Source of the DNA: Isurus oxyrinchus
Lineage: Eukaryota
Length of the DNA: 64,000 bases
Reading direction: 5' to 3'
Assembly: GCA_026770705.1 (NCBI GenBank)
Contig: JANJGN010000004.1
Location: 192,014,001 to 192,078,000 of the forward strand
How positions within the stretch are numbered: position 1 is the stretch's first letter; each line of letters opens with the position of its first letter. The translations under genes were made by a program, and so were the position numbers. Shown piece by piece: positions 1 through 64,000 of this stretch. A model generated the notes under the pieces. The model made no database searches. It was not told the origin of the DNA and saw only the letters and a list, made by a program, of their open reading frames with translations.

Positions 1-762
1 ACTGCCAGGCAATGACTATCTTCAACATGAGTGAATCTAACCAGCTGCTCTTGACATCCAATGGCATTACCACCACTGAAACCCCCACTATCAACATCCT
101 GGGGATTACCATTGACCAGAAACTGAACTGGACCAGCCATATAAATACTGTGGCTACAAGACCAGGTCAGAGGCTGGGAATTCTGCGGCGAGTAACTCAC
201 CTCCTGACTCCCCAAAGCCTGTCCACCATCTACAAAGCACAAGTCACGAGTGTGATGAACACTCTCCAGTTGCCTGGATGAGTGCAGCTCCAACACCACT
301 CAGGTAGCCCAACACTATCCAGGGCAAAACAGCCCACTTGATTGGCACCCCATCCACCACCTGCAACACCGGCTCCACCACCGATGCACAGTGGCAATAG
401 TGTGTACCATCTACAAAATGCACTGCAGTAATTCACCAAGGCTCCTTCAACAGCACCTTCCAGACCCACGATTGCTGCCACCTCGAAGGACAAGGGCAGC
501 AGATGCATGGAAACACCACCACCTGTAAGTTCCCCTCCAAGCCACACACCATCCTCACTTGGAAATATATTGGCCGTTCCTTCACTGTTGCTGAGTCAAA
601 ATACTAAAACTCCCTTTCTAACAGCACTGCAGATGCACCTACACCACATGGACTGCAGCAGTTCTAGAGGGCAGCTCACTGCCACCTTAAGGGCAATAAG
701 TGATGGGCAATACATTCTGGCCTAGCCAGCAATGCCCAAAACCCATGAAAGAATTAAAAAAA
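1..762 (+). mobile_element. 3' part of APE-RT non-LTR LINE (family A, CR1/L2-group)
   Basis: RT C-terminal peptide PTINILGITIDQKLNW..HINTVAT; 3' tail GGGCAAT..GATGGGCAATA..CTGGCC..CCCATGAA + A-run, shared with other copies in the window. Confidence 0.85.
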
Positions 763-1232
763 GACATACTATGTACATAGGAAATGTCACAGGTTGAAGT
801 AGTGAAAGGTCATGTTAGGATGATACGTGGAAATTCTCCTTCACACTGAGAGTGGTCAACACTTAGATTGGGATCCCTGGACAGAGTGATGGAGGGGTTT
901 TGGGGTGAAATCCTTGAATTGATTTAAGTAACAATTACATTTAGCAATTGACGGGGGAGGTGATGTCGTGTTCTGGATGAATGAATTCAGGTGGGTTTAA
1001 TGGATTTTCTGATCTGTAAGTATCAAAGTTCAAAATGAAGGGTGGAGGGGACATTTTGACCAGGCTGAATCCCATAGTAGGATACAACAGCCTGTCTGGG
1101 ACGGACCTGTGAGAAATATGAGTAGAGTTTTTAAGAATTTATTGTATTGTGAAGTTGAAAAATAAATAACAAGTTGAATCTAAAAATTCTGCACACTGAC
1201 CTGACCCATTCTGATATTTGTTCTTTCCTCAG

Positions 1233-1574
1233 ATGTTGGTAGAAATGACTCAGTGGTGAGCGGGACAGAGGGAAATTCGGTTACATTGCCCTGTATGTTC
1301 ACACCCAATAACTCTTTCACCCTGACCACTGTTACATGGATAAGGAAGGATCCCGACCAAAACGTAGTCACATTTCAAGCCCAATTAAATGGATCATGGA
1401 TAGTTGTAAATGCTGGAAATCGGTACAAGCTTTTCGGGAACCCACAGAAGGGAGACGTGTCAATCATGATAAACCAACTGAACATGACGGACAATTGCAC
1501 TTACCTCTGTGTGGTGGAGTACACAGGACCATCTGATTATCAATATCTGATCCAGAATGAGGCACGAGTGCATG
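1233..1574 (+). CDS. Ig V-set domain exon (phase 1-1), copy A
   Basis: Acceptor ttctttcctcAG at 1231-32, donor GTaaga at 1575; G-x-S-V-T-L-P-C, C-strand W (VTWIR), SI-x-I-x-x-L-x-x-x-D-x-x-x-Y-x-C. Confidence 0.93.
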
Positions 1575-4500
1575 GTAAGAAACCATTCCCACATTCTCCA
1601 GGGTATTGAGCTTTTACAGTGAAGGCCTAACTGAGTCTGTGAACTTTGAGGTTTTTTGATTTGAATATAGTTTGCATGTGCTGATCTTTTTAGTTTCATT
1701 CTGATGTTCTTAAGGAAAGACATTGAGACACACATGTCATTCAGTTCAATCTCCAATTAACTCAACCTTAAGCTGACATTTAGATCATCTCCTCTGGCTG
1801 CAAGGTGCAACATTGTAAGTGTCGCTCTTGATTGAAATGAAAATGTTCACTCCTTCATCCATAATAGTTCCATAGATGGCAGTGTGTTACCCAAATGTCC
1901 ATCTGACTGTGGGAGCATTACAGCCATGTTGGACCTGTCCTAGCCCAGCATTCACACATTCACACATGGATTATCAACAGGGGGCAGTAACACCAAGAGG
2001 GGGAAACCAATGCCAATTCTTCTCTTATTCAACCTGGGGGCAGCTGGAGACAAATGCAGCCCTTACTACTTCTGCTGTTGAGACCAGGTGAGTCAGCACA
2101 GGATCTGGGAACGGCTCTGAGGGATGATTTAGAATATTGGTCTAAACTTATATTCTGTGTCGCATGTAATTAACCAGCTGCCTCCCTGTTGTGTTGTTCT
2201 GGCCTGGAATGTGCTGTCTGAAGGGGTGGTGGAAACAGATTCAATTGTAACTTTCAAAAGGCAATTGGATAAATACTTGGAAGGTAGAAAGTTGCAGGTC
2301 TGTGAGGAAAGGGCAGGGTTGTGGGGCTAACTGGATAGCTCCACCAATGAATGACCGCCTTCTGTTCTGTAAAAGTGTATCATTTTACATGACAGTTCCA
2401 TGGAGCCAGTATCTCCAGTCACATCCATCTTTCACAATTGGTGACCTGAAACAAGAGAGGTAGCAGAGCAAAAACCAAAACAGAAAATGCTGGGAAAACT
2501 CAGCAGGTCTGGCACCATCTGTGGAGAGAGAAACAGAGCTAAGGTTTCAAGTCTTCTTTGGAACTGGAGAGTGGTAGGAATGTGATAGGTTTTATGCTGC
2601 TGAGAAAAGGGGAGGGGTAGGTGGAGCAAAAGGGAAGGTCAGGGTTAGGTCAGAGGGCAGGAAGGGTTAAATATCAAAGATGTCATGGAACACCAGGCAA
2701 TGGGCATGGTAATGATAGTATTAAAGTCACCAAAGCATTGGTTCAGAGCAGGTGTGAAAAGCAGAATAAAAGTTAGCATTGCCAAAGCGAAATAGCAGAA
2801 TGTGTTAATAGCAGATTAAAGGTCAGCGGTGTCTGAAAACCAAAACATAAGAGCAAGGCACAGACTGGCACTTGGTGGTGGGGGGGGGGTGAGGGGGGAA
2901 AATTCAAAATGGAGAACACAGTTCATGGTCCGAAATTGTTGAACTCAATGTTGAGTCCAGAAGGTTGTAAAGTACCCAGTCAGATGAGGTGCTACTTCCT
3001 CCAGTTTGCGTTGAGCTCCACTGAACAACGCAGCAGACCGAGGACAGAAATGTGAGCATAAAACATAAAACCATAGAAAGTCAATGGCACAGAAAGAGGC
3101 CACCTGGCCCATCGAGTCTGCGCTGGCTGGAAAATGAGCCCCCCAGCCTAATCCCACTTCCCAGCATTTGGTCTGTAGCCCTGCAGGTTACGGCACTTGA
3201 GATGCATTTCCAGGCACCTTGTAAAAGAGTTGAGGGCTTCTGTCTCTACCATCCTTTCAGACGGTGAGTTCCAGATCCCCACTACCTTCTGGGTGAAAAA
3301 AAACTTTCCTCATCTTCCCTCTATTCTTTCAACCAATCACTTTAAATCTGTGCCCCTTGGTCGCTGACCTCTCTGCTGAGGTAAATAGGCCCTTCCCATC
3401 CACTCTACCCAAGTAGGCAGGAAGGGGGGAGAGCTGTAGATCTATGACGCCTTCACTTTGTGAACAGACTTCTCCTGATCAGAAACTTCCCCTTTCCAGG
3501 TTAACAAGTCAATAGAAAAGGCAAACACACACGGAGGCTCATTTCTGGAACATAGTTGAAAAGCAAATGGTAAACTTGCATAGAATCTTGGTGTATTATG
3601 CATTGTCCTAGTCAACATATTCTAAAAGCGTATCAAAGAACTGAAGACAGTGCAATAGAAGGTTTTCAAGCATGATACTAGAACTGAGAGATACTACCTA
3701 TTAGGAAAGATTGAACCAGCTTGGAGGGGTGGGGGGGCTCTTCTCTAGAAGAGTGAAGGCTGAGAGTTGAGCTCAATGATCTTTAAGATCAAGTAAGGGG
3801 TTTGATAAGGTAAATGTCAAGAAGATGAATCCAATTGTGGGGAGACCGAAACTAAGGGCCATAAATATTGGAAAGTCACTAACCAATCCGGTGAAAAAAT
3901 ATTTTTTCCCAGAGAGTGGCTAGAATGTGGAACTAACTACCACACAAGGAATAGTTGAGGCAAATAACGTAGATACATTGAAGGGAAAGCTAGATAATAC
4001 ATGAGGGAGCTAGAATAGAAGGATATACAGATAGGATGAGATGAACTATGGTGGGAAGAGACTTGTGTGGGGTGAATGCCCAGTTTATACATTCAATCTA
4101 ATTCTCTGTAGCCTTACTTCAAGTTCCAGTGGAGGCACAGGGGGATCTAAAGTCCCTCTGAGAACCAGGGCTTTCCACCTATTTCCACGAGGGTGCCAAA
4201 ACACACCCCATACATCCAGCTGTATATACTAATGAAAAAAGAGAGAGCTTTCAGTGACATAGCAGCTCTCACACCCTCAGGACATCCCAAAGTGCTTCAT
4301 AGTCAAATAATTACTTCTGAGGTGTAGCAACGTTTATTACTTGGTCAAACACAGCAGCCAATTTCTGTTGGTTAAAGGAATGTTGTCCAGGACCAGTGTT
4401 CCCTCTGAATTTCCTTTGTTTTCTGTGCCCTATTTATTTCAATGTGCGGTACATTTAAATGTGCTGTGTGGTTGCTCGCACGCACGGTATCTTAGAGGAA

Positions 4501-7500
4501 GCATTTTGTGAGCAGCCGGAGTGGTACCTTTCCAATTGCTGCATAGCTACACACTCATGTAGGTTAGCGGGAATCTAGGCAGAATGTTAACAGAATTCCT
4601 TTAAAAAGTGTCACGGGATCTTTAGCATCTGCTCCTGACAGGCAGCCAGGTGCTTGGTTTAACGTCTCAACCGAAATACGACACTTCTGATAACGTAACA
4701 GTGCAATTCATTACAGTATTGACTGTTCAGCCTGGATCAGGTACTCAAGTTATGAAGCTTGAACCTATGGGTTTCTGACAGAGACAAGAGCAGCACCAAC
4801 TGAAACAAGCTGGAGAATGGCTCAAGGGTGAAGACATCCTGAGTTTGAGATGTTGCTTATCAATGGTGTTCTTGCTGTTTTACAGTGAAGCCATCTGATT
4901 CCACCTTCAATATATATTTGCTGCTCATTCCACTGCTGATTCTCCTGCTCATCCTCTTCATCATTTTCATCATCTTCATGAAGAAAGGAGGTGGGTTCTG
5001 TACAGGATGTGGTCGAATAAAACAAGATGGTTCTGTGCTTGAAACAACAACATATGATTGTCCTGGGTTATTTTTTTTCTCACCAATTTTACCCTTTTCC
5101 CTTCATTACCTGAAGATACCGACTTTGTCTTTGGTGGTTGGGCTGGGGGGTGGGGGGGGGAAGTGCTGGCCTGTTTGAAAATCGTCAGCCACTCTTAGGT
5201 ACACGACTCAAGTATGAGCTTTCTGGTGTCAGAATGATTTTACGTTTCAGGTGATTCACAGACAATCCCATTCAAACCCATTATATATAACTCCAATGGA
5301 CTTTCTACTCACACTCACTCTATAGAAACCCAGTGGACCAATCCCTTTCCATTCACACCCACTGTACAGAAACCCAATGAAATAGAAAGGAAGATGCAAT
5401 CCAACAGAAAGGGATAAACTCGCATTCATAGTTTTGGCATTTAAATGATTGGAGTCTGGACATGGTGTCAAAGATAGTTTGGGTAAGAGACTATACACTA
5501 TACAGGGTCTCATGGTTGTATTTTTCTAAAACTGACCTCCCATTCAGGCCTGTGTGGATGTGGCAATGTTCAGTCATCTGTGTTGGGGAAACCCTGCAAG
5601 CCCTTTCTTTTCGCTAGCTGGTCAAATTGGACATGCAAGATGCCTTGGGTACATTGTAGGTCATTGTTGTAATGCACCTTTAAGGGAAGGCAGCATGCCA
5701 TCACTTCAAGGGAAGTGTGTCATCTGATCCAGCCTCAGTTTCTCTTTGGCCTGGAGCAGAACACACGTACACAGCTCTGCAGCATTGTTGTCCTCAAGCT
5801 TTCTGTTCATGTGGATCTGTTCACATGTGCCTAGAATTAATAAATGAATCCCATAATGTGTTTGCACAATCCCTTATGTGTGATTGGTGCTTCTATATCT
5901 TTATTACACACACAACAGTCACAAGCTGCTGAGTTCAGTGATGTTGGTGTTGATGATCTAGAGTATTTAAAATTCTCATTCTTACACTCATGGCCACTCT
6001 GTCCCTATTGCTGTAACCTTTTTGATCCATAGAACCCTCCACAAACTTTTTTCATTGCACTCTAGCCTCTTTTACATCTCCATTTCCTTTACCCCACCAT
6101 TGGTAGCCATTTTCTGCTGTTTAGACCATAATCTCTGGAACCCTCTCCATAAAACTCTCCATCTCTTTACCCCTTTCTCCTTTTTTAAGATTCTCCTTAA
6201 AACTGACCTCTTTGTCCAAGCTTTTGGTCGCCTGTTTTCATATCTCTTTCTGTGGCTCAGTGTCAAATGTTGTTGGGTAACGCTCCTGTGAAGTGCCCTA
6301 TGTTATAGGTGCTATACAATTATAAGTTGCTGTTGTGGAACGAATCAGCTGCCCATCACCCAAATAGAGACAGCTGACGTTGATAAATTAAGGAAAGCCT
6401 TCACGACATTGACATATGCGGATTTGGGTAAGAGCAACAAACCGTAGAATCTTGTGACTGCCATTATGACTCTTGTTGTTTTGTGTTACGAGTAGCAATT
6501 CTCTTGCAAGAGTTGTGAGGAGGATGCAAGGAGGCTGCAAGGAGGCTTCCGGGTGATTTAGACAAGTTGTGTGTGTGGCCAAACACATAGCAGATGCAGT
6601 ATAACATGGATAAATGTGAAGTTATACACTTCAGTGTGAAAAACAGAAAGACAGAGTATTATTTAAATGGTGAGGTATTGGGAAATGTGGATGTACAAAG
6701 GGATCTGGGTGTCCTTGTACACCAGTCACTGAAAGTAAACAGGCAGCTGCAGCAAGCAATTAGGAAGGCAAATGGAATGTTGGCTTTCATTGCAAGAGGA
6801 TTTGAGTTCAGAAGTAGGGATGTCTTACTGCAGTTATACAAAGCTTTGGTGAGACCACACCTGGAGTATTACTAAGAACAAAGAACAAAGTAAAGTACAG
6901 CACAGGAACAGGCCCTTCGGCCTTCCAAGCCTGCGCCAATCATATTGCCTGTCAAACTAAAACATTTTGCAGTTCCAGGGTCCGTATCCCTCTATTCCCA
7001 TCCTATTCATGTATTTGTCAAGCTGCCTCTTAAACACCACTATCGTACCTGCTTCCACCACCTCCTCTGGCAGCGAATTCCAGACACTCACTACCGTCTG
7101 GGTAAAAAACTTGCCCCGCACATCTCCTCTATAGTTTTCTCCTCTCACCTTAAATCTATGTCCCCTATTAATTGACTCTTCCACCCTGGGAAAAAGCTTC
7201 TGACTATCTACTCTGTCCAGGCCACTCATAACTTTGTAAACTTCTATCAAGTCGCCCCTCAATCTCTGTCGCTCTAGTGAGAACAATCTGTCTACATTAC
7301 ATGCAGTTTTGGTCTCCTGACCTAAGAAAGAATATAATTGCCATAGAGGGAGTGCAGTGAAGGTTCACTAGGCTGATACTGGGGATGGCAGGGCTGTCGT
7401 ATGAGGAGAGATTGGTTCGACTGAGCCTATGTTCGCTAGAGTTTAGAAGAATGAGAGGGGATTTGATTGAAACATATAAAGTTCTATCAGGGTTAGACAG

Positions 7501-10500
7501 ACTGGATGCAGGGAGAATGTTTCCCCTGATTGGGGAGTCTAGATCCAGGGGCCACAGTCTTAGGATATAGGTCAGGCCAGTTAGGACTGAGGTGAGGAAA
7601 CATTTCTTCACTCAGAGGGTGGTCAACCTTTGGAATTCTCTACCACAAAAGGCTGTGGAGGCCGGGTCATCGAGTACATTCAAGAAATAAATTGATAAGT
7701 TTTTGGATATTAGGGGCATCAAGGGGTATGGAGAGAAAGTGGGAATATGGCATTGAGATAGAGGATCAGCCATGATCAGATTGAATGATGGAGCAGGCTC
7801 GAAGGGCTGTATGGCCTCCTCCTGGTCCAGTTTCTATGTTTCTATGTTCCAGTAAGGTGATGTTATGACACCCTAAGAGATGTCGGTGTATTTGAACAAC
7901 ATCTTGAAAAGCGGTCTATGTACAAAAACTGTCTTTTCTGGAGATTTACTGGAATGGTACCAGGTTTGGGTCTTCAGTTACTTGGAGAGACTGGAGAAGC
8001 TGGGATTGTTCTCCTTAAAGCAGAGAATGTTAAGGAGAGCTTGAAAGGATGAGTTCAAAGTCATGAAGAGTTTTGATAAAGTAGATATGGAGAAATTGTC
8101 CCCACTGGTAGAAGAGTCAGTAACCAGGGGACGCTGTTTTGAGTAATTTAGCAAAAGAGCCAGATGTGGCCTGAGACTTTTTTCTGCATTGAGTTGTTCT
8201 GATCTGGAATGTATTGGTGATCTGTCCAAGGGCTTGTCATCTGCTCATTTCTCCATATCTCGCCATCTTGTGTGTTCCTCTTTGATTGCTTGTAGGAGCC
8301 TCCCATTGTCATTTTCAGGTTTTTTTTTTCATTCATTCACAGGATGTGGGCTTCACTGGCTTGGCCAATATTTATTGCCCATTCTTAGTTGCCCTTGAGA
8401 AGGTGGTGGTGAGCTGCCTTCTTGAAGTGCTGCAGTCCATGTGGTGTAGGTACACCCACAGTGCTGTTAGGAAGGGAGTTCCAGGGTTTTGACCCAGCGA
8501 CAGTGAAGGAACAACTTGGAGGGGAACTTCCAGGTGGTGGTGATGTTCCCATCTATCTGCTGCCCTTGTCCTTCTAGGTGGTAGTGGTTGTGGGTTTGGA
8601 AGGTGCTGCCTAAGGAGATTTGGTGAATTCTTGCAGTGCATCTTGTAGATGGTACACACTGTTGCTACTGTGCGTCGATGATGAAGGGAGTGAATGTTTG
8701 TGGATGTGGTGCCAATCAAGTGGACTGCTTTGTCCTGGACAGTGTCCAGTTTCTTGAGCATTGTGGGAGCTGCACTCATCCAGGCAAGTGGGGAGCATTC
8801 CATTACTTGTGCCTTGTAGATGGTGGACAGGCTTTAGGGAGTCAGGAGGTAAGTTACTCGCTGCAGGATTCATAGCCTCTGACCTGCTCTTGTAGCCACA
8901 GTATTTAAATGGCTAGACCAGTTCAGTTTCTGGTCAATGGTAACACCCAGGATGTTGATTGTGGGAGATTCAATGATGGTAATGCCATTGAACATTAAGG
9001 TGCGACGTTTGCATTCTCTCTTGTTGGAGATGGTCATTGCCTGACACTTGTGTGGCACAAATGTTACTTGCCACTTGTCAGCCCAAGCCTGGATATTGTC
9101 CGGGTCTTGCTGTATTTGGATGTGGACTGTTTCAGTATCTGAGGAGTCATGATTGGTGCTGAACATTGTTGAATCATCAGTGAAGATCCCCACTTCTGAC
9201 CTTATGGAAGGAAGGTCATTGATGAAGCAGCTGAAGATGGTTGGGCCTGGGACACAACCCTGAGGAACTCCGGCAGTGATGTCCTGGAGCTGAGATGACT
9301 GACCTCCATCAACCACAACCGTCTTCCTTTGTGCTAAGTATGACTCCAACCAGTGCAGAGTTTTCCCCCGATTCCCGTTGTCTCCAGTTTTGCTAGGGCT
9401 CCTTGATGCCACACTCTGTCAAATGCTGCCTTGATGTCAAGGGCAGTCACTCTCACCTCACCTTGGGAGTTCAGTTCTTTTGTCCATGTTTGAACCAAGG
9501 CTGTACTAAGGTCAGGAGCTGAGTGACCCTGGCAGAATCCAAACTGGGCGTCAGTGAGCAGGTTATTGCTAAGCAAGTGCCGCTTGATAGCATTGCTGAT
9601 GACCCTTTCCATTACTTTATTGATGATCGAGAGTAGACTGATGGGGCGGTAATTGGCCGGGTTGGATTTGTCCTGCTTTTTGTGTACAGGACATACCTGG
9701 GCAATTTTCCACATAGCCAGGTAGATTACAATGTCATAGTTGTACTGGAACAGCTTGGCTAGGGGTGCAGCAAGTTCTGGAGCACAGGTCTTCAATACTA
9801 TTGCTGGAGTATTGTCAGGGCTGATAGCCTTTGCCGTGTCCAGTGCCTTCAGCTGTTTTTTGATAACACGTGGAGTGAACTGAATTGGCTGACGACTGGC
9901 ATCTGTGTTGTTGGAGACCTCCGGAGGATGCCAAGATGGATCATCCACTTGGCACTTCTGGCTGAAGATTATTGCAAATGCTTCAGCCTTATCTTTTGCA
10001 CTGATGTGCTGGGCTACTCCATCATTGAGGATGGGGATATTCGTGGAGGCTCCTTCTCAAGTGAGTTATTTAATTGTCCACCACCATTCACGACTGGACA
10101 TGGCAGGACTGCAGAGCTTAGATCTGATCTGTTGGTTGTGGGATCGCTTAGCTCTGTCTATCACTTGCTGCTTATGCTGTTTGGCACACAAGTGGTTCTG
10201 TGGTATAGCTTCACCAGGTTGACACCTCATTTTTAGGTATGCCTGGTGCTGCTCCTGGCATGCCCTCCTGCACTCTTCATTGAACCAGAATTGATCCTTT
10301 GGCTTGATGGTAATGGTAGAGTGGGGGATATGCCGGGCCATGAGGTTACAGATTGTGTTTGAGTACAATTCTGCTGCTGCTGATGGCCCACAGCGCCTCA
10401 TGGATGCCCAGTCTTGAGTTGAGAGATCTGTTTGACCTCTATCCCATTTAGCAGGTAGTGTCACACAACATAATGGAGGCGTGAAGGCGGGACTTCGTCT

Positions 10501-13500
10501 CCACAAGGACTGTGCGGTGGTCACTCCTACTGTTACTGTCATGGACAGATGCATCTGCGGCAGGCAGGTTAGTGAGGATGAAGCCAAATATGTTTTTCTC
10601 TCACCACCTGCTGCAGACCCAGTCTAGCAGCTATGTCCTTTAGGACTCAGCCAGCTTGCTCAGTGGTGGCGCTACCAAACCACTCTTGGTGATGGCCATT
10701 GAAGTCCCCCACCCTGTGTACATTTTGTGCCCTTGCCACCCTCAGTGCTTCCTCCAAGCGGTGCTCGACATGGAGGAGCACTGATTCATGAGTTGAGGGA
10801 GGGTGGTATGTGGTAATCAGCAGGAGCTTTCCTTGCCCATGTTTGACCTGATGCCATGAGACTTCGTGGGGTCCGGAGTTGATGTTGAGGTCTCCCAGGA
10901 CAACACCCTCCCGACTGTATACCACTGTGCCACCACCTCTGGTGGGTCTGTCCTGAATGGTGGGACAGGACATACCCAGGGATGGTGATGGTGGAGTCTG
11001 GACCATTATCTGTAAGATATGATTCTTGAGGATGACTTTGTCAGGTTGTTGCTTGACTAGTCTGTGAGACAGCTCTCCCAATTTTGACACTAGCCTCCAG
11101 ATGTTAGTAAGGGGGACTTTGCAGGATCGCCAGGGCCGAGTTGCCATTGTCGTTCCTGGTGCCTAGGTTGATGCCGAGTGATCCACCTGGTTTCAATCCT
11201 TTTTTGTGACTTTGTAGTGGGTTGTAACAACTGAGTGGTTTGCTAGGCCATTCCAGAGTGCATTTAAGAGTCACATGTGGCCAGACCAGGTAAGGATGAC
11301 AGATTTCCTTCCTTAAAGAACACTAGTGAACCAAATGGGTATTTACAACAATCGCTTCATGGTCATCATTAGACTTTTAATTCCAGATTCTTATTAAATT
11401 CAAATTCCATCATCTGTTGTGGCAGGATTCAAACCCAGATCGCCAGGATATTACCCTGGGTCTCTGGATCACTCATCTAGCGACAATACCACCAAGCCAT
11501 TGCCTCCCCCCTGTCTAACATCATCATTCTCTTTCTCCCTCTTGGTCTCCATCCGTCTAATCTTCCTTCAATCACCTCCTTCAGCAAGCTCTTGGGCTTT
11601 AGGATGTGGCCAATCAAACCTTGTTGCCTTTTCTTGATGATATTCACTAACCATCTTTCCTCCTTCATCATCCTGAGAACTTCTTCGTTGTTCTTGTGTT
11701 CTCTCCAACTGACCCACTCCATCCTTCTCCAGAACAACGTTTCACAACTTTCAATGTCTGTTTTTCTTACGGTCCATGTTTCAGCCTCACATAACAAGAC
11801 ACTCCAAATCCCAGTCCTAATAATTCATTTCGTACAGTCCCTGCTCCTTCTTCTACTGAGAAATTCTTTATGTTTGGTGAATTTTTGCCATTGCTGTTCT
11901 AGCTCTGATTTCTTTCTGGCAGTGACCATCTTCTGACAAGATCCTTCCCAGGGATTTAAATTGGGGTACCCGTTCCAACTGCTGACCATTTACCCCAGCT
12001 TTCTCACCATCATTTCTTCCAATCTTCAGAACTCTCATCTTTTTTACATTAAGCTTTATTCTGTAGGCTTTCACCATTTTGTTCATTCTATCCATTAGAT
12101 CTTCCTGCTGTGTTAGCCACAAGGACCCGGTCGCCTGTAAATCTCACCCCCTTCACCAATTAGCCTCCTACTGAGACACCTTTCTGTTATTCATTTACTG
12201 CTTTATTTTCATACCTTCCATATTGATGTTAAAGAGCAATGATGATGATAGACACCCTTATCTCACCTTGCACATGGTTACTCCAGGTTCACTTTTTCCA
12301 AGTACTGCCCTGATTGTTTCAGCCAATCAGCCCCATGTTCTGAGCTACAAGTATTCTTCTATCCCTTTACTTAACTCTGATTGCCCCAGCATTTTCAACA
12401 GCTTTTGTCAGTTCACCTGGCTGAAAGCTTTTTCATAATCCACAAAGCAGGTGTACACTTCTTGCTGGTATATTCTATGCTTCTTCCACTTTGTACTTTC
12501 ATTACTGTTATAATCTCTAGTTCTGCAGCCCTTTCTAAAATTACATTGATTACAGTCAGCAAAATGCTTTAGTTTCCAACCTATTTGCTAAGATCTTTTA
12601 CATTACCTTGGTGCTTGTGTAGTCAAAAGTGACAGTGCAGTGCTCTTCACATTGTGTGGTATTTGCCTTCATTTCCACTGGGACCATCGTGCTCCTCAAG
12701 AAGTCTTACAGCCATTCTCTCTTTGATTTCATCTCCTTACAGATACTAATCAATTCTCTTGTTGCCTTATTTCCAAGCCCTTTTATTATTTCTGTGGGAC
12801 TTCCATCACATCCTTCTGCTTTTCCTGGTTTCTGTTCTTTTATTCTGTTCTTTTCTAAATTTCATACTCCAGAACATCAGCTCCTTAATCATGCTTGGAA
12901 ATGCCCTTGATGTCTCTGGGTCTAGTTTTGTTGGCTTGCCATCTTTGTCAAGTAGATCTTTGATGTACTTTTTCCATCTATTCTTTACTGCGCCAGCTTC
13001 TATAAGCAGTAATCTGGAATGCACTACCTGAAATAGCAGTGAAAGCAGATTCATTAATTGCCTTCAAAAGGAAATTGGATAAATATGGCAAAAAATATAT
13101 TTACTGGGTTATGAGAAAAGGCCAAGGGAATGGGACTAATTGGAAAGCTGCTCCAAAAGAGCCAACATAGGCACATTGGGCCAAATGACTTCCTTCTGTG
13201 CTGTAAGATTCTTTGATTCTTCTGAAATGAACCAGCTTTTTAATGGAATCACAGAAACAGGAGTGGGCAAGGAAAATAGATAAGAATAAATATAGAGAGA
13301 ACTGGTCGAAACACAAGCTTTCTCATGATAAGTGCATTGTGTTTTTTGCTCAGTGTTGGATGGGATTCCTGCTATTGGTAATCTGGATTGGTCAATAATT
13401 GATATTGGACTGGGCTAGGTAGGGCACTCTTGAGTAAGAGAGTTTAGGCATATCAAACCCTAGACATATTCATACTTAATTGGGCAATTTTTATCCATCG

Positions 13501-16500
13501 CTGAATAGGATTGGTTTTACCTGATATTCTTCCACTGGTGGGGAGACAATGTAGCACATTTTGCAATAAATAATCGAAACGTTTATGAATTGTTTTTATC
13601 TCTTTAGGGTGTTCAAGGCTAATAGGATGCACCAGATCTTTGAAAAGGTAGGATGATTGGTTATTGATACATGCGAGGTAGCAGAAATATTCTGGTTCAG
13701 GGTGGAATTGAACATCTCTTGCTCACAAACAGAGTGCAGCTCGTTGGTGATTAACTGCTAACATGGTAATCCTTTTCAAACACTGGCTGTGGGGAAAGTG
13801 ATCTAAATAGGCTGAGAGATTAATCATTATTGAGTAAAATCTGCCAGTTGCCAGAGACTTATAAACCCCTGACTCCAGATTCACCTGCAATCTTCCTTCC
13901 ACCAAATTAACCTGCAGTTCATCCCAGTATAAAAATGAAGATCTTGCTCATGTTTACCCCTGTGGACACTTTGAGTTGCAACGAATGCTTTCTGGAGGGA
14001 AAGACTTTACTAGATTGAAATATTATCGCTTGCAGTGAATACTTGAGAATAATGTGCAAGTATTTGATTTTATAGTACTTTTACATCCTGTTATTTTCTC
14101 CCTCCCCCTTCAAAGAGCAGAATTTCCAATGGGTGAGGAGATGGTCTCCCAGTCATTCCCCGTTTCCCAAGCCTTCTGCAGCTCTGCCACCAAAGTTATG
14201 AAAGATGGCCTCAAGAAACCCTTGCAAGAATTTCACTCATACCTCCAATACCCTCCCTCCCCTATCCTGAATCTAGTGACTGAAAGATAACCAGAACTGC
14301 CTGGAATCATTTGTTACTGTGATTTTTGCTGGTTTCTGCAGCCTTCCTGGTGTTGCAGCTGCTTGACTATGTCCTGGGTTCCGTGTGCCAGTCACACTAG
14401 GTGCCAAGCGTAGACTGTGAGCGATGGGCGAGCTGTTCAACTGTGCCAAGCCTGATGGCGTCCACAATCGTGATCATTTATAGCAGGGTTCAATTGGTTG
14501 ACTGTGTTCATCACCCTCAGAAAACTGTTCTCTGTACAACACGAGCAAGTGGTTGATGTCACCAGGGATTACACTGTTAGCTTCCTCTGAATATTTTTGC
14601 TCCTTGTGTATTTTTCAGGAAGGATCCAGGTTCATCCATGACTGCCAGGACTGATCAGGCCCACCAGAAGTCTGCACCGGGTACTGACTGAACTTCAATG
14701 GCTGGATCAAAGTCTATTCAAACAGTGCAACGAGAGAGTTTAAGGAATATCGACAAATAGGAAATACCGGACAGATATTTAGGAGCAGATTGTCGCCTTC
14801 GCTGTCTGGGCGATAATCTGATGAGACAAACCGTTTGCACCAGCCTAGGAAGATTGGGTGTCGGTCACCCAAAATGACTCCCAGTAACTGGTGGTGGGGA
14901 GGGGGGGAGCAGTGTTAATTCAAGGCTCGTCACACCATCTCCTGCTCACTTCACATGACATTCTCCTACTCGAACATATACTTTCTCTGAAAACTGGGGA
15001 AGCTTCTTCCCTTCCGACACGACATGGACTGCAGAGATTCAAGAAGGCAGCTCACCACCACCTTCTCAAGGGCATCTAGGGATAGGCAATTAAATACTGG
15101 CCCAGCCAGCGAAGCCTACATCTGATGCACGAGTTAATAAAAAATCCCATCCAGCCTAATCCCGCTCTCCCTCTCACTCCACACACTGTTTACTATCCCA
15201 CACAGTCCAATACTACTGTCCTGCTCACTTCCCATACCCTACAATAGATTTTTTTTTATCTGTTTATGACATGTGGGCATCGCTGGCTAAATCAGCACTT
15301 ATTGCCCATTCCTAGACCTTTGTTCAAAGGGTATTTTTTTTAAAGAGTCAACCATGTTGCTGTGGGTTCGGAGTCACATGTAGGCCAGACCAAGTGAGGA
15401 CAGCAGACTTCCTTCCCTAAAGGAACTTAGTGAACCAGATGGGATTTTTTTGACAATTGACCATGGTTTCATGGTCACCATCTTACCTTTAATTCCAGAT
15501 TGTTTTTATTGGATTCAAATTTCACCATCTACTGCGGTGGAACTTGAACCTGGGTACCCAGGGCGTTACCCTGGGTCTTTGGAATACTAGTCCAGTGATA
15601 ATACCACTATGCCATCACCTCCCTCCAATATGCCACCCAGTCTAATCCCACTCACCCCCTCACTCCACATACCCTACAATATCTCATCCCGTCTAATCCC
15701 ACTCTGCTCCTCACCCCACACACCCTACAATATCCCACCCAGACTAACCCGACTCTCCTGCTGTCTCCACATACCCTACAATACCCCACCCAGTCTAATC
15801 TGACTCTCCTGCTCACACCATATACCCTACAATATCCATCCAATCTAATCTCACTCTTCCCCCCAACCCACATACCCTATGATATTCCACCCAGTCTAAT
15901 CCGACTCTCCCCCTCACTCCTTGTGATATAGGAAACGCAACAGCCAATTTGTGTCCAGCAAGGTCCCATAAACAGCATGCATTCAAACCAGTTAACCTGT
16001 CTCTTTAGTGATGTTGATTGAGGGATGACTGTGGACAAGAACACCAGGGGGAACTCCTCTCTTCTTTGAAATAATCACAGAATCACAGTGCAGAAGAGGC
16101 CCATTGGCCCAGCGAGTCTGTACCTACACATGAGAAACTCCTGACTTACCTACCTAACACCATTTACCAGCACTTGTCCCATAGCCTTGAATGTTATTGT
16201 ATGCCAAGTGCTCATCCAGGTACTTGTTAAAGGATGTGAGGCAACCCGTCTCCACCACCCTCCCAGGCAGCGCATTCCAGACCGTCACCACCTTCTGGAT
16301 AAAAGTTTTTCCTCACATCCCCCCTAAACCTCCTGCCCCTCACCTTGAGCTTATGCCCCCTTGTGACTGATCTTTCAACTAAGAGGAACAGCTGCTCCCT
16401 ATCCACACCCCTCATAGTCATGTAATTTTTCACATTCACCTGAGAGGGCAGGCAGGAACTGGGTTTAATGTCTCACCTGAAAGATAGCACCCCTGACAGT

Positions 16501-19500
16501 GCAGCACCCCATCAGGGCTACATTGAAGTGTCAGCTAGATTTAGTGTTGGAAGTCTCTGGAGTGGGGGGATTGAACCCACAACCTTCTCACTCAGAGGGG
16601 TCTGTGCTGCCCACTGAGCCACTGCTGATATCTAATGACAGCTATGTCAGATGTATGGCACTGTTTCATACCTGTTTGTGTTACAGAGCAAGGCGATTCC
16701 AACACCTACGCCGAGATTGAAAGGGGCAGAACAGGTACACTGCATCTTAATGGTTTACTGTTGTTATTTGGTATTCAGACTCTATCCTCCAACCAACAGA
16801 AGTTTTTGTTTTGTTTTTGTAGGTGGCAAGAGATTCACAATTAGTGCTTCAGAAGACCGTGAGTGAATGTCTCCTTTAATATTGAGAAAAAATGTAGTTT
16901 CAAATCTCTCCCACTCCCCCATATCCTTAAAAGCTGACTTGTTTGTGAGTCTGGCAACCTAGGTAAAGGTTGGTGGATGCTGCAATGGGAGATCGTTCCG
17001 CTCCCAAGATTCATGCCTGTCCCACCATCAGAAATTCATCTCAAATGAGAGCTCCCAGTTCAGCCTTGAGTGACCATGAACTCTCCCCTTAGGAGCTGCT
17101 TCATAAAGTGGATCCCAGCCAGCACCACACCCTCAGCATGGGCTTGTGAAATGAAGGCCATGACTGGCCAGCTTGATTGAATTTTTTCAGGAGGTAGCCA
17201 GGAGGGTGGATGGGGTCAGCACAGTTTGAGGTAGCCCACGTGGATCTTAGCAAGGCTTTTGACAAGGTTCCACGTGGCAAACTGGTCAGAAAATTAAAAG
17301 CTCATAGGATCTAAGGGAGGGTGGCAAATTGGATGCAAAACTGTCTTAGTGGCAGGAAGCAAAGTGTTATGGTCGATGGGTAGTTTTGGGCAACTGCAGC
17401 AAGTGTTGGTTGCTGGAGGAACTCCGGCTCAGAATTGATGAGCTGGAGTCCGAGCTCCGGACACTGCGGCACATCTGGGAGGGGACGAGTTACCTGGACG
17501 CTTTGTTTCAGGAGGCGGTTACACCTGGTAGATTAAGTACCTCAAGTTCGGTCAGTGGTCAGGGTCAGCAGGGTGTGACTGCAAGTGAGGCAGGTAGAGG
17601 GATCCTGTATTCAGGAACAGAGGAGCCTCAGCTCTTGACCGTGTCCAACAGGTACGAGGTACTTGCTCCCTGTGTGGATGAGGAAGAGGGCTGTAGGGAG
17701 GATGAGCCAGCTGACCACGGAACCATGGCACAAGAAGCCATTCACAAGGGGGGAACAAAAAGACAAGTGGTAGTTGTAGGGGATTCTATAATTAGGGGAA
17801 TAGATAGCATCCTTTGTAAGCAGGATCGAGAGTCCCGCATGGTATGTTGCCTGCCTGGTGCCAGGGTGAGGGACATCTCTGACCGGCTTGAAAGGATATT
17901 GGAGAGGGAGGGGGAGGATCCAGTTGTTGTGGTCCACATCGGGACAAATAACATAGGTAAGACTAGGAAAGAAGATCTGTTTGGGGATTATCAGGAACTA
18001 GGAACTAACTTAATGAACAGGTCCTCAAGGGTTATAATCTCCGGATTACTACCCGAGCCACGTGCAAATTGGCATAGGGACGCGAGAATAAGGGAAGTAG
18101 ACACATGGCTAAGGGAGTGGTGCGGGAAAGAGGGGTTCCATTTCGTGGGGCACTGGCATCAGTATTGGAACAGGAGGGATCTGTACCGTTGGGATGGTCT
18201 CCACCTGAACCGATCTGGGACCAATGTTCTAGCGAAAAGGGTAAATAGGGTGGTCAACAGGACTTTAAACTAGAAAGTGGGGGGGGGGAAGGGAAGGGTA
18301 AAACTCCAAAAGTATGACCAATGGGAAACAAAGCAGCAGGTTAGCATGTGGGAGGTGGATTCAACTTCAAGGAAAGTTATGAAAAAAAGGAAAAGAAAGG
18401 AGAGCCCAGGAGAGGCTATTAAAGTCTCCAGAACACAAAATAGGACAGAGTGTTTAGAAAGGGCTAGGAATCTAACTTCCAGCACATCAGATAAAGGGAT
18501 GACAATGAGAAAGGGGACAGGAAATACAGGACTGAAGGTGTTATATCTGAATGCATGCAGTATACGAAATAAGCTAAATGAGCTTGTGGCACAGATTGAA
18601 ATTGGCAGGTATGATGTGGTGGGCATCACGGAGACATGGCTGCAAGGGGATCAGGACTGGGAGCTAAATATCCAAGGATATACATCCTATCGAAAAGATA
18701 GGCAGCTTGGCAGAGGGGGTGGGGTTGCTTTGTTAGTAAGAAATGAAATTAAATCGATAGCAAGAAATTATGTAGAGTCAGATGATGCAGAATCTGTGTG
18801 GGTAGAGTTGAGGAACTGCAAAGGTAGAAAAACCATAATGGGAGTTATGTACAGGCCTCTGAACAGTAGTCAGGATGTGGGGCACTAGATACAGCAGGAG
18901 ATAGAAAAGGCGTGTAAGAAAGGCAAGGTTACAGTGATCATGGGGGGATTTCAATATGCAGGTAGACTGGGAAAATCAGGTTGGTAATGGATCCCAAGAA
19001 AAGGAATTTGTGGAATGTCTACGAGATGGCTTTTTGGAGCAGCTTGTGGTGGAGCCCACTAGGGAACAGGCAATTCTAGATTTAGTGATGTGTAATGAGG
19101 CAAATTTGATAAGGGAGTTTAAGGTGAAGGAACCCTTAGGAGGAAGTGACCGTAATATGATAGAATTTACCCTGCAATTTGAGAGGAAAAAGCTGGAATC
19201 AGATGTAACGGTATTACAGTTGAATAAAGGCAACTACAGAGGCATGAGGGAGGAGCTGGCCAGAATTGACTGGGAGATGAGCCTAGCAGGTAAGACAGTG
19301 GAACAGCAATGGCAGGAGTTTCTGGGAGTAATTTGGGAGACACAGCAAAAATTCATCCCTAGGAAGAAGAAGCATACTAAAGGGAGGACGAGGCAACCAT
19401 GGCTGACAAGGGAAGTCAGGGACAGCATAAAAGCTAAAGAGAAAGCATACAATGCGGCGAAGAGCAGTGGGAAACCAGGGGATTGGGAAACCTACAAAGA

Positions 19501-22500
19501 CCAACAGAGGACAACTAAAAAAGAAATAAGGAGGGAGAAGATTAAATATGAGGGTAAATTATCCAGTAATATAAAAGAAGATTGCAAGAGTTTTTTTAGA
19601 TATATAAAGGGTAAGAGAGGGGCAAAAATGGACATTGGGCTGCTGGAAAATGACACTGGAGAAGTAGTAGTGGGGAACAAAGAAATGGCGGAGGAACTGA
19701 ATAGGTACTTTGTGTCAGTCTTCACGGTGGAAGACACAAGTAACATCCCCAAAGTTCAAGAGAGTCGGGGGCAGAGGTGAGTATGGTGGCCATTACCAAG
19801 GAGAAGGTGCTAGGAAAACTGAAAGGTCTGAAGGTGCATAAATCACCTGGGCCAGATGGATTACACCCCAGAGTTCTGAAGGAGATAGCTGAAGAGATAG
19901 TGGAGGCGTTAGTGGTGATCTTTCAGGAATCACTGGAGTCAGAGAGGGTCCCAGAGGACTGGAAAATCGCTAATGTAACCCCCCTGTTTAAGAAGGGTGT
20001 GAGGCAAAAGACAGGAAATTACAGGCTGATTAGCCTGACCTCGGTCGTTGGTAAGATTTTAGAGTCCATTATTAAGGATGAGATTTCAGAATACTTGGAA
20101 GTGCATGGTAAAATTGGGCAAAGTCAGCATGGTTTCATCAAGGGGAGGTCATGCCTGACAAATCTGTTAGAATTCTTCGAGGAGGTAACGAGTAGGTTAG
20201 ACAAAGGAGAGCCAATGGATGTTATCTACTTGGACTTCCAGAAGGCCTTTGATAAGGTGCCGCACAGGAGGCTGCTCAGTAAGATAAGAGCCCATGGTGT
20301 TAGAGGCAAGGTACTAGCATGGATAGAAGATTGGCTGTCTGGCAGGAGGCAGAGAGTGGGGATAAGGGGGCCCTTCTCAGGATGACCGCCGGTCACTAGT
20401 AGAGTTCCATAGGGGTCAGTATTGGGACCACAACTTTTCACTTTATGCATTAATGATCTAGATGAAGGAACTGAGGGCATCCTGGCTAAGTTTGCAGATG
20501 ATACAAAGATTGGTGGAGGGACAGGTAGTATTGAGGAGGTGGGGAGGCTGCAGAAGGATTTGGACAGGTTAGGAGAATGGGCAAAGAAGTGGCAGATGGA
20601 ATACAACGTGGGGAAGTGTGAGGTCTTACACTTTGGTAGGAAGAATAGAGGCATTGACTATTTTCTAAATGGGGAGAGAATTCAGAAATCTGGAGTGCAA
20701 AGGGACTTGGGAGTCCTAGTCCAGGATTCTCTTAAGGTTAACTTGCAGGTTGAGTCAGTAGTTAGGAAGACAAATGCAATGTTGGCATTTATTTCGAGAG
20801 GACTAGAATATAAAAGCAGGGATGTGCGGCTGAGACTTTATAAGGCTCTGGTCAGACCACATTTAGAATATTGTGAGCAATTTTGGGCCCCGTATCTCAG
20901 GAAGGATGTTCTAGCTCTGGAGAGGATCCAGAGGAGTTTCACGAGAATGATTCCAGGAATGAAAGGCTTAACATATGAGGAACGTATGAGGACTCTAGGT
21001 CAATACTTGATGGCGTTTAGAAGGATGTGGGGATATCTGATTGAAACTTACAGAATACTGAAAGGCCCGGATAGAGTGGACGTGGGGAAGATGTTTCCAT
21101 TAGTAGGAGAGACTAGGACCCGAGGGCACAGCCTCAGAGTAAAGGGAAGACCTTTTAGAACAGAGTTGAGGAGAAACTTCTTTAGCCAGAGAGTGGTGAA
21201 TCTATGGAATTCATTGCCACAGAAGGCTGTGGAGGCCAGGTCATTGAGTGTATTTAAGACCGAGATAGATAGGTTCTTGATTGGTAAGGGGATCAAAGGT
21301 TACGGGGAGAAGTTGGGAGAATGGGGTTGAGAAACTTATCAGCCATGATTGAATGGCGGAGCAGACTCGATGGGAGATATCAATGGACTGGCCAGGTGGG
21401 CAGAAAAGTGGTAAATGTACCTCAGTCTGAAGAAGTATGAAGTAATGTATTTGGGGAAACTGAACATGGCAAAGGAATACACACCAAATGGCAAGATCCT
21501 GAGAAATGTAGGGGTGAAAAAGCACCTTAGAGTGTTGCTCTCGGTAGAAGGTAGCACGGCATGTAGATAAGGTAGTCAGGCATTCTTATAGGATACTTTC
21601 CTATATTGGCCGATGCCTAGAGTATAAGAACAGGGAGGTTAAGTAAGAATTGTGTAAAACACCAGTTGGACCACAGCTGGAATACTGCATCCAGTTCTGG
21701 TCACCACATTACAGGAAGGATCTGATCACACCTGAGAGGCTAGGGGGAGAATTTTAAGGATGTTGCCGGGAATTAAGAGTTTTACCTATGAGGAAAGATT
21801 GCATGGGAAAGGTTGGTTTATTTGCAACAGAGGAAACTGAAGGGAGATACAATTGAGGTGGATAAGATAATAAGGGGCCTAGATAGAGTGGATAGGGAGG
21901 CCCTATTTCCAACAGCAGAGAGGTCAATAACCAGGGACATGGATTTAAAGTAATTGGTGGAATGTTTGGAGGAGGAGTTGAGGAGTAAATTTATTCACTC
22001 ACAGGGTGGTGAGTGTCTGGAACTGACTGCTTGAAAGAGTGTTAGGGGCAGAAACCCTCATCACATTTAAAAAAACACTTGGACATGCATTTGAAGAACC
22101 CATACCTCCAGGGTTACGGACCAAAAGCTGGAAGGTGGGATTAGAGTGCATAGCACTTTATTGGCCAGCTTATACATGATGGGCCAAATAGCCTCCCCTG
22201 TGCTGTAAATCTTTCTATGTTTCTATGTAAAGCTCCCTCTACATTATCTCATCAAACAGGGCAGGTATAGCCGGTGTTGCATATTGTATCAAGCCCCCTA
22301 TACACTGTCCCATTCAGCTGCAGCACTGTCTGCTCATTAATAAGCATGGTTTCTCTGGTGGGTTAATATTTATGGGACTTAAGCTGTCTCCTCTGCTGTG
22401 GAGTGGTAGATGCCATTGAAGGATGGTAATGTCATGTGACAAAATGAAAGCTTTTGACTGTAAATTCAGTCAATTTCATAGTGATGGGGGCATGATTCCA

Positions 22501-25500
22501 GATGTTGGGTGTGTAAATTGTGTGTAAGTTGGGATGATACCCTCTCACAGCAAGTGTTTGCCCATTAGATCTGTCTGGGGACATTCGATTAAGACCATGC
22601 CTGATTTGCACTTCAACTCCATTTTCCTTCCTTTGCTCTCTTATCCTGTTAATTAAAGGGGGGAGAGATAAACCTTGTAACGACAGGCCCATGAGTCAAA
22701 TGGTGGCAGAGGGAGACAATAATCTGGGACAAAATTAATTGGCACTTGGGAAAGTCTGGGTTAATAAATAAAAGCCAGTACAGATGTGTTAAACACAAAT
22801 TGTTTCTGAGGAACCTGATTGAGGTATTTGAAGTTAGAGAGTTGATGAGGGTCGTTGCAATAAACTTGGTGTACTGGACAGGCTTCCTCTTAGAAACAGT
22901 AAACTTTATTTACAGAGCTGCTGATGAAATGTGAACCAAGCCCACCACTAGAAAGCTCCGCCCCTAAGATTACCTGCGCTTAGGGCTGATTCATCTGTAC
23001 AGTCACATGACCCTCAAAACAGTATAAAAGGTTTTACTTACAATCAGTACATCCCTACCCCTTTAATTTTGTTTTACATCTTTTATTTAAAAGAATATCT
23101 TAAATCCATAACATGTACAAATACATCCAGTTCATGGAATTATAGATTGAGGTGGTTTTCTGATTCGGGTAGAGCGATGTAACTCTACGGCTTGAGATTC
23201 TTCCACTGGATCGACTTGACCAGGAACTGCAGCATCAGGGACATCCTTAGACAATGGCAGTTCAGAATTATTTACTTCCACAGAGACATCAGGTACGACT
23301 ATTCTTTGTCAATCTGGTGCCTCAGGGATTGAAGGTTCAACTTCATGTTCAGGTGGAGGAACTGATTGCTGGAGCGTCTCTCTACGTCTTAGATAATCCA
23401 CATGTTTCTGAACAATCCTGTTTTCCGCTTCCATTTGGTATGACAAAGGTCCTGTTTCAGAGACAACTGTACCAAGAACGCATCTCGGTCCAGTTCCAAA
23501 ATTTCGCAGAATAACTGTCACTCGCACAGTAAGTTTTCAATCTTTACTGTGAAAATCATGATTCACTCCTGACTACTTTGGTTCCCTCCAAGTCAGGGAA
23601 CAGCAGACTCAATCTCGTACGAAGGCGGTGTTTCATACTGATGTGGTTGACCCTTAAATGCCCCACGAAATAGCCTAGCCAGCCACTCAGTTGTATCAAA
23701 CAGCTACAAAGTCTCAAAAAAGGAATGAAGTCGGACAGACTGCCCGGCATCCACCTAGGCACCGGAAAGGACAATGGCAAACTCAGCGCTGTCGACCCTG
23801 CAAAGTCTTCCTTACTAACTCCCGGGGGCAAGTGCCAAAATTGGGAGAACTGTCTCACAGACTAGTCAAGCAACAGCCTGACATAGTCATCCTCACAGAA
23901 TCATACCTTACAGATAATGTCCCAGGCTCCACCATCACCATCCCTGGGTATGTCCTGTCCCACCAGCAGGATAGACTCAGCAGAGGTGGAGGCACAGTGG
24001 TATACAGTCGGGAGGGAGTTGCCCTGGAGTCCTCAACCTGGACTCTGGACTTCATGAAGTCTCATGGCATCAGGTCAAACATGGGCAAGGAAAACTCCTG
24101 CTGATTACCACATACCGCCCTCCCTCACTGATGAATCAGTGCTCCTCCATGTTGAACACCACTTGGAGGAAGCACTGAGGGTGGGAAGGGCACAGAATGT
24201 ACTCTGGGTGGGGGACTTCAATTTCCATCACCAAGAGTGGCTCAGTAGCACTACTACTGACCAAGCTGGCTGAGTGCTAAAGGACATAGCTGCTAGACTG
24301 GGTCTGTGGCAGGTGGTGAGGGAACCAACAAGAGGGAAAAACATAGTTGACCTCTTCATCACCAACCTGCCTGCTGCGAATGCATCTGTCCATGAAACAT
24401 TTGCTACAATCTTTGGCCAGAAGTGCCAAGTGGATGATCCATCTCGGCCTCCTCCGGAGGTCCCCAGCATCACAGATGCCAGTCTTCAGCCAATTCAATT
24501 CACTCCACATGATATCAAGAAATGGCTGAAGGCACTGGATACTGCAAAGGCTGTGGGCCCTGACAGTACAACAGCAATAGTACTAAATACTTGTGCTCCA
24601 GAACTTGCCAAGCCCCTAGCCAAGCTGTTCCAGTGCAGCTACAACACTGGTATCTACCTGGCTATTTGGAAAATTTCCTAGGTACGTCCTGTACACAAAA
24701 GGCAGGACAAATCCAACCCAGCCAATTACTGCCCTATCAGTCTACCCTCGATCATCAGTAAAGTAATGGAAGGGGTCATCAATAGTGCTATCAAGCGGCA
24801 CTTGCTTAACAAGAACCTGCTCACTGATGCCCAGTTAGGGTCCTACCAGGGCCACTCAGCTCCTGACCTCATTACAGCTTTGGTTCAAACATGGACAAAA
24901 GAGCTGAACTCCCAAGGTGAGGTGAGAGTGACTGCTCTTGACATCAAGGCCACATTTGACTGAGTGTGGCATCAAGGAGCCCTAGCAAACAGAAGTCAGT
25001 GGGAATCAGGGGAAAACTGTCCACTGATTGATATCATATCTAGCACAAAGGAAGATGATCGTTGGAGGTCAGTCATCTCAGCTCCAGGACATCACTTAAG
25101 GAGTTCCTCAGGGTAGTGTCCTTGGCCTAACCATCTTCAGCTGCTTCATCAGTGACCTTCCTTCCATCATAAGGTCAGAAGTGGAGATGTTCGCTGATGA
25201 TTGCACAATGTTCAGCACCATTCACGACTCCTCAGATACTGAATGCAGCAAGATCTGGACAATATCCAGGCTTGGGCTGACAAGTGGCAAGTAACATACG
25301 TGGCACACAAGTGCCAGGCAATGACCATCTCCAACAAGAGGGAATCTAACCATTTCCCCTTGACGTTCAATGGCATTACCATCACTGAATCCTCTACTAT
25401 CAACATTCTGGGGGTTACCATTAATCAGAAATTGGTGGGGTAGTAAATAGTGAGAAGGATAGACTTAGATTACAGGAGGACATGGACGGGCTGGTCAGAT

Positions 25501-28500
25501 GGGCTGATTAGTGGCAAATGGAACTTAATCCAGATGAGTGTGAGGTGATGCACTTGGGCAGGACAAACAAGGCACGGGAATACACGATGAATGTCTGGCC
25601 TGGGAAGTATTGAGCATCAGATGGATCTTGGTGTGCATGTCCACCTGTCCTTTAAGGTAATAGACAGGTAGATAAGGCGGTTAAGAAGACATATGGGATA
25701 CTTGCCTTTATTAGCTGAGGCATTGAATGTAAGAGCAGGGAGGTTATGCAGGAACTGAATAAAACGCTAGTTAGACCACAGCTAGAGTATTGCTTGCAGT
25801 TCTGGAATCTGCATTTTAGGAAGGATGTGATTGCACTGGAGAGAGTGCAGAGGAGATTTACCAGGATGTTGCCTGGGCTGGAGAGTTTCTTATGAAGAGA
25901 GATTGGATAGATTGGGGTTATTTTCACTGGCGCAGAGGAGATTGAGGGGGGACATAATTGAGGTGTATAAAATTATGAGGGGCATAGATAGGGTAGAGAG
26001 GGAGGAACTTTTCCCCTTAGTGGAGGGATCAATAACCAAGGGGCATAGATTTAAGGAAAGGGGTAGGAGGTTTAGAGGGGATTTGAGGAAGAATTTTTTC
26101 ACCCAGAGGGTGTTGGGAATCTGGAACTCACTGCCTGAAAGGGTGGTAGAGGCAGAAACCCTCATAATATTTAAGAAGTATTTGAATGTGCGCTTGCGAT
26201 GCCATGGCATACAAGGCTATGGGCCTAGTACTGGAAAATGGAATTAGAATTATTAGGTACTTGTTTGACTGGTGCAGACTCAATGGGCCAAAGGGCCTTT
26301 TTCTGTGCTTTAGACCTCTATGACTCCATAACTATGAGAAACTGAGCTGGACTAGCCATATAAATATTGTGGCTACAAGAGCAGGTCAGGAGGCTAGGAA
26401 TCCTGTGACGAGTAACTCACCTCCTGACTCCCCAAAGCCTGTCCACCATCAAGTCAGGAGTGTGATGAAATACTCCCCACTGGCCTGGATGAGTGCAGCT
26501 CCCACAACACTCAAGAAGTTTGACACCATCCAGGATAAAGCAGCCCGCCTGATTGGCACCCCATCCACAAACATTCACTCCCTCCACCACCGATGTACAG
26601 TAGCAGCAGTGTGTACCATCTACAAGATGCACTGCCGGAAGTCACAAGGTTCCTTCGACAGCACCTTCTAAACCCATGACCACTGCCATCTGAATGGACA
26701 AGGACAGCATATTGATGGGAATACCACCACCCGGAAGTTCCCATCCAAGCCACACACCATCCTGACTTGGAAATATATCACCGTTCCTTCACTTTCGTAG
26801 GGTCAAAATCTTGGAATTCCATTCCTAACAGCACTGTGGGTGTACCTACACCTCATGGACTGCAGCGGTTCAAGAAGGCAGCTCACCACCACCTTCTCAA
26901 GGGCAATGAGGGATGGGCAATAAATGCTGGCCCAGCCAGTGATACCTGTACCCCATGAATGAATAAATAAAATGGATGCAACTCTTGGTTATCCACTTGA
27001 TGACCCAAATAAGTGACTTCGGTCGCTTGGAAAGCACACTTCTCTTTTTTCAATAGTCCACCAACCTCCAAAAATCTCCTTAAAATCTCTTCTAGGTTAG
27101 CCAAGTGTTCAGCTTCCATTGATCCTGTGATCAGGACGTTGTTCTGGTACAGCACAGCTCGAGGAAGTCCTAACAGTAGGCTTTCCATGGTTTTTTGGAA
27201 AATCGCACAGGCAGAATACACACCAAAGGGTAGGTGTGTATATTGGTACAGGTCCTTGTGCGAGTTGATGGTTACATACCCTCTTGCTGTGTTCTCCAGC
27301 TCGAGCTGTTGCTATGCATGGCTCATGTCCAGTCTGGTGTAGGATTTTCCTCCAGCCAGCTTAGCGTACAGATCTTCAATCCTTGGGATTGGATATTTGA
27401 CTAATTTAACATCCTCGTTCACAGTTCATTTGTAGTCTCGGCAAATGCGAATAGTTTGATCTAGTTTCATCACGAGGACTATGGCCGTGCCCGTTCTGAA
27501 AATTGGACTGGCTGGATTATTCCTTGCTTCTCTAAGCGGCACAATTCTGCATCTACCTTCCCCTTTAGGGCGTAAGGCACAGGTCTGGCCTTAAATAACA
27601 GGGGTGTTGTCTCCGAATCTATGTATATTTTTGCTTGTAGGCCTTTTATCTTTCCCAACTCGTCTTGGAATATGCTGTCATACTTTTTTAACTGCTCAGG
27701 AATTCCTCCTCTTCTAACTTGACAAATTTCTGACCAGTTGAGTTTAATGTCTTTCAACCAAAGTAACGCAGAAGTATAGGCCCTTCACCTGTTACAACAA
27801 TCATTGCTAGCTGGGCTGTCTGTAGCCTGTAGGTTGCAGGTACAGAGGCGATGAATTTTTCCTCAGTATCTTCATCAGAGTCAAGGGACAGGACATGAGC
27901 GCTGATGACCGTGGCATATTGGTCATGGCTGAGTTGGAGATGAAGTGTCGTGAGGCAAGAGTGTCAAGAGATAGAATCATATAGCACAGAAGGAGCTCAT
28001 TCAGCCCATCGTACCCATGCTGGCTCATTGAAAGAGCTGTCCGATTAGTCCCATTCTCCTGCTATTTACCCAAAAGCCCTGAAAATATCTCTCCTTCAAG
28101 TATTTATCCAGTTCCCCTTTCCAAAGTTACGACTAACACCAAGCTTTCAGAGAGCACATTCAGGATTATAACAACTTACTGCATATGTTTTTTCCTGATG
28201 ATGCCTTTACCAATTGCCTTAAAACTGATCCCTTTTGTGAGCCAATATGAAATCAAGATGGCTGATGATAGTAAACCCTCCAATCAAGGTTTCTCTAAAC
28301 TTTCTCTGCTTGAAGAATGAAGGAGAACAATCCCAAACCCTCCATCTTCTGCATCAAAGTGAAAAACCCAACCCTGGTGCCATTCCACTAAATCTCCTCA
28401 GCACCCTCTCTAAGGCCTTGACATCCCTCCCAGAATGTGGTGTCTGGAATTGAACACAATACTCCAGCTGGGCCTAGCCAGTGTCGTATAAATGGTTAGA

Positions 28501-31500
28501 GTGACTTTTTTCTTTTGTACTCTTTGCCTCCATGGGGAAAGCTCCCCAAACGTTTTGCCGGCATGACTCCATTTTAATGCCTCAGGCATCATGTGCCCCC
28601 AGGTGAAAATATTGGGGGAGGGGGGGAACAAGAGTTGCTAAGGGAGGGGAGAGGCTTCAGTTGTTGAGTTGAGGGGGAATGGTTGAGTCTGCCCCATCCT
28701 TCACCCCAACTCCCCCTCCTTCACTCCCCATCTCCCCCTCCTTCACTCCCCATCTCCCCCTCCTTCACAACTGTCTCCCCCTCTTTTAACCCCCCATCCC
28801 CCCGTCCTTCACCCCATCCCCCCTTCAACCTTCATCTCCCCCTCCTTCACTCCCCATCTACCCCTCCTTCACACCTGTCTCCCCCTCTTTCAACCCCCCC
28901 ATCTCCCCCTCCTTCACCCCATTCCCCCCCTTCAACCCCCATCTCCCCCTCCTTCACACCTGTCTCCCCCTCTTTCAACCCCCCCATCTCCCCCTCCTTC
29001 ACCCCATTTCCCCCCCCCCTTCAACCCCCATCTCCCCCTCCTTCACTCCTGTCTCTCTCCCTTTCACTCCCATCCCAGCTCCTTCACCTCCCAATTCCCC
29101 CCTCTCCTTCAACCTCTCATCTTCCCCTCCTTTACCTCATCACCCGCTCCACTCACGATCTCCCTCGTGGGGAGAGTTAATGAAAAGGCAGGGTTTTTCC
29201 TGCCCATTCACAGGCTTTTTTTGCAGCAGCAATCGGGGCTGAGAGAGCAGTCCATTTAGCCACACCCACCAAAGTGAAGGATAAAAGGGGCCTCACCGAT
29301 GTCAGAAATCAGGCTGAGCTTTATAGCAGCCATTGCTACCTTCAAGCTCGTGGCTCCAAAATCATGTCTTGCGACTCCACTGGGGGTTGAGACCCACAGT
29401 TTTGGAAGCATAGATCCCATTTGCCCCTTTTTCCCTTGAGAACTTCAATCAAATCACCACTAACCTTCTAAATTCCAGGGAATGTGACCGTAACTGTGAT
29501 ATTCCTTCTTGTAATTTAACCCTGTGAGTCCCGATATCATCAACGTACGCTGGTCTCCCTCCCAGGACACTATATCTTTCCTAAAGTGTGGTGACCCAAA
29601 CTGCTGACAAATCCAAAAAGTCGCAGAATTTAAAATTCTCCTCCTTGTGCTCAAATCCCTACAAAACCTTGCCCCCATCTCTGTAACGTCCTGTAGCCTT
29701 ACAAACCTCCGAGAGATCTTCATCCCTCTAATTATGGCCTTTATGCGTATCCCTGATTCTCATCGCAACACCACTGATGGCCGTTGCCTCAGCTACCAAG
29801 GCTGTGAGCTCTGGCATTTCCTCTCTAAAGATCTCCTGCTCCTCTCTACCTGTCTTTCCCCGTTTTAAGTCGCTCCACGTACCATATCTGTTTGACCAAG
29901 TGTCTGATCACCTGTCCTAATACCTCCTTATGTGTCTCGGTGTTGAATTATTGTCTGATTCTTGGGCAGCACTTGTGATGCTTTACAATGATAAATGTGC
30001 GATATAAATACAAGATGCTGTAGTGCTGAAAGGTTCCTTGAATCTAGAGTAAGAAGGCTGAAGACGTAATGCAGTTTCAGAGTGGATATTGTTTGTGTTA
30101 CAGCTGAACCTGATTCCTGTACCTATGCCAGCATAGTGATTGGCAGCAGCAGAAAAGGTAACCAGCTATCAACCGACGTTCAACATATTTTACACCTCTT
30201 TCCATTTAGTGATATTTCTCAATGTTTAAAATTCATCCTCCTGACTAATGGAACATTCTCCTTCAGTTCAAGGTGGCAGAAATCTCACAGTCGCTGATTC
30301 AGAAGAGAGTGAGTCAGTTTTACCTTTCAAAATACTATTCCTAATTTTTTCTCCTTCCCTCAGCCTCTGAAGGGCATTCTCCCATGTGTGAACCCCAGTG
30401 GCAGTTGGGGCTGGGTGATCCATCTCTCTGTTATTGGGTTTTGATGGTATCATCATTTTCCCAGAACATTGACTGCCATGGATCTGTACCTCTGTCTGTC
30501 CTGTGCTGGCCTTACACAGTCCACATGGGTCAACTGCACATAGTCCACTAAATATGTCTTCTCCTATGTTTTCCATCTATCTTTCATTCTAATAATTGTC
30601 TCCGTCTACCATCTCTAATGATGTGACCAAAGTATTGTATCTTTCTTTGATGTTACGCACTAATTTCATCGTTTCTCCAGCCATTTCCAGCATTAACTCA
30701 TTAATCTTTCTATCTGTGTTGGATATGCAGAACATCATCCTTTTTTCCACATCCCTGTCTATATCCCATGCCCGCAGACGTGGACATATAGGAGGTTTCA
30801 TCACATGACCTCAAAACCTTGATTGACACCCCATCCACCACCTTAAACATTCACTCCCTCCACCACCGACATACAGTAGCAGCAGTGTGTACCATCTACA
30901 AGATGCGCTGTAGCAACTCACCAAGGCTCCTTTGACAGCACCTTCCAAATCTGCGACCTCTACCACTTAGAAGGTCAAGGGCAGCAGTTACATGGGAACA
31001 CCACCACCTGGAAGTTCCCCTCCAAGTCACTCACCATCCTGACTTGGAAATATATCGCCGTTCCTTCACTGTCGTTGGGTCAAAATCCTGGAACTCCCTC
31101 CCTAACAGCACTGTGGGTGTACCTACACCACATGGACTGCAGCGGTTCAAGAAGGCAGCTCACCACCACCTTCTCAAGGGCAATTAGGGATGGGAAATTA
31201 ATGCTGGCCCAACCAGCGAAGCCCACATCCCGTGACTGAATAAAACAAAACCCTTCCCCCTTACTCCAGCGCTCCTTCTACATCTACCACTTCTAAGTGG
31301 TAGAGGTCGCAGATTTGGAAGGTGCTGTCAAAGGAGCCTTGGTGAGTTGCTACAGCGCATCTTGTAGATGGTCAGCCTGCCTGTCCATTCTCACATGATG
31401 CAGCTTTTCTGCACCAATCAGAAGGCAATCAGACTTTCTGTTATCCCATTGGATGATACTTGACTGTCAGTCAAATTGCCCATCTCCCCCAGTGCATGCA

Positions 31501-31676
31501 TAACGAATAAACAGAGGGGCTTCAGGAAAATGAGGAACAAGCGCACAATTTTCAGGGTAAACATTCCTCTTTCCTGTGGTTACCCTGCACTGAAATTCTT
31601 GCTATAATTATAATCAGCTCTGATCCCTGTCTGTCTTGTTTCAGATGTAACCTATGCCACTGTGAACATACGTTAG
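1233..31676 (+). CDS. Single Ig V-domain inhibitory receptor (ITIM-bearing IgSF), 5'-partial; join(1233..1574,4886..4990,13608..13647,14619..14680,16687..16734,16823..16858,30104..30157,30267..30308,31645..31676)
   Basis: All nine exons have pyrimidine-tract AG acceptors, the eight internal donors are GT, phases match (1,1,2,1,1,1,1,1), no internal stops. Protein: xVGRNDSVVSGTEGNSVTLPCMFTPNNSFTLTTVTWIRKDPDQNVVTFQAQLNGSWIVVNAGNRYKLFGNPQKGDVSIMINQLNMTDNCTYLCVVEYTGPSDYQYLIQNEARVH VKPSDSTFNIYLLLIPLLILLLILFIIFIIFMKKG GCSRLIGCTRSLK RKDPGSSMTARTDQAHQKSAP EQGDSNTYAEIERGRT GGKRFTISASED PEPDSCTYASIVIGSSRK VQGGRNLTVADSEE NVTYATVNIR*. Confidence 0.8.
2465..3055 (-). mobile_element. Degraded Penelope-like element 3' remnant
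   Basis: AAACAGAAAATGCTGGGAAAACTCAGCAGGTCTGGC terminus and GIY-YIG C-terminal sequence similar to the element at 49009-51931. Confidence 0.65.
3058..3411 (-). mobile_element. CR1 LINE 3' fragment
   Basis: Reverse strand encodes FTQKVVGIWNS-like RT end; CR1-type tail. Confidence 0.7.
4235..4810 (-). mobile_element. Deu-domain SINE (SacSINE1-like), with a possible hAT-type MITE inside (~4394-4578)
   Basis: CTCAGGACATCCCAAAGTGCTT..CACAGCAGCCAATTT..GGTTTAACGTCTCA, homologous to the + copy at 41268. Confidence 0.55.
4886..4990 (+). CDS. Short stalk + transmembrane exon (phase 1-1)
   Basis: Acceptor gctgttttacAG, donor G|GTgggt; IYLLLIPLLILLLILFIIFIIFM followed by KK stop-transfer; no charged TM residue. 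Confidence 0.9.
6490..7848 (+). mobile_element. 5'-truncated CR1 LINE (3' RT region), interrupted by another CR1
   Basis: MQYNMDKCEVIHF, LYKALVRPHLEY, LRGDLIE-like motifs; (TTTCTATG) tail. Confidence 0.88.
6874..7290 (-). mobile_element. Nested antisense CR1 3' fragment
   Basis: ORF 6957-7286 RLRGDLIEVYK..FFTQ.VV..WNSLP; GAACAAAG repeat tail; splits the host CR1 at its EY|Y codons. Confidence 0.88.
8205..13030 (-). mobile_element. Degraded RTE-clade LINE, split by the LINE at 8320-11508
   Basis: LCEAETWT, NEEVLRM, GHIL..LLKEVIEG..RPRGR and LNVKK..EIRAR motifs; 3' end resumes at 8205-8319. Confidence 0.75.
8320..11508 (-). mobile_element. Near full-length family-A LINE (endonuclease + RT, frameshifted) with tRNA-like 5' head
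   Basis: APE motifs (QDRPTRGGG, GDFN), RT motifs (NYRPISLLS, LDIKAAFDRVWH, GVPQG, FTDD); poly-T at 8320; A/B-box-like head at 11420-11508. Confidence 0.9.
13608..13647 (+). CDS. Cytoplasmic exon 1 (GCSRLIGCTRSLK; phase 1-2)
   Basis: tttttatctctttAG acceptor, AAG|GTagga donor, open frame; lies in non-repeat sequence. Confidence 0.7.
14619..14680 (+). CDS. Cytoplasmic exon 2 (RKDPGSSMTARTDQAHQKSAP; phase 2-1)
   Basis: gtatttttcAG acceptor, G|GTactg donor; phase complements the previous exon. Confidence 0.7.
15145..15920. repeat. Degenerate ~49-bp minisatellite interrupted by a SINE
   Basis: Recurrent CCCTACAATATCCCACCCAGTCTAATCCCACTCTCC..CACATA units. Confidence 0.75.
15249..15623 (-). mobile_element. 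tRNA-headed SINE made of family-A LINE 5' and 3' ends
   Basis: Homologous to 11250-11508 joined to the LINE 3' tail; poly-T at left end. Confidence 0.8.
15925..16630 (-). mobile_element. Deu-domain SINE with nested CR1 fragment (~16070-16420)
   Basis: GGAAACGCAACAGCCAATTTGTG, GGTTTAATGTCTCA, TTGAACCCACAACCTTCT..CCACTGAGCCA head. Confidence 0.65.
16687..16734 (+). CDS. Cytoplasmic exon 3 with Tyr motif 1 (EQGDSNTYAEIERGRT)
   Basis: tgtttgtgttacAG acceptor, CAG|GTacac donor, 48 nt, phase 1-1. Confidence 0.85.
16823..16858 (+). CDS. Cytoplasmic exon 4, spacer (GGKRFTISASED)
   Basis: ttttgtttttgtAG acceptor, C|GTgagt donor, 36 nt, phase 1-1. Confidence 0.82.
17165..22228 (+). mobile_element. 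Older CR1 LINE RT region hosting a younger CR1
   Basis: DLSKAFDKVP at ~17245; resumes at ~21375 to a (TTTCTATG) tail. Confidence 0.75.
17386..21372 (+). mobile_element. Near full-length young CR1 LINE: ORF1 (zinc finger/coiled coil + SGNH esterase), ORF2 (APE + RT) with few stops/frameshifts
   Basis: ORF1 17386-18273 CxxC, VVGDSI, GA, HIGTNN, DGLHLN; ORF2 YLNACSI, GITETWL, GDFN, LDFQKAFDKVPH, KFADD. Confidence 0.95.
22870..23051 (-). repeat. Gypsy 3' LTR with adjacent polypurine tract
   Basis: Inverted termini TGTACTG...CAGTACA; PPT AAAGGGGTAGGGA (minus strand) at 23052-23064. Confidence 0.75.
23640..26972 (+). mobile_element. Family-A LINE, internally deleted
   Basis: QQPDIVILTESYL, WVGDFN, LDIKA, FADD; family tail at 26900-26972. 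Confidence 0.9.
25431..26336 (+). mobile_element. CR1 3' fragment nested in the family-A LINE
   Basis: RRLRGDIIEVYKIM, FFTQRV..WNSLP; host CAGAAA(C)TG site repeated on both sides; absent from the paralogous LINE near 62390. Confidence 0.88.
28690..29150. repeat. C/T-rich degenerate minisatellite
   Basis: Recurrent CCCCATCTCCCCCTCCTTCAC units. Confidence 0.85.
30104..30157 (+). CDS. Cytoplasmic exon 5 with Tyr motif 2 (PEPDSCTYASIVIGSSRK)
   Basis: tgtttgtgttacAG acceptor identical to that at 16687; AAG|GTaacc donor; 54 nt, phase 1-1. Confidence 0.85.
30267..30308 (+). CDS. Cytoplasmic exon 6, spacer (VQGGRNLTVADSEE)
   Basis: ttctccttcAG acceptor (alternative in-frame AG at 30271-72), A|GTgagt donor; homologous to 16823-16858. 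Confidence 0.8.
30822..31250 (+). mobile_element. Family-A LINE 3' fragment
   Basis: High similarity to the other family 3' ends; A-rich tail. Confidence 0.9.
31290..31372 (-). repeat. Perfect 83-bp inverted copy of 30891-30973
   Basis: Base-by-base reverse complement, including copy-private variants. Confidence 0.92.
31645..31676 (+). CDS. Terminal coding exon with canonical ITIM (NVTYATVNIR*)
   Basis: ctgtcttgtttcAG acceptor, phase 1, V-x-Y-x-x-V, TAG at 31674-76. Confidence 0.88.
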
Positions 31677-31847
31677 GCATGATCATTATCAGTGAGTACT
31701 GAACCCTTGGAACTGAGGCTGTACTATTTCTCCACTCAAATTCAAGGGAGCATCGCAGGACTGACCAGCTCTTAAACTCGATATACCCATTCTGGTTTAA
31801 TCTCGTATAATGTATCGCTACATCCATATCTGTCTTATTTGTTAAGA

Positions 31848-32275
31848 GAAAGAAAGACTTGCGTTTACATAGTGCCTTTCACAACCTCTGGATATCCCAA
31901 AGTGCTTAACAGCCAATGAAGCACCTTTGAGGTGTGATCACTGTTCTAATTATGGAAAGGTGGCAGCATGTTGTGCATAGCCAGCTCTCGAAGACAGCAG
32001 TGTGATAATGTCCAGATAATGTGTTTAAGTGACGTTCACTCATGGATGAATATTGGCCAGGACGCCAAGACAAATTCCCTTCTCTTCTTCAACTTTGGGA
32101 TCATTTACATACACTTTGAGGACAACGGGACCTCTGTTTAACGCTCGTCTGATCCCTCCAACAGGGCAGCACTGCCTCAGCCCTGCACCAGACTGCCAGC
32201 CTAAGTCTGCGAGGTGCAGGAACCCACAACCCCCCTGACTCAGAGGTGTGATTACAGTCAGCTAAGTCACAGCTT
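31848..32275 (-). mobile_element. Deu-domain SINE
   Basis: GAAAGACTTGCGTTTACATAGTGCCTTTCACAACC..ATCCCAAAGTGCTT. Confidence 0.65.
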
Positions 32276-32888
32276 GACACGATGGCGGCTCATCACCAGG
32301 CTGTCAAGGGCAATTAAGGCCGGGGAATAAATGCTGGCCTTGTCAGTGACTCTCAAACGTAACTCTGTTTCTCTCTCCACAGATGCTGCATGATCTGCTG
32401 AGTATTTTCAGCTCTTCTTGTTTTTATTAAAAGCTTTAATAAACTTTCAGCATGGGTAAATAATTAGCAAATGAAATTCAACACAGATAAATATAAAGTA
32501 GTACGTTTTGGGAGGTCACTTATTACTTGGGGGAGGGGTGCAAGTCTAGGTTGAACTCGGAGTACAAATACACCAATTACTCAAGCTGAGCTGCAAGTTA
32601 GCAAGGCCATAAAAAGCAGACCAAACATTAGGCTTTATTTCTAAAGAGATTGAATTGAAAAATGAGGGATTTATGCTAAACCTGTATCAAACCCCGATTG
32701 GACTGCACTTATGTGCAGTTTTGGCCGCCATATTATTATCAGGGTAGGATTGACAGCTGGGGCTCTTTTCTCTCGAAAAAAGAAGGCTGAGAGGTGACCT
32801 TAAAATCTTTAAAATTCTGAAAGGTTTTGATAAAGTGGTAACAGAGAGGATGTTCCCTCTTGTGGAGAAGAGCAGAACTAGAGACCGA

Positions 32889-35800
32889 AGGCACAATTTT
32901 ACGCCGATCGTGCTGGCGCATGCCTGACCCAACTGGACGGGAAATTGCGCTTGATGACATCGGGCGTGCGTTCTGACATCATATTGCGCTCACGTGATAT
33001 TTTGGTTGGCAGACGTGTGCGGGTGTCCGAGCCACACCCACCGTCAATTAGGAGGCCAGTTAAGGCAATTGGAAAGGCACTTGGCCAAGATTTCACATTG
33101 CCCATACTGTTTCGCACTCATCGCACAGGCCAAACAGGCAGGCGGGCAGCTGACAGTTTACAAAACCTCATCCATGTGTGTGTGTGTGTGGGGGTGGGGG
33201 AGGGGGGGGGGCGGTGTGGGGATAAAAAGAGTCAGCAGCATTGCCCACGTGAGTGGTGAGGAGATTTGGAGATAGTTTGCTGCTGGTTGCTTATTGGCAC
33301 TTGGCAGCTTCATCTCTGTTTGGGGCTTCATTCTTAGCATTTCCAAGCATCATTTCAGGACTCGTAGGCGTCTCCAAAGCCCCCGGAGGATTCAGGCCAT
33401 GTGGACCCTTCAGACATCAGACAGCCATCTGTGACCCTGGTAACGGGGATTGTGGAGATGACAGTAGCTCTGTTCAAGCAGGTATTGACTTTCATTCTTT
33501 TCTGTACAGACGTGACTGAGTGAGCTGGAGACTTTGCAGCGATTGCTGGGTACCCTACGTCCAGGGTGCAATTGACGGCACACATGTGGCTATCAAGGCG
33601 CCAGTGGGTCAGCCGGGTGCCATTGTTAACAGGAAGGGATTCCACTCCATGAACGTGCAGATAGTGTGTGGCCATAGGATGCAGATTCTGCCAAGTCTGT
33701 GCAAGGTACCCAGGCAGCTCCCATGATGCTGACATCCTGAGACACTCCCAGGTGCCGAGGCTCTTCAGTGCTCCAGCCCGGCTGGATGGATGGCTGCTGG
33801 GTGACAAGGTCTATCAGTTGGAAGAGGTGACTTATGACGCCTGTCTGCCACCCAAGGACATAATAGGAATCATGCCTCCACAAGGGCGGTGATAGAGAGA
33901 ACCATATGTCTTCTGAAGACTTGCTTCCGCTGCCTGGACATTCAAGGGAGCACTACAATACCCGCCAGAGTGGGTGTCACTGATAGTGATCGTATGCTGC
34001 GCTCTCCATGATCTGGCACTGGCAAGGGGGAACCCACTGGAGAAAGAGGATCTTGAGGCAGCTCCACAGGCCACAGATGAGTGCAGTAGTGAGTCCGTGG
34101 ATGAGCACAGTGAGAAGAACACTGAGAGCGTGGAGGCAGACCTCTGCATCCTCCAGGGAGGCAGGGATACCGGGGACGCCTTGATCCAACCCTCCATCAG
34201 CTAGGCTGCCAAGTAACTGCTCCCATCTCATGTCAGGGCTGCTGCCTCCATCCTGGATGCCCGCAAAGCCCATGTCATGTAAACCCAAAGTCCACTCAGT
34301 GCCTGTGCAATAAAGTGTAGAGCCACTCACGTCCAGCATTACACACTGGCGTGTCCTGCACCAAAAAGAAAAGGTGAAGCATATTCAGGTCATCACAACA
34401 AAAGCAAATTTAATGTTATTGTCACACTGAAATCACATGGACACGACCATTACTGGTGTTGATGTCCGCACCAGTAGACATATAAACCAAACATAACTGA
34501 ACAGAAGATCTCCCTTGAACAGTTCCTCTTGTGCTCCTGGTGCCTTTAACTTACGTTTGTGAGTGCTACATCTTGATGACACCCCCCCTCCCCCCCGCTG
34601 CTGGCACCGGCATTGGAGACAGCTGCTGACTCTGCTGTCCTGTTGGCCTCGATGACCTTGGCAGTCGTCCTCTGGCCCGTGGAGTCTGTGCTGGGCCGCC
34701 TGGGAGGGAGCGGCCAGTTCCATGTCTGGCATCTCCCCAGTCACCGCAGCCTCATCAGATGCCACAGTCACTGGTGGAGGGGCGGAAGAGCAGCTGCCCT
34801 CATCCAGAGGGCCCTGAGAGGAGCCCGCAGAGACAACAAGCAGGTCATGTGCCAACGTGAGGTCACTCTGGACCTCCCTGCTCACCATTGATGGATGGGC
34901 ATCGAGCTGGGATGCTGGGTGCCTCATCCACCTCCCAAACTGGCACTGACCACCAGAGTTCATTGCCTGTGTGAGGGTTTTCAGGTCCAAGCGCAACTCC
35001 AGGAACCCCTGATTCTTTCCCTGGAGCTGCCTCTCCATGAGAGTTGCTCGGCCATGAGGGTCAATGCAGTGCTGATGCTCTGTATGGACTCCTCCACAGC
35101 GGAGACCATGGCACGCAGACCCTCATGGATCCCCATCAGATCACCCCGCACATCCCACTGGTCATCCAGCACCTGCCGCCTAATGGATGTCTCCAGAGAC
35201 TCATCATCTGCCTTAGACCCAGCCTTGTCCTGGTCCCCAGCAGTCCTCTGACTGCCAGCTCCCTGGGCACTCTCTGCCTCCGCCTGTACCGCCAGCGAGT
35301 GTGAAGTGCCCTCACCAATGTGCATCAACAATGTAGCTGACGATCTAATGACCACTGAGGTGCTGGTATCTGCGCTGGTGCCTGGTTCAGAGAGCAGGCG
35401 TGACACAGGTGCGAGTGAAGCCTGGTGGTCCTCCAGAGTCCAGACAATGTGTGTGTGCTGGCGAATCTAAAAGGGAGAACAAGAACATGTCATTAGTTAA
35501 AGTCTTCACACGGTCACTGTACATGCCAGGCACTCTGGTGAGACAGTGGAGATCTGCATCATGGTGCCATCATCTTTCAATGATCAATGGCGACTCCAGG
35601 TTTGAGGCCCATCGAGCGTGAAATGACGGGTGTTGGTGTCGGCCGAGCGTGCTGATGTCAACGCGCAGTCGTACGATAGCTTGGTTGGTGGGTGTGCGCT
35701 GGAGTCGGCAAATAGAAATGAAATGCAAACTTTAATTTGGCGCTAATAACGTGACCCTGCTCATGTGACAGAGTCTCACGGAGGGACATGTTTTATTACG

Positions 35801-36077
35801 TTGTATTTTCTTTAATTTTTTTTACATCTCTTCATCTGCCTGAGGCAGCTCCGTGCCTCAGGGAGGTTATGCAGTGCTCGCTCGTGCGGAGGCGTGAAGT
35901 TCCCTCTCAGCCCTCTCGCCCCCCCCCCCCCCCCCCTCCCCTCCCCTCCCCCACGGGCAGCGCTCACCGCTGCTGCTCGCTTTTCACGCCGGGCGGGCCT
36001 TTTAATTGGCCGACCAGCGTGAAATTGCAGTGCGGTGCCAAGCGCTGAGCCCGCCCACCAAGGGCAACATTCTGCCC
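32889..36077 (+). mobile_element. Harbinger/PIF DNA transposon, degraded: HARBI1-like transposase (+, ~33400-34204) and convergent second ORF (-, ~34430-35450)
   Basis: VQGAIDGTHVAIKAP, NRKGFHSMNVQIVC, ARYPGSSHDA, GWLLGDK; imperfect TIRs AGGCACAATTTT / AACATTCTGCCC. Confidence 0.9.
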
Positions 36078-36754
36078 TTGCTGTCTGACTCACCATTGCG
36101 ATTTATTGAATGACATGAAGTCTTGTCCATTTCACTTTATTTTTAGCAAATAGAATGAATCACAGAATCATAGAATCTCTACAGTGCCGAAGGAGGCCAT
36201 TCGGCCCATTGAGTCTGTACCGGCGCCCTGAAAGAGCATTCTACCTAGGCCCACTCCCCCTGCCGTATCCCCGTAACCTTGCACGTTCTCTCTTTTCAGA
36301 TAGCAGTCCAATGGAATGGAATAGAATAATTAGAGGGGAATGTAATATTCAAAGTGCCTTCCTCACATTGTTTTACTGTTACTCCCTCCATAACAGCACT
36401 GTGGGCGTACCTACAATGCATGGACTCTAGCATTTCAAGAAGGCAGCTCACCACCACGTTATCAGGGGAAACTTGGGATGGGCAATAAATGCTGGCCCAG
36501 CCAGTGAAGCCCACTTCCCGTAATAATGAAAAAAAACCTAAATCCAGGATGAAGAGGAATATTGAAGACCATCCCTGATTCATACTACCAGAACTCTGGT
36601 GAAATGATTATCATCTTTGTGACTCTGGTTAACATATTTCAACTACTTAATTTCTGTGTAATGACAAACTTTAAAGTTTTGAGAGATAAAAAGGATACTC
36701 TGTTGAAAATTCTTTTTTTAGGAGCCTGAGGCCACAGGGCGGTCACCAGGATTC

Positions 36755-39700
36755 CATAGAAACATAGAAACTAAGAGCAGGAGGAGGCCATTCGGCCCTT
36801 CGAGCCTGCTCCGCCATTCATTATGATCATGGCTGATCATCCAACTCAATAGCCTGCTCCCGCTTTCTCTCCATACCCTTTGATCCCTTTCGCCCCAAGA
36901 GCTATGTCTAACTCCTTCTTGAAAACATACAATGTTTTGGCCTCAACTACTTTCTGTGGTAGCGAATTCCATAGGCTCTCCATTCTCTGGGTGAAGAAAT
37001 TTCTCCTCATCTCAATCCTAAAAGGTCTACCCCGTATCCTCAGATTGTGGCCCCTGGTTCTGGACTCCCCCACCATCGGGAACATCCTTCCTACATCTAC
37101 CCTGTCGAGTCCTGTTAGAATTTTATAGGTTTCTATGAGATCCCCCATCATTCTTCTGAACTCCAGCGAATATAATCCTAACTGACTCAATGTCTCCTCA
37201 TTTGTCAGTCCCGCCATCCCAGGAATCAGTCTGGTAAACCTTCGCTGCACTCCCCCTATAGCAAGAACATCCTTCTTCAGATAAGGAGACCAAAACTGCA
37301 CACAATATTCCAAGTGTAGTCTCACCAAGGTCCTGTATAATTGTAGCAAGTCATCCCTGCTCCTGTACTTGAATCCTTTCGCTATGAAGGCCAGCATACC
37401 ATTTGCCTTCTTTGCCACCTGCTGCGCCTACATGCTTACCTTCAGCGACTGGTGTACAAGGACACCCAGGTCTCATTGCACATTTCCCTCTCTCAATTTA
37501 TAGCCGTTCAGGTAATAATCTGCCTTCCTGTTTTTGCCACCAAAGTGGATAACCTCACATTTATCCACATTATACTGCATCTGCCATGCATTTGCCCACT
37601 CACTCAGCTTGTCCAAATCACACTGAAGCATCTCTGCATCCTCCTCACAGCTCACCCTCCCACCCAGCTTTGTGTCATCTGCAAATTTGGAGATATTACA
37701 TTTAGCTCCCTCATCTAAATCATTAATATATATTGTGCATAACTGGGGTCCCAGCACTGATCCCTGTGGTACCCCACTAGTCACTGCCGGCCATTTGGAA
37801 AAAGACCCATTTACTCCTACTCTTTGTTTCCTGTGTGCCAACCAGTTTTCTATTCATCTCAATACACTATCCCCAATCCCATGTGCTTTAATTTTACATA
37901 CTAATCTCTTATGTGGGACTTTGTCGAAAGCCTTCTGAAAGTCCAAATAAACCACATCCACTGGCTCCCCCTCATCAACTCTACTAGTTACACTCTCGAA
38001 AAATTCCAGTAGATTTGTCAAGCATGATTTCCCTTTTGTAAATCCAAGCTGACTCTACCCGATTCTGCCACTGTTTTCCAAGTGCTCAGCTATTCAATCT
38101 TTTATAATGGACTCTGGAATTTTCCCCACTACCAGTGTCAGGCTGACTGGTCTATAATTCCCTGTTTTCTCTCTACCTCCCTTTTTAAATATTGGGGTTA
38201 CATTAGCTACCCTCCAATCTGTAGGAATTGTTCCAGAGTCTATAGAATCTCGGAAGATGACCACCAATGCATCCAACATTTCTAGGGACACTTCCTTAAG
38301 TAATCTGGGATGTAGATTATCAGGCCCTGGGAATTTTTCAGCCTACAATCCCATCAATTTCTCCAACACCATTTCTCTATTAATATTGATTGCTTTCAGT
38401 TCCTCCCTCTCACTAAACCCTGTGTTCCCCAACATTTCTGGTATGTTATTTGTGTCCTCCTTTGTGAAGACAGAACCAAAGTATGTATTTAGTTGGTCAG
38501 CCATTTCTTTGTTCCCCATTATAAATTCCCCTGTTTCAGATTGTAAGGGACCTACATTTGTCTTCACCAATCTTTTTCTCTTCACATACCTATAGAAACT
38601 TTTACAGTAATTTTTGATGTTCCCCACAGGCTTACTCTCATACTCTATTTTCCCCTCCTTAATCAATCCCTTGGTCCTCCTTTGCTGAATTATGAAGACT
38701 CTCAGGTCTGTTGTTTTTTTCTGGCCAATTTGTATGCCTCCTCCTTGGATCTAATACTATCTCTAATTTCCCTTGTAAGCCATGGTTTGGCCACCTTTCC
38801 TATTTTACTTTTGCGCTAGACAGGAATAAACAATTGTTGCAGTTCACCCATGAACTCTTTGAATGTTTGCCATTGCCTATCCACCGTCATCCCTTTAAGT
38901 AACGTTTCCCAATCCATCATAACCAACTCACACCTCATATCTTGGTAGTTTCCTTTATTAAGATTGAGGACCCTAGTCTCAGAATCAACTACGTCACTCT
39001 CCATCTTGATGAAGAATTCTATCATCTTATGGTCGCTCATCCCCAAGGGGCCTCGCACACCTAGATTGCCAATTATTCCTTTGTCCTTACACAATACCCA
39101 GTCTAGGATGGACTGTTCTCTAGTTGGTTCCTCAATGTATTGGTCCAGAAAACCACCCCGTATACACTCCAGGAATTCCTCCTCTATGGTATTGTTACTA
39201 ATTTGATTTGCCGAATCTACATGCAGATTAAAGTCACCCATAATTACAGTTGTTCCTTTATTGCATGCATCTCTAATTTCCTGTTTAATGCCATTCCCAA
39301 CATCACCACTACAGTTTGGGGGTCTATATACAACCCCCACTAACATTTTTTGCCCCTTAGTGTTTCTCAGCTCTACCCATACAGATTCCACATCGTCAGA
39401 GCTAATATCTTTCCTCACTATTGTGTTAATTTCCTCTTTAACCAGCATTGCAGCTCCACCGCCTTTTCCTTTTTGTCTGTCCTTTCTAAATACTGAATAC
39501 CCCTGGATGTTCAGTTCCCATCCCTGGTCACTCTGCAGCCTTGTCTCTGTAATCCCGACTATATCATACCTGTTTACATCTATTTGCGCTGTTAATTCAT
39601 CTACTTTATTGCGAATGCTCCTCGCGTTAATGCACAAAGCCTTAAGACTTGTCTTTTTAACATTACTTGTCCTGTTCCCACTATTTTTCACTGAGGCCCT

Positions 39701-40835
39701 GTTTGATTCTTGCCCTTGATTTCTCTGCCTATCACTTTTCATATTCCCCTTTCTGTCTTTTGTTCTTGTCCATGATTGCCCTCCTCTGACTCCTTGCATT
39801 GGTTCCCATCCCCCTGCCATTTTAGTTTAAACCCTCCCCAACCACTCTAGCAAATATTCTCCTTAGGACATCAGTCCTGGTCCTGCCCAGGTGTAACCCA
39901 TCCAGTTTGTACTGGTCCCACCTCCCCCAGAACCAGTCCCAATGTCCCAGGAATCTGCAACCCTCCCCCTCGCACCATCTCTTTGGCCACATGGTCATAC
40001 AATATATCCTGCTATTTCGTGGCACTGGTAGTAATCCTGAGATCATAGAAACTAGGAAACATAGAAACTAGGAGCAGGAGTAGGTCATTCGGTCCTTCAA
40101 GATCACTACCTTTGAGGTCCAACTTTTCAACTTACTTCCTAACTCCCTATATCCTGCTTTTAGGACCTCATCCCATTTTTTTACCTATGTCGTTTGTACC
40201 AATGTGTACCATGACCACTGGCTGTTCACCCTCCCCCTTCAGAATGTCCTGTAGCCGCTCTGAGACATCCTTGACCCTAGCACCAGGGAGGCAACATACC
40301 ATCCTGGAGTCTCGTTTGTGGCCACAGAAATGCCTATTGATTCCCCTTACAATTGAATCCCCTATAACTACTGCATTCCCACACTTTTTACTCCTCCCCT
40401 GTGCAGCAGAGCCAACCATGGTGCAACGAATTTGGCTGTTGCTGCTTTCCCCTGAGAGGCCATTCCCCCCAACAGTATCCAAAGTGGTATATCTGTTTTG
40501 CAGGGGATTAGCCACAGGAGATGCCTGCACTACCTGCCTAGTCCTCTTGCTCTGTCTGGTGGTCACCCATTCACTTCCTGCCTGTGGACCCTTAGCCTGG
40601 GGTGTGACCACCTCTCTCTACGTGCTATCCACGATACTCTCCCCCTTGCGGATGATCCACAGTGTCTCCAGCCGCTGCTCCAGCTCTGTAACCCGGGCTG
40701 CCAGGGACTGCAGCTGGAGACATTTCCCGCACACATGCTGGCCCCGGGCACTGGAAGTATTCCCGGCTTCCCACATAGAGCAGGAGGAGCACACCATGGC
40801 TTTGAGCTCTCTTGCCATGACTTACCCCTTTAAAT
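36755..40835 (-). mobile_element. Near full-length CR1 LINE (SGNH ORF1 + ORF2, disrupted); ~60-bp CR1 tail nested at ~40045-40100
   Basis: CSSCSMWE..CGKC, VIGDSI, HIGTNDI, DGLHL; INARSI, MGDFN, GVPQGSVLGP, KFADD; CATAGAAA tail. Confidence 0.95.
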
Positions 40836-41267
40836 TAAATAAAACCTTTTAGAATATACTTAATATCAAATAATATTAATTATTCTAGCGCTATTCTTCT
40901 CTGTTCCTCGTTGTTGCAGAATATAGCCCTTATAAACTATGAATCACAAAATAAGAACTTAAAAACTATAAGTGATCAAAGTAGCAAATATTTATCCAAC
41001 CGTGCTCATTCCCTCCTCACCGAACTTCCTCAGTCATCTCTGCTCTCCCAGCTCCTTTTCAACTCAACTTGGACTCCTCTTCAACCCCTGACTCCTCTCG
41101 CATTCCTCTTCCATATAGATCTTTGAATCTGTTGATGTTAACCTTCTCTATTTGCTGTCTCATCACAATGGCACAGTTAAGATCAAAAAGTCACTGTTTG
41201 TGGATAGCATTTTTACCCTACCCAGGTCGACTTCACAACTTTGTGATTCCAGGTATCCTTTGAGTGT

Positions 41268-41690
41268 GTCAGATGTAGCTCAGTTGGAATCACTCTTGCC
41301 TCTGTGCCATAAGGTTCTAGGCTCAAGCCCCACTCCAGGACCTCAGCACAAAAATCAAGGCTGACACTCCATTGCAGTACTGAGGGAGTGCCACACTGTC
41401 AGAGGTGCCAGTTTTCATATGAACAGTTGAACTAAGTCCCCACCTGCCTGCTTGGGTGGATGCAAAAGATCATATGGCACTAACTTGAAGAGGAGCAGCA
41501 GAGGTATCCTGGCCAATATTTATCCCTCAATCTTTATCGCAAAAGCAAATTGTCTGGTCTTTGTCACTTTGCTATTTGTGGGAACTTGCTGTGCACAGGT
41601 TGGCTGTTGTGTTTCCTGCATTGCAGCGCTGAATACACTTCAAGGGTGTTCCATTGGCTGTAAGAGTGCTTTGAGGTGGCTGTGCAAGGT
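41268..41690 (+). mobile_element. Deu-domain SINE (SacSINE1-like) with tRNA head
   Basis: GTAGCTCAGTTGG A box, GGCTCAAGCCCC B-box-like, GGCTGACACTCC..GTACTGAGGGAGTG, CCTGGCCAATATTTATCCCTCAA. Confidence 0.75.
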
Positions 41691-44600
41691 GCTAAATTTT
41701 ATGAATTGTAGAATTCTTGACTCCTGCTCTTTCCTTCACATCATCATGCAAACCAGCACAATCACTTGAGCCCATTGCTATGAACTTTCAGTCACTGAAC
41801 TCAGATCTACTTACGTGATACATGAGTTGGACTTCAGTGACATAACACCAGAAAAAATACAGGTTCAAGTGGCACTCCATGGTTTTGCCAAGCATCCCAG
41901 ACTTTACTTTGAACGTTTGTCCTCTCTTCTCCAAAACTTTGGTTGCTGAATTACACGAAAGTTCAAAATATTGGGATATAGAACAAAAACCTGTCGAAAG
42001 CCAAGATTTCCTGGGTGACATGCCTTTCGATCACCCAAAGAAATTTTATATCATCTGTGCTCTATTTCTCTTCAAAAATGTCTCAATCCTACATCATAAA
42101 ATGTCTCTGGTGTGGACTTCACTTTGTTCCCTGGAATTGATGGCTTATCAGGTATAGCTGTAACTGGAGTCATAAGAGCTTCATATTTCACTGCTTTCCT
42201 ATTATTATCAGTTTTTGTATGTTATATGTGAGGCTGTTAGGTTTCATTTTTCTCAAGAACAACTGTTCTGTGGAATGCGATTCCAAATGCGAGTAAAAAT
42301 CTTGAATGCCAATGAAATATAAAGCTTTTTATTTAATTAGTCATCTTGACTAATGTTGTACATTGTTATGAGATGTCAGCTTTGTTGAAGTTGTCAGTCA
42401 TCTACTGAAACACAGCTTTTACAGACTGTCAATGACCTAGCTTCAAGTCTTGAAACATACTAACAAAAAAACATACGCACGTATGAACTAGGAACAGGAG
42501 TAAGGCCACTCAAAGAGATGAAACTACTCACATGGCAATAACTAGGTTTCTCAAAAGCCTTTGACAAAGTTCCTCAGGGAAAGTTCTGGTCCAAACTTCA
42601 CTACTATGGAATCATTGGGACATTACTAAATTGGGTCCAGTACTTCCTTACCAACAGAAGACAGAGAGTGGTCTGTGATGAGGCATCATCCTCTCCTAGA
42701 AATGTCCTCTCCCGTGTACAACAGGGAACTGTTTTGGGTGCTTTACTCTTGTTGACAAGCATAAATGACCTTCCTAACAAGTCAAAAAAAAACAGGGTAT
42801 GACTATTTACAGATTACAGCCTGGTTTACACATCAGGAAAATCTCAAGATCATATCAATTAAGTATTAAATTAGGATATGAAGATTAAGTATTAAGTTAG
42901 GAAGAGGGTGGGTGGGGGGTTTAGCCTCTAATGGGACAAAAATCTGGGTAATGTAACTGTGATCGTAGCTGTATTTCATGATTGCCAAGTGCTGCCCTCC
43001 TTTAAGGGTTGTGCCTAATTCATTAAAGTGACTGTGAATTATCAGAAGAAACTTATGTCGCTGGTCATTCTGTTTCTGTTCAAGCCATACACTTGTGGAT
43101 CTGCTGTCACGAACTTGAATGTGGGGAGGGTCTCCGAAGGAGAAAGGAGCCCCCTTACAGCTTTCTTGTAATCGCAGCAGGGCACCAGTAGGTGATATGA
43201 CTGAACAGACGACACCATAGACAAAGGGATGGTGTGAGGTTGGGGGTTGGGGGGGGGGGGGGGGTGGGGGGGGGGGGTGGGAGGGGGGTAGTGGGGGGGT
43301 GGTGGTGGCAGGGGCGGAGTGGGGTGGGGGATAGGAAAAGTGATAAAGTGATCATCCCGCGATGGTTGGAAGTGAAGTTACGGAAGTATATCTGTGAGAA
43401 GTTAAAGCCAAGCAAAGCTTGGTTAAGGAAGATAGCTAGTTCAGGGGATCCATTAGGATGGGCCGAGGGGTCATCCCAAAAGCGGAAGCAGATAGAAGAA
43501 GTGATGTGGTTGAAAGGATACGACATCAATACCATAAAGATCAGTGTAAAAATATTAAACTCAGAATAGAAGCAGAGACCCTGAGAATGCAAGCCTCAGA
43601 CGGGCACTAGGAACTAGATATAGTTTTTAAGTTATATTTGTATTTGTGAATGTTAGGAACAAGCTATAGCTTTAAGTTTAACTTATACTCTTTTTTTAAT
43701 TTTGTGTGTTAAGAAAGGTAAGCTTGGATTTCGTTTTATTTTAGAGTGTTTTTTGAGACAGAGCCAGGAAGTCTCCAGGCCCTGTTCATATACATGCATT
43801 TTTAATGAGGTTTTATGACTCTTGAAATGAAGGGATGGCTTACCAAGGGGTTAGTAGTTTAAGGATGTTAAAACAAACACAAAATGTAGGAAAAAAAACT
43901 GTGCTATTGCCTAGCAACAGAGGATCAGAGAGAGACCCACAGAAACACAAAGGGAGCCAGAAAAGCAGTTTTTAGGTACAGTTGGGGTCTGTATACCACA
44001 GAGTGAAGACAGAAAAGATCTAAGAGTCTCTCTAGCTGGACATGATGTTAAGGAACTCATATGTATTGCTGTAAAGTTAAAGTAATAGTGCATTTAGAGT
44101 CAGTTTTCTGGATACCTCAAGGGAGATAGCAATTGTGGAAGGACTTCTGGAAAGTAAACCTTTTTGTTCTAGCCTTGGTGTGGAAATAGTGGTGCCTCTT
44201 CACTGGAGTGTTGGGTCTGTAAGGGTATTGCTGGGATAAAAGGGATAGTGTGAGTTTGAATCATATTTCCTTTTGTGGCTGTGTTCAAATCTTTCCAACC
44301 TTTTTGTTGTCCAGTGTAACATAATTAATGTTCCTTGTTTAATAAATGTTTTATCTTTGTGTTAAAAAGCCAACATCAGACTCCTGTGAATGTGTTTCAG
44401 TCAGTACCCTCCACGGTTTAAAATAATAATTAAAAAAAGATATATCAAGCCAGGCTCCATTCTGGCATCTGACTTGTCCAGTTGTAATATCAGCTTTTGG
44501 GATCATAACAAACTGGGGAGGGGGCTCTTCTGGAGTTTACAAATCCTTGAATTTAAGTGGGACCTGTAAATCCTTAAAGAAACAAGGACATGGAGTTACT

Positions 44601-46430
44601 GTGCATAAGGAGAGGTATTTGCTGTGATACGGGTTAGAATTTTAAAGTGGCTTTGGCTGTTGCCAAAACCTTTCTGGGAGTAGAAGGTGTAACAGTGGAT
44701 TATTTGCAATCTTCGACTAAGGCTGCACTGAGAGAGCTAACAGATCAATTGAATGTAGAAATAAAAGTAGGATTTCATAAGAATGATGCGATTAAAGTAA
44801 TTACCCAGCGTTTAAATTTAAAAGGAGATACCCCTGACATTATTATATCACAGCCAGGGTTAGCTAAGTTCCAAACGCAAATGTAAAAAACCTTGAATTG
44901 GAAGGAAGGAAGAAAGATAAATGGAAAGGAAAAAGCTTGAACCTGAGTTTAAAAGAGAGAAAGAAATCGGGCAAGACTTGGCGAGAGAAAAGCTTAGAAT
45001 AAAGGAAGAAGGAGGGGGTAGCGTTTCAGAAGATGATTCTGATTCCCCTGAGCAATTTGATTTCGCTAAAAATCTTTGTTTAGTGCCTACATTTATAGAG
45101 GATGGAGTTGAAAGATATTTTCCCCCAATTGAAAAGATAACTGTGAAGTTGAAGCGGCCAAAGGAGGTTTGGACTTTACTGTTACAAAGTGTCCTGTCAG
45201 GTACAGCTATGAATGTGTGCAGTAGTTTGTCAGAGGAACAATCTGCAGACTATGAAGTAGTTGAAAAGGCAATATTCAGTGCTTATGAGCTTGTCCCTGG
45301 AGCTTATCCACTAAAGTTTGGAAGCGTAAGCAAGAAACCTAATCAGACATTTGTAGAATTTGCAAGAGATTAAAGGAACACTGTGGACTCAATGGTTTCA
45401 ATCACTAAAACTAGAGAAAACTTTTGAGAATGTGAGGGAAATAATGAATCTGGAAGAATTCCAAAACAGCATTCCAGGAACCATTAAAACTTACTCAGGT
45501 GAGCACCAAGCAGCAGCCAATGGAGAAGTGGCAGTTCTGGCTGGTACCTATGATATCTCACACAAACTGTTACATGTGGGGAAATGGTCAACAAGGAGAC
45601 TGGAGGAATGGAAAAAAGGTACTTGTCTGAGAGAACAAACAGAAGGACGCCAAAATAATAAAGGAGATAGACTAGAACCTGAAAGTCAAGAAGAATATGC
45701 TTCCATTGTAATAAAACTGACATATTACAAGTAATTGCTGGAAATTAAAAAAGGAGACCTATTACAGCAGTAGAAGTGTATAAGGAATCCTCAGAAAAGG
45801 TTGTATTAGGAAAGGAAATCGGTATTAAACCCGTAGCAGTGGTACAGGTGAAACATGTCCCTTCAGAACCCTCTAGGAAGGAGGATATGGCTCAGGATGG
45901 TCAAGAAAATCATTCCTCAATTACTGCTAAAGAGAATCAGGCTAGTGAAAGTTCTGGACGTGTTCCCCACAGGGAGATGTGTTCCCCTACTCCTCCAGTA
46001 AAATAAGTGAACAAGTCATGGACAGGTTGAAAAATTTTGTTTAAAGGGGAGAGGTGTTCCCTTTTTCTTGTAATAAAGGAGGCAAACCACTAAAGATATT
46101 GAGAGACATGGGGCAAGTCAGACACTGACGCTGGCTGATGATACAATTTGCTTTCCAGATGGGCTAATTAATGGGCTAGCACTGGAGGTATACATGGAGA
46201 TGATAAACTGGTCCCACGATATAGAGTTAGATTAAAGAGTGACTTAGTAAGTGGAGAGGTTGCAGTTGGAATAGTGCAGGAAAAGCCTCTGGAAGGAACT
46301 GACTTTATCTTGGGGAGTGACTTGGCTGGTTCAAAGATATTAGCCTCACCGAGAGGGTTGCAACAGTGGAAGCGAGAGAAACTGGGATGCTACAGAGGAA
46401 TGCCCTGGATTGATTCCTGACTGTGACTTA

Positions 46431-46561
46431 GGGCCAGGATTTTACAGCCTCGAGGTGGCCTGTCTCCCCGCTTCGGCACATGTGGCGAGCCACTTAAATC
46501 TCCATTCAGTTCGGCAGGATCGTAATATCCTGCTGGGCAGAAGGGCCGTGAAATCCTGGCC
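46431..46561. mobile_element. Harbinger-type MITE
   Basis: TIRs GGGCCAGGATTTTAC / GTGAAATCCTGGCC; preceded by TTA. Confidence 0.75.
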
Positions 46562-47180
46562 ACTGATTCCCATTTCTGGTTTTAGGTAGGGGCCCTACAC
46601 AACCTGTTAAGACCCTGCTAAGCGGCCCTTCAAAAGCTGGTATCGCAATTGAGGGCGCAGGTTTAATCGACAGCTGGTGTTCCCCCACTACCTGACATGT
46701 CTGGCTGAAGTTAACCCCTTCTTCATGCAATCCTAGCCAATAAAAATGTTTCAGTGTTTTGGCCTGTGTTTCCCTAATATCTGAATGACCTACCACTTGG
46801 GATTTTGTGAGCCCCTTGTAAAATTTCATTATGGTACTCAGTTGGAACGACCATCTGATCAACTACTGCCCATTCCTCATGGGCTGGTTTTTGAGGCAGT
46901 CTCCATTTCCTCATTAGCACTTTGACTTTTAAATAATAACACCCGGGTATTGGTTCTGATTCGGTCTGTGTGTAGACCGTTTGATACAGCTCTCTCTCTA
47001 CTCAGGATCAGCCAGTCGCATTTCTACTAAGGATGGGCTAAATATAACAGCCTCATTCTCTTTGCATTTCTCCCTTTTGCTCAAGTTTTCAAAAGTAATG
47101 TCAGATAGCTGAATGTCTACATTATCTCCCTTTTGTATAGCTTCTTCTTCTTCCTGCCTAATTTTATGGACCTGAGACCT

Positions 47181-47297
47181 GGCGAGGAATTTTACGGCAG
47201 TGGGATCTTATGTTCCCGCTGAAGTCAACGGGGTTTGTTATGCCTCGCCGCATTTTACAGCCCCCTCCCTGCTGAAACGGGGCATAAAATTCTGCCC
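47181..47297. mobile_element. Harbinger-type MITE
   Basis: TIR-like GGCGAGGAATTTTA / TAAAATTCTGCCC. Confidence 0.65.
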
Positions 47298-47420
47298 AAA
47301 TGTCACCAATATTCAAAGAAATAATGAACAGTTTGGGAGTAAAACAATTTAAATCTTCAGTATATCATCCACAATTGCAAGGAGCATTAGAAAGATAGTA
47401 TCAATCTTTAAAGACCATGA

Positions 47421-47784
47421 TTTTTTTCTTTGTTTGTTCATGGGATGTGGGCGTCGCTGGCTAGGCCAACATTCATTGCCCATCCCTAATTGCCCTTATT
47501 CAGGGGGCACTTAAGAGTCAACCACGTTGCTGTGGGTCTGGAGTCACATGTAGGCCAGACCGGGTAAGAGCAGCAGATTCCCTTCCCCTAGAGTACATGT
47601 GTGAACCAGACGGGTTTTTCATGACAGTCAGCAAAGGTTTCGTGGGTGTCATCAGACTTTGAATTCCAGGTTTATTTTTTATTGAATTCAAATTTCACCA
47701 TCTGCCGTGGTGGGATTCAAACCTGGGCCCCCCCAGAGCATTGCCCTGGGTCTCCGAAATATAGTCACTCTGCTACCACCTCCC
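47421..47784 (-). mobile_element. tRNA-headed bipartite SINE (family-A ends)
   Basis: Same structure as 15249-15623. Confidence 0.82.
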
Positions 47785-49107
47785 GTTAAAGCCGCTTAAA
47801 GCCTATTGTCCGGAATGTCCTAATGATTGGAATAAGAGGATTCCACTTTTACTGTTTGGTATTAGGGATGCCCCTAATGAGTCCACAGGATTCAGTCCTT
47901 TTGATCTGATATATGGACATGAGGTGAGAGGGCCACTTAAGTTAATGGAAGAAAAATTCATAGACCAAAGCTCGGAGATAACATTTCTGACTGATGTTCA
48001 AATTTCTGGCAGAGATTAACCAAAGAGTGCTAGTCGGCAAAAGAACCATTCGAAAATCATTCAGCAAACAATGAAAGCTAAAGCAGATAAAAATGCCCAA
48101 GCTCGAAGTTTGGTTGCTGGAGACAAGGTGATCGTGTTGTTACCTGTCTCTGGTGAGCCGTTACAAGTGAGGTTCACTGGACCTTATCAAAAAGAAACAT
48201 CAAAACGATGTAAATTATATAGTGACAGGAGGAAAAGTCAACAAGTGTGGCACGTTAATATGTTAGAGCCATATTATGACAGAGAAAGTAGTCGGGGGAG
48301 GAGTGCGTTTACAGTAGTAAAAAATGTAGGGAGTGAAATAAAAATATCAGGGCGGTTCGAGAATGAATCAGAAATTGAAAATTCTAAAGTCAACTCTCCA
48401 GTAATTGGATTGGAAAACATGGAGGTGTTTAAAAATGTAGATTTTAAATTAAGCTATCTTCTGGGTAACACTCGAGGTGACTTACAAAAGCTATTACAAA
48501 CTCACAAAACAACTTGTGTAAATAGGCCAGGGAAAACGGCTTGGGCCATACATGATGTCAATGTGGGAGATGCACCACCCATAAAGCAGCATCCATACAG
48601 ACTGAGTCCAGAGAAGTTATCCTAAGTGAGGGAAGAGGCCAAGTTCACGATGCAGATTGACATTACTGAACTGAGTTACAGCAGCTGGACCTCACCTGTT
48701 GTAATGGTACCAAAACCAGAGGGGTCGCAACGACTGTGTATAGACTGTTGCAAAGTTAATACGGTCACAAAGGTGGATTCATATCCGACTGGACAATTAG
48801 AAGACTGTATTAAGAAGATTGGACGAGAAAGGTTCATTACAAAGATTGACTTATTGAAGATATAATGGAAAGTTCCATTGACTGACACGGCCAAAGAAAT
48901 ATCAGCTTTTGTAACCTGGGATGGGCTTTACCAATGTAAAGTGTTGCCTTTCGGAATGAAGAATGCACCAGCAACTTTTCAAAGATTTACCAACAAGGCC
49001 ATTGAAGATAAAAACAAAGAGAACTGCGGATGCTGGAAATCCAAAACAAAAACAGAATTACCTGGAAAAACTCAGCAGGTCTGGCAGCATCGGCGGAGAA
49101 GAAAAGA

Positions 49108-49144
49108 GTTGACGTTTCGAGTCCTCATGACCCTTCGACAGAAC
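49108..49144 (-). ncRNA. Minimal type-I hammerhead-like motif in the Penelope terminal repeat (variant core)
   Basis: GUU CUGUCGA A GGGUC-AUGAG-GACUC GAAAC GUC AAC. Confidence 0.55.
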
Positions 49145-49526
49145 TTGATTTCGAGTCCAAGAAAGAGTTGAAATATAAGCTGGTTTAAGGTGTGTGTGTG
49201 GGGGGGCGGAGAGATAGAGAGAGAGAGAGGTGGTTGTGTAGACAAACAAGCAGTGATAGAAGCAGATCATCAAAAGATGTCAGCGACAATGGTACAATAG
49301 AACACATAGGTGTTAAAGTTAAAGTTGGTGATATTATCTAAACGAATGTGCTAATTAAGAATGGATGGTAGGGCACTCAAGGTACAGCTCTAGTGGGGGT
49401 GGAGGGAGCATAAAAGATTTTAAAATATTTAAAAATAATGGAAATAGGTGGGAAAAGAAAAATCTATATAATTTATTGGGAAAAAAAAGGGGGAAACAGA
49501 AAGGGGGTGGGGATGGGGGAGGGAGC

Positions 49527-51931
49527 TCATGACCTAAAGTTGTTGAATTCAATATTCAGTCTGGAAGGCTGTAAGGTGCCTAGTCGGAAGATGAGGTGTT
49601 CCTCCAGTTTGCATTGGGCTTCACTGGAACAATGCAGCAAGCCAAGGACAGACATGTGGGCAAGAGAGCAGGGTGGAGTGTTAAAATGGCAAGCGACAGG
49701 GAGGTTTGGGTCATTCTTGCGGACAGACCGCAGGTGTTCTGCAAAGTGGTCGCCCAGTTTACGTTTGGTCTCTCCAATGTAGAGGAGACCACATTGGGAG
49801 CAACGAATGCAGTAGACTAAGTTGGGGGAAATGCAAGTGAAATGCTGCTTCACTTGAAAGGAGTGTTTGGGCCCTTGGACGGTGAGGAGAGAGGAAGTGA
49901 AGGGGCAGGTGTTACATCTTTTGCGTGGGCATGGGGTGGTGCCATAGGAGAGGGTTGAGGAGTAGGGGGTGATGGAGGAGTGGACCAGGGTGTCCCGGAG
50001 GGAGCGATCCCTACGGAATGCCGATAAGGGGGGTGAGGGGAAGATGTGTTTGGTGGTGGCATCATGCTGGAGTTGGCGGAAATGGCGGAGGATGATCCTT
50101 TGAATGCGGAGGCTGGTGGGGTGATAAGTGAGGACAAGGGGGACCCTATCATGTTTCTGGGAGGGAAGAGAAGGCATGAGGGCGGATGCGCGGGAGATGG
50201 GCCGGACACGGTTGAGGGCCCTGTCAACGACCGTGGGTGGAAAACCTCGGTTAAGGAAGAAGGAGGACATGTCAGAGGAACCGTTTTTGAAGGTAGCATC
50301 ATCGGAACAGATGCGATGAAGGCGAAGGAACTGGGAGAATGGGATGGAGTCCTTACAGGAAGCGGGGTGTGAGGAGCTGTAGTCGAGGTAGCTGTGGGAG
50401 TCGGTGGGTTTGTAATGGATATTGGTGGACAGTCTATCACCAGAGATTGAGACAGAGAGGTCAAGGAAGGGAAGGGAAGTGTCAGAGATGGACCACGTGA
50501 AAATGATGGAGGGGTGGAGATTGGAAGCAAAATTAATAAGTTTTTCCAAGTCCCGACGAGAGCATGAAGCGGCACCGAAGTAATCATCGATGTACCGGAG
50601 AAAAAGTTGTGGAAAGGGGCCGGAGTAGGACTGCAACAAGGAATGTTCCACATACCCCATAAAGAGACAGGCATAGCTGGGGCCCATGCGGGTACCCATA
50701 GCCACACCTTTTATTTGGAGGAAGTGAGAGGAGTTGAAGGAGAAATTGTTCAACGTGAGAACAAGTTCAGCCAGACGGAGGAGAGTAGTGGTGGATGGGG
50801 ATTGTTCAGGCCTCTGTTCGACGAAGAAGCTATGGGCCCTCAGACCATCCTGGTGGGGGATGGAGGTGTAGAGGGATTGGATGTCCATGGTGAAGAGGAA
50901 GCGGTTGGGGCCAGGGAACAGGAAATTGTTGATGTGACGTAAGGTGTCAGAGGAATCACGGATGTAGGTGGGAAGGGACTGGACAAGGGGAGAGAGAAGG
51001 GAGTCAAGATAACGAGAAATGAGTTCTGTGGGGCAGGAGCAAGCTGAGACGATCGGTCTACCGGGGCAGTTCTGTTTGTGGATTTTGGGTAGGAGATAGA
51101 AGCGGGCCGTCCGAGGTTGGGCGACTATCAGGTTGGAAGCTGTGGGAGGGAGATCCCCAGAGGAGATGAGGTCAGTGACAGTCCTGGAAACAATGGCTTG
51201 ATGTTCAGTGGTGGGGTCATGGTCCAGGGAGAGGTAGGAGGAAGTGTCTGTGAGTTGACGCTCAGCCTCCGCGAGGTAGAGGTCAGTGCGCCAGACAACA
51301 ACAGCACCACCCTTGTCAGCGGGTTTGATGACAATGTCAGTGTTGGACCTGAGAGAATGGAGTGCAGTAAGTTCAGAGAGAGACAGGTTAGAACGGGTGA
51401 GAGGAGCAGAGAAATTGAGACGACTAATGTCGCGCCGACAGTTCTCAATGAAAAGATCAAGAGAAGGTAAGAATCCAGAGGGAGGGGTCCAGATGGAGGG
51501 AGAATATTGGAGATGGCTAAAAGGATCCGTTGAACTGGGAGAGGACTCCTGCCCAAAGAAGTGAGCCCGGAGACGAAGACGGCGGAAGAAGAGTTCAGTA
51601 TCATGCCGAGCCCGAAATTCATTGAGGTGAGGGCGTAAGGGTATGAAACTAAGTCCTTTGCTGAGCACTGAACGTTCAGCATCGGAGAGGGGAAGGTCAG
51701 GGGGTATAGTGAATACACAGCTGGGGCTGGGATTGGAAGATGGGGTGGGGACGGAGGGACAGGCCGGGGTGGAGGGTCCTAGATGGGTGTTGGTGTCGAT
51801 GAGTTGTTGGAGCTTGCGTTCCTTAGCAGTTGAGAGAAAGAGAAAAAGTTTCTTGTTGAGGCGCCGGATGAGCCGAAGGATAAAATGAAACTGGGGGCAC
51901 GCGCAGCTTTGAAAAAGGGTACGGCGGTGCT
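49527..51931 (-). CDS. Penelope RT + GIY-YIG endonuclease, uninterrupted frame (~800 aa, no native start)
   Basis: IKPADKGG, YLLPKIHK, GRPIVS, GVAMG, LRYIDD, LVYCIRCSQCGLLYIGET. Confidence 0.92.
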
Positions 51932-52921
51932 GCCATTGAAGAACATTGCAACCGTGTGGTATAGATTGATGATTTAAATTGTGTCCAGCCAAACGTGAGA
52001 AGAACACGTACAACATTTGAGTGAATTGTTTAATCGTTTTCAAGGAGCCTATTTGGTCACAAACTTGGCAAAGAGTGGCTTTGCAAAAGCAAATGTGACT
52101 TATTTGGGCCACATTGTGGGACAAGGCCAAGTAGCAACTAGAGAAGCAAAAATAAGGGCTATCTTAGATTTTCTAGTGCCTAAGACAAAACGAGAGATTT
52201 TGCGGTAGGCACGAGTGGATTCTATTGGAAATTTGTTCCAAATTTCAGCACTGTCATGGCTCCCCTGACAAGCTTGTTAAAGAACGGCAGGAATTTTGAA
52301 TGGACTGTGGAGTGTCAGAGTGCCTTTAACAGCTTGAAAGCTGTACTGACTACTACACTGGCTTTAGTAGCATCAATATAAGCCACTTAAACTGGCTGTT
52401 GATGCCAGTAATGTGGGTGTTGGTACAGTTTTGCTACAGGAGGATGAAATGGGGATTGAAAGGCCAGTCAGTTACTTTTTCAAAAGTTAAATTCATGTCA
52501 GAGGTAATACTCAACTGCGAAAAAGGAGACTTTGAGTTTAGTGCTGGCTCTACAACATTTTGAAGTCTACATATCCAACAACTCTGCAGAGACTGTATTT
52601 AAACTGCTTTTTCAGTTGACCTGAGTGAGGAGGCAGTCCGAAGGAGAGAGAGTAGAGGCTGGGATATGGACTATTCCATCACCTGTCTCTGAAACCTCCC
52701 GCAGTCTTTCACACACTCACACACTCACTCATTTGACCTGTTCAAACTGGCTTCATGTTGTGGGCTGGGGAACAGAAAAACATCACTGAGAATCCAAGCT
52801 TCAAGATCTCCAATGGGATCCCTCCTCTATAGGCATTGGTACTTTGTCAGCCTCCATTGGCTGAGGACATGAAGGATATCTACCTTGCCGGTCCCCAGTG
52901 GCTGAGGATAATGCCATTCAG

Positions 52922-53265
52922 TGGGATGTGGGTGTTGCTGACTAGGCCAGCATTTATTGCCTATGCCTAATTGCCCTTGTTCAAAGAGCAGTTAAGGGTC
53001 AACCATATTCTGTGGGTCTGGTGTCACATGTAGGCCAGACCAGGTAAGGGCAGGAAATTTCCTTCCCTAAAGGGCATTATTGAACCAGTTGGGGTTTTTG
53101 TGACAATCAGCAGTGGTTTTGTAGTCATTATCAAGCCTCTAATTCCAGATTTTCAAATTCAAATTTCACCATCTGTCGGGATTCAAACCCGGGTCCCCAG
53201 AATGTTACCTTGGGTCTCTGGATTACTAGCCCAGTGACAATACCACCACTATGCCATCAACCCCC
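52922..53265 (-). mobile_element. tRNA-headed bipartite SINE (family-A ends)
   Basis: Same structure as 15249-15623 and 47421-47784. Confidence 0.8.
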
Positions 53266-53854
53266 CCACCCCACCCCCCCCCCCCCCACCCCCCCCCCCC
53301 CCCCCACCGGCCTAGTAATACCTCCTGAATTCCCATTGGGCAAGGACATGATGGGACGATGTTGGCTGGGGGAATAATGAGACTGGTAGCTCCTCAGCCT
53401 CCAGTGGGAGACAGATCATGGAATTAAAAGGAAGGAAATTGTCTCCAGCAAAGTGCAGTTACCTGGACTTCAATTCATCCCCTGGATTTTAAAGGGAACC
53501 AGCTAACTTCAAATGGCCACAACGTTCAACAATCTGCACCGTAAGGACAAGCAAAGGACTTAATCATATATTCTTTTATCTTTTATCTTAGACTCGAACT
53601 TTTCTTACTTCTGATATTTGTGTGTGTGTGCCGTTGCATCTTTTATTATTTCGCCCCGGGTTTAGTAGCTAATAAACCTGCTCTTTCTTTGACACAAGGA
53701 AATCTGGTTTGATTGGCTCCTCATTAAAAATTAAATACATTTGGATTGGAAAAAGAAATCTACAAGGAAAATAAATTTACAAACCTTTGTTGCGAACAAC
53801 TGGGGAGGCTGAATAAAGGGGAGCCAGATTGTCTCTCCACACCCCATTGTAACA

Positions 53855-54880
53855 CTGACCTCTTCACACTTCACAATACTTTCAATTTTTGTGTCATCCA
53901 CAGATTTTGAAATTGTACCCGTACACCAAAGTCTAAGTCATTCATATAGATCAAGAAAAGCAGGGTCCTAACACTGATCCCTGGAATAGATCTTCCTCCA
54001 GTCCCAAAAGCCATTCACCACTACTCTCTACTTCCAATCACTCAGTCAATTTTATATCCACACTTCTATTGTCACTTTTTATTCCTTGAGCTCTAACTTT
54101 GGTGACAAGTCCACCATGAGGCACTTTTTCAAATGCCTTTTGGAAGTCCATATACAACAGTATCAACCTCATCAACCCTCTTAGTTACCTCATAAGAAAC
54201 TCAGGCAGGTTAGTTGCACATGATTTGCCCTGAACAAATCCCTTCTGACTTCCCTTAATTATTCTACATTTGTTAATTTTGTCCCAAATTATCATTTTTA
54301 AAATGATTCCAAGCACCCAAGGTTAAACTAATTGGCCTGTCCTCCTCCTTTTACCGCCCTTTTACTATTCGCATGCCAATGGAACAATTTTGGGTTCACT
54401 TTTGTTAGCTGCCAGTCTCTTCTCAATCTCTCCTTGCTTCCCTTACGTATTTTTTTCACTTCCCCCTCTGAACTCTGAAATTGAGCCTGGATCTCACTTG
54501 TATTTATCCACCTGACATCAGTTAATAGCAGCCTTTTTCTGCTTTATCCTACGCCTTACCTATTTTATCATCCAGTGAGCTCTGGATTGATTTCTCCTAC
54601 CTTTCCCCCCTCATGGGAATATACTTCGACTGTACATGAACTATCTGCTCTTTGAAGGCAGCCCAATGTCCTGCTACAGTTTCGTGGTCCAACCTTTGAT
54701 TGCAGTTTCCCTGGACAGACCGGTTCTCACCCCGTTGACGTTAGTCCTCCCCAGTTGATTCCTTTTAACCTGGATTGCTCGTTGAGTACATATTTTTGAT
54801 AGCATCTGCGCAAAGTCTATTAAAAAGCAACATCCTAATGTCTTTCTGTGAGAATTCTTAATACTAATAGCTGACAAATG
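53855..54880 (-). mobile_element. Old CR1 remnants
   Basis: Reverse strand YMDFQKAFEKVPH, KFVDDTKI-like. Confidence 0.6.
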
Positions 54881-55029
54881 GACATAACATTTTGGGGAAC
54901 TGTCAATCCTAACACGATTCTGTTTTAATTTACTCTCTAATATCAGGTTTCAAAACTTAATTTAGGGTATCTATCTCGTTGCAATGGATAAAGTGACAGA
55001 CTGATTCAGTGTGACTGATACGTTATCTG

Positions 55030-56759
55030 CTCATGTGCAGGAAGTGCTCCCCCTAGTGTATGGCATAGATAATCACAGCCGTAATTTAAATGACTATAGT
55101 CAACATGCTGACAATTACACAGCCCCAACATCCCCTTTCCTTAAATTACAGCCCCAAATACTATAACATTCATGTGTACGTGAGTAAAGCAACCCTATGG
55201 AATACAAGAAATTTAACAACTGCAACACTATTTACGTAAAACATTTCACTGTAACAAGAAAATTTGGAACACTTCTTCAAGGTGTTGTCTACATTTGGAA
55301 CCGTACTGGTCATTGGTCGACTCGATCTGATCTTGTGTTATGGCACAGCCAATGGTAAATGCTGAGCTGCTCCTTTGCCTTGTGGTACTCATCCCTCAGC
55401 ATGCGGAGAGGTAGAGTGTTGGCACTTGCACCTGTGTCAGTCTTCACTCTCAGCTGATGCCGTCCAATCTTATTGGGCCGGCAATTTGAAGGGTTGCAAA
55501 AGCTTCCATCGTGCTAATGGAATGGGCCGGTACCATTAAGTTGATGGCGTGAAATAGCCATTCACCTGTAGTTTCTTCAACTCCATCCACCTCATCCGTT
55601 TTGATCAGGCGTTCCCCCCAATTTCGTGGATGGGGTCCGTGCCTTCGGCAATGCATGGAAGTGACTCACCTCCCTTGGCGTCTGGTTTGGGTGCTGCCGG
55701 GACTGGCTTCTCCCCGCACTCCTTTTGCAAAGTTTGACCCAGTGTCTGCTAAGCCCGCTGGCTATGCCCGTTCCTGCATTATGGGGAACGCCAGTTCTCC
55801 ATCCTGTGTATGGGGAGTCTACTTGGTTTGTGTGAGAGCCTGCAGTTACTGCACACCTTGCTTTGCTTGGGTGTCTTGGATATTGTGCCAACAGATATGG
55901 CTTGTAAACATTCCCTCCCAACGACAATGGCCTCCTATCTGCATCCGTCCTATAATATGCTCTCCGAGGATTGTCCCTTCGGCTTTATCAGGAAGTCTTT
56001 TTGGATCACCTCTGTAGGGATGGAGGCACTAACCAACTCCATAGTAAGTTCTGAGATTTCAGCATCAGAGAATTTGCATAACTGTGCTTTCTCTCTGCAT
56101 CAGTTAACAAAGTCGTCCAAACACTTGCCGGCTTCCTGTCTATACCACACAAGTTCCAGCAGGTGTACTCCTGAGATTGGCTTCAATTCTAAACTGATTT
56201 TCTGGTGTTGCCCGTAGCTTTGATGGATCCCTTTGATCAGCATCAGATAAACCCGAGCTATTGATCCTGTGCAGACCTTTGGCGGTCCTAATTTTTTAGG
56301 AATCCATCCCAAAACACAATGCTGCACTGGCCCCTTGCAGCTGAGACTGCCACTGATTTTCAGCTCGCTGACCAGGGACAAGACCAGAAGCATGCCTTCA
56401 ATCTCTGCTCACACCGTCGCTCTCCCGATCTGAGGGTTGTGATTTGGTAGCAGTGCTTCAGGTAAGGCTTCTTACTTGAAAAGTCATTTGCAGCTGCTGA
56501 TCAAGGCTATTGACTCACTGCCGCTGCCACCATGTTGTGTTCTGTCTTTCCAGATTAATATAAAACAAGGCTGAAGAGCAGGCAGAGAGGGTGAACAAGA
56601 GCTTCAATGGAAACTTGTTGCTTCAGCTTACATGTGCTAACTGACTCTCCAAGAGAACTGAGTTATGTGATATTGCATCAATTCTTGTGATGACATACAT
56701 AGTAGCATAAACATATGTTTAAATGATTATATTTAACATACTTATACACAATCACAACA
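55030..56759 (-). mobile_element. Internally deleted Gypsy element (gag/protease remnant)
   Basis: 5' LTR 56533-56759 (TGTTGTG..CACAACA); PBS-like TGGTGGCAGCGG; gag LELVWYRQ..DDFVN; protease KTDTGASAN; PPT AAGGAAAGGGGA at 55131-42. Confidence 0.8.
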
Positions 56760-57204
56760 GATAGAATCTTTGAGTCAAACGTTAGAGCCCAACCAGAGCC
56801 AGCGACTGTGTAAAGTACTGTACTGGGAAGGAGATTAGCTAACAAACATGCTGCATGTCTAGTGCTGATATAACAAATAATGAGAAGTAAAGAGACCCAG
56901 GTTTATGAGACTAAAAGCTTTAAGGTCCAAGCAATGTGGATCAGCAATCAACAAAACCAGTTGGGTGTTTGTATTGTATTGAAAATTGCATTGGGCATTT
57001 TGTTTGAGGTTACCATACACATATGTACCAGCAGAGGGAGTCTGCTTGGAAGAGGTAATAAAGGATCCACATTTAACAGCTTATGTAGTTATAATTCTAC
57101 GTGTCTTTGGCTGAATATATAACTGCTCCAATAATTTCTCAGTGTTGAACTGTAAAATCATTGTGTATGAGCAGTAAAGATTCACAGGTATATCACACTT
57201 TCAG

Positions 57205-57570
57205 GTCATTACAAAGCACCTTACAGCCATAGAAATACTTTTTGAGGTGTAGTCACTGGTGTACTGTAGGAAATGTGTTAACCAATTTGCAAGCTGCTTT
57301 CAATCTATTGCAGTCGTATTGGTTAAGGGATAAATTTGCCAGGGTGTCAGTGGGATCTCCCCTGACTTTCATGTCTACATGAGCGAGCAAATGGAGGCTC
57401 GGTTTAATGTTTCATCTGAAAGGCAGCATCACTGACGATGCAGCATTCCCTCAGCACTGCACCAGAGTTGCAGCCTGGATTTTGTGCTCAAGTTCCTGGA
57501 GTGGGACTTGAACCAACAACCTTTAACTCAGGTGGCGAGGGTGATACCCGCTGAGTCACGGCTGACATGT
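57205..57570 (-). mobile_element. Deu-domain SINE
   Basis: GGCTCGGTTTAATGTTTCATCTGAAAGGCAGC..GGAGTGGGACTTGAACC. Confidence 0.65.
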
Positions 57571-58157
57571 GATCAGCCTTGAGTGCTGCCCATTGGGTCA
57601 AGAGACACATTCAGGTACTGGAGGTGCTGCCACAGGGCTGATTCCCTCCAGTAATAAAGACAGAAAATGCTGGAAAAACTCAGCTGGTTTGGCAGCATTT
57701 GTAGAGAGAGAAACAGAGTTAACGTTTCCAGTCCGTATGATTCTTCTTCAGAAGCGGACTCAGAACGTTAACCCTTCTTTAATATATTTATTATAATATT
57801 TAATGTTAATACTTCTTTCAATCAAACTGTGCCATCAGCAAAGGTCACGGTTCCGAAATGGTGAAAGGTCACGTTGGGACTGATATAAGGACGTTCTCCT
57901 TCACACAGAGAGTGGTCAACGATTAGGGTGGAATATTCCGGCCCTGCCAGCAAGGGCCAGCCGGACCGGTTGGGGAACTTAATTTGGAGCAAGACCAAAA
58001 ATGAGTTTCCTGGTGTCGGGATGAACTGTCGGAATTCTGTTCCCGGGATTTTAAAGGTGGGTTAAAGGTGGGTGGAGCTTCCTGACGAACAATGTCAGGA
58101 AGCCTGAATGCATACATTAGCATCTCATGCATGCTCATTAAAAGGTCACCTCGCCGG

Positions 58158-58429
58158 AATTAAATCCCCCCCTCCAAATTAAATCCCCCCTCCAAATTAA
58201 ATCCCCCTCCAAATTAAATTCCCCCTCCAAATTAAATCCCCCCCTCCAAATTAAACCCACCTCCAAATTAAATCCCCCTCTCCAAATTAAATCCCCCCCT
58301 CCAAATTAAAACCCCACCTCCAAATTAAATCCACCTCCAAATTAAATTCCCCCTCCAAATTAAATCCCCCCCTCCAAATTAAACCCGCCTCCAAATTAAA
58401 TCCCCCTCTCCAAATTAAATCCCCCCTCC
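58158..58429. repeat. 15 x 17-19-bp minisatellite AAATTAAATCCCCCCTCC
   Basis: Direct count; units 4-8 recur as units 11-15. Confidence 0.95.
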
Positions 58430-58597
58430 AGTGAGAAATTACAATGTTCATTTTTGCGACTGTATATAATTGGTGTACGTCTGGTGAGATTCACATCTTC
58501 TATGACTTTGAGGTGAAGGGACTTCACATAACCTTCACTCAGATTGGCTGCTGGTAACACAGGCTGCACGAAGGCTGGAAGGAGCAGGCTGGGAGGG

Positions 58598-59037
58598 TGG
58601 GGCAGACAGGAGGGGCGGGGCAGACAGGAAGGGAGGGGAAGACAGGAGGGGCGGGGCAAATGGGAGGGGTGGGGCAGGTGGGAAGGCCGGAGCAGACAGG
58701 AAGGGCGGGGCAGACGGGAAGGGCGGGGCAGACGGGAAGGGCGGGGCAGGTGGGAGGGGCGGGGCAGACGGGAAGGGCAGGGCAGGTGGGAGGGGCGGGG
58801 CAGACGGGAAGGGCGGGGCAGGTGGGAGGGGTGGGGCAGACGGGAAGGGCGGGGCAGGTGGGAGGGGCGGGGCCAACGGGTGGGGCGGGGCAGATGGGAG
58901 GGGCGGGGCAGATGGGAAGGGCGGGGCAGATGGGAGGGGCGGGGCAGGTGGGAGGGGCGGGGCAGATGGGAGGGGCGGGGCAGATGGGAGGGGCGGGGAA
59001 GGTGGGAGGGGCGGGGCAGGTGGGAGGGGCGGGGCAG
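58598..59037. repeat. ~24 x 18-bp G-rich minisatellite GGGCAG(A/G)(T/C)GGGA(G/A)GGGCG
   Basis: Direct reading; explains the overlapping repetitive ORFs. Confidence 0.95.
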
Positions 59038-59782
59038 TAGCTGGACAAAGTTGGAAGGTGTGGTGCCCAGAACTTCGATCCCTTGAGCTGGCAGTGAGGA
59101 CACCGCTTTCCGGCTCAGCCCTGTCCCGAGAGTTGCTGTACTTCACACGGATGCGGAAGTCATGAGCTGACCAGCACAAGTCGCACGTGGTCAGCGACCC
59201 TGGCCCCCCGGCAGAAAACACTCCGATTTCCACTCCCACCACTGAACTGAGGATTCCACTCTTGGAATGGAATTTCTGGACAGAGTGACGGAGGTGAAAT
59301 CATTCAACTAATTTTTGAAAAAACATTAACAGTGGAGGGAATGTTGTTAGGTTCTGGATGAACAAAGAAGTATTTAGATGAACGCTTGAAACGCCACAGC
59401 ACACAGGGCTATGGGCCAAGGGCTGGAAAACGGGATTAGAATAGATTAGTGCTTGATGACCAGCACAGACACAATGGGCCGAAGGGCCTGTTTTTGTGCT
59501 GTATAACTCCATCAGTCTATGACTCTAATTTGGGTGGTTCAATGGATTTTCTGATCTGTTAGTATCTGCGATCAAGGAATTCAAAATGAGGGATTGCGGG
59601 GGGGCGGGGTGGTGGTTACATTTTGAGCAGGGTGAATCCTGTAGGAGAGAATAGACCTGTGAGAAATATGAGTAGAGTTTTTCAGTATTTATTGTACTGT
59701 GAAGTTGAAAAATAAATAACAAGCTGAATCTAAAAATTCTGCACACTGACCTGACCCATTCTGATATTTGTTCTTTCCTCAG

Positions 59783-60063
59783 CTGCTGGTAGAAATGACT
59801 CAGTGGTGAGCGGGACAGAGGGAGATTCGGTTACATTGCCCTGTATGTTCACACCCAATAACTCTTTCACCCTGACCACTGTTACATGGATAAGGAAGGA
59901 GCCCTACCAACGTGTAGTCACATTCAGAGCCCAATCAAAGGGATCACGGAATACTGTAAATGGTAGAAATGGGAATGACCTTGTCGGGAACCCAGAGGAG
60001 GGAATTGCCTCAACCAGGATAAACCAGCTGAGGGTGAAGGCTGATCACACTTCCCTGTGTCTG
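59783..60063 (+). pseudogene. Paralogous Ig V exon (copy B), truncated just after the second Cys
   Basis: Colinear with 1233-1513 (offset 58550); D-x-x-x-Y-x-C degraded to ADHTSLC; runs into antisense LINE at 60064; no donor or TM exon found in the window. Confidence 0.88.
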
Positions 60064-60379
60064 CTGACTTGTGCCTTGTAGATGGTGGACAGGCTTTGGG
60101 AAGTCAGGAGATGAATTACTCACTGCAGAATCCCCGGCCTCTGACCTGCTCTTGTAGCCACAGCATTTATAGGGCTAGTCGAGTTCAGTTCCTGGTCAAT
60201 GGTAACCCCCAAGATGTTGATAGTGGGAGAATCAGTGATGGTAATGCCATCGAATATCAGGAGGAGATGGGCAGAATTTCTCTTGTTGGAGATGGTCATT
60301 GCCTGGCGCTTATGTGGCGCAAATGTTACACTTGGAAGTCCAAGCCTGAATGTTATCCAGATCTTGCTGCATTTGGACA
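60064..60379 (-). mobile_element. Family-A LINE fragment, antisense
   Basis: KRQAMTISNKR..PTINILGVTIDQ. Confidence 0.85.
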
Positions 60380-60383
60380 GGGT

Positions 60384-63032
60384 GGAGGAGGCTCCACAAA
60401 TACCCATATCCTCAATGATGGAGGAGCCCAACAGGTTAGTGCAAAAGACAAGGTTGAAGCCAGGAGTGCCAAACAGATGGTCCATCCCAACCTCCTCCGG
60501 AGGTCCCCAGCATCACAGATGCCAGTCTTCAGCCAATTCAATTCACTCCATGTGATATCAAGAAGTGGTGGAAGGCACTGGATACTGCAAAGTACCTGCA
60601 TGAGCCCTGACAATATTCCGGCAATAGTACTGAAGACTTGTGCTCCAGAACTGATCGCGCGCCTGGCCAAGCTATTCCAGTACAGCTACAACACCGGCAT
60701 CTACCCAGCTATGTGGAAAATTTCCCAGGAGTGTCCTGTACAGAAAAGCAGGACAAATCCAATCAGGCCAATTCATCGTCGGCTGCCCCTCGATTCAGGG
60801 ATGACATCTACTCAGGGTCGTGAGTTTCTGCCATGGGTCATCATGTGACTGAGCAGGTCGATTCTCAGCCCTCAGATCGTTCGGCACACGGGGCAGGACG
60901 TTCCACGAGGTGGTGGGACCCGGAGTGCAGGGTTTACTTCCTTTTCTTTCCTCATCATTAAGACGTTGCTTCAAAGCCTGATGCAGCTCGATGGACCAGT
61001 TGCCGCCACTTTGAACGCTTGATCGCGAGCTCCTCCCAGTCATTAACGTTAATGCTGCCGCGCTTCAAGGAGGGCTTCAGACTGTCTTTGAAGTGTTTCT
61101 TGTCCTCCCCAGAATGCTGGCCATTCGAGAGTCGAGAAAAGAGGACCTGGCCGGGGAGACAGTTTTTGGCCATCTGCACAGTGTCCAAACCATGGAAGTT
61201 AATTTTGCAGGAGTTTTGCCTGAATGCTGGTGGAGCTGGCTTCACGAGCGACACTAGCATTTGTTCCCATTGAATCTGGAGCATGAGGTGGAGACATTGA
61301 CAGTAACACATAGAGCGCTAGAGAAATTCCATTAACAAACAGTCCAGGTCTCACTGCAGTATAGACATGTGATGAAGACAGCTGCTCTGTACACTAGGAC
61401 CTTTACTGATTTGTAGAGATCTTTATTGTCAAACACTGGCTGCCATTGTTTGTAGAAGGCTGAGCTGGTGCAGCTGATCTGGTGTTGGATCTCCTCGTCA
61501 ATGATGGCCTTTTGAGAGAGGTTGTTGCCAAGGTGCAGGAAGTACTTGACACATTCCAGGATCTCTCCTTCAACATATAAGGGAGATGGAACATATAGCT
61601 GAGCCGGTGTGGGTTGATGATGAGTTTTGTTTTGTCAATATTCAAGTACAGGCCAATTGTCACGTATGCAGAATTTAAGAGATCAAGAATAGCTTGCAAA
61701 CCTGGTGCAGAGTGGGAAACAACACTGTAGTTATTTGCAAATTGTACATCATCTACATCTGTGCATTGATGCTCAGTTTGGGTTCTGCCAGGGCACTCAG
61801 CTCCTGACCTCATTACAGCCTGGGTTCAAACATGGACAAAAGAGCTGAACTCCCGAGGTGAGGTGAGAGTGACTGCCCTTGACATCAAGGCAGCATTTAA
61901 CAGAGTGTGGCATCAAGGAGCCCTAGCAAAACTGGAGTCAATGGGAATCAGGGAAAACGCTCTGCTGGTTGAAGACATACTTACCACAAAGGAAGATGGT
62001 TGTGGTTGTTGGAAATTGGTGTTCTCAGCTCCAGGACATCACTGCAGGAGTTCCTCAGGATAGTGTCCTCCCCCAACTATGTTCAGCTGCTTCATCAATG
62101 ACCTTCTTTCCATAATAAGGTCTAAATGGGGATGTTTGCTGATGATTGCACAAGTTTCAGCAGAATTCACAACTCCTCAGATACTGAAGCAGTCCATGTC
62201 CAAATGCAGCAAGACCTGGCCAATATCCAGGCTTGGGCTGACAAGTGGCAAGTAACATTCGCGCCACACAAGTGCTGGACAATGACCATCTCCAACAAGA
62301 GAGAATCCAACCATCATCCCTTGATGTTCAATGGCTTTACCATCACTGAATCCCCCACTATCAACATCCTGGGCATTACCATTGACCAGAAACTGAACTG
62401 AACTAGCCATATAAATACTGTGGCTACAAGAGCAGGTCAGAGGCTAGTAATCATGTGATGAGTAACCCACCTCCTGACTTCCCAAAGCCTGTCCATCATC
62501 TTCAAGACACAAGTCAGGAGCGTGATGGAATAATCTCCACTTGCCTGGATGAGTGCAGCTCCCACAAAACTCAAGAAGCTTGACACTGTCCAGGACAAAG
62601 CAGTCTGCTTGATTGGCACCCCATCCACAAACATTCACTCCTTCCACCACCAAAGCATAGTAGCAGCAGTGTGTACTATCTACAAGATGCACTGCAGGAA
62701 CTCACCAAGGCTCCTTCAACAGCACCTTCCAAACCCACAACCACTACCATCTGGAAGGACAAGGACAGCAGAAAGATGGGAACACCACCACCTGGAAGTT
62801 CCCCTCCAAGTCACTCACCATCCTGACTTGGAAGTATATCACCGTTCCTTCACTGTCACTGGGTCAAAATCCTGGAACTCCCTCCCTAACAGCACTGTCG
62901 GTGTACCTACACCACATGGACTGCAGCGGTTCAAGAAGGCAGCTCACCACCATCTTCTCAAGGGCAACAAGGGATGGGCAATAAATGCTGGCCCAGCCAG
63001 TGATACCGGTACCCCATGAATGAATAAATAAA
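60384..63032 (+). mobile_element. Family-A LINE, paralog of the 23640-26972 insertion
   Basis: Same 3' junction into Gypsy; shared private variants GAAAATTTCC and GATACC.GTACCCC. Confidence 0.88.
60773..61768 (-). mobile_element. RTE-clade LINE 3' fragment nested in the family-A LINE
   Basis: QFANN, GLYLNIDKTK, LPGQVLFSRL..G..K.FKDSLK, WEELA..RSKWR. Confidence 0.82.
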
Positions 63033-63285
63033 ATGGATGCAATTATCCACTTGATGACCCAAATAAGTGACTTCAGTCGCTTGGAAAGCACACTCCACCT
63101 TTTTCAATAGGCCAACAACCTCCAAAAATCTCCTTAAAATCTCTTCTAGGTTAGCCAAATGTTCAGCTTCCATTGATCCTGTGACCAGGACGTTGTTCTG
63201 GTACAGCACAGCTCGAGGAAGTCCTTGCAGGACGCTTTCCATGGTTCTTTGGAAAATCGCACAGGCAGAATACACACCAAAGGGT
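63033..63285 (-). mobile_element. Gypsy RT fragment, paralog of 26973-27230
   Basis: PFGVYSACAIFQRTMES..AEHLANLEEILRRF..YLGHQVDN. Confidence 0.88.
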
Positions 63286-63714
63286 GAAATAATTTTCAAA
63301 AACTTGCTGTGTAAAAATTGTATTTTTTGGGTGTTTGCTCTGATCATCTTAAATCTTTGCTCTCTGGTTACTGACCCCACTGTTGCTGGGAACAATTTTT
63401 TATTTACTCTATTAAAACCCCTCATGATTTTAAACACTTTGACCAAATCTCCTTTTGATCTTCTTTGTTCCAAGGAGGACTGTCCCACCATGAATATGTT
63501 GTCATTAATCCCTGATTTAAGTATTTAAGTAATTCTTCTCTGTAGCCTCTTAAGGCCTTGCTTTCTTAAAGTTTTGTGTCTAGAATTAGCTATAAAACTC
63601 TAGCTGGGGCCTAAAAGAGTGTTTTATAAGGGCTTAGCATAACTTCCTTCCTTTTGTCATCTAAGCCTCTATTAATAATGCCGAGGATTCTGTACGCATT
63701 CTATTAATAAATCT

Positions 63715-64000
63715 GGGATTTTTAAAAATTCATTCACAAGATGTGGGATTCGCTGGCTGGGCCAGCATTTATTGCCCATCCCTAGCTGCCCCTTGAGAAG
63801 GTGGTGGTGAGCTGTCTTCTTGAACTGTTGCAGTCCATGTGGTGTAGGTATATCCACAGTGCTGTTAGGAAGGGAGTTCCAGGATTTTGACCCAGCGACA
63901 GTGAAGGAATGGCGATATATTTCCAAGTCAGGATGGTGAGTGACTTGGAGGGGAACTTCCAGGCGGTGGTGTTCCCATGTATCTGCTGCCCTTGTCCTTC
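63715..64000 (-). mobile_element. Family-A LINE 3' end (runs off the window)
   Basis: Family tail sequence. Confidence 0.88.

What the first reader, a model, noticed from the sequence alone, without database searches (positions are those of the whole stretch)
16687..31676. Cytoplasmic tail built from a duplicated symmetric exon pair, with 28-aa Tyr-to-Tyr spacing kept twice
Seen: pair 16687-16734 + 16823-16858 and pair 30104-30157 + 30267-30308 share a 14-nt acceptor (tgtttgtgttacag), GATTCC...ACCTAYGCC, GG(K/R)..T...SE(D/E), short internal introns (88 and 109 nt) and gtgagt donors. The last exon also has ACCTATGCCA. All four exons are phase 1-1 and multiples of 3 (48, 36, 54, 42). Y1-Y2 and Y2-Y3 are each 28 residues despite different exon lengths (26 for Y2-Y3 if the AG at 30271-72 is used). 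Inference: spacing is selected for tandem-SH2 phosphatase binding, and skipping modules could tune the tail to 1-3 motifs without frameshift.
Basis: partly seen in the sequence, partly recalled or inferred. Interest (0 to 1): 0.7.

Follow-up and report, generated by a model that had tools for sequence, protein, structure and literature searches.

The report
Shark Siglec-15 relative with modular tail
These exons encode the three-tyrosine tail of a shark immune receptor related to Siglec-15, likely the inhibitory member of a family of paired inhibitory and activating receptors in sharks and rays; the exon duplication is real, but the 28-residue spacing varies across the family and is not a fixed ruler.

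Summary
In detail: two duplicated phase 1-1 exon pairs, shared splice sites, tyrosines 28 and 28 residues apart. They belong to a + strand gene with a V-set exon (1233-1574), an uncharged transmembrane exon (4886-4990) and seven tail exons. It matches a basking-shark RefSeq protein at 208 of 253 residues, with no extra exon between the pairs. Relatives form an elasmobranch multigene family whose first Ig domain matches Siglec-15 best by sequence and predicted fold, with the sialic-acid arginine in 50 of 61 records. The family looks paired: 27 of 79 records have an uncharged membrane span plus terminal ITIM, 16 of 79 have a Siglec-15-like membrane lysine. The exact-spacing idea is weakly supported: the last interval spans 23-34, and the last two intervals are equal in only 4 of 27 tails. 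Tails gain and lose tyrosine exons repeatedly, and annotated isoforms skip single exons, some breaking the spacing (16). Only the terminal motif is a strict ITIM. Salamander proteins carry a homologous tail (28/29, 20/29), suggesting an ancient inhibitory Siglec-15 partner. Ten paper searches found no description of the family.

The parts
1233..1574 (+). Second V-set Ig exon (V2), phase 1-1; lacks the Siglec arginine. The leader and V1 exons seen in relatives are not in the window and presumably lie upstream
   Evidence: Pfam V-set E 1.6e-17; 78% to basking-shark and 82% to great-white V2; boundaries
4886..4990 (+). Transmembrane exon, uncharged hydrophobic span, phase 1-1
   Evidence: it found ortholog P0001
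13608..13647 (+). Tail exon E3, phase 1-2, no tyrosine
   Evidence: tblastn of orthologs
14619..14680 (+). Tail exon E4, phase 2-1, no tyrosine
   Evidence: 21 of 21 residues identical to P0001 and P0005
16687..16734 (+). Exon A1, first tyrosine (NTYAEI, not a strict ITIM), phase 1-1
   Evidence: 17 of 17 identical to great-white P0005
16823..16858 (+). Exon A2, spacer of module A, phase 1-1; read-through of its donor stops after a few codons, as in the great-white model P0005
16859..30103 (+). 13.2-kb intron largely filled by retroelement pieces; no further family exon found
   Evidence: self-BLAST, Pfam RVT_1/GDSL hits, exon scan, tblastn with 19 relatives, gap-free match to P0001
30104..30157 (+). 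Exon B1, second tyrosine (CTYASI; Cys at -2 conserved in the family), phase 1-1
30267..30308 (+). Exon B2, spacer of module B, phase 1-1; second AG at 30271-72 lines up with the acceptor of A2
   Evidence: the basking-shark model has the residues of the 30267 acceptor
31645..31676 (+). Last coding exon C, terminal ITIM (VTYATV) and stop codon
31677..32443 (+). Putative 3' untranslated region up to candidate poly(A) signals at 32326, 32426, 32438 (inferred)
59783..60066 (+). Second, truncated copy of the V2 exon with about 250 nt of upstream intron, cut by a repeat; likely a pseudogene fragment of the same family
   Evidence: 80% DNA identity to 984-1516; Pfam V-set E 5.2e-7; no V1, membrane or tail partner by tblastn

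Best explanation
The exons encode the three-tyrosine tail of a shark membrane receptor whose relatives carry a Siglec-15-type first Ig domain; it likely acts as the inhibitory member of a paired family, predicted to bind sialylated glycans and, once phosphorylated, to recruit SHP-1/SHP-2. Shown: exon structure, open frame, uncharged membrane span, terminal ITIM, family membership, and paralogs with a membrane lysine. Inferred: the V1 arginine binds sialic acid; Src-family kinases phosphorylate the tail; the last two tyrosines, kept about 23-34 residues apart, engage the two SH2 domains; lysine-bearing paralogs signal through DAP12/DAP10. The tail is an accordion of phase 1-1 exons: tyrosine exons or pairs are duplicated, lost or skipped again and again. 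The last interval is loosely constrained, the upstream ones are free. The equal 28/28 follows from exon arithmetic in some sharks: module A is 28 codons, module B is 32 codons minus a 4-codon offset in the last exon.
For: Gene model open from V2 to stop, 208 of 253 residues identical to Cetorhinus XP_078416744.1, no internal gap. Family profile: best solved match Siglec-15, E 1.5e-18. A V1-only member: Siglec-15 first by sequence (E 1.2e-10), by Foldseek (E 3.4e-9) and by VIA-align (Z 16.4, rmsd 1.9, 115 aligned; next sialoadhesin Z 14.8). Arginine in 50 of 61 complete V1 patterns; 27 of 79 records with uncharged span plus terminal ITIM, 16 of 79 with membrane lysine; the two classes share a chromosome-size contig in, for example, Heterodontus and Hemiscyllium and group by genus in 4 of 5 genera sampled in both forms (SH-aLRT 96-99, quick tree). 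Terminal motif VxYA in 29 of 32, fitting both SHP2 SH2 consensus sequences (PMC10231330) with the +1 alanine that favours SHP1 (PMC8631942). Recurrent module change: A1 twice in Heterodontus and Narcine, pair B twice in Scyliorhinus canicula (interval 32), pair A absent in Heterodontus P0008.
Against: The V1 exon is outside the window, so this gene's own arginine is inferred from orthologs; 11 of 61 V1 domains lack it, and zebrafish Siglec-15 bound tested glycans poorly (PMC7226832). Y1 and Y2 miss the strict ITIM consensus at -2. The trees do not resolve the deep position of V1: with outgroups, TIM-like rows fell inside the Siglec-15 group, and two rows were mis-cut. Isoform evidence comes from automatic RefSeq models of other species. 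The records are cluster representatives and isoforms, not a gene count.
Confidence: 0.62

Rival explanations
1. One reading: 28 residues is a selected ruler for tandem-SH2 binding, kept for both intervals, and pair-wise skipping tunes the tail between one and three motifs.
For: 28/28 in the window, Cetorhinus, Mustelus and two Heterodontus tails; penultimate interval 28 in 14 of 27, last interval 27-30 in 21 of 30; newt 28/29. Linker length matters for SHP2 activation (PMC10231330; PMC7078208). One Heterodontus paralog lacks exactly pair A and keeps 28.
Against: Equal intervals in only 4 of 27; ranges 14-36 and 23-34. A fresh duplication of pair B gives 32 (P0029). Same-gene Heterodontus models (297 of 298 identical) differ by A2 alone, giving 28 or 16. 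Shared 28s among sharks are largely inherited, not independent.
Confidence: 0.12
2. Only the terminal tyrosine is a phosphatase dock; the two upstream tyrosines serve other SH2 adaptors or act as internalisation signals, so their spacing is irrelevant to SHP binding.
For: Y1 has N and Y2 has C at -2, outside the ITIM and SHP2 consensus (PMC7226832). Y1 exons are freely lost or doubled.
Against: The second motif is CxYA in 29 of 32 tails and sits 23-34 residues before the terminal motif in all 30 tails, also in salamanders, as expected for a two-site dock.
Confidence: 0.14
3. The receptor is a tandem-V protein-binding receptor of the pIgR/CD300/MDIR or JAML type, and the Siglec likeness is not functional.
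For: Second domain is a V-set without the arginine, not a C2-set; pIgR and JAML are the next sequence matches and top the two-domain fold search; RefSeq names in the family include pIgR-like and JAML-like; skates have a paired MDIR family (PMC3031540).
Against: pIgR scores arise from several weak domain matches (at most about 24 bits each, against 69.6 for Siglec-15 in one domain); V1 alone ranks Siglec-15 first in three searches; the activating forms have a Siglec-15-like membrane lysine. MDIR sequences were not compared directly.
Confidence: 0.12

Closest known systems
Siglec-15 (PDB 7zoz)
   Same: V1 of the family: best sequence and fold match, shared extra cysteine pair and F-strand arginine; activating paralogs share the membrane lysine.
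   Different: Siglec-15 is V + C2 with a membrane lysine and a short tail without ITIM (PMC11652361). This gene has V + V, an uncharged span and a tail of about 107 residues with three tyrosines, in a multigene family.
CD33-related paired Siglecs (Siglec-5/14 and 11/16 pairs; recalled, from no call)
   Same: Likely the same logic: like ectodomains on ITIM tails or on adaptor-binding spans, grouping by species.
   Different: CD33, Siglec-7, -8, -5 and -10 rank below Siglec-15 for V1; fish are said to lack CD33-related Siglecs (PMC7226832), so this would be a separate expansion.
Salamander proteins named Siglec-12/13 by RefSeq (Pleurodeles P0080/P0081, Ambystoma P0117)
   Same: Two Siglec-15-type V domains and a homologous three-tyrosine tail (z 12.6 and 11.4 against shuffles, as high as skate and ray members).
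   Different: P0080 has a C2-like domain and both V domains are of the V1 type; the V domains did not group with the family V1.
Second cartilaginous-fish lineage with V-V-C2 ectodomain (Heptranchias P0106, Callorhinchus P0111, Mobula P0112)
   Same: Related V1 and V2 domains, also with tyrosine-tail and membrane-lysine forms, on the same large contigs in Heptranchias and Mobula.
   Different: Keeps a C2-like domain, lacks the V1 extra cysteine pair, and its tail is unrelated or barely related (z 2.6).
Skate MDIR, CD300 and pIgR family
   Same: Multigene activating/inhibitory V-domain receptors in cartilaginous fish (PMC3031540).
   Different: V1 here is Siglec-15-like; pIgR matches only weakly per domain. 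MDIR sequences were not compared.

Membership tests
Siglec family | N-terminal V-set domain of Siglec type | tested here: met
   Tested on relatives, since V1 is outside the window: Siglec-15 ranks first by sequence and fold
Siglec family | Essential F-strand arginine in V1 | tested here: met
   Present in the two closest orthologs and 50 of 61 complete V1 patterns; not visible for the window's own gene
Siglec family | C2-set domain after the V-set | tested here: not met
   Second domain is V-set (Pfam E 1.6e-17) and is followed by the membrane exon, as in the ortholog
Siglec family | Sialic-acid-dependent glycan binding | not testable with these tools
   needs a binding assay
Siglec-15 ortholog | Lysine in the membrane span for DAP12/DAP10 | tested here: not met
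   Window span is uncharged; 16 of 79 family records have it
Siglec-15 ortholog | Short tail without ITIM | tested here: not met
   About 107-residue tail ending in a strict ITIM
Siglec-15 ortholog | One clade with tetrapod and teleost Siglec-15 V domains | tested here: inconclusive
   Quick trees only; family V1 is its own clade (99) and deeper forks are weak or disturbed
Siglec-15 ortholog | Conserved gene neighbourhood | not testable with these tools
   No genome held for the window; no unrelated gene found in the window
ITIM inhibitory receptor | [I/V/L/S]xYxx[L/V] motif in the tail | tested here: met
   Terminal motif only; consensus as in PMC7226832; Y1 and Y2 fail at -2
ITIM inhibitory receptor | SHP-1/SHP-2/SHIP recruitment and inhibition | not testable with these tools
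   needs cell assays
Paired receptor family | Inhibitory and adaptor-coupled forms with like ectodomains, clustered | tested here: met
   Heterodontus pair 254 of 317 and Mobula birostris pair 252 of 296 aligned residues identical overall
TIM family | CCR and WFND motifs and mucin stalk (features recalled, from no call) | tested here: not met
   Absent from family V1 rows, present as CCR/WFND in TIM-like rows printed; no stalk between V2 and the membrane exon
MDIR / CD300 / pIgR | CD300-type V domain | tested here: inconclusive
   pIgR matches weakly; MDIR sequences were not retrieved; absence from fold lists excludes nothing

The most novel reading that the evidence does not exclude
The jawed-vertebrate ancestor had an inhibitory partner of Siglec-15 with this very tail (a CxYA motif 28-29 residues before a terminal VxYA motif). 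Sharks and rays expanded it into a paired sialic-acid receptor family that does the job CD33-related Siglecs do in mammals, salamanders kept it, and amniotes lost it, leaving human Siglec-15 as an orphaned activating half. The conserved cysteine two residues before the second tyrosine would be a regulatory site.
Probability: 0.4. Interest if true: 0.75.

Novelty: new variant of a known kind. Interest (0 to 1): 0.5.

Why it matters
Siglec-15 is described as a conserved activating receptor without ITIM, and fish are said to have only four Siglecs and no inhibitory CD33-related ones (PMC7226832, PMC11652361). A paired, expanded Siglec-15-related family across sharks, skates and rays would be an independent solution to sialic-acid self-sensing in the oldest jawed lineage, and the shared tail in salamanders would date an inhibitory Siglec-15 partner to the origin of jawed vertebrates. 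The tail is also a natural series (two to four tyrosines, intervals 14-36) for testing what spacing tandem-SH2 phosphatases need. The spacing coincidence that prompted the finding is the less interesting part.

Tried and rejected
RNA check: four contig runs, RNA by guess, were laid on 29200-32500. Only X2 had depth in the bins holding B1, B2 and C (1.21, 1.27, 1.73); neighbouring intron bins 29977-30087, 30310-30531 and 31531-31641 had none, but the joint and loose-end tables were swamped by a repeat and showed no exon junction, so this is not counted as evidence of splicing or skipping. The small word shares are probably from that repeat. No genome was held, so V1, synteny and gene counts could not be read. 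A simple splice-score scan missed several true exons (A1, B1 and B2 scored below its cut-off), so its blank in the long intron is weak; the ortholog match carries that point. The two-domain fold search reflected only tandem-V architecture and did not list Siglec-15 in the rows shown. The careful tree did not finish; the quick tree was used, and CD22/TIM outgroups dropped out; a second quick tree with outgroups had two mis-cut rows (P0059, P0136) and was unresolved. Rejected: TIM identity; Siglec-15 orthology; a recent duplication (introns and flanks unalignable); phase 1-1 as a special feature. No complex prediction was run, since no shark SHP sequence was fetched. Earlier scan notes held nothing relevant. 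No amniote protein with this tail was seen among the best 150 of 1417 profile hits, which does not show absence.

Full report
Observation. The four exons, their lengths (48, 36, 54, 42), phases (all 1-1), the 88- and 109-nt introns, the shared 14-nt acceptor, the gtgagt donors and the three ACCTAYGC sites are as described, and the tyrosines are 28 and 28 residues apart. Pair A against pair B gives 137 of 201 identical bases, z 10.8, with 0 of 1000 shuffles reaching the score; the internal introns and 200-nt flanks are no more alike than shuffles (z 0.4, 0.1, 1.4), so the duplication is real and old. The AG at 30271-72 is the position that lines up with the acceptor of A2.

The gene. An uncharged membrane exon at 4886-4990 found one database protein, basking-shark LOC144692089 (XP_078416744.1). 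Mapping it back gave a V-set exon (1233-1574) and two more tail exons (13608-13647, 14619-14680). The nine exons give an open frame of 253 residues plus stop, 208 of 253 identical to the ortholog with no internal gap, so that model has no extra exon between the pairs. Three tail exons match a great-white-shark model letter for letter, which points to a lamniform shark. The leader and first Ig exon of the relatives are not in the window.

The family. Tail and profile searches returned 79 shark, skate and ray records; these are cluster representatives and isoforms, not genes. The profile's best solved match is Siglec-15 (E 1.5e-18, 69.6 bits in one domain), ahead of pIgR, whose score is summed from weak matches. 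A V1-only member ranks Siglec-15 first by sequence, Foldseek (E 3.4e-9) and VIA-align (Z 16.4, rmsd 1.9, 115 residues; next Z 14.8) on a model of mean pLDDT 77.7. The F-strand arginine is present in 50 of 61 complete V1 patterns. V2 lacks it and is a V-set, where Siglec-15 has a C2-set. Of the 79 records, 27 have an uncharged span and terminal ITIM, 16 a membrane lysine, 5 a terminal ITIM without membrane span, 15 an uncharged span with another tail, and 16 neither span nor ITIM. Lysine and ITIM forms group by genus in 4 of 5 genera sampled in both forms (SH-aLRT 96-99; Narcine unresolved; quick tree, midpoint root), the pattern described for paired receptors (PMC5112662, passages). The deep position of V1 is not resolved.

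Testing the spacing idea. Among 82 proteins examined, 30 distinct tails ended in the terminal motif (27 elasmobranch, 3 salamander; some are near-duplicates of one gene). The last interval is 28 in 10 of 30, 27-30 in 21 of 30, and spans 23-34; skates and rays have 32 or 34, the sawshark 23. The penultimate interval is 28 in 14 of 27 and spans 14-36. The two are equal in 4 of 27. In the window the first 28 is simply the length of module A, since the tyrosine is codon 8 of both A1 and B1; the second is 32 codons of module B less 4, since the tyrosine is codon 4 of the last exon. When pair B was duplicated again in Scyliorhinus canicula the interval became 32. Linker length does matter for SHP2 (PMC10231330, Introduction part 1; PMC7078208, passages), so a loose constraint on the last pair is plausible; an exact double 28 is not required.

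Testing the skipping idea. Tail make-up changes often: A1 twice in Heterodontus and Narcine, pair A absent from one Heterodontus paralog, A1 absent from whale-shark models X3-X6 but present in X2, A2 absent from Stegostoma and Chiloscyllium models. Two Heterodontus models identical at 297 of 298 shared residues differ by A2 alone in the tail. So in-frame variation exists, but by single exons as well as pairs, and it can break the spacing. Several models end by reading through the A1 or A2 donor. These are automatic models in other species; skipping in this gene is not shown. One RNA-like run had contig cover in the bins holding B1, B2 and C, but no junction was displayed.

Mechanism. Only the terminal motif fits the ITIM consensus (PMC7226832, passages) and both SHP2 SH2 consensus sequences; its +1 alanine is the residue reported to favour SHP1 (PMC8631942, passages). 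The second motif is CxYA in 29 of 32 records. The likely working: V1 binds sialylated ligands, the tail is phosphorylated, the last two tyrosines hold SHP-1/SHP-2, and upstream tyrosine exons add optional sites; lysine paralogs would signal through DAP12/DAP10 as Siglec-15 does (PMC11652361, passages). Kinase, phosphatase, adaptor and ligand steps are all inferred.

Beyond sharks. Newt and axolotl proteins with two Siglec-15-type V domains carry tails with the same two motifs, intervals 28/29 and 20/29. Against the basking-shark tail they score z 12.6 and 11.4, like skate, ray and sawshark members (13.1, 11.2, 10.9), while six control tails score -0.6 to 5.5. Shuffles do not fully control for convergence on tyrosine motifs, and the salamander V domains did not group with the family V1, so common descent of the whole gene is likely but open.

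Novelty. RefSeq gives members scattered automatic names (Siglec-15, -12, -10, pIgR-like, JAML-like, uncharacterized). Ten searches, seven of them aimed at Siglecs in sharks, fish or amphibians, listed no paper describing this family; the whale-shark genome paper mentions Siglecs once in general terms (PMC8455134, one passage), and MDIRs are described as CD300/pIgR-like (PMC3031540, passages). Other papers were seen only as search listings, and no supplements were read. The library lacks most subscription journals, including where Siglec evolution reviews appear, so absence from print is not established.

Verdict. Observation confirmed, interpretation partly supported. The tail is an ordinary kind of ITIM accordion, and 28/28 is an inherited state of some sharks. 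The gene is best filed as a Siglec-15-related, tandem-V, likely inhibitory paired receptor, not a Siglec-15 ortholog: a new variant of a known kind, interest 0.5.

Noticed in passing
window 59783-60066 (+), with 59527-59782: Second copy of the V2 exon and its upstream intron (80% DNA identity), with changed core residues and cut by a repeat; no partner exons found in the window
   Followed up: partly
window 30104-30157 and family records: Cysteine two residues before the second tyrosine is kept in 29 of 32 tails and in salamander relatives; unexplained, possibly a redox or acylation site
   Followed up: partly
window 31692-31697: A gtgagt donor-like site 15 nt after the stop codon; possible intron in the 3' untranslated region
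   Followed up: no
window 4886-4990; P0005, P0009, P0029, P0030, P0062, P0063: Several RefSeq models lack the symmetric membrane exon, predicting soluble forms; in the window an inverted repeat pair (3-762 and 8323-9046, 78%) flanks the V2 and membrane exons
   Followed up: no
P0106, P0111, P0112, P0124: A second cartilaginous-fish lineage (V-V-C2) related to Siglec-15, also with tyrosine-tail and membrane-lysine forms, including the chimaera Callorhinchus
   Followed up: partly
P0086, P0110 (Protopterus), P0119 (Metynnis): Lungfish and a characin have proteins with repeated Siglec-15-type V domains (eight matched stretches in P0086)
   Followed up: partly
window 17350-21374 (+) and 36755-40900 (-): Two LINE copies in opposite orientation (66% over 2.8 kb) flank exons B1, B2 and C; the first has a GDSL-type ORF1 and reverse transcriptase pieces
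   Followed up: partly
window 30891-30973 and 31290-31372: Perfect 83-nt inverted repeat inside the repeat element in the last intron
   Followed up: no
window 49527-52163 (-): 878-codon open frame with a reverse transcriptase domain, an unusually intact retroelement
   Followed up: partly
window 33253-35500 and 44638-48900: Frames that look like a DNA transposon and an LTR retroelement by eye; no Pfam hit at E 0.001 for the pieces scanned
   Followed up: partly
window 15621-15920, 28687-29150, 58158-59037: Tandem repeat arrays seen in the self-comparison
   Followed up: no

Follow-up and report, generated by a model that had tools for sequence, protein, structure and literature searches.

Among primate immune receptors, SIGLEC11 and SIGLEC16(P) are neighbouring V-set genes with a sharply bounded tract of 97–99% identity in common; the trees of tract and flank disagree, conversion has been repeated in separate lineages and a pseudogene allele is involved, as set out in the accessible part of PMC5701461. 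SIGLEC5 and SIGLEC14, an inhibitory and an activating gene, are kept alike by partial conversion and occur with fusion and presence/absence alleles, according to the accessible portions of PMC4042635 and PMC6288428. Multigene activating and inhibitory Ig-domain receptors are also described from cartilaginous fish, namely the MDIRs of the clearnose skate, which the excerpted text of PMC3031540 calls CD300/TREM/pIgR-like. The whale-shark genome paper mentions Siglecs once in the text covered here, without the cluster reported below; its supplements may list such genes (PMC8455134). Our literature search, with subscription papers outside its scope, found no paper combining shark, gene conversion, pseudogene and Siglec and, with supplements outside its scope as well, no description of the shark receptor family or cluster.

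We analysed a 64,000-nt stretch of the Isurus oxyrinchus genome (hereafter the window), which holds the second V exon (V2) of an intact receptor gene, gene A, and a truncated relative, pseudo-exon B. The two copies are ~97% identical over a 5' part and ~72% identical over the 3' part that follows. Our preferred reading, to which we assign a probability of about two in three, is that ectopic gene conversion recently, and probably repeatedly, replaced the first 250 bases of B with sequence from an intact A-type gene in the cluster, and that the 3' half of B belongs to an older paralog lineage. An island of identity, the truncation of B, disagreeing partition trees and the same mosaic in a second species were all observed. 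The process itself is familiar from SIGLEC11/16 and SIGLEC5/14, and the shark pair, judged from its sequence, is probably a new instance of it. It has the features listed above in common with SIGLEC11/16, but the primate tract extends over ~2 kb of the sialic-acid-binding domain with a flank of 88–93% identity, whereas the shark tract is 250 nt long, ends inside the second V exon and has a flank of 72%, and here the pseudogene is the likely recipient (accessible part of PMC5701461).

A two-V-domain receptor family of sharks

Gene A is represented in the window by the following exons.

1233–1574, + strand: V2 exon of gene A, V-set, phase 1 to phase 1 (Pfam V-set E=1.6e-17; AG/GT ends; 82% to P0005, 77% to P0006)
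1351–1513, + strand: C'–F part of A, changed along the lineage of functional lamniform copies (45 differences from B; polarisation; tree)
4886–4990, + strand: transmembrane exon of gene A, helix without a charged residue (profile match E=4.6e-14; splice sites and frame)
13608–13647, 14619–14680, 16687–16734, 16823–16858, 30104–30157, 30267–30308 and 31645–31676, + strand: seven tail exons of gene A, with the stop in the last (tblastn; open frame and AG/GT at each junction)

The gene is unbroken from V2 to its stop (window 1233–31676, + strand), its own V1 falling outside the window, and its tail carries three tyrosine motifs, the last of which is a canonical ITIM. The closest relatives of A are two-V-domain shark proteins (white shark P0005, 82%; basking shark P0006, 77%; carpet sharks, ~60%), and the best 120 of 134 matches include proteins of other sharks and of rays as well as, at weaker similarity, bony-fish proteins that NCBI names Siglec-15-like. 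The receptor in which copy A forms the second V domain is intact, of ITIM type and a member of this shark Siglec-15-like family. Both inhibitory and activating types occur in it, 22 of the 41 proteins with a transmembrane stretch having an ITIM and 9 a transmembrane Lys. The white-shark model P0005 is without the transmembrane exon that gene A has at 4886–4990. In A there is also an extra cysteine, C88 (1496–1498), at a position where 56 of 65 family domains have His, and this residue is a possible unpaired thiol.

Siglec-15 (PDB 7ZOZ) was the only PDB match of P0005 at E<=1e-8 and, of the matches listed for the predicted structure of A's V2 (pLDDT 88; strand C, residues 29–38), it had the highest query TM-score (0.80). 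Siglecs consist of a V-set domain followed by C2-set domains, and the essential Siglec Arg lies on strand F of the V-set domain, a position that we aligned to 7ZOZ. A Siglec-like Arg follows the F-strand Cys in 38 of 46 V1 domains of the relatives. Unlike Siglec-15 (V + C2), however, the shark family has two V-set domains (Pfam and model), gene A carries an ITIM in its tail and lacks a transmembrane Lys, and a multigene cluster takes the place of one conserved gene; since the F-strand Arg is present in 0 of 72 shark-family V2 domains and the second domain is V-set, V2 was not filed as a Siglec domain. Compared by description, A's family, like the MDIRs, includes several genes of activating and inhibitory type and distantly resembles pIgR (accessible part of PMC3031540), and no MDIR-named protein occurs among the 120 listed of the 134 family matches.

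Lys-type members have V2 domains that are nearest to a non-Lys member of the same genus in 7 of 9 cases in sharks and in 0 of 5 in rays. The Lys-transmembrane and ITIM-type proteins of Heterodontus (P0025, P0026, P0028, P0042, P0043) have V2 domains 98–99% identical over 96 residues, which suggests the same homogenisation outside the mackerel sharks. Besides A there is a second gene, A2, which lies outside the window; it has nearly the whole V2 exon as in A, with another exon end and another next exon, and is the type found in sequencing run X9, from which a 1546-nt contig departs from the window sequence at the exon start. The letters seen of its next exon, seven in all, fit the start of Lys-type exons better, and A2 may be the activating partner of A. 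Set beside SIGLEC5/14 (accessible parts of PMC4042635 and PMC6288428), the shark pairing is a putative one, drawn from those seven letters and known at the level of sequence. Two matches with 3 mismatches to the exon end of A2 occur in the window, at 10838 and 24064; they coincide with an identical 20-nt stretch that is present twice in opposite orientation (10838–10857, − strand, and 24064–24083, + strand).

The identity island between gene A and pseudo-exon B

The second copy and the tract itself comprise the following features.

1104–1350, + strand: homogenised tract, gene A side; last 129 nt of the intron and V2 strands A'–C including the BC loop, strands per structure model (7 differences in 247 nt from B)
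59271–59653, + strand: older intron homology of B to 872–1103 (85% and 77% identity, 8 gap openings; a high-copy repeat, seen from depth, breaks it up at ~59365–59524)
59654–59900, + strand: homogenised tract, pseudo-exon B side, the likely recipient (letter comparison with A at offset 58550)
59783–60063, + strand: orphan pseudo-exon B, V2 strands A'–F without a G strand or splice donor (alignment, exon and frame checks)
59901–60063, + strand: old paralog-type C'–F half of B, decayed at the near-invariant W55, R63, Y64, D86 and Y90 (B nearer than A to 58 of 65 family domains; column counts)
60064–60382, − strand: LINE fragment joined to B (82–86% to other copies in the window; loose ends at 60064)

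Homology of B to the family stops at 60063, within strand F, where an antisense LINE follows and supplies a stop codon at 60079–81. The LINE is entered at an internal point, ~516 nt from the element's 3' end, and the junction would therefore be a deletion joint rather than a fresh insertion. Residues kept family-wide are lost in B (R63, present in 62 of 65 domains; Y64, in 64; D86, in 60; Y90, in 63), and neither a transmembrane nor a G-strand nor a V1 remnant belonging to B was found in the window; no V1 exon lies upstream of B anywhere in it, the 28 kb between the end of gene A and B included. Being truncated by LINE and stop, with a broken frame, framework residues gone and partner exons absent, B is a pseudo-exon, a fragment of a pseudogene. 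A search with B as query returned only P0081, and a cluster look-up gave only single members. A weak leader-like match at 40607 was discarded for want of an in-frame start codon or splice donor, and V94L was struck from the list of decayed residues as its position is LINE sequence. Many copies of one LINE family, 78–92% identical and in both orientations, lie in the window (3–762, 8323–10054, 24416–27231 and 60064–64000), and are possible substrates for deletions in the cluster.

The mosaic between the two copies had been noticed by hand count in the first-pass annotation of the window, whose figures we recovered: at a constant offset of 58550, A and B differ at 7 of 246 nt in the 5' part (1104–1349 against 59654–59899) and at 45 of 164 nt in the 3' part (1350–1513 against 59900–60063), with no indels in either part and no internal stop in the latter. 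Five of the seven 5' differences fall in 130 nt that are almost wholly intronic, and two in the exon beyond. A breakpoint near 1350/59900, suggested at that stage, is placed at 1351/59901 by a maximum chi-square scan, whose score was matched by 0 of 20,000 permutations, with exon sites alone as well. Intron farther upstream, said to be more diverged, indeed is: above 1104 it remains alignable but is identical at only 87 of 102 (85%) and 72 of 93 (77%) positions, with 8 gap openings, and it follows that the island is bounded on both sides. The tract (7/247) thus stands apart from both its upstream (36/195, Fisher P=3e-8) and its downstream flank (45/163, P=1e-13), and its 27.7 synonymous sites carry 0 synonymous differences, against a dS of 0.29 beyond it. 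The identity boundary between A and B is real. A G-rich degenerate tandem repeat at 58590–59040, ~600 nt 5' of B's tract, could form G-quadruplexes and might favour recombination.

Could such a pattern arise with no exchange at all, if purifying selection had conserved the 5' part and a ligand or pathogen had driven diversification of the 3' part? The residue is altered in 29 of the 32 changed codons, as such a history would lead one to expect, but the conserved part includes intron, 96% identical in the tract beside 77–85% upstream, together with the family's most variable loop, B is truncated, and the codon count is neutral-like (below). We regard this explanation as scarcely credible.

Probable exchange between loci, seen in more than one species

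Of the 67 aligned domains, 23 entered the partition trees, of 38 and 55 columns, the other 44 being left aside partly as redundant. With the 5' partition, A, B, P0005 and P0006 form one clade (99/96). With the 3' partition, A, P0005 and P0006 stand together (98/93) and a sister relationship of A and B is rejected (p-AU 0.002); B as an early member of a lamniform four-member clade is compatible (p-AU 0.27), so that B may also have arisen within that clade. Lamniform branches are long in the 3' tree. In this part B is the nearer copy for 58 of 65 family domains, A for 5, with 2 tied, and at 16 of the 45 differing sites (hand count) a functional-type contig of another species has B's base. Three sources contribute to the 3' contrast between A and B: long-standing divergence of paralogs, changes along the functional lineage and the decay of B.

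A conversion tract is also expected to carry species-specific states common to paralogs. Phe at residue 28 is common to A and B where P0005, P0006 and P0081 have Leu. Further evidence is provided by run X11, which comes from another species, its A-type contig showing 12 residue changes also found in P0005. A 248-nt contig from this run (depth 3.5) covers 59843–60090 with 16 differences and no gap; it spans the boundary, with 58 nt to the left and 190 nt to the right, and enters the LINE by 27 nt, which is below the 31-letter rule for calling the B–LINE junction. A 186-nt contig, of depth 9.6 (3.5 + 6.5), ends in 30 nt that start both this B-type contig and the A-type contig (depth 6.5); against the window it shows 5 differences from A and 7 from B. 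By our reading of the coordinates, two loci have one tract in common in the X11 species, and at least one X11-specific state lies within these 30 nt, at a site where A and B of the window are the same. Without exchange, 0 differences would have a probability of 0.0025 over 186 nt and of 0.38 over 30 nt; since the contigs of this run drop rare variants, the identity may be less than complete over the 186 nt. Because F28, or the X11 tract states, are species-specific yet common to paralogs, exchange after the species split is needed, although these states are few in number and seen at low depth. Taken with a two-sided island that includes non-coding sites and with the disagreement of tract and flank trees, they support the earlier inference of gene conversion.

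Run X3 (sample S1) is near-identical to the window in A's flanks (0/72 and 0/70 differences). Its contig over 1207–1560 (depth 22.6) continues into two flanks, the downstream flank of A and another, and two loci therefore have the whole of V2 in common. Window A and this contig differ at four sites (1233, 1236, 1274 and 1433), all non-synonymous, one of them inferred near the contig end, and at none in 142 nt of flank. A and A2 are alike over almost all of V2, and the probable donor is A2 or an allele of that type. A 5' exon part like that of B is found in the expressed X9 copy, with which B agrees at three exon sites where window A differs; no B-type piece is among those listed for X9, nor is any RNA sample among those listed as containing B, blanks that are uninformative on the expression of B.

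S1 shows no fork at 1350, and its B-type upstream intron seems to continue as an A-like 3' half; the sample contains 28 of 53 B words (0.53), a fraction that fits the 0.52–0.59 expected without B's 3' half rather than 0.68–0.80 (P<=0.02 if present). In run X2 there is no depth over 59723–60034 in the half of the run that was covered. In raw reads of X21, another animal (~4% of the run), 1 of 3 reads over 59912–13 is without alternative letters; the start of this one read, judged from depth bins, would lie 36 nt or more to the left of the boundary, and the read would thus carry B letters across it. The 3' half of B may be a presence/absence variant, and copy number seems variable in the cluster. 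The absence of a B-type fork from S1, which matches the window so closely in A's flanks, is what a collapsed or chimeric assembly would predict. We consider an artefact very improbable, however, since the contig from another species bridges the boundary with the same mosaic and the two tracts, differing at 7 sites, are not one collapsed sequence; the X21 read also speaks against it.

The main rival, which we judge unlikely, is a fusion by unequal crossover or deletion, which would have linked the 5' half of the functional sister A2, up to the end of strand C, with the 3' half of a pseudogene of old standing, much as in the SIGLEC14/5 fusion allele. It would account for the three sites at which B agrees with the X9 copy, for the passage in S1 from B-type intron into A-like V2 with no fork, for the seeming lack of B's 3' half in that sample and for the variable copy number. 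A fusion should have carried the sister's V1 exon upstream of B, however, where none was found in the window, and this absence leads us to favour conversion over crossover. The same junction also recurs in a second species with tract states of its own, so that later exchange would be needed even after a fusion. Direction and non-reciprocity of the conversion are presumed.

Under gene conversion, the history of the locus would run as follows. An old duplication would have produced the ancestor of B, whose C'–F half diverged from the A lineage, partly while both copies coded, as the 45 changes without an indel indicate. The A lineage would then have changed many C'–F residues, a functional copy of another species keeping B's base at 16 of 45 sites. 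A deletion presumably joined B's F strand to the interior of a LINE, whereupon B decayed and would itself encode nothing. Recombination and conversion depend on sequence identity. Intact copies of the cluster would go on exchanging sequence across the V2 exon, and the exchanges that reach B, by way of the near-identical intron end and strands A'–C, would be halted at ~59900 by the drop in identity to 72% and by the end of homology 163 nt farther on; stopping always at this point, they would keep the edge sharp and reuse it. At least one such exchange would postdate the split from the second species. Selection against homogenising C'–F while B's ancestor worked may have set the edge in the first place, which the lack of indels fits.

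Codon counts, selection and the wider cluster

The first-pass annotation read the 3' part as almost wholly non-synonymous and as a possible sign of strong diversifying selection on a C-to-F region. The diverged region is C'–F, strand C ending at residue 38 in the model. The count itself stands: 32 codons are changed in 1349–1513, of which 3 are synonymous-only (the codon at 1514 is excluded, being LINE sequence in B). As a sign of selection it does not, since 45 changes placed neutrally in 55 codons leave 5.1–6.1 synonymous-only codons on average and 3 or fewer in 12–23% of 20,000 runs. The low number misleads because synonymous changes hide in twice-hit codons at 28% divergence, and 'almost all non-synonymous' is a counting effect within neutral expectation. 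By the Nei–Gojobori method there are 36 non-synonymous and 9 synonymous differences between A and B (dN 0.355, dS 0.286, dN/dS ~1.2; Fisher P=0.68), and transition-weighted omega is 1.1–1.6 (P 0.12–0.45). In 62 non-lamniform domains the C'–F part is conserved (0.77 bits), the most variable segments being the BC loop, inside the homogenised tract (2.18 bits), and the FG loop (1.95 bits). With dN/dS near 1, a neutral codon count, conservation of C'–F outside the lamniforms and a B that is a truncated pseudo-exon, the A–B pair gives no support to diversifying selection. A hypermutation signature is likewise not evident between A and B, the 12 kinds of change being spread, with 22 towards G/C in B against 11.

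Selection may have played a subtler role, along the lines of the 'peak of divergence' model described in PMC3924837: it would have kept the C'–F halves apart while conversion levelled the rest, B's ancestor then still working, and functional lamniform copies would since have changed C'–F under positive selection. This is compatible with conversion and a possible contributing cause, although we would wager against it. The 3' part has 0 indels per 45 changes where the upstream part has 8 gap openings per 36 (P<=0.008 at that rate; P 0.01–0.11 at 1 indel per 10 changes), and the long lamniform branches of the 3' tree point the same way. Among A and the functional-type contigs of X11 and X18 over 1349–1560, 28 non-synonymous and 3 synonymous differences are listed (hand-classified; omega 2.7–3.9, P 0.008–0.06), but P becomes 0.15–0.47 should every one of the differences near contig ends that are missing from the list, 4 at most, be synonymous. 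The A-side sites alone give 14:2 (P 0.11–0.27), omega between A and B is not significant, and B now lies beyond the reach of selection. The same paper cautions that gene conversion can look like positive selection (PMC3924837). An excess of non-synonymous change exists, if at all, only among functional copies of the three species, where it is borderline and a lead rather than a result.

The mosaic is an ordinary outcome of exchange in a tandem immune-gene cluster, and a warning that synonymous-only codon counts, at 28% divergence and with a pseudogene as one partner, imitate selection. It is of use chiefly in drawing attention to a family of shark receptors that includes both ITIM and Lys-transmembrane members, has V2 exons that are nearly identical and seems to vary in copy number. 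More broadly, and as a tentative proposal that we think rather unlikely as a whole, sharks may possess an undescribed cluster of paired receptors based on a Siglec-15-like V domain present twice. Ongoing conversion would keep its inhibitory and activating genes alike, C'–F of V2 would have evolved adaptively in mackerel sharks, and the pseudo-exon would receive and occasionally donate sequence (W55R), the whole being an independent parallel to primate SIGLEC5/14 and SIGLEC11/16. If confirmed, this would be a case of paired-receptor homogenisation in cartilaginous fish, and a small testable one of whether an old edge of heterology fixes the ends of conversion tracts.

The cluster has at least three V2 copies per species. 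In X11, an 872-nt contig over 59751–60060 has 56 differences in 310 nt and is a further paralog, and in X18 several contigs over 1206–1360 represent several tract variants. W55R (1397/59947) is found in B, in white-shark P0005 and in the A-type contig of X11, and neither in window A nor in any of the 62 non-lamniform domains, the X21 reads having the Trp letter; it may be a micro-conversion from the pseudogene or a CpG-related parallel change.
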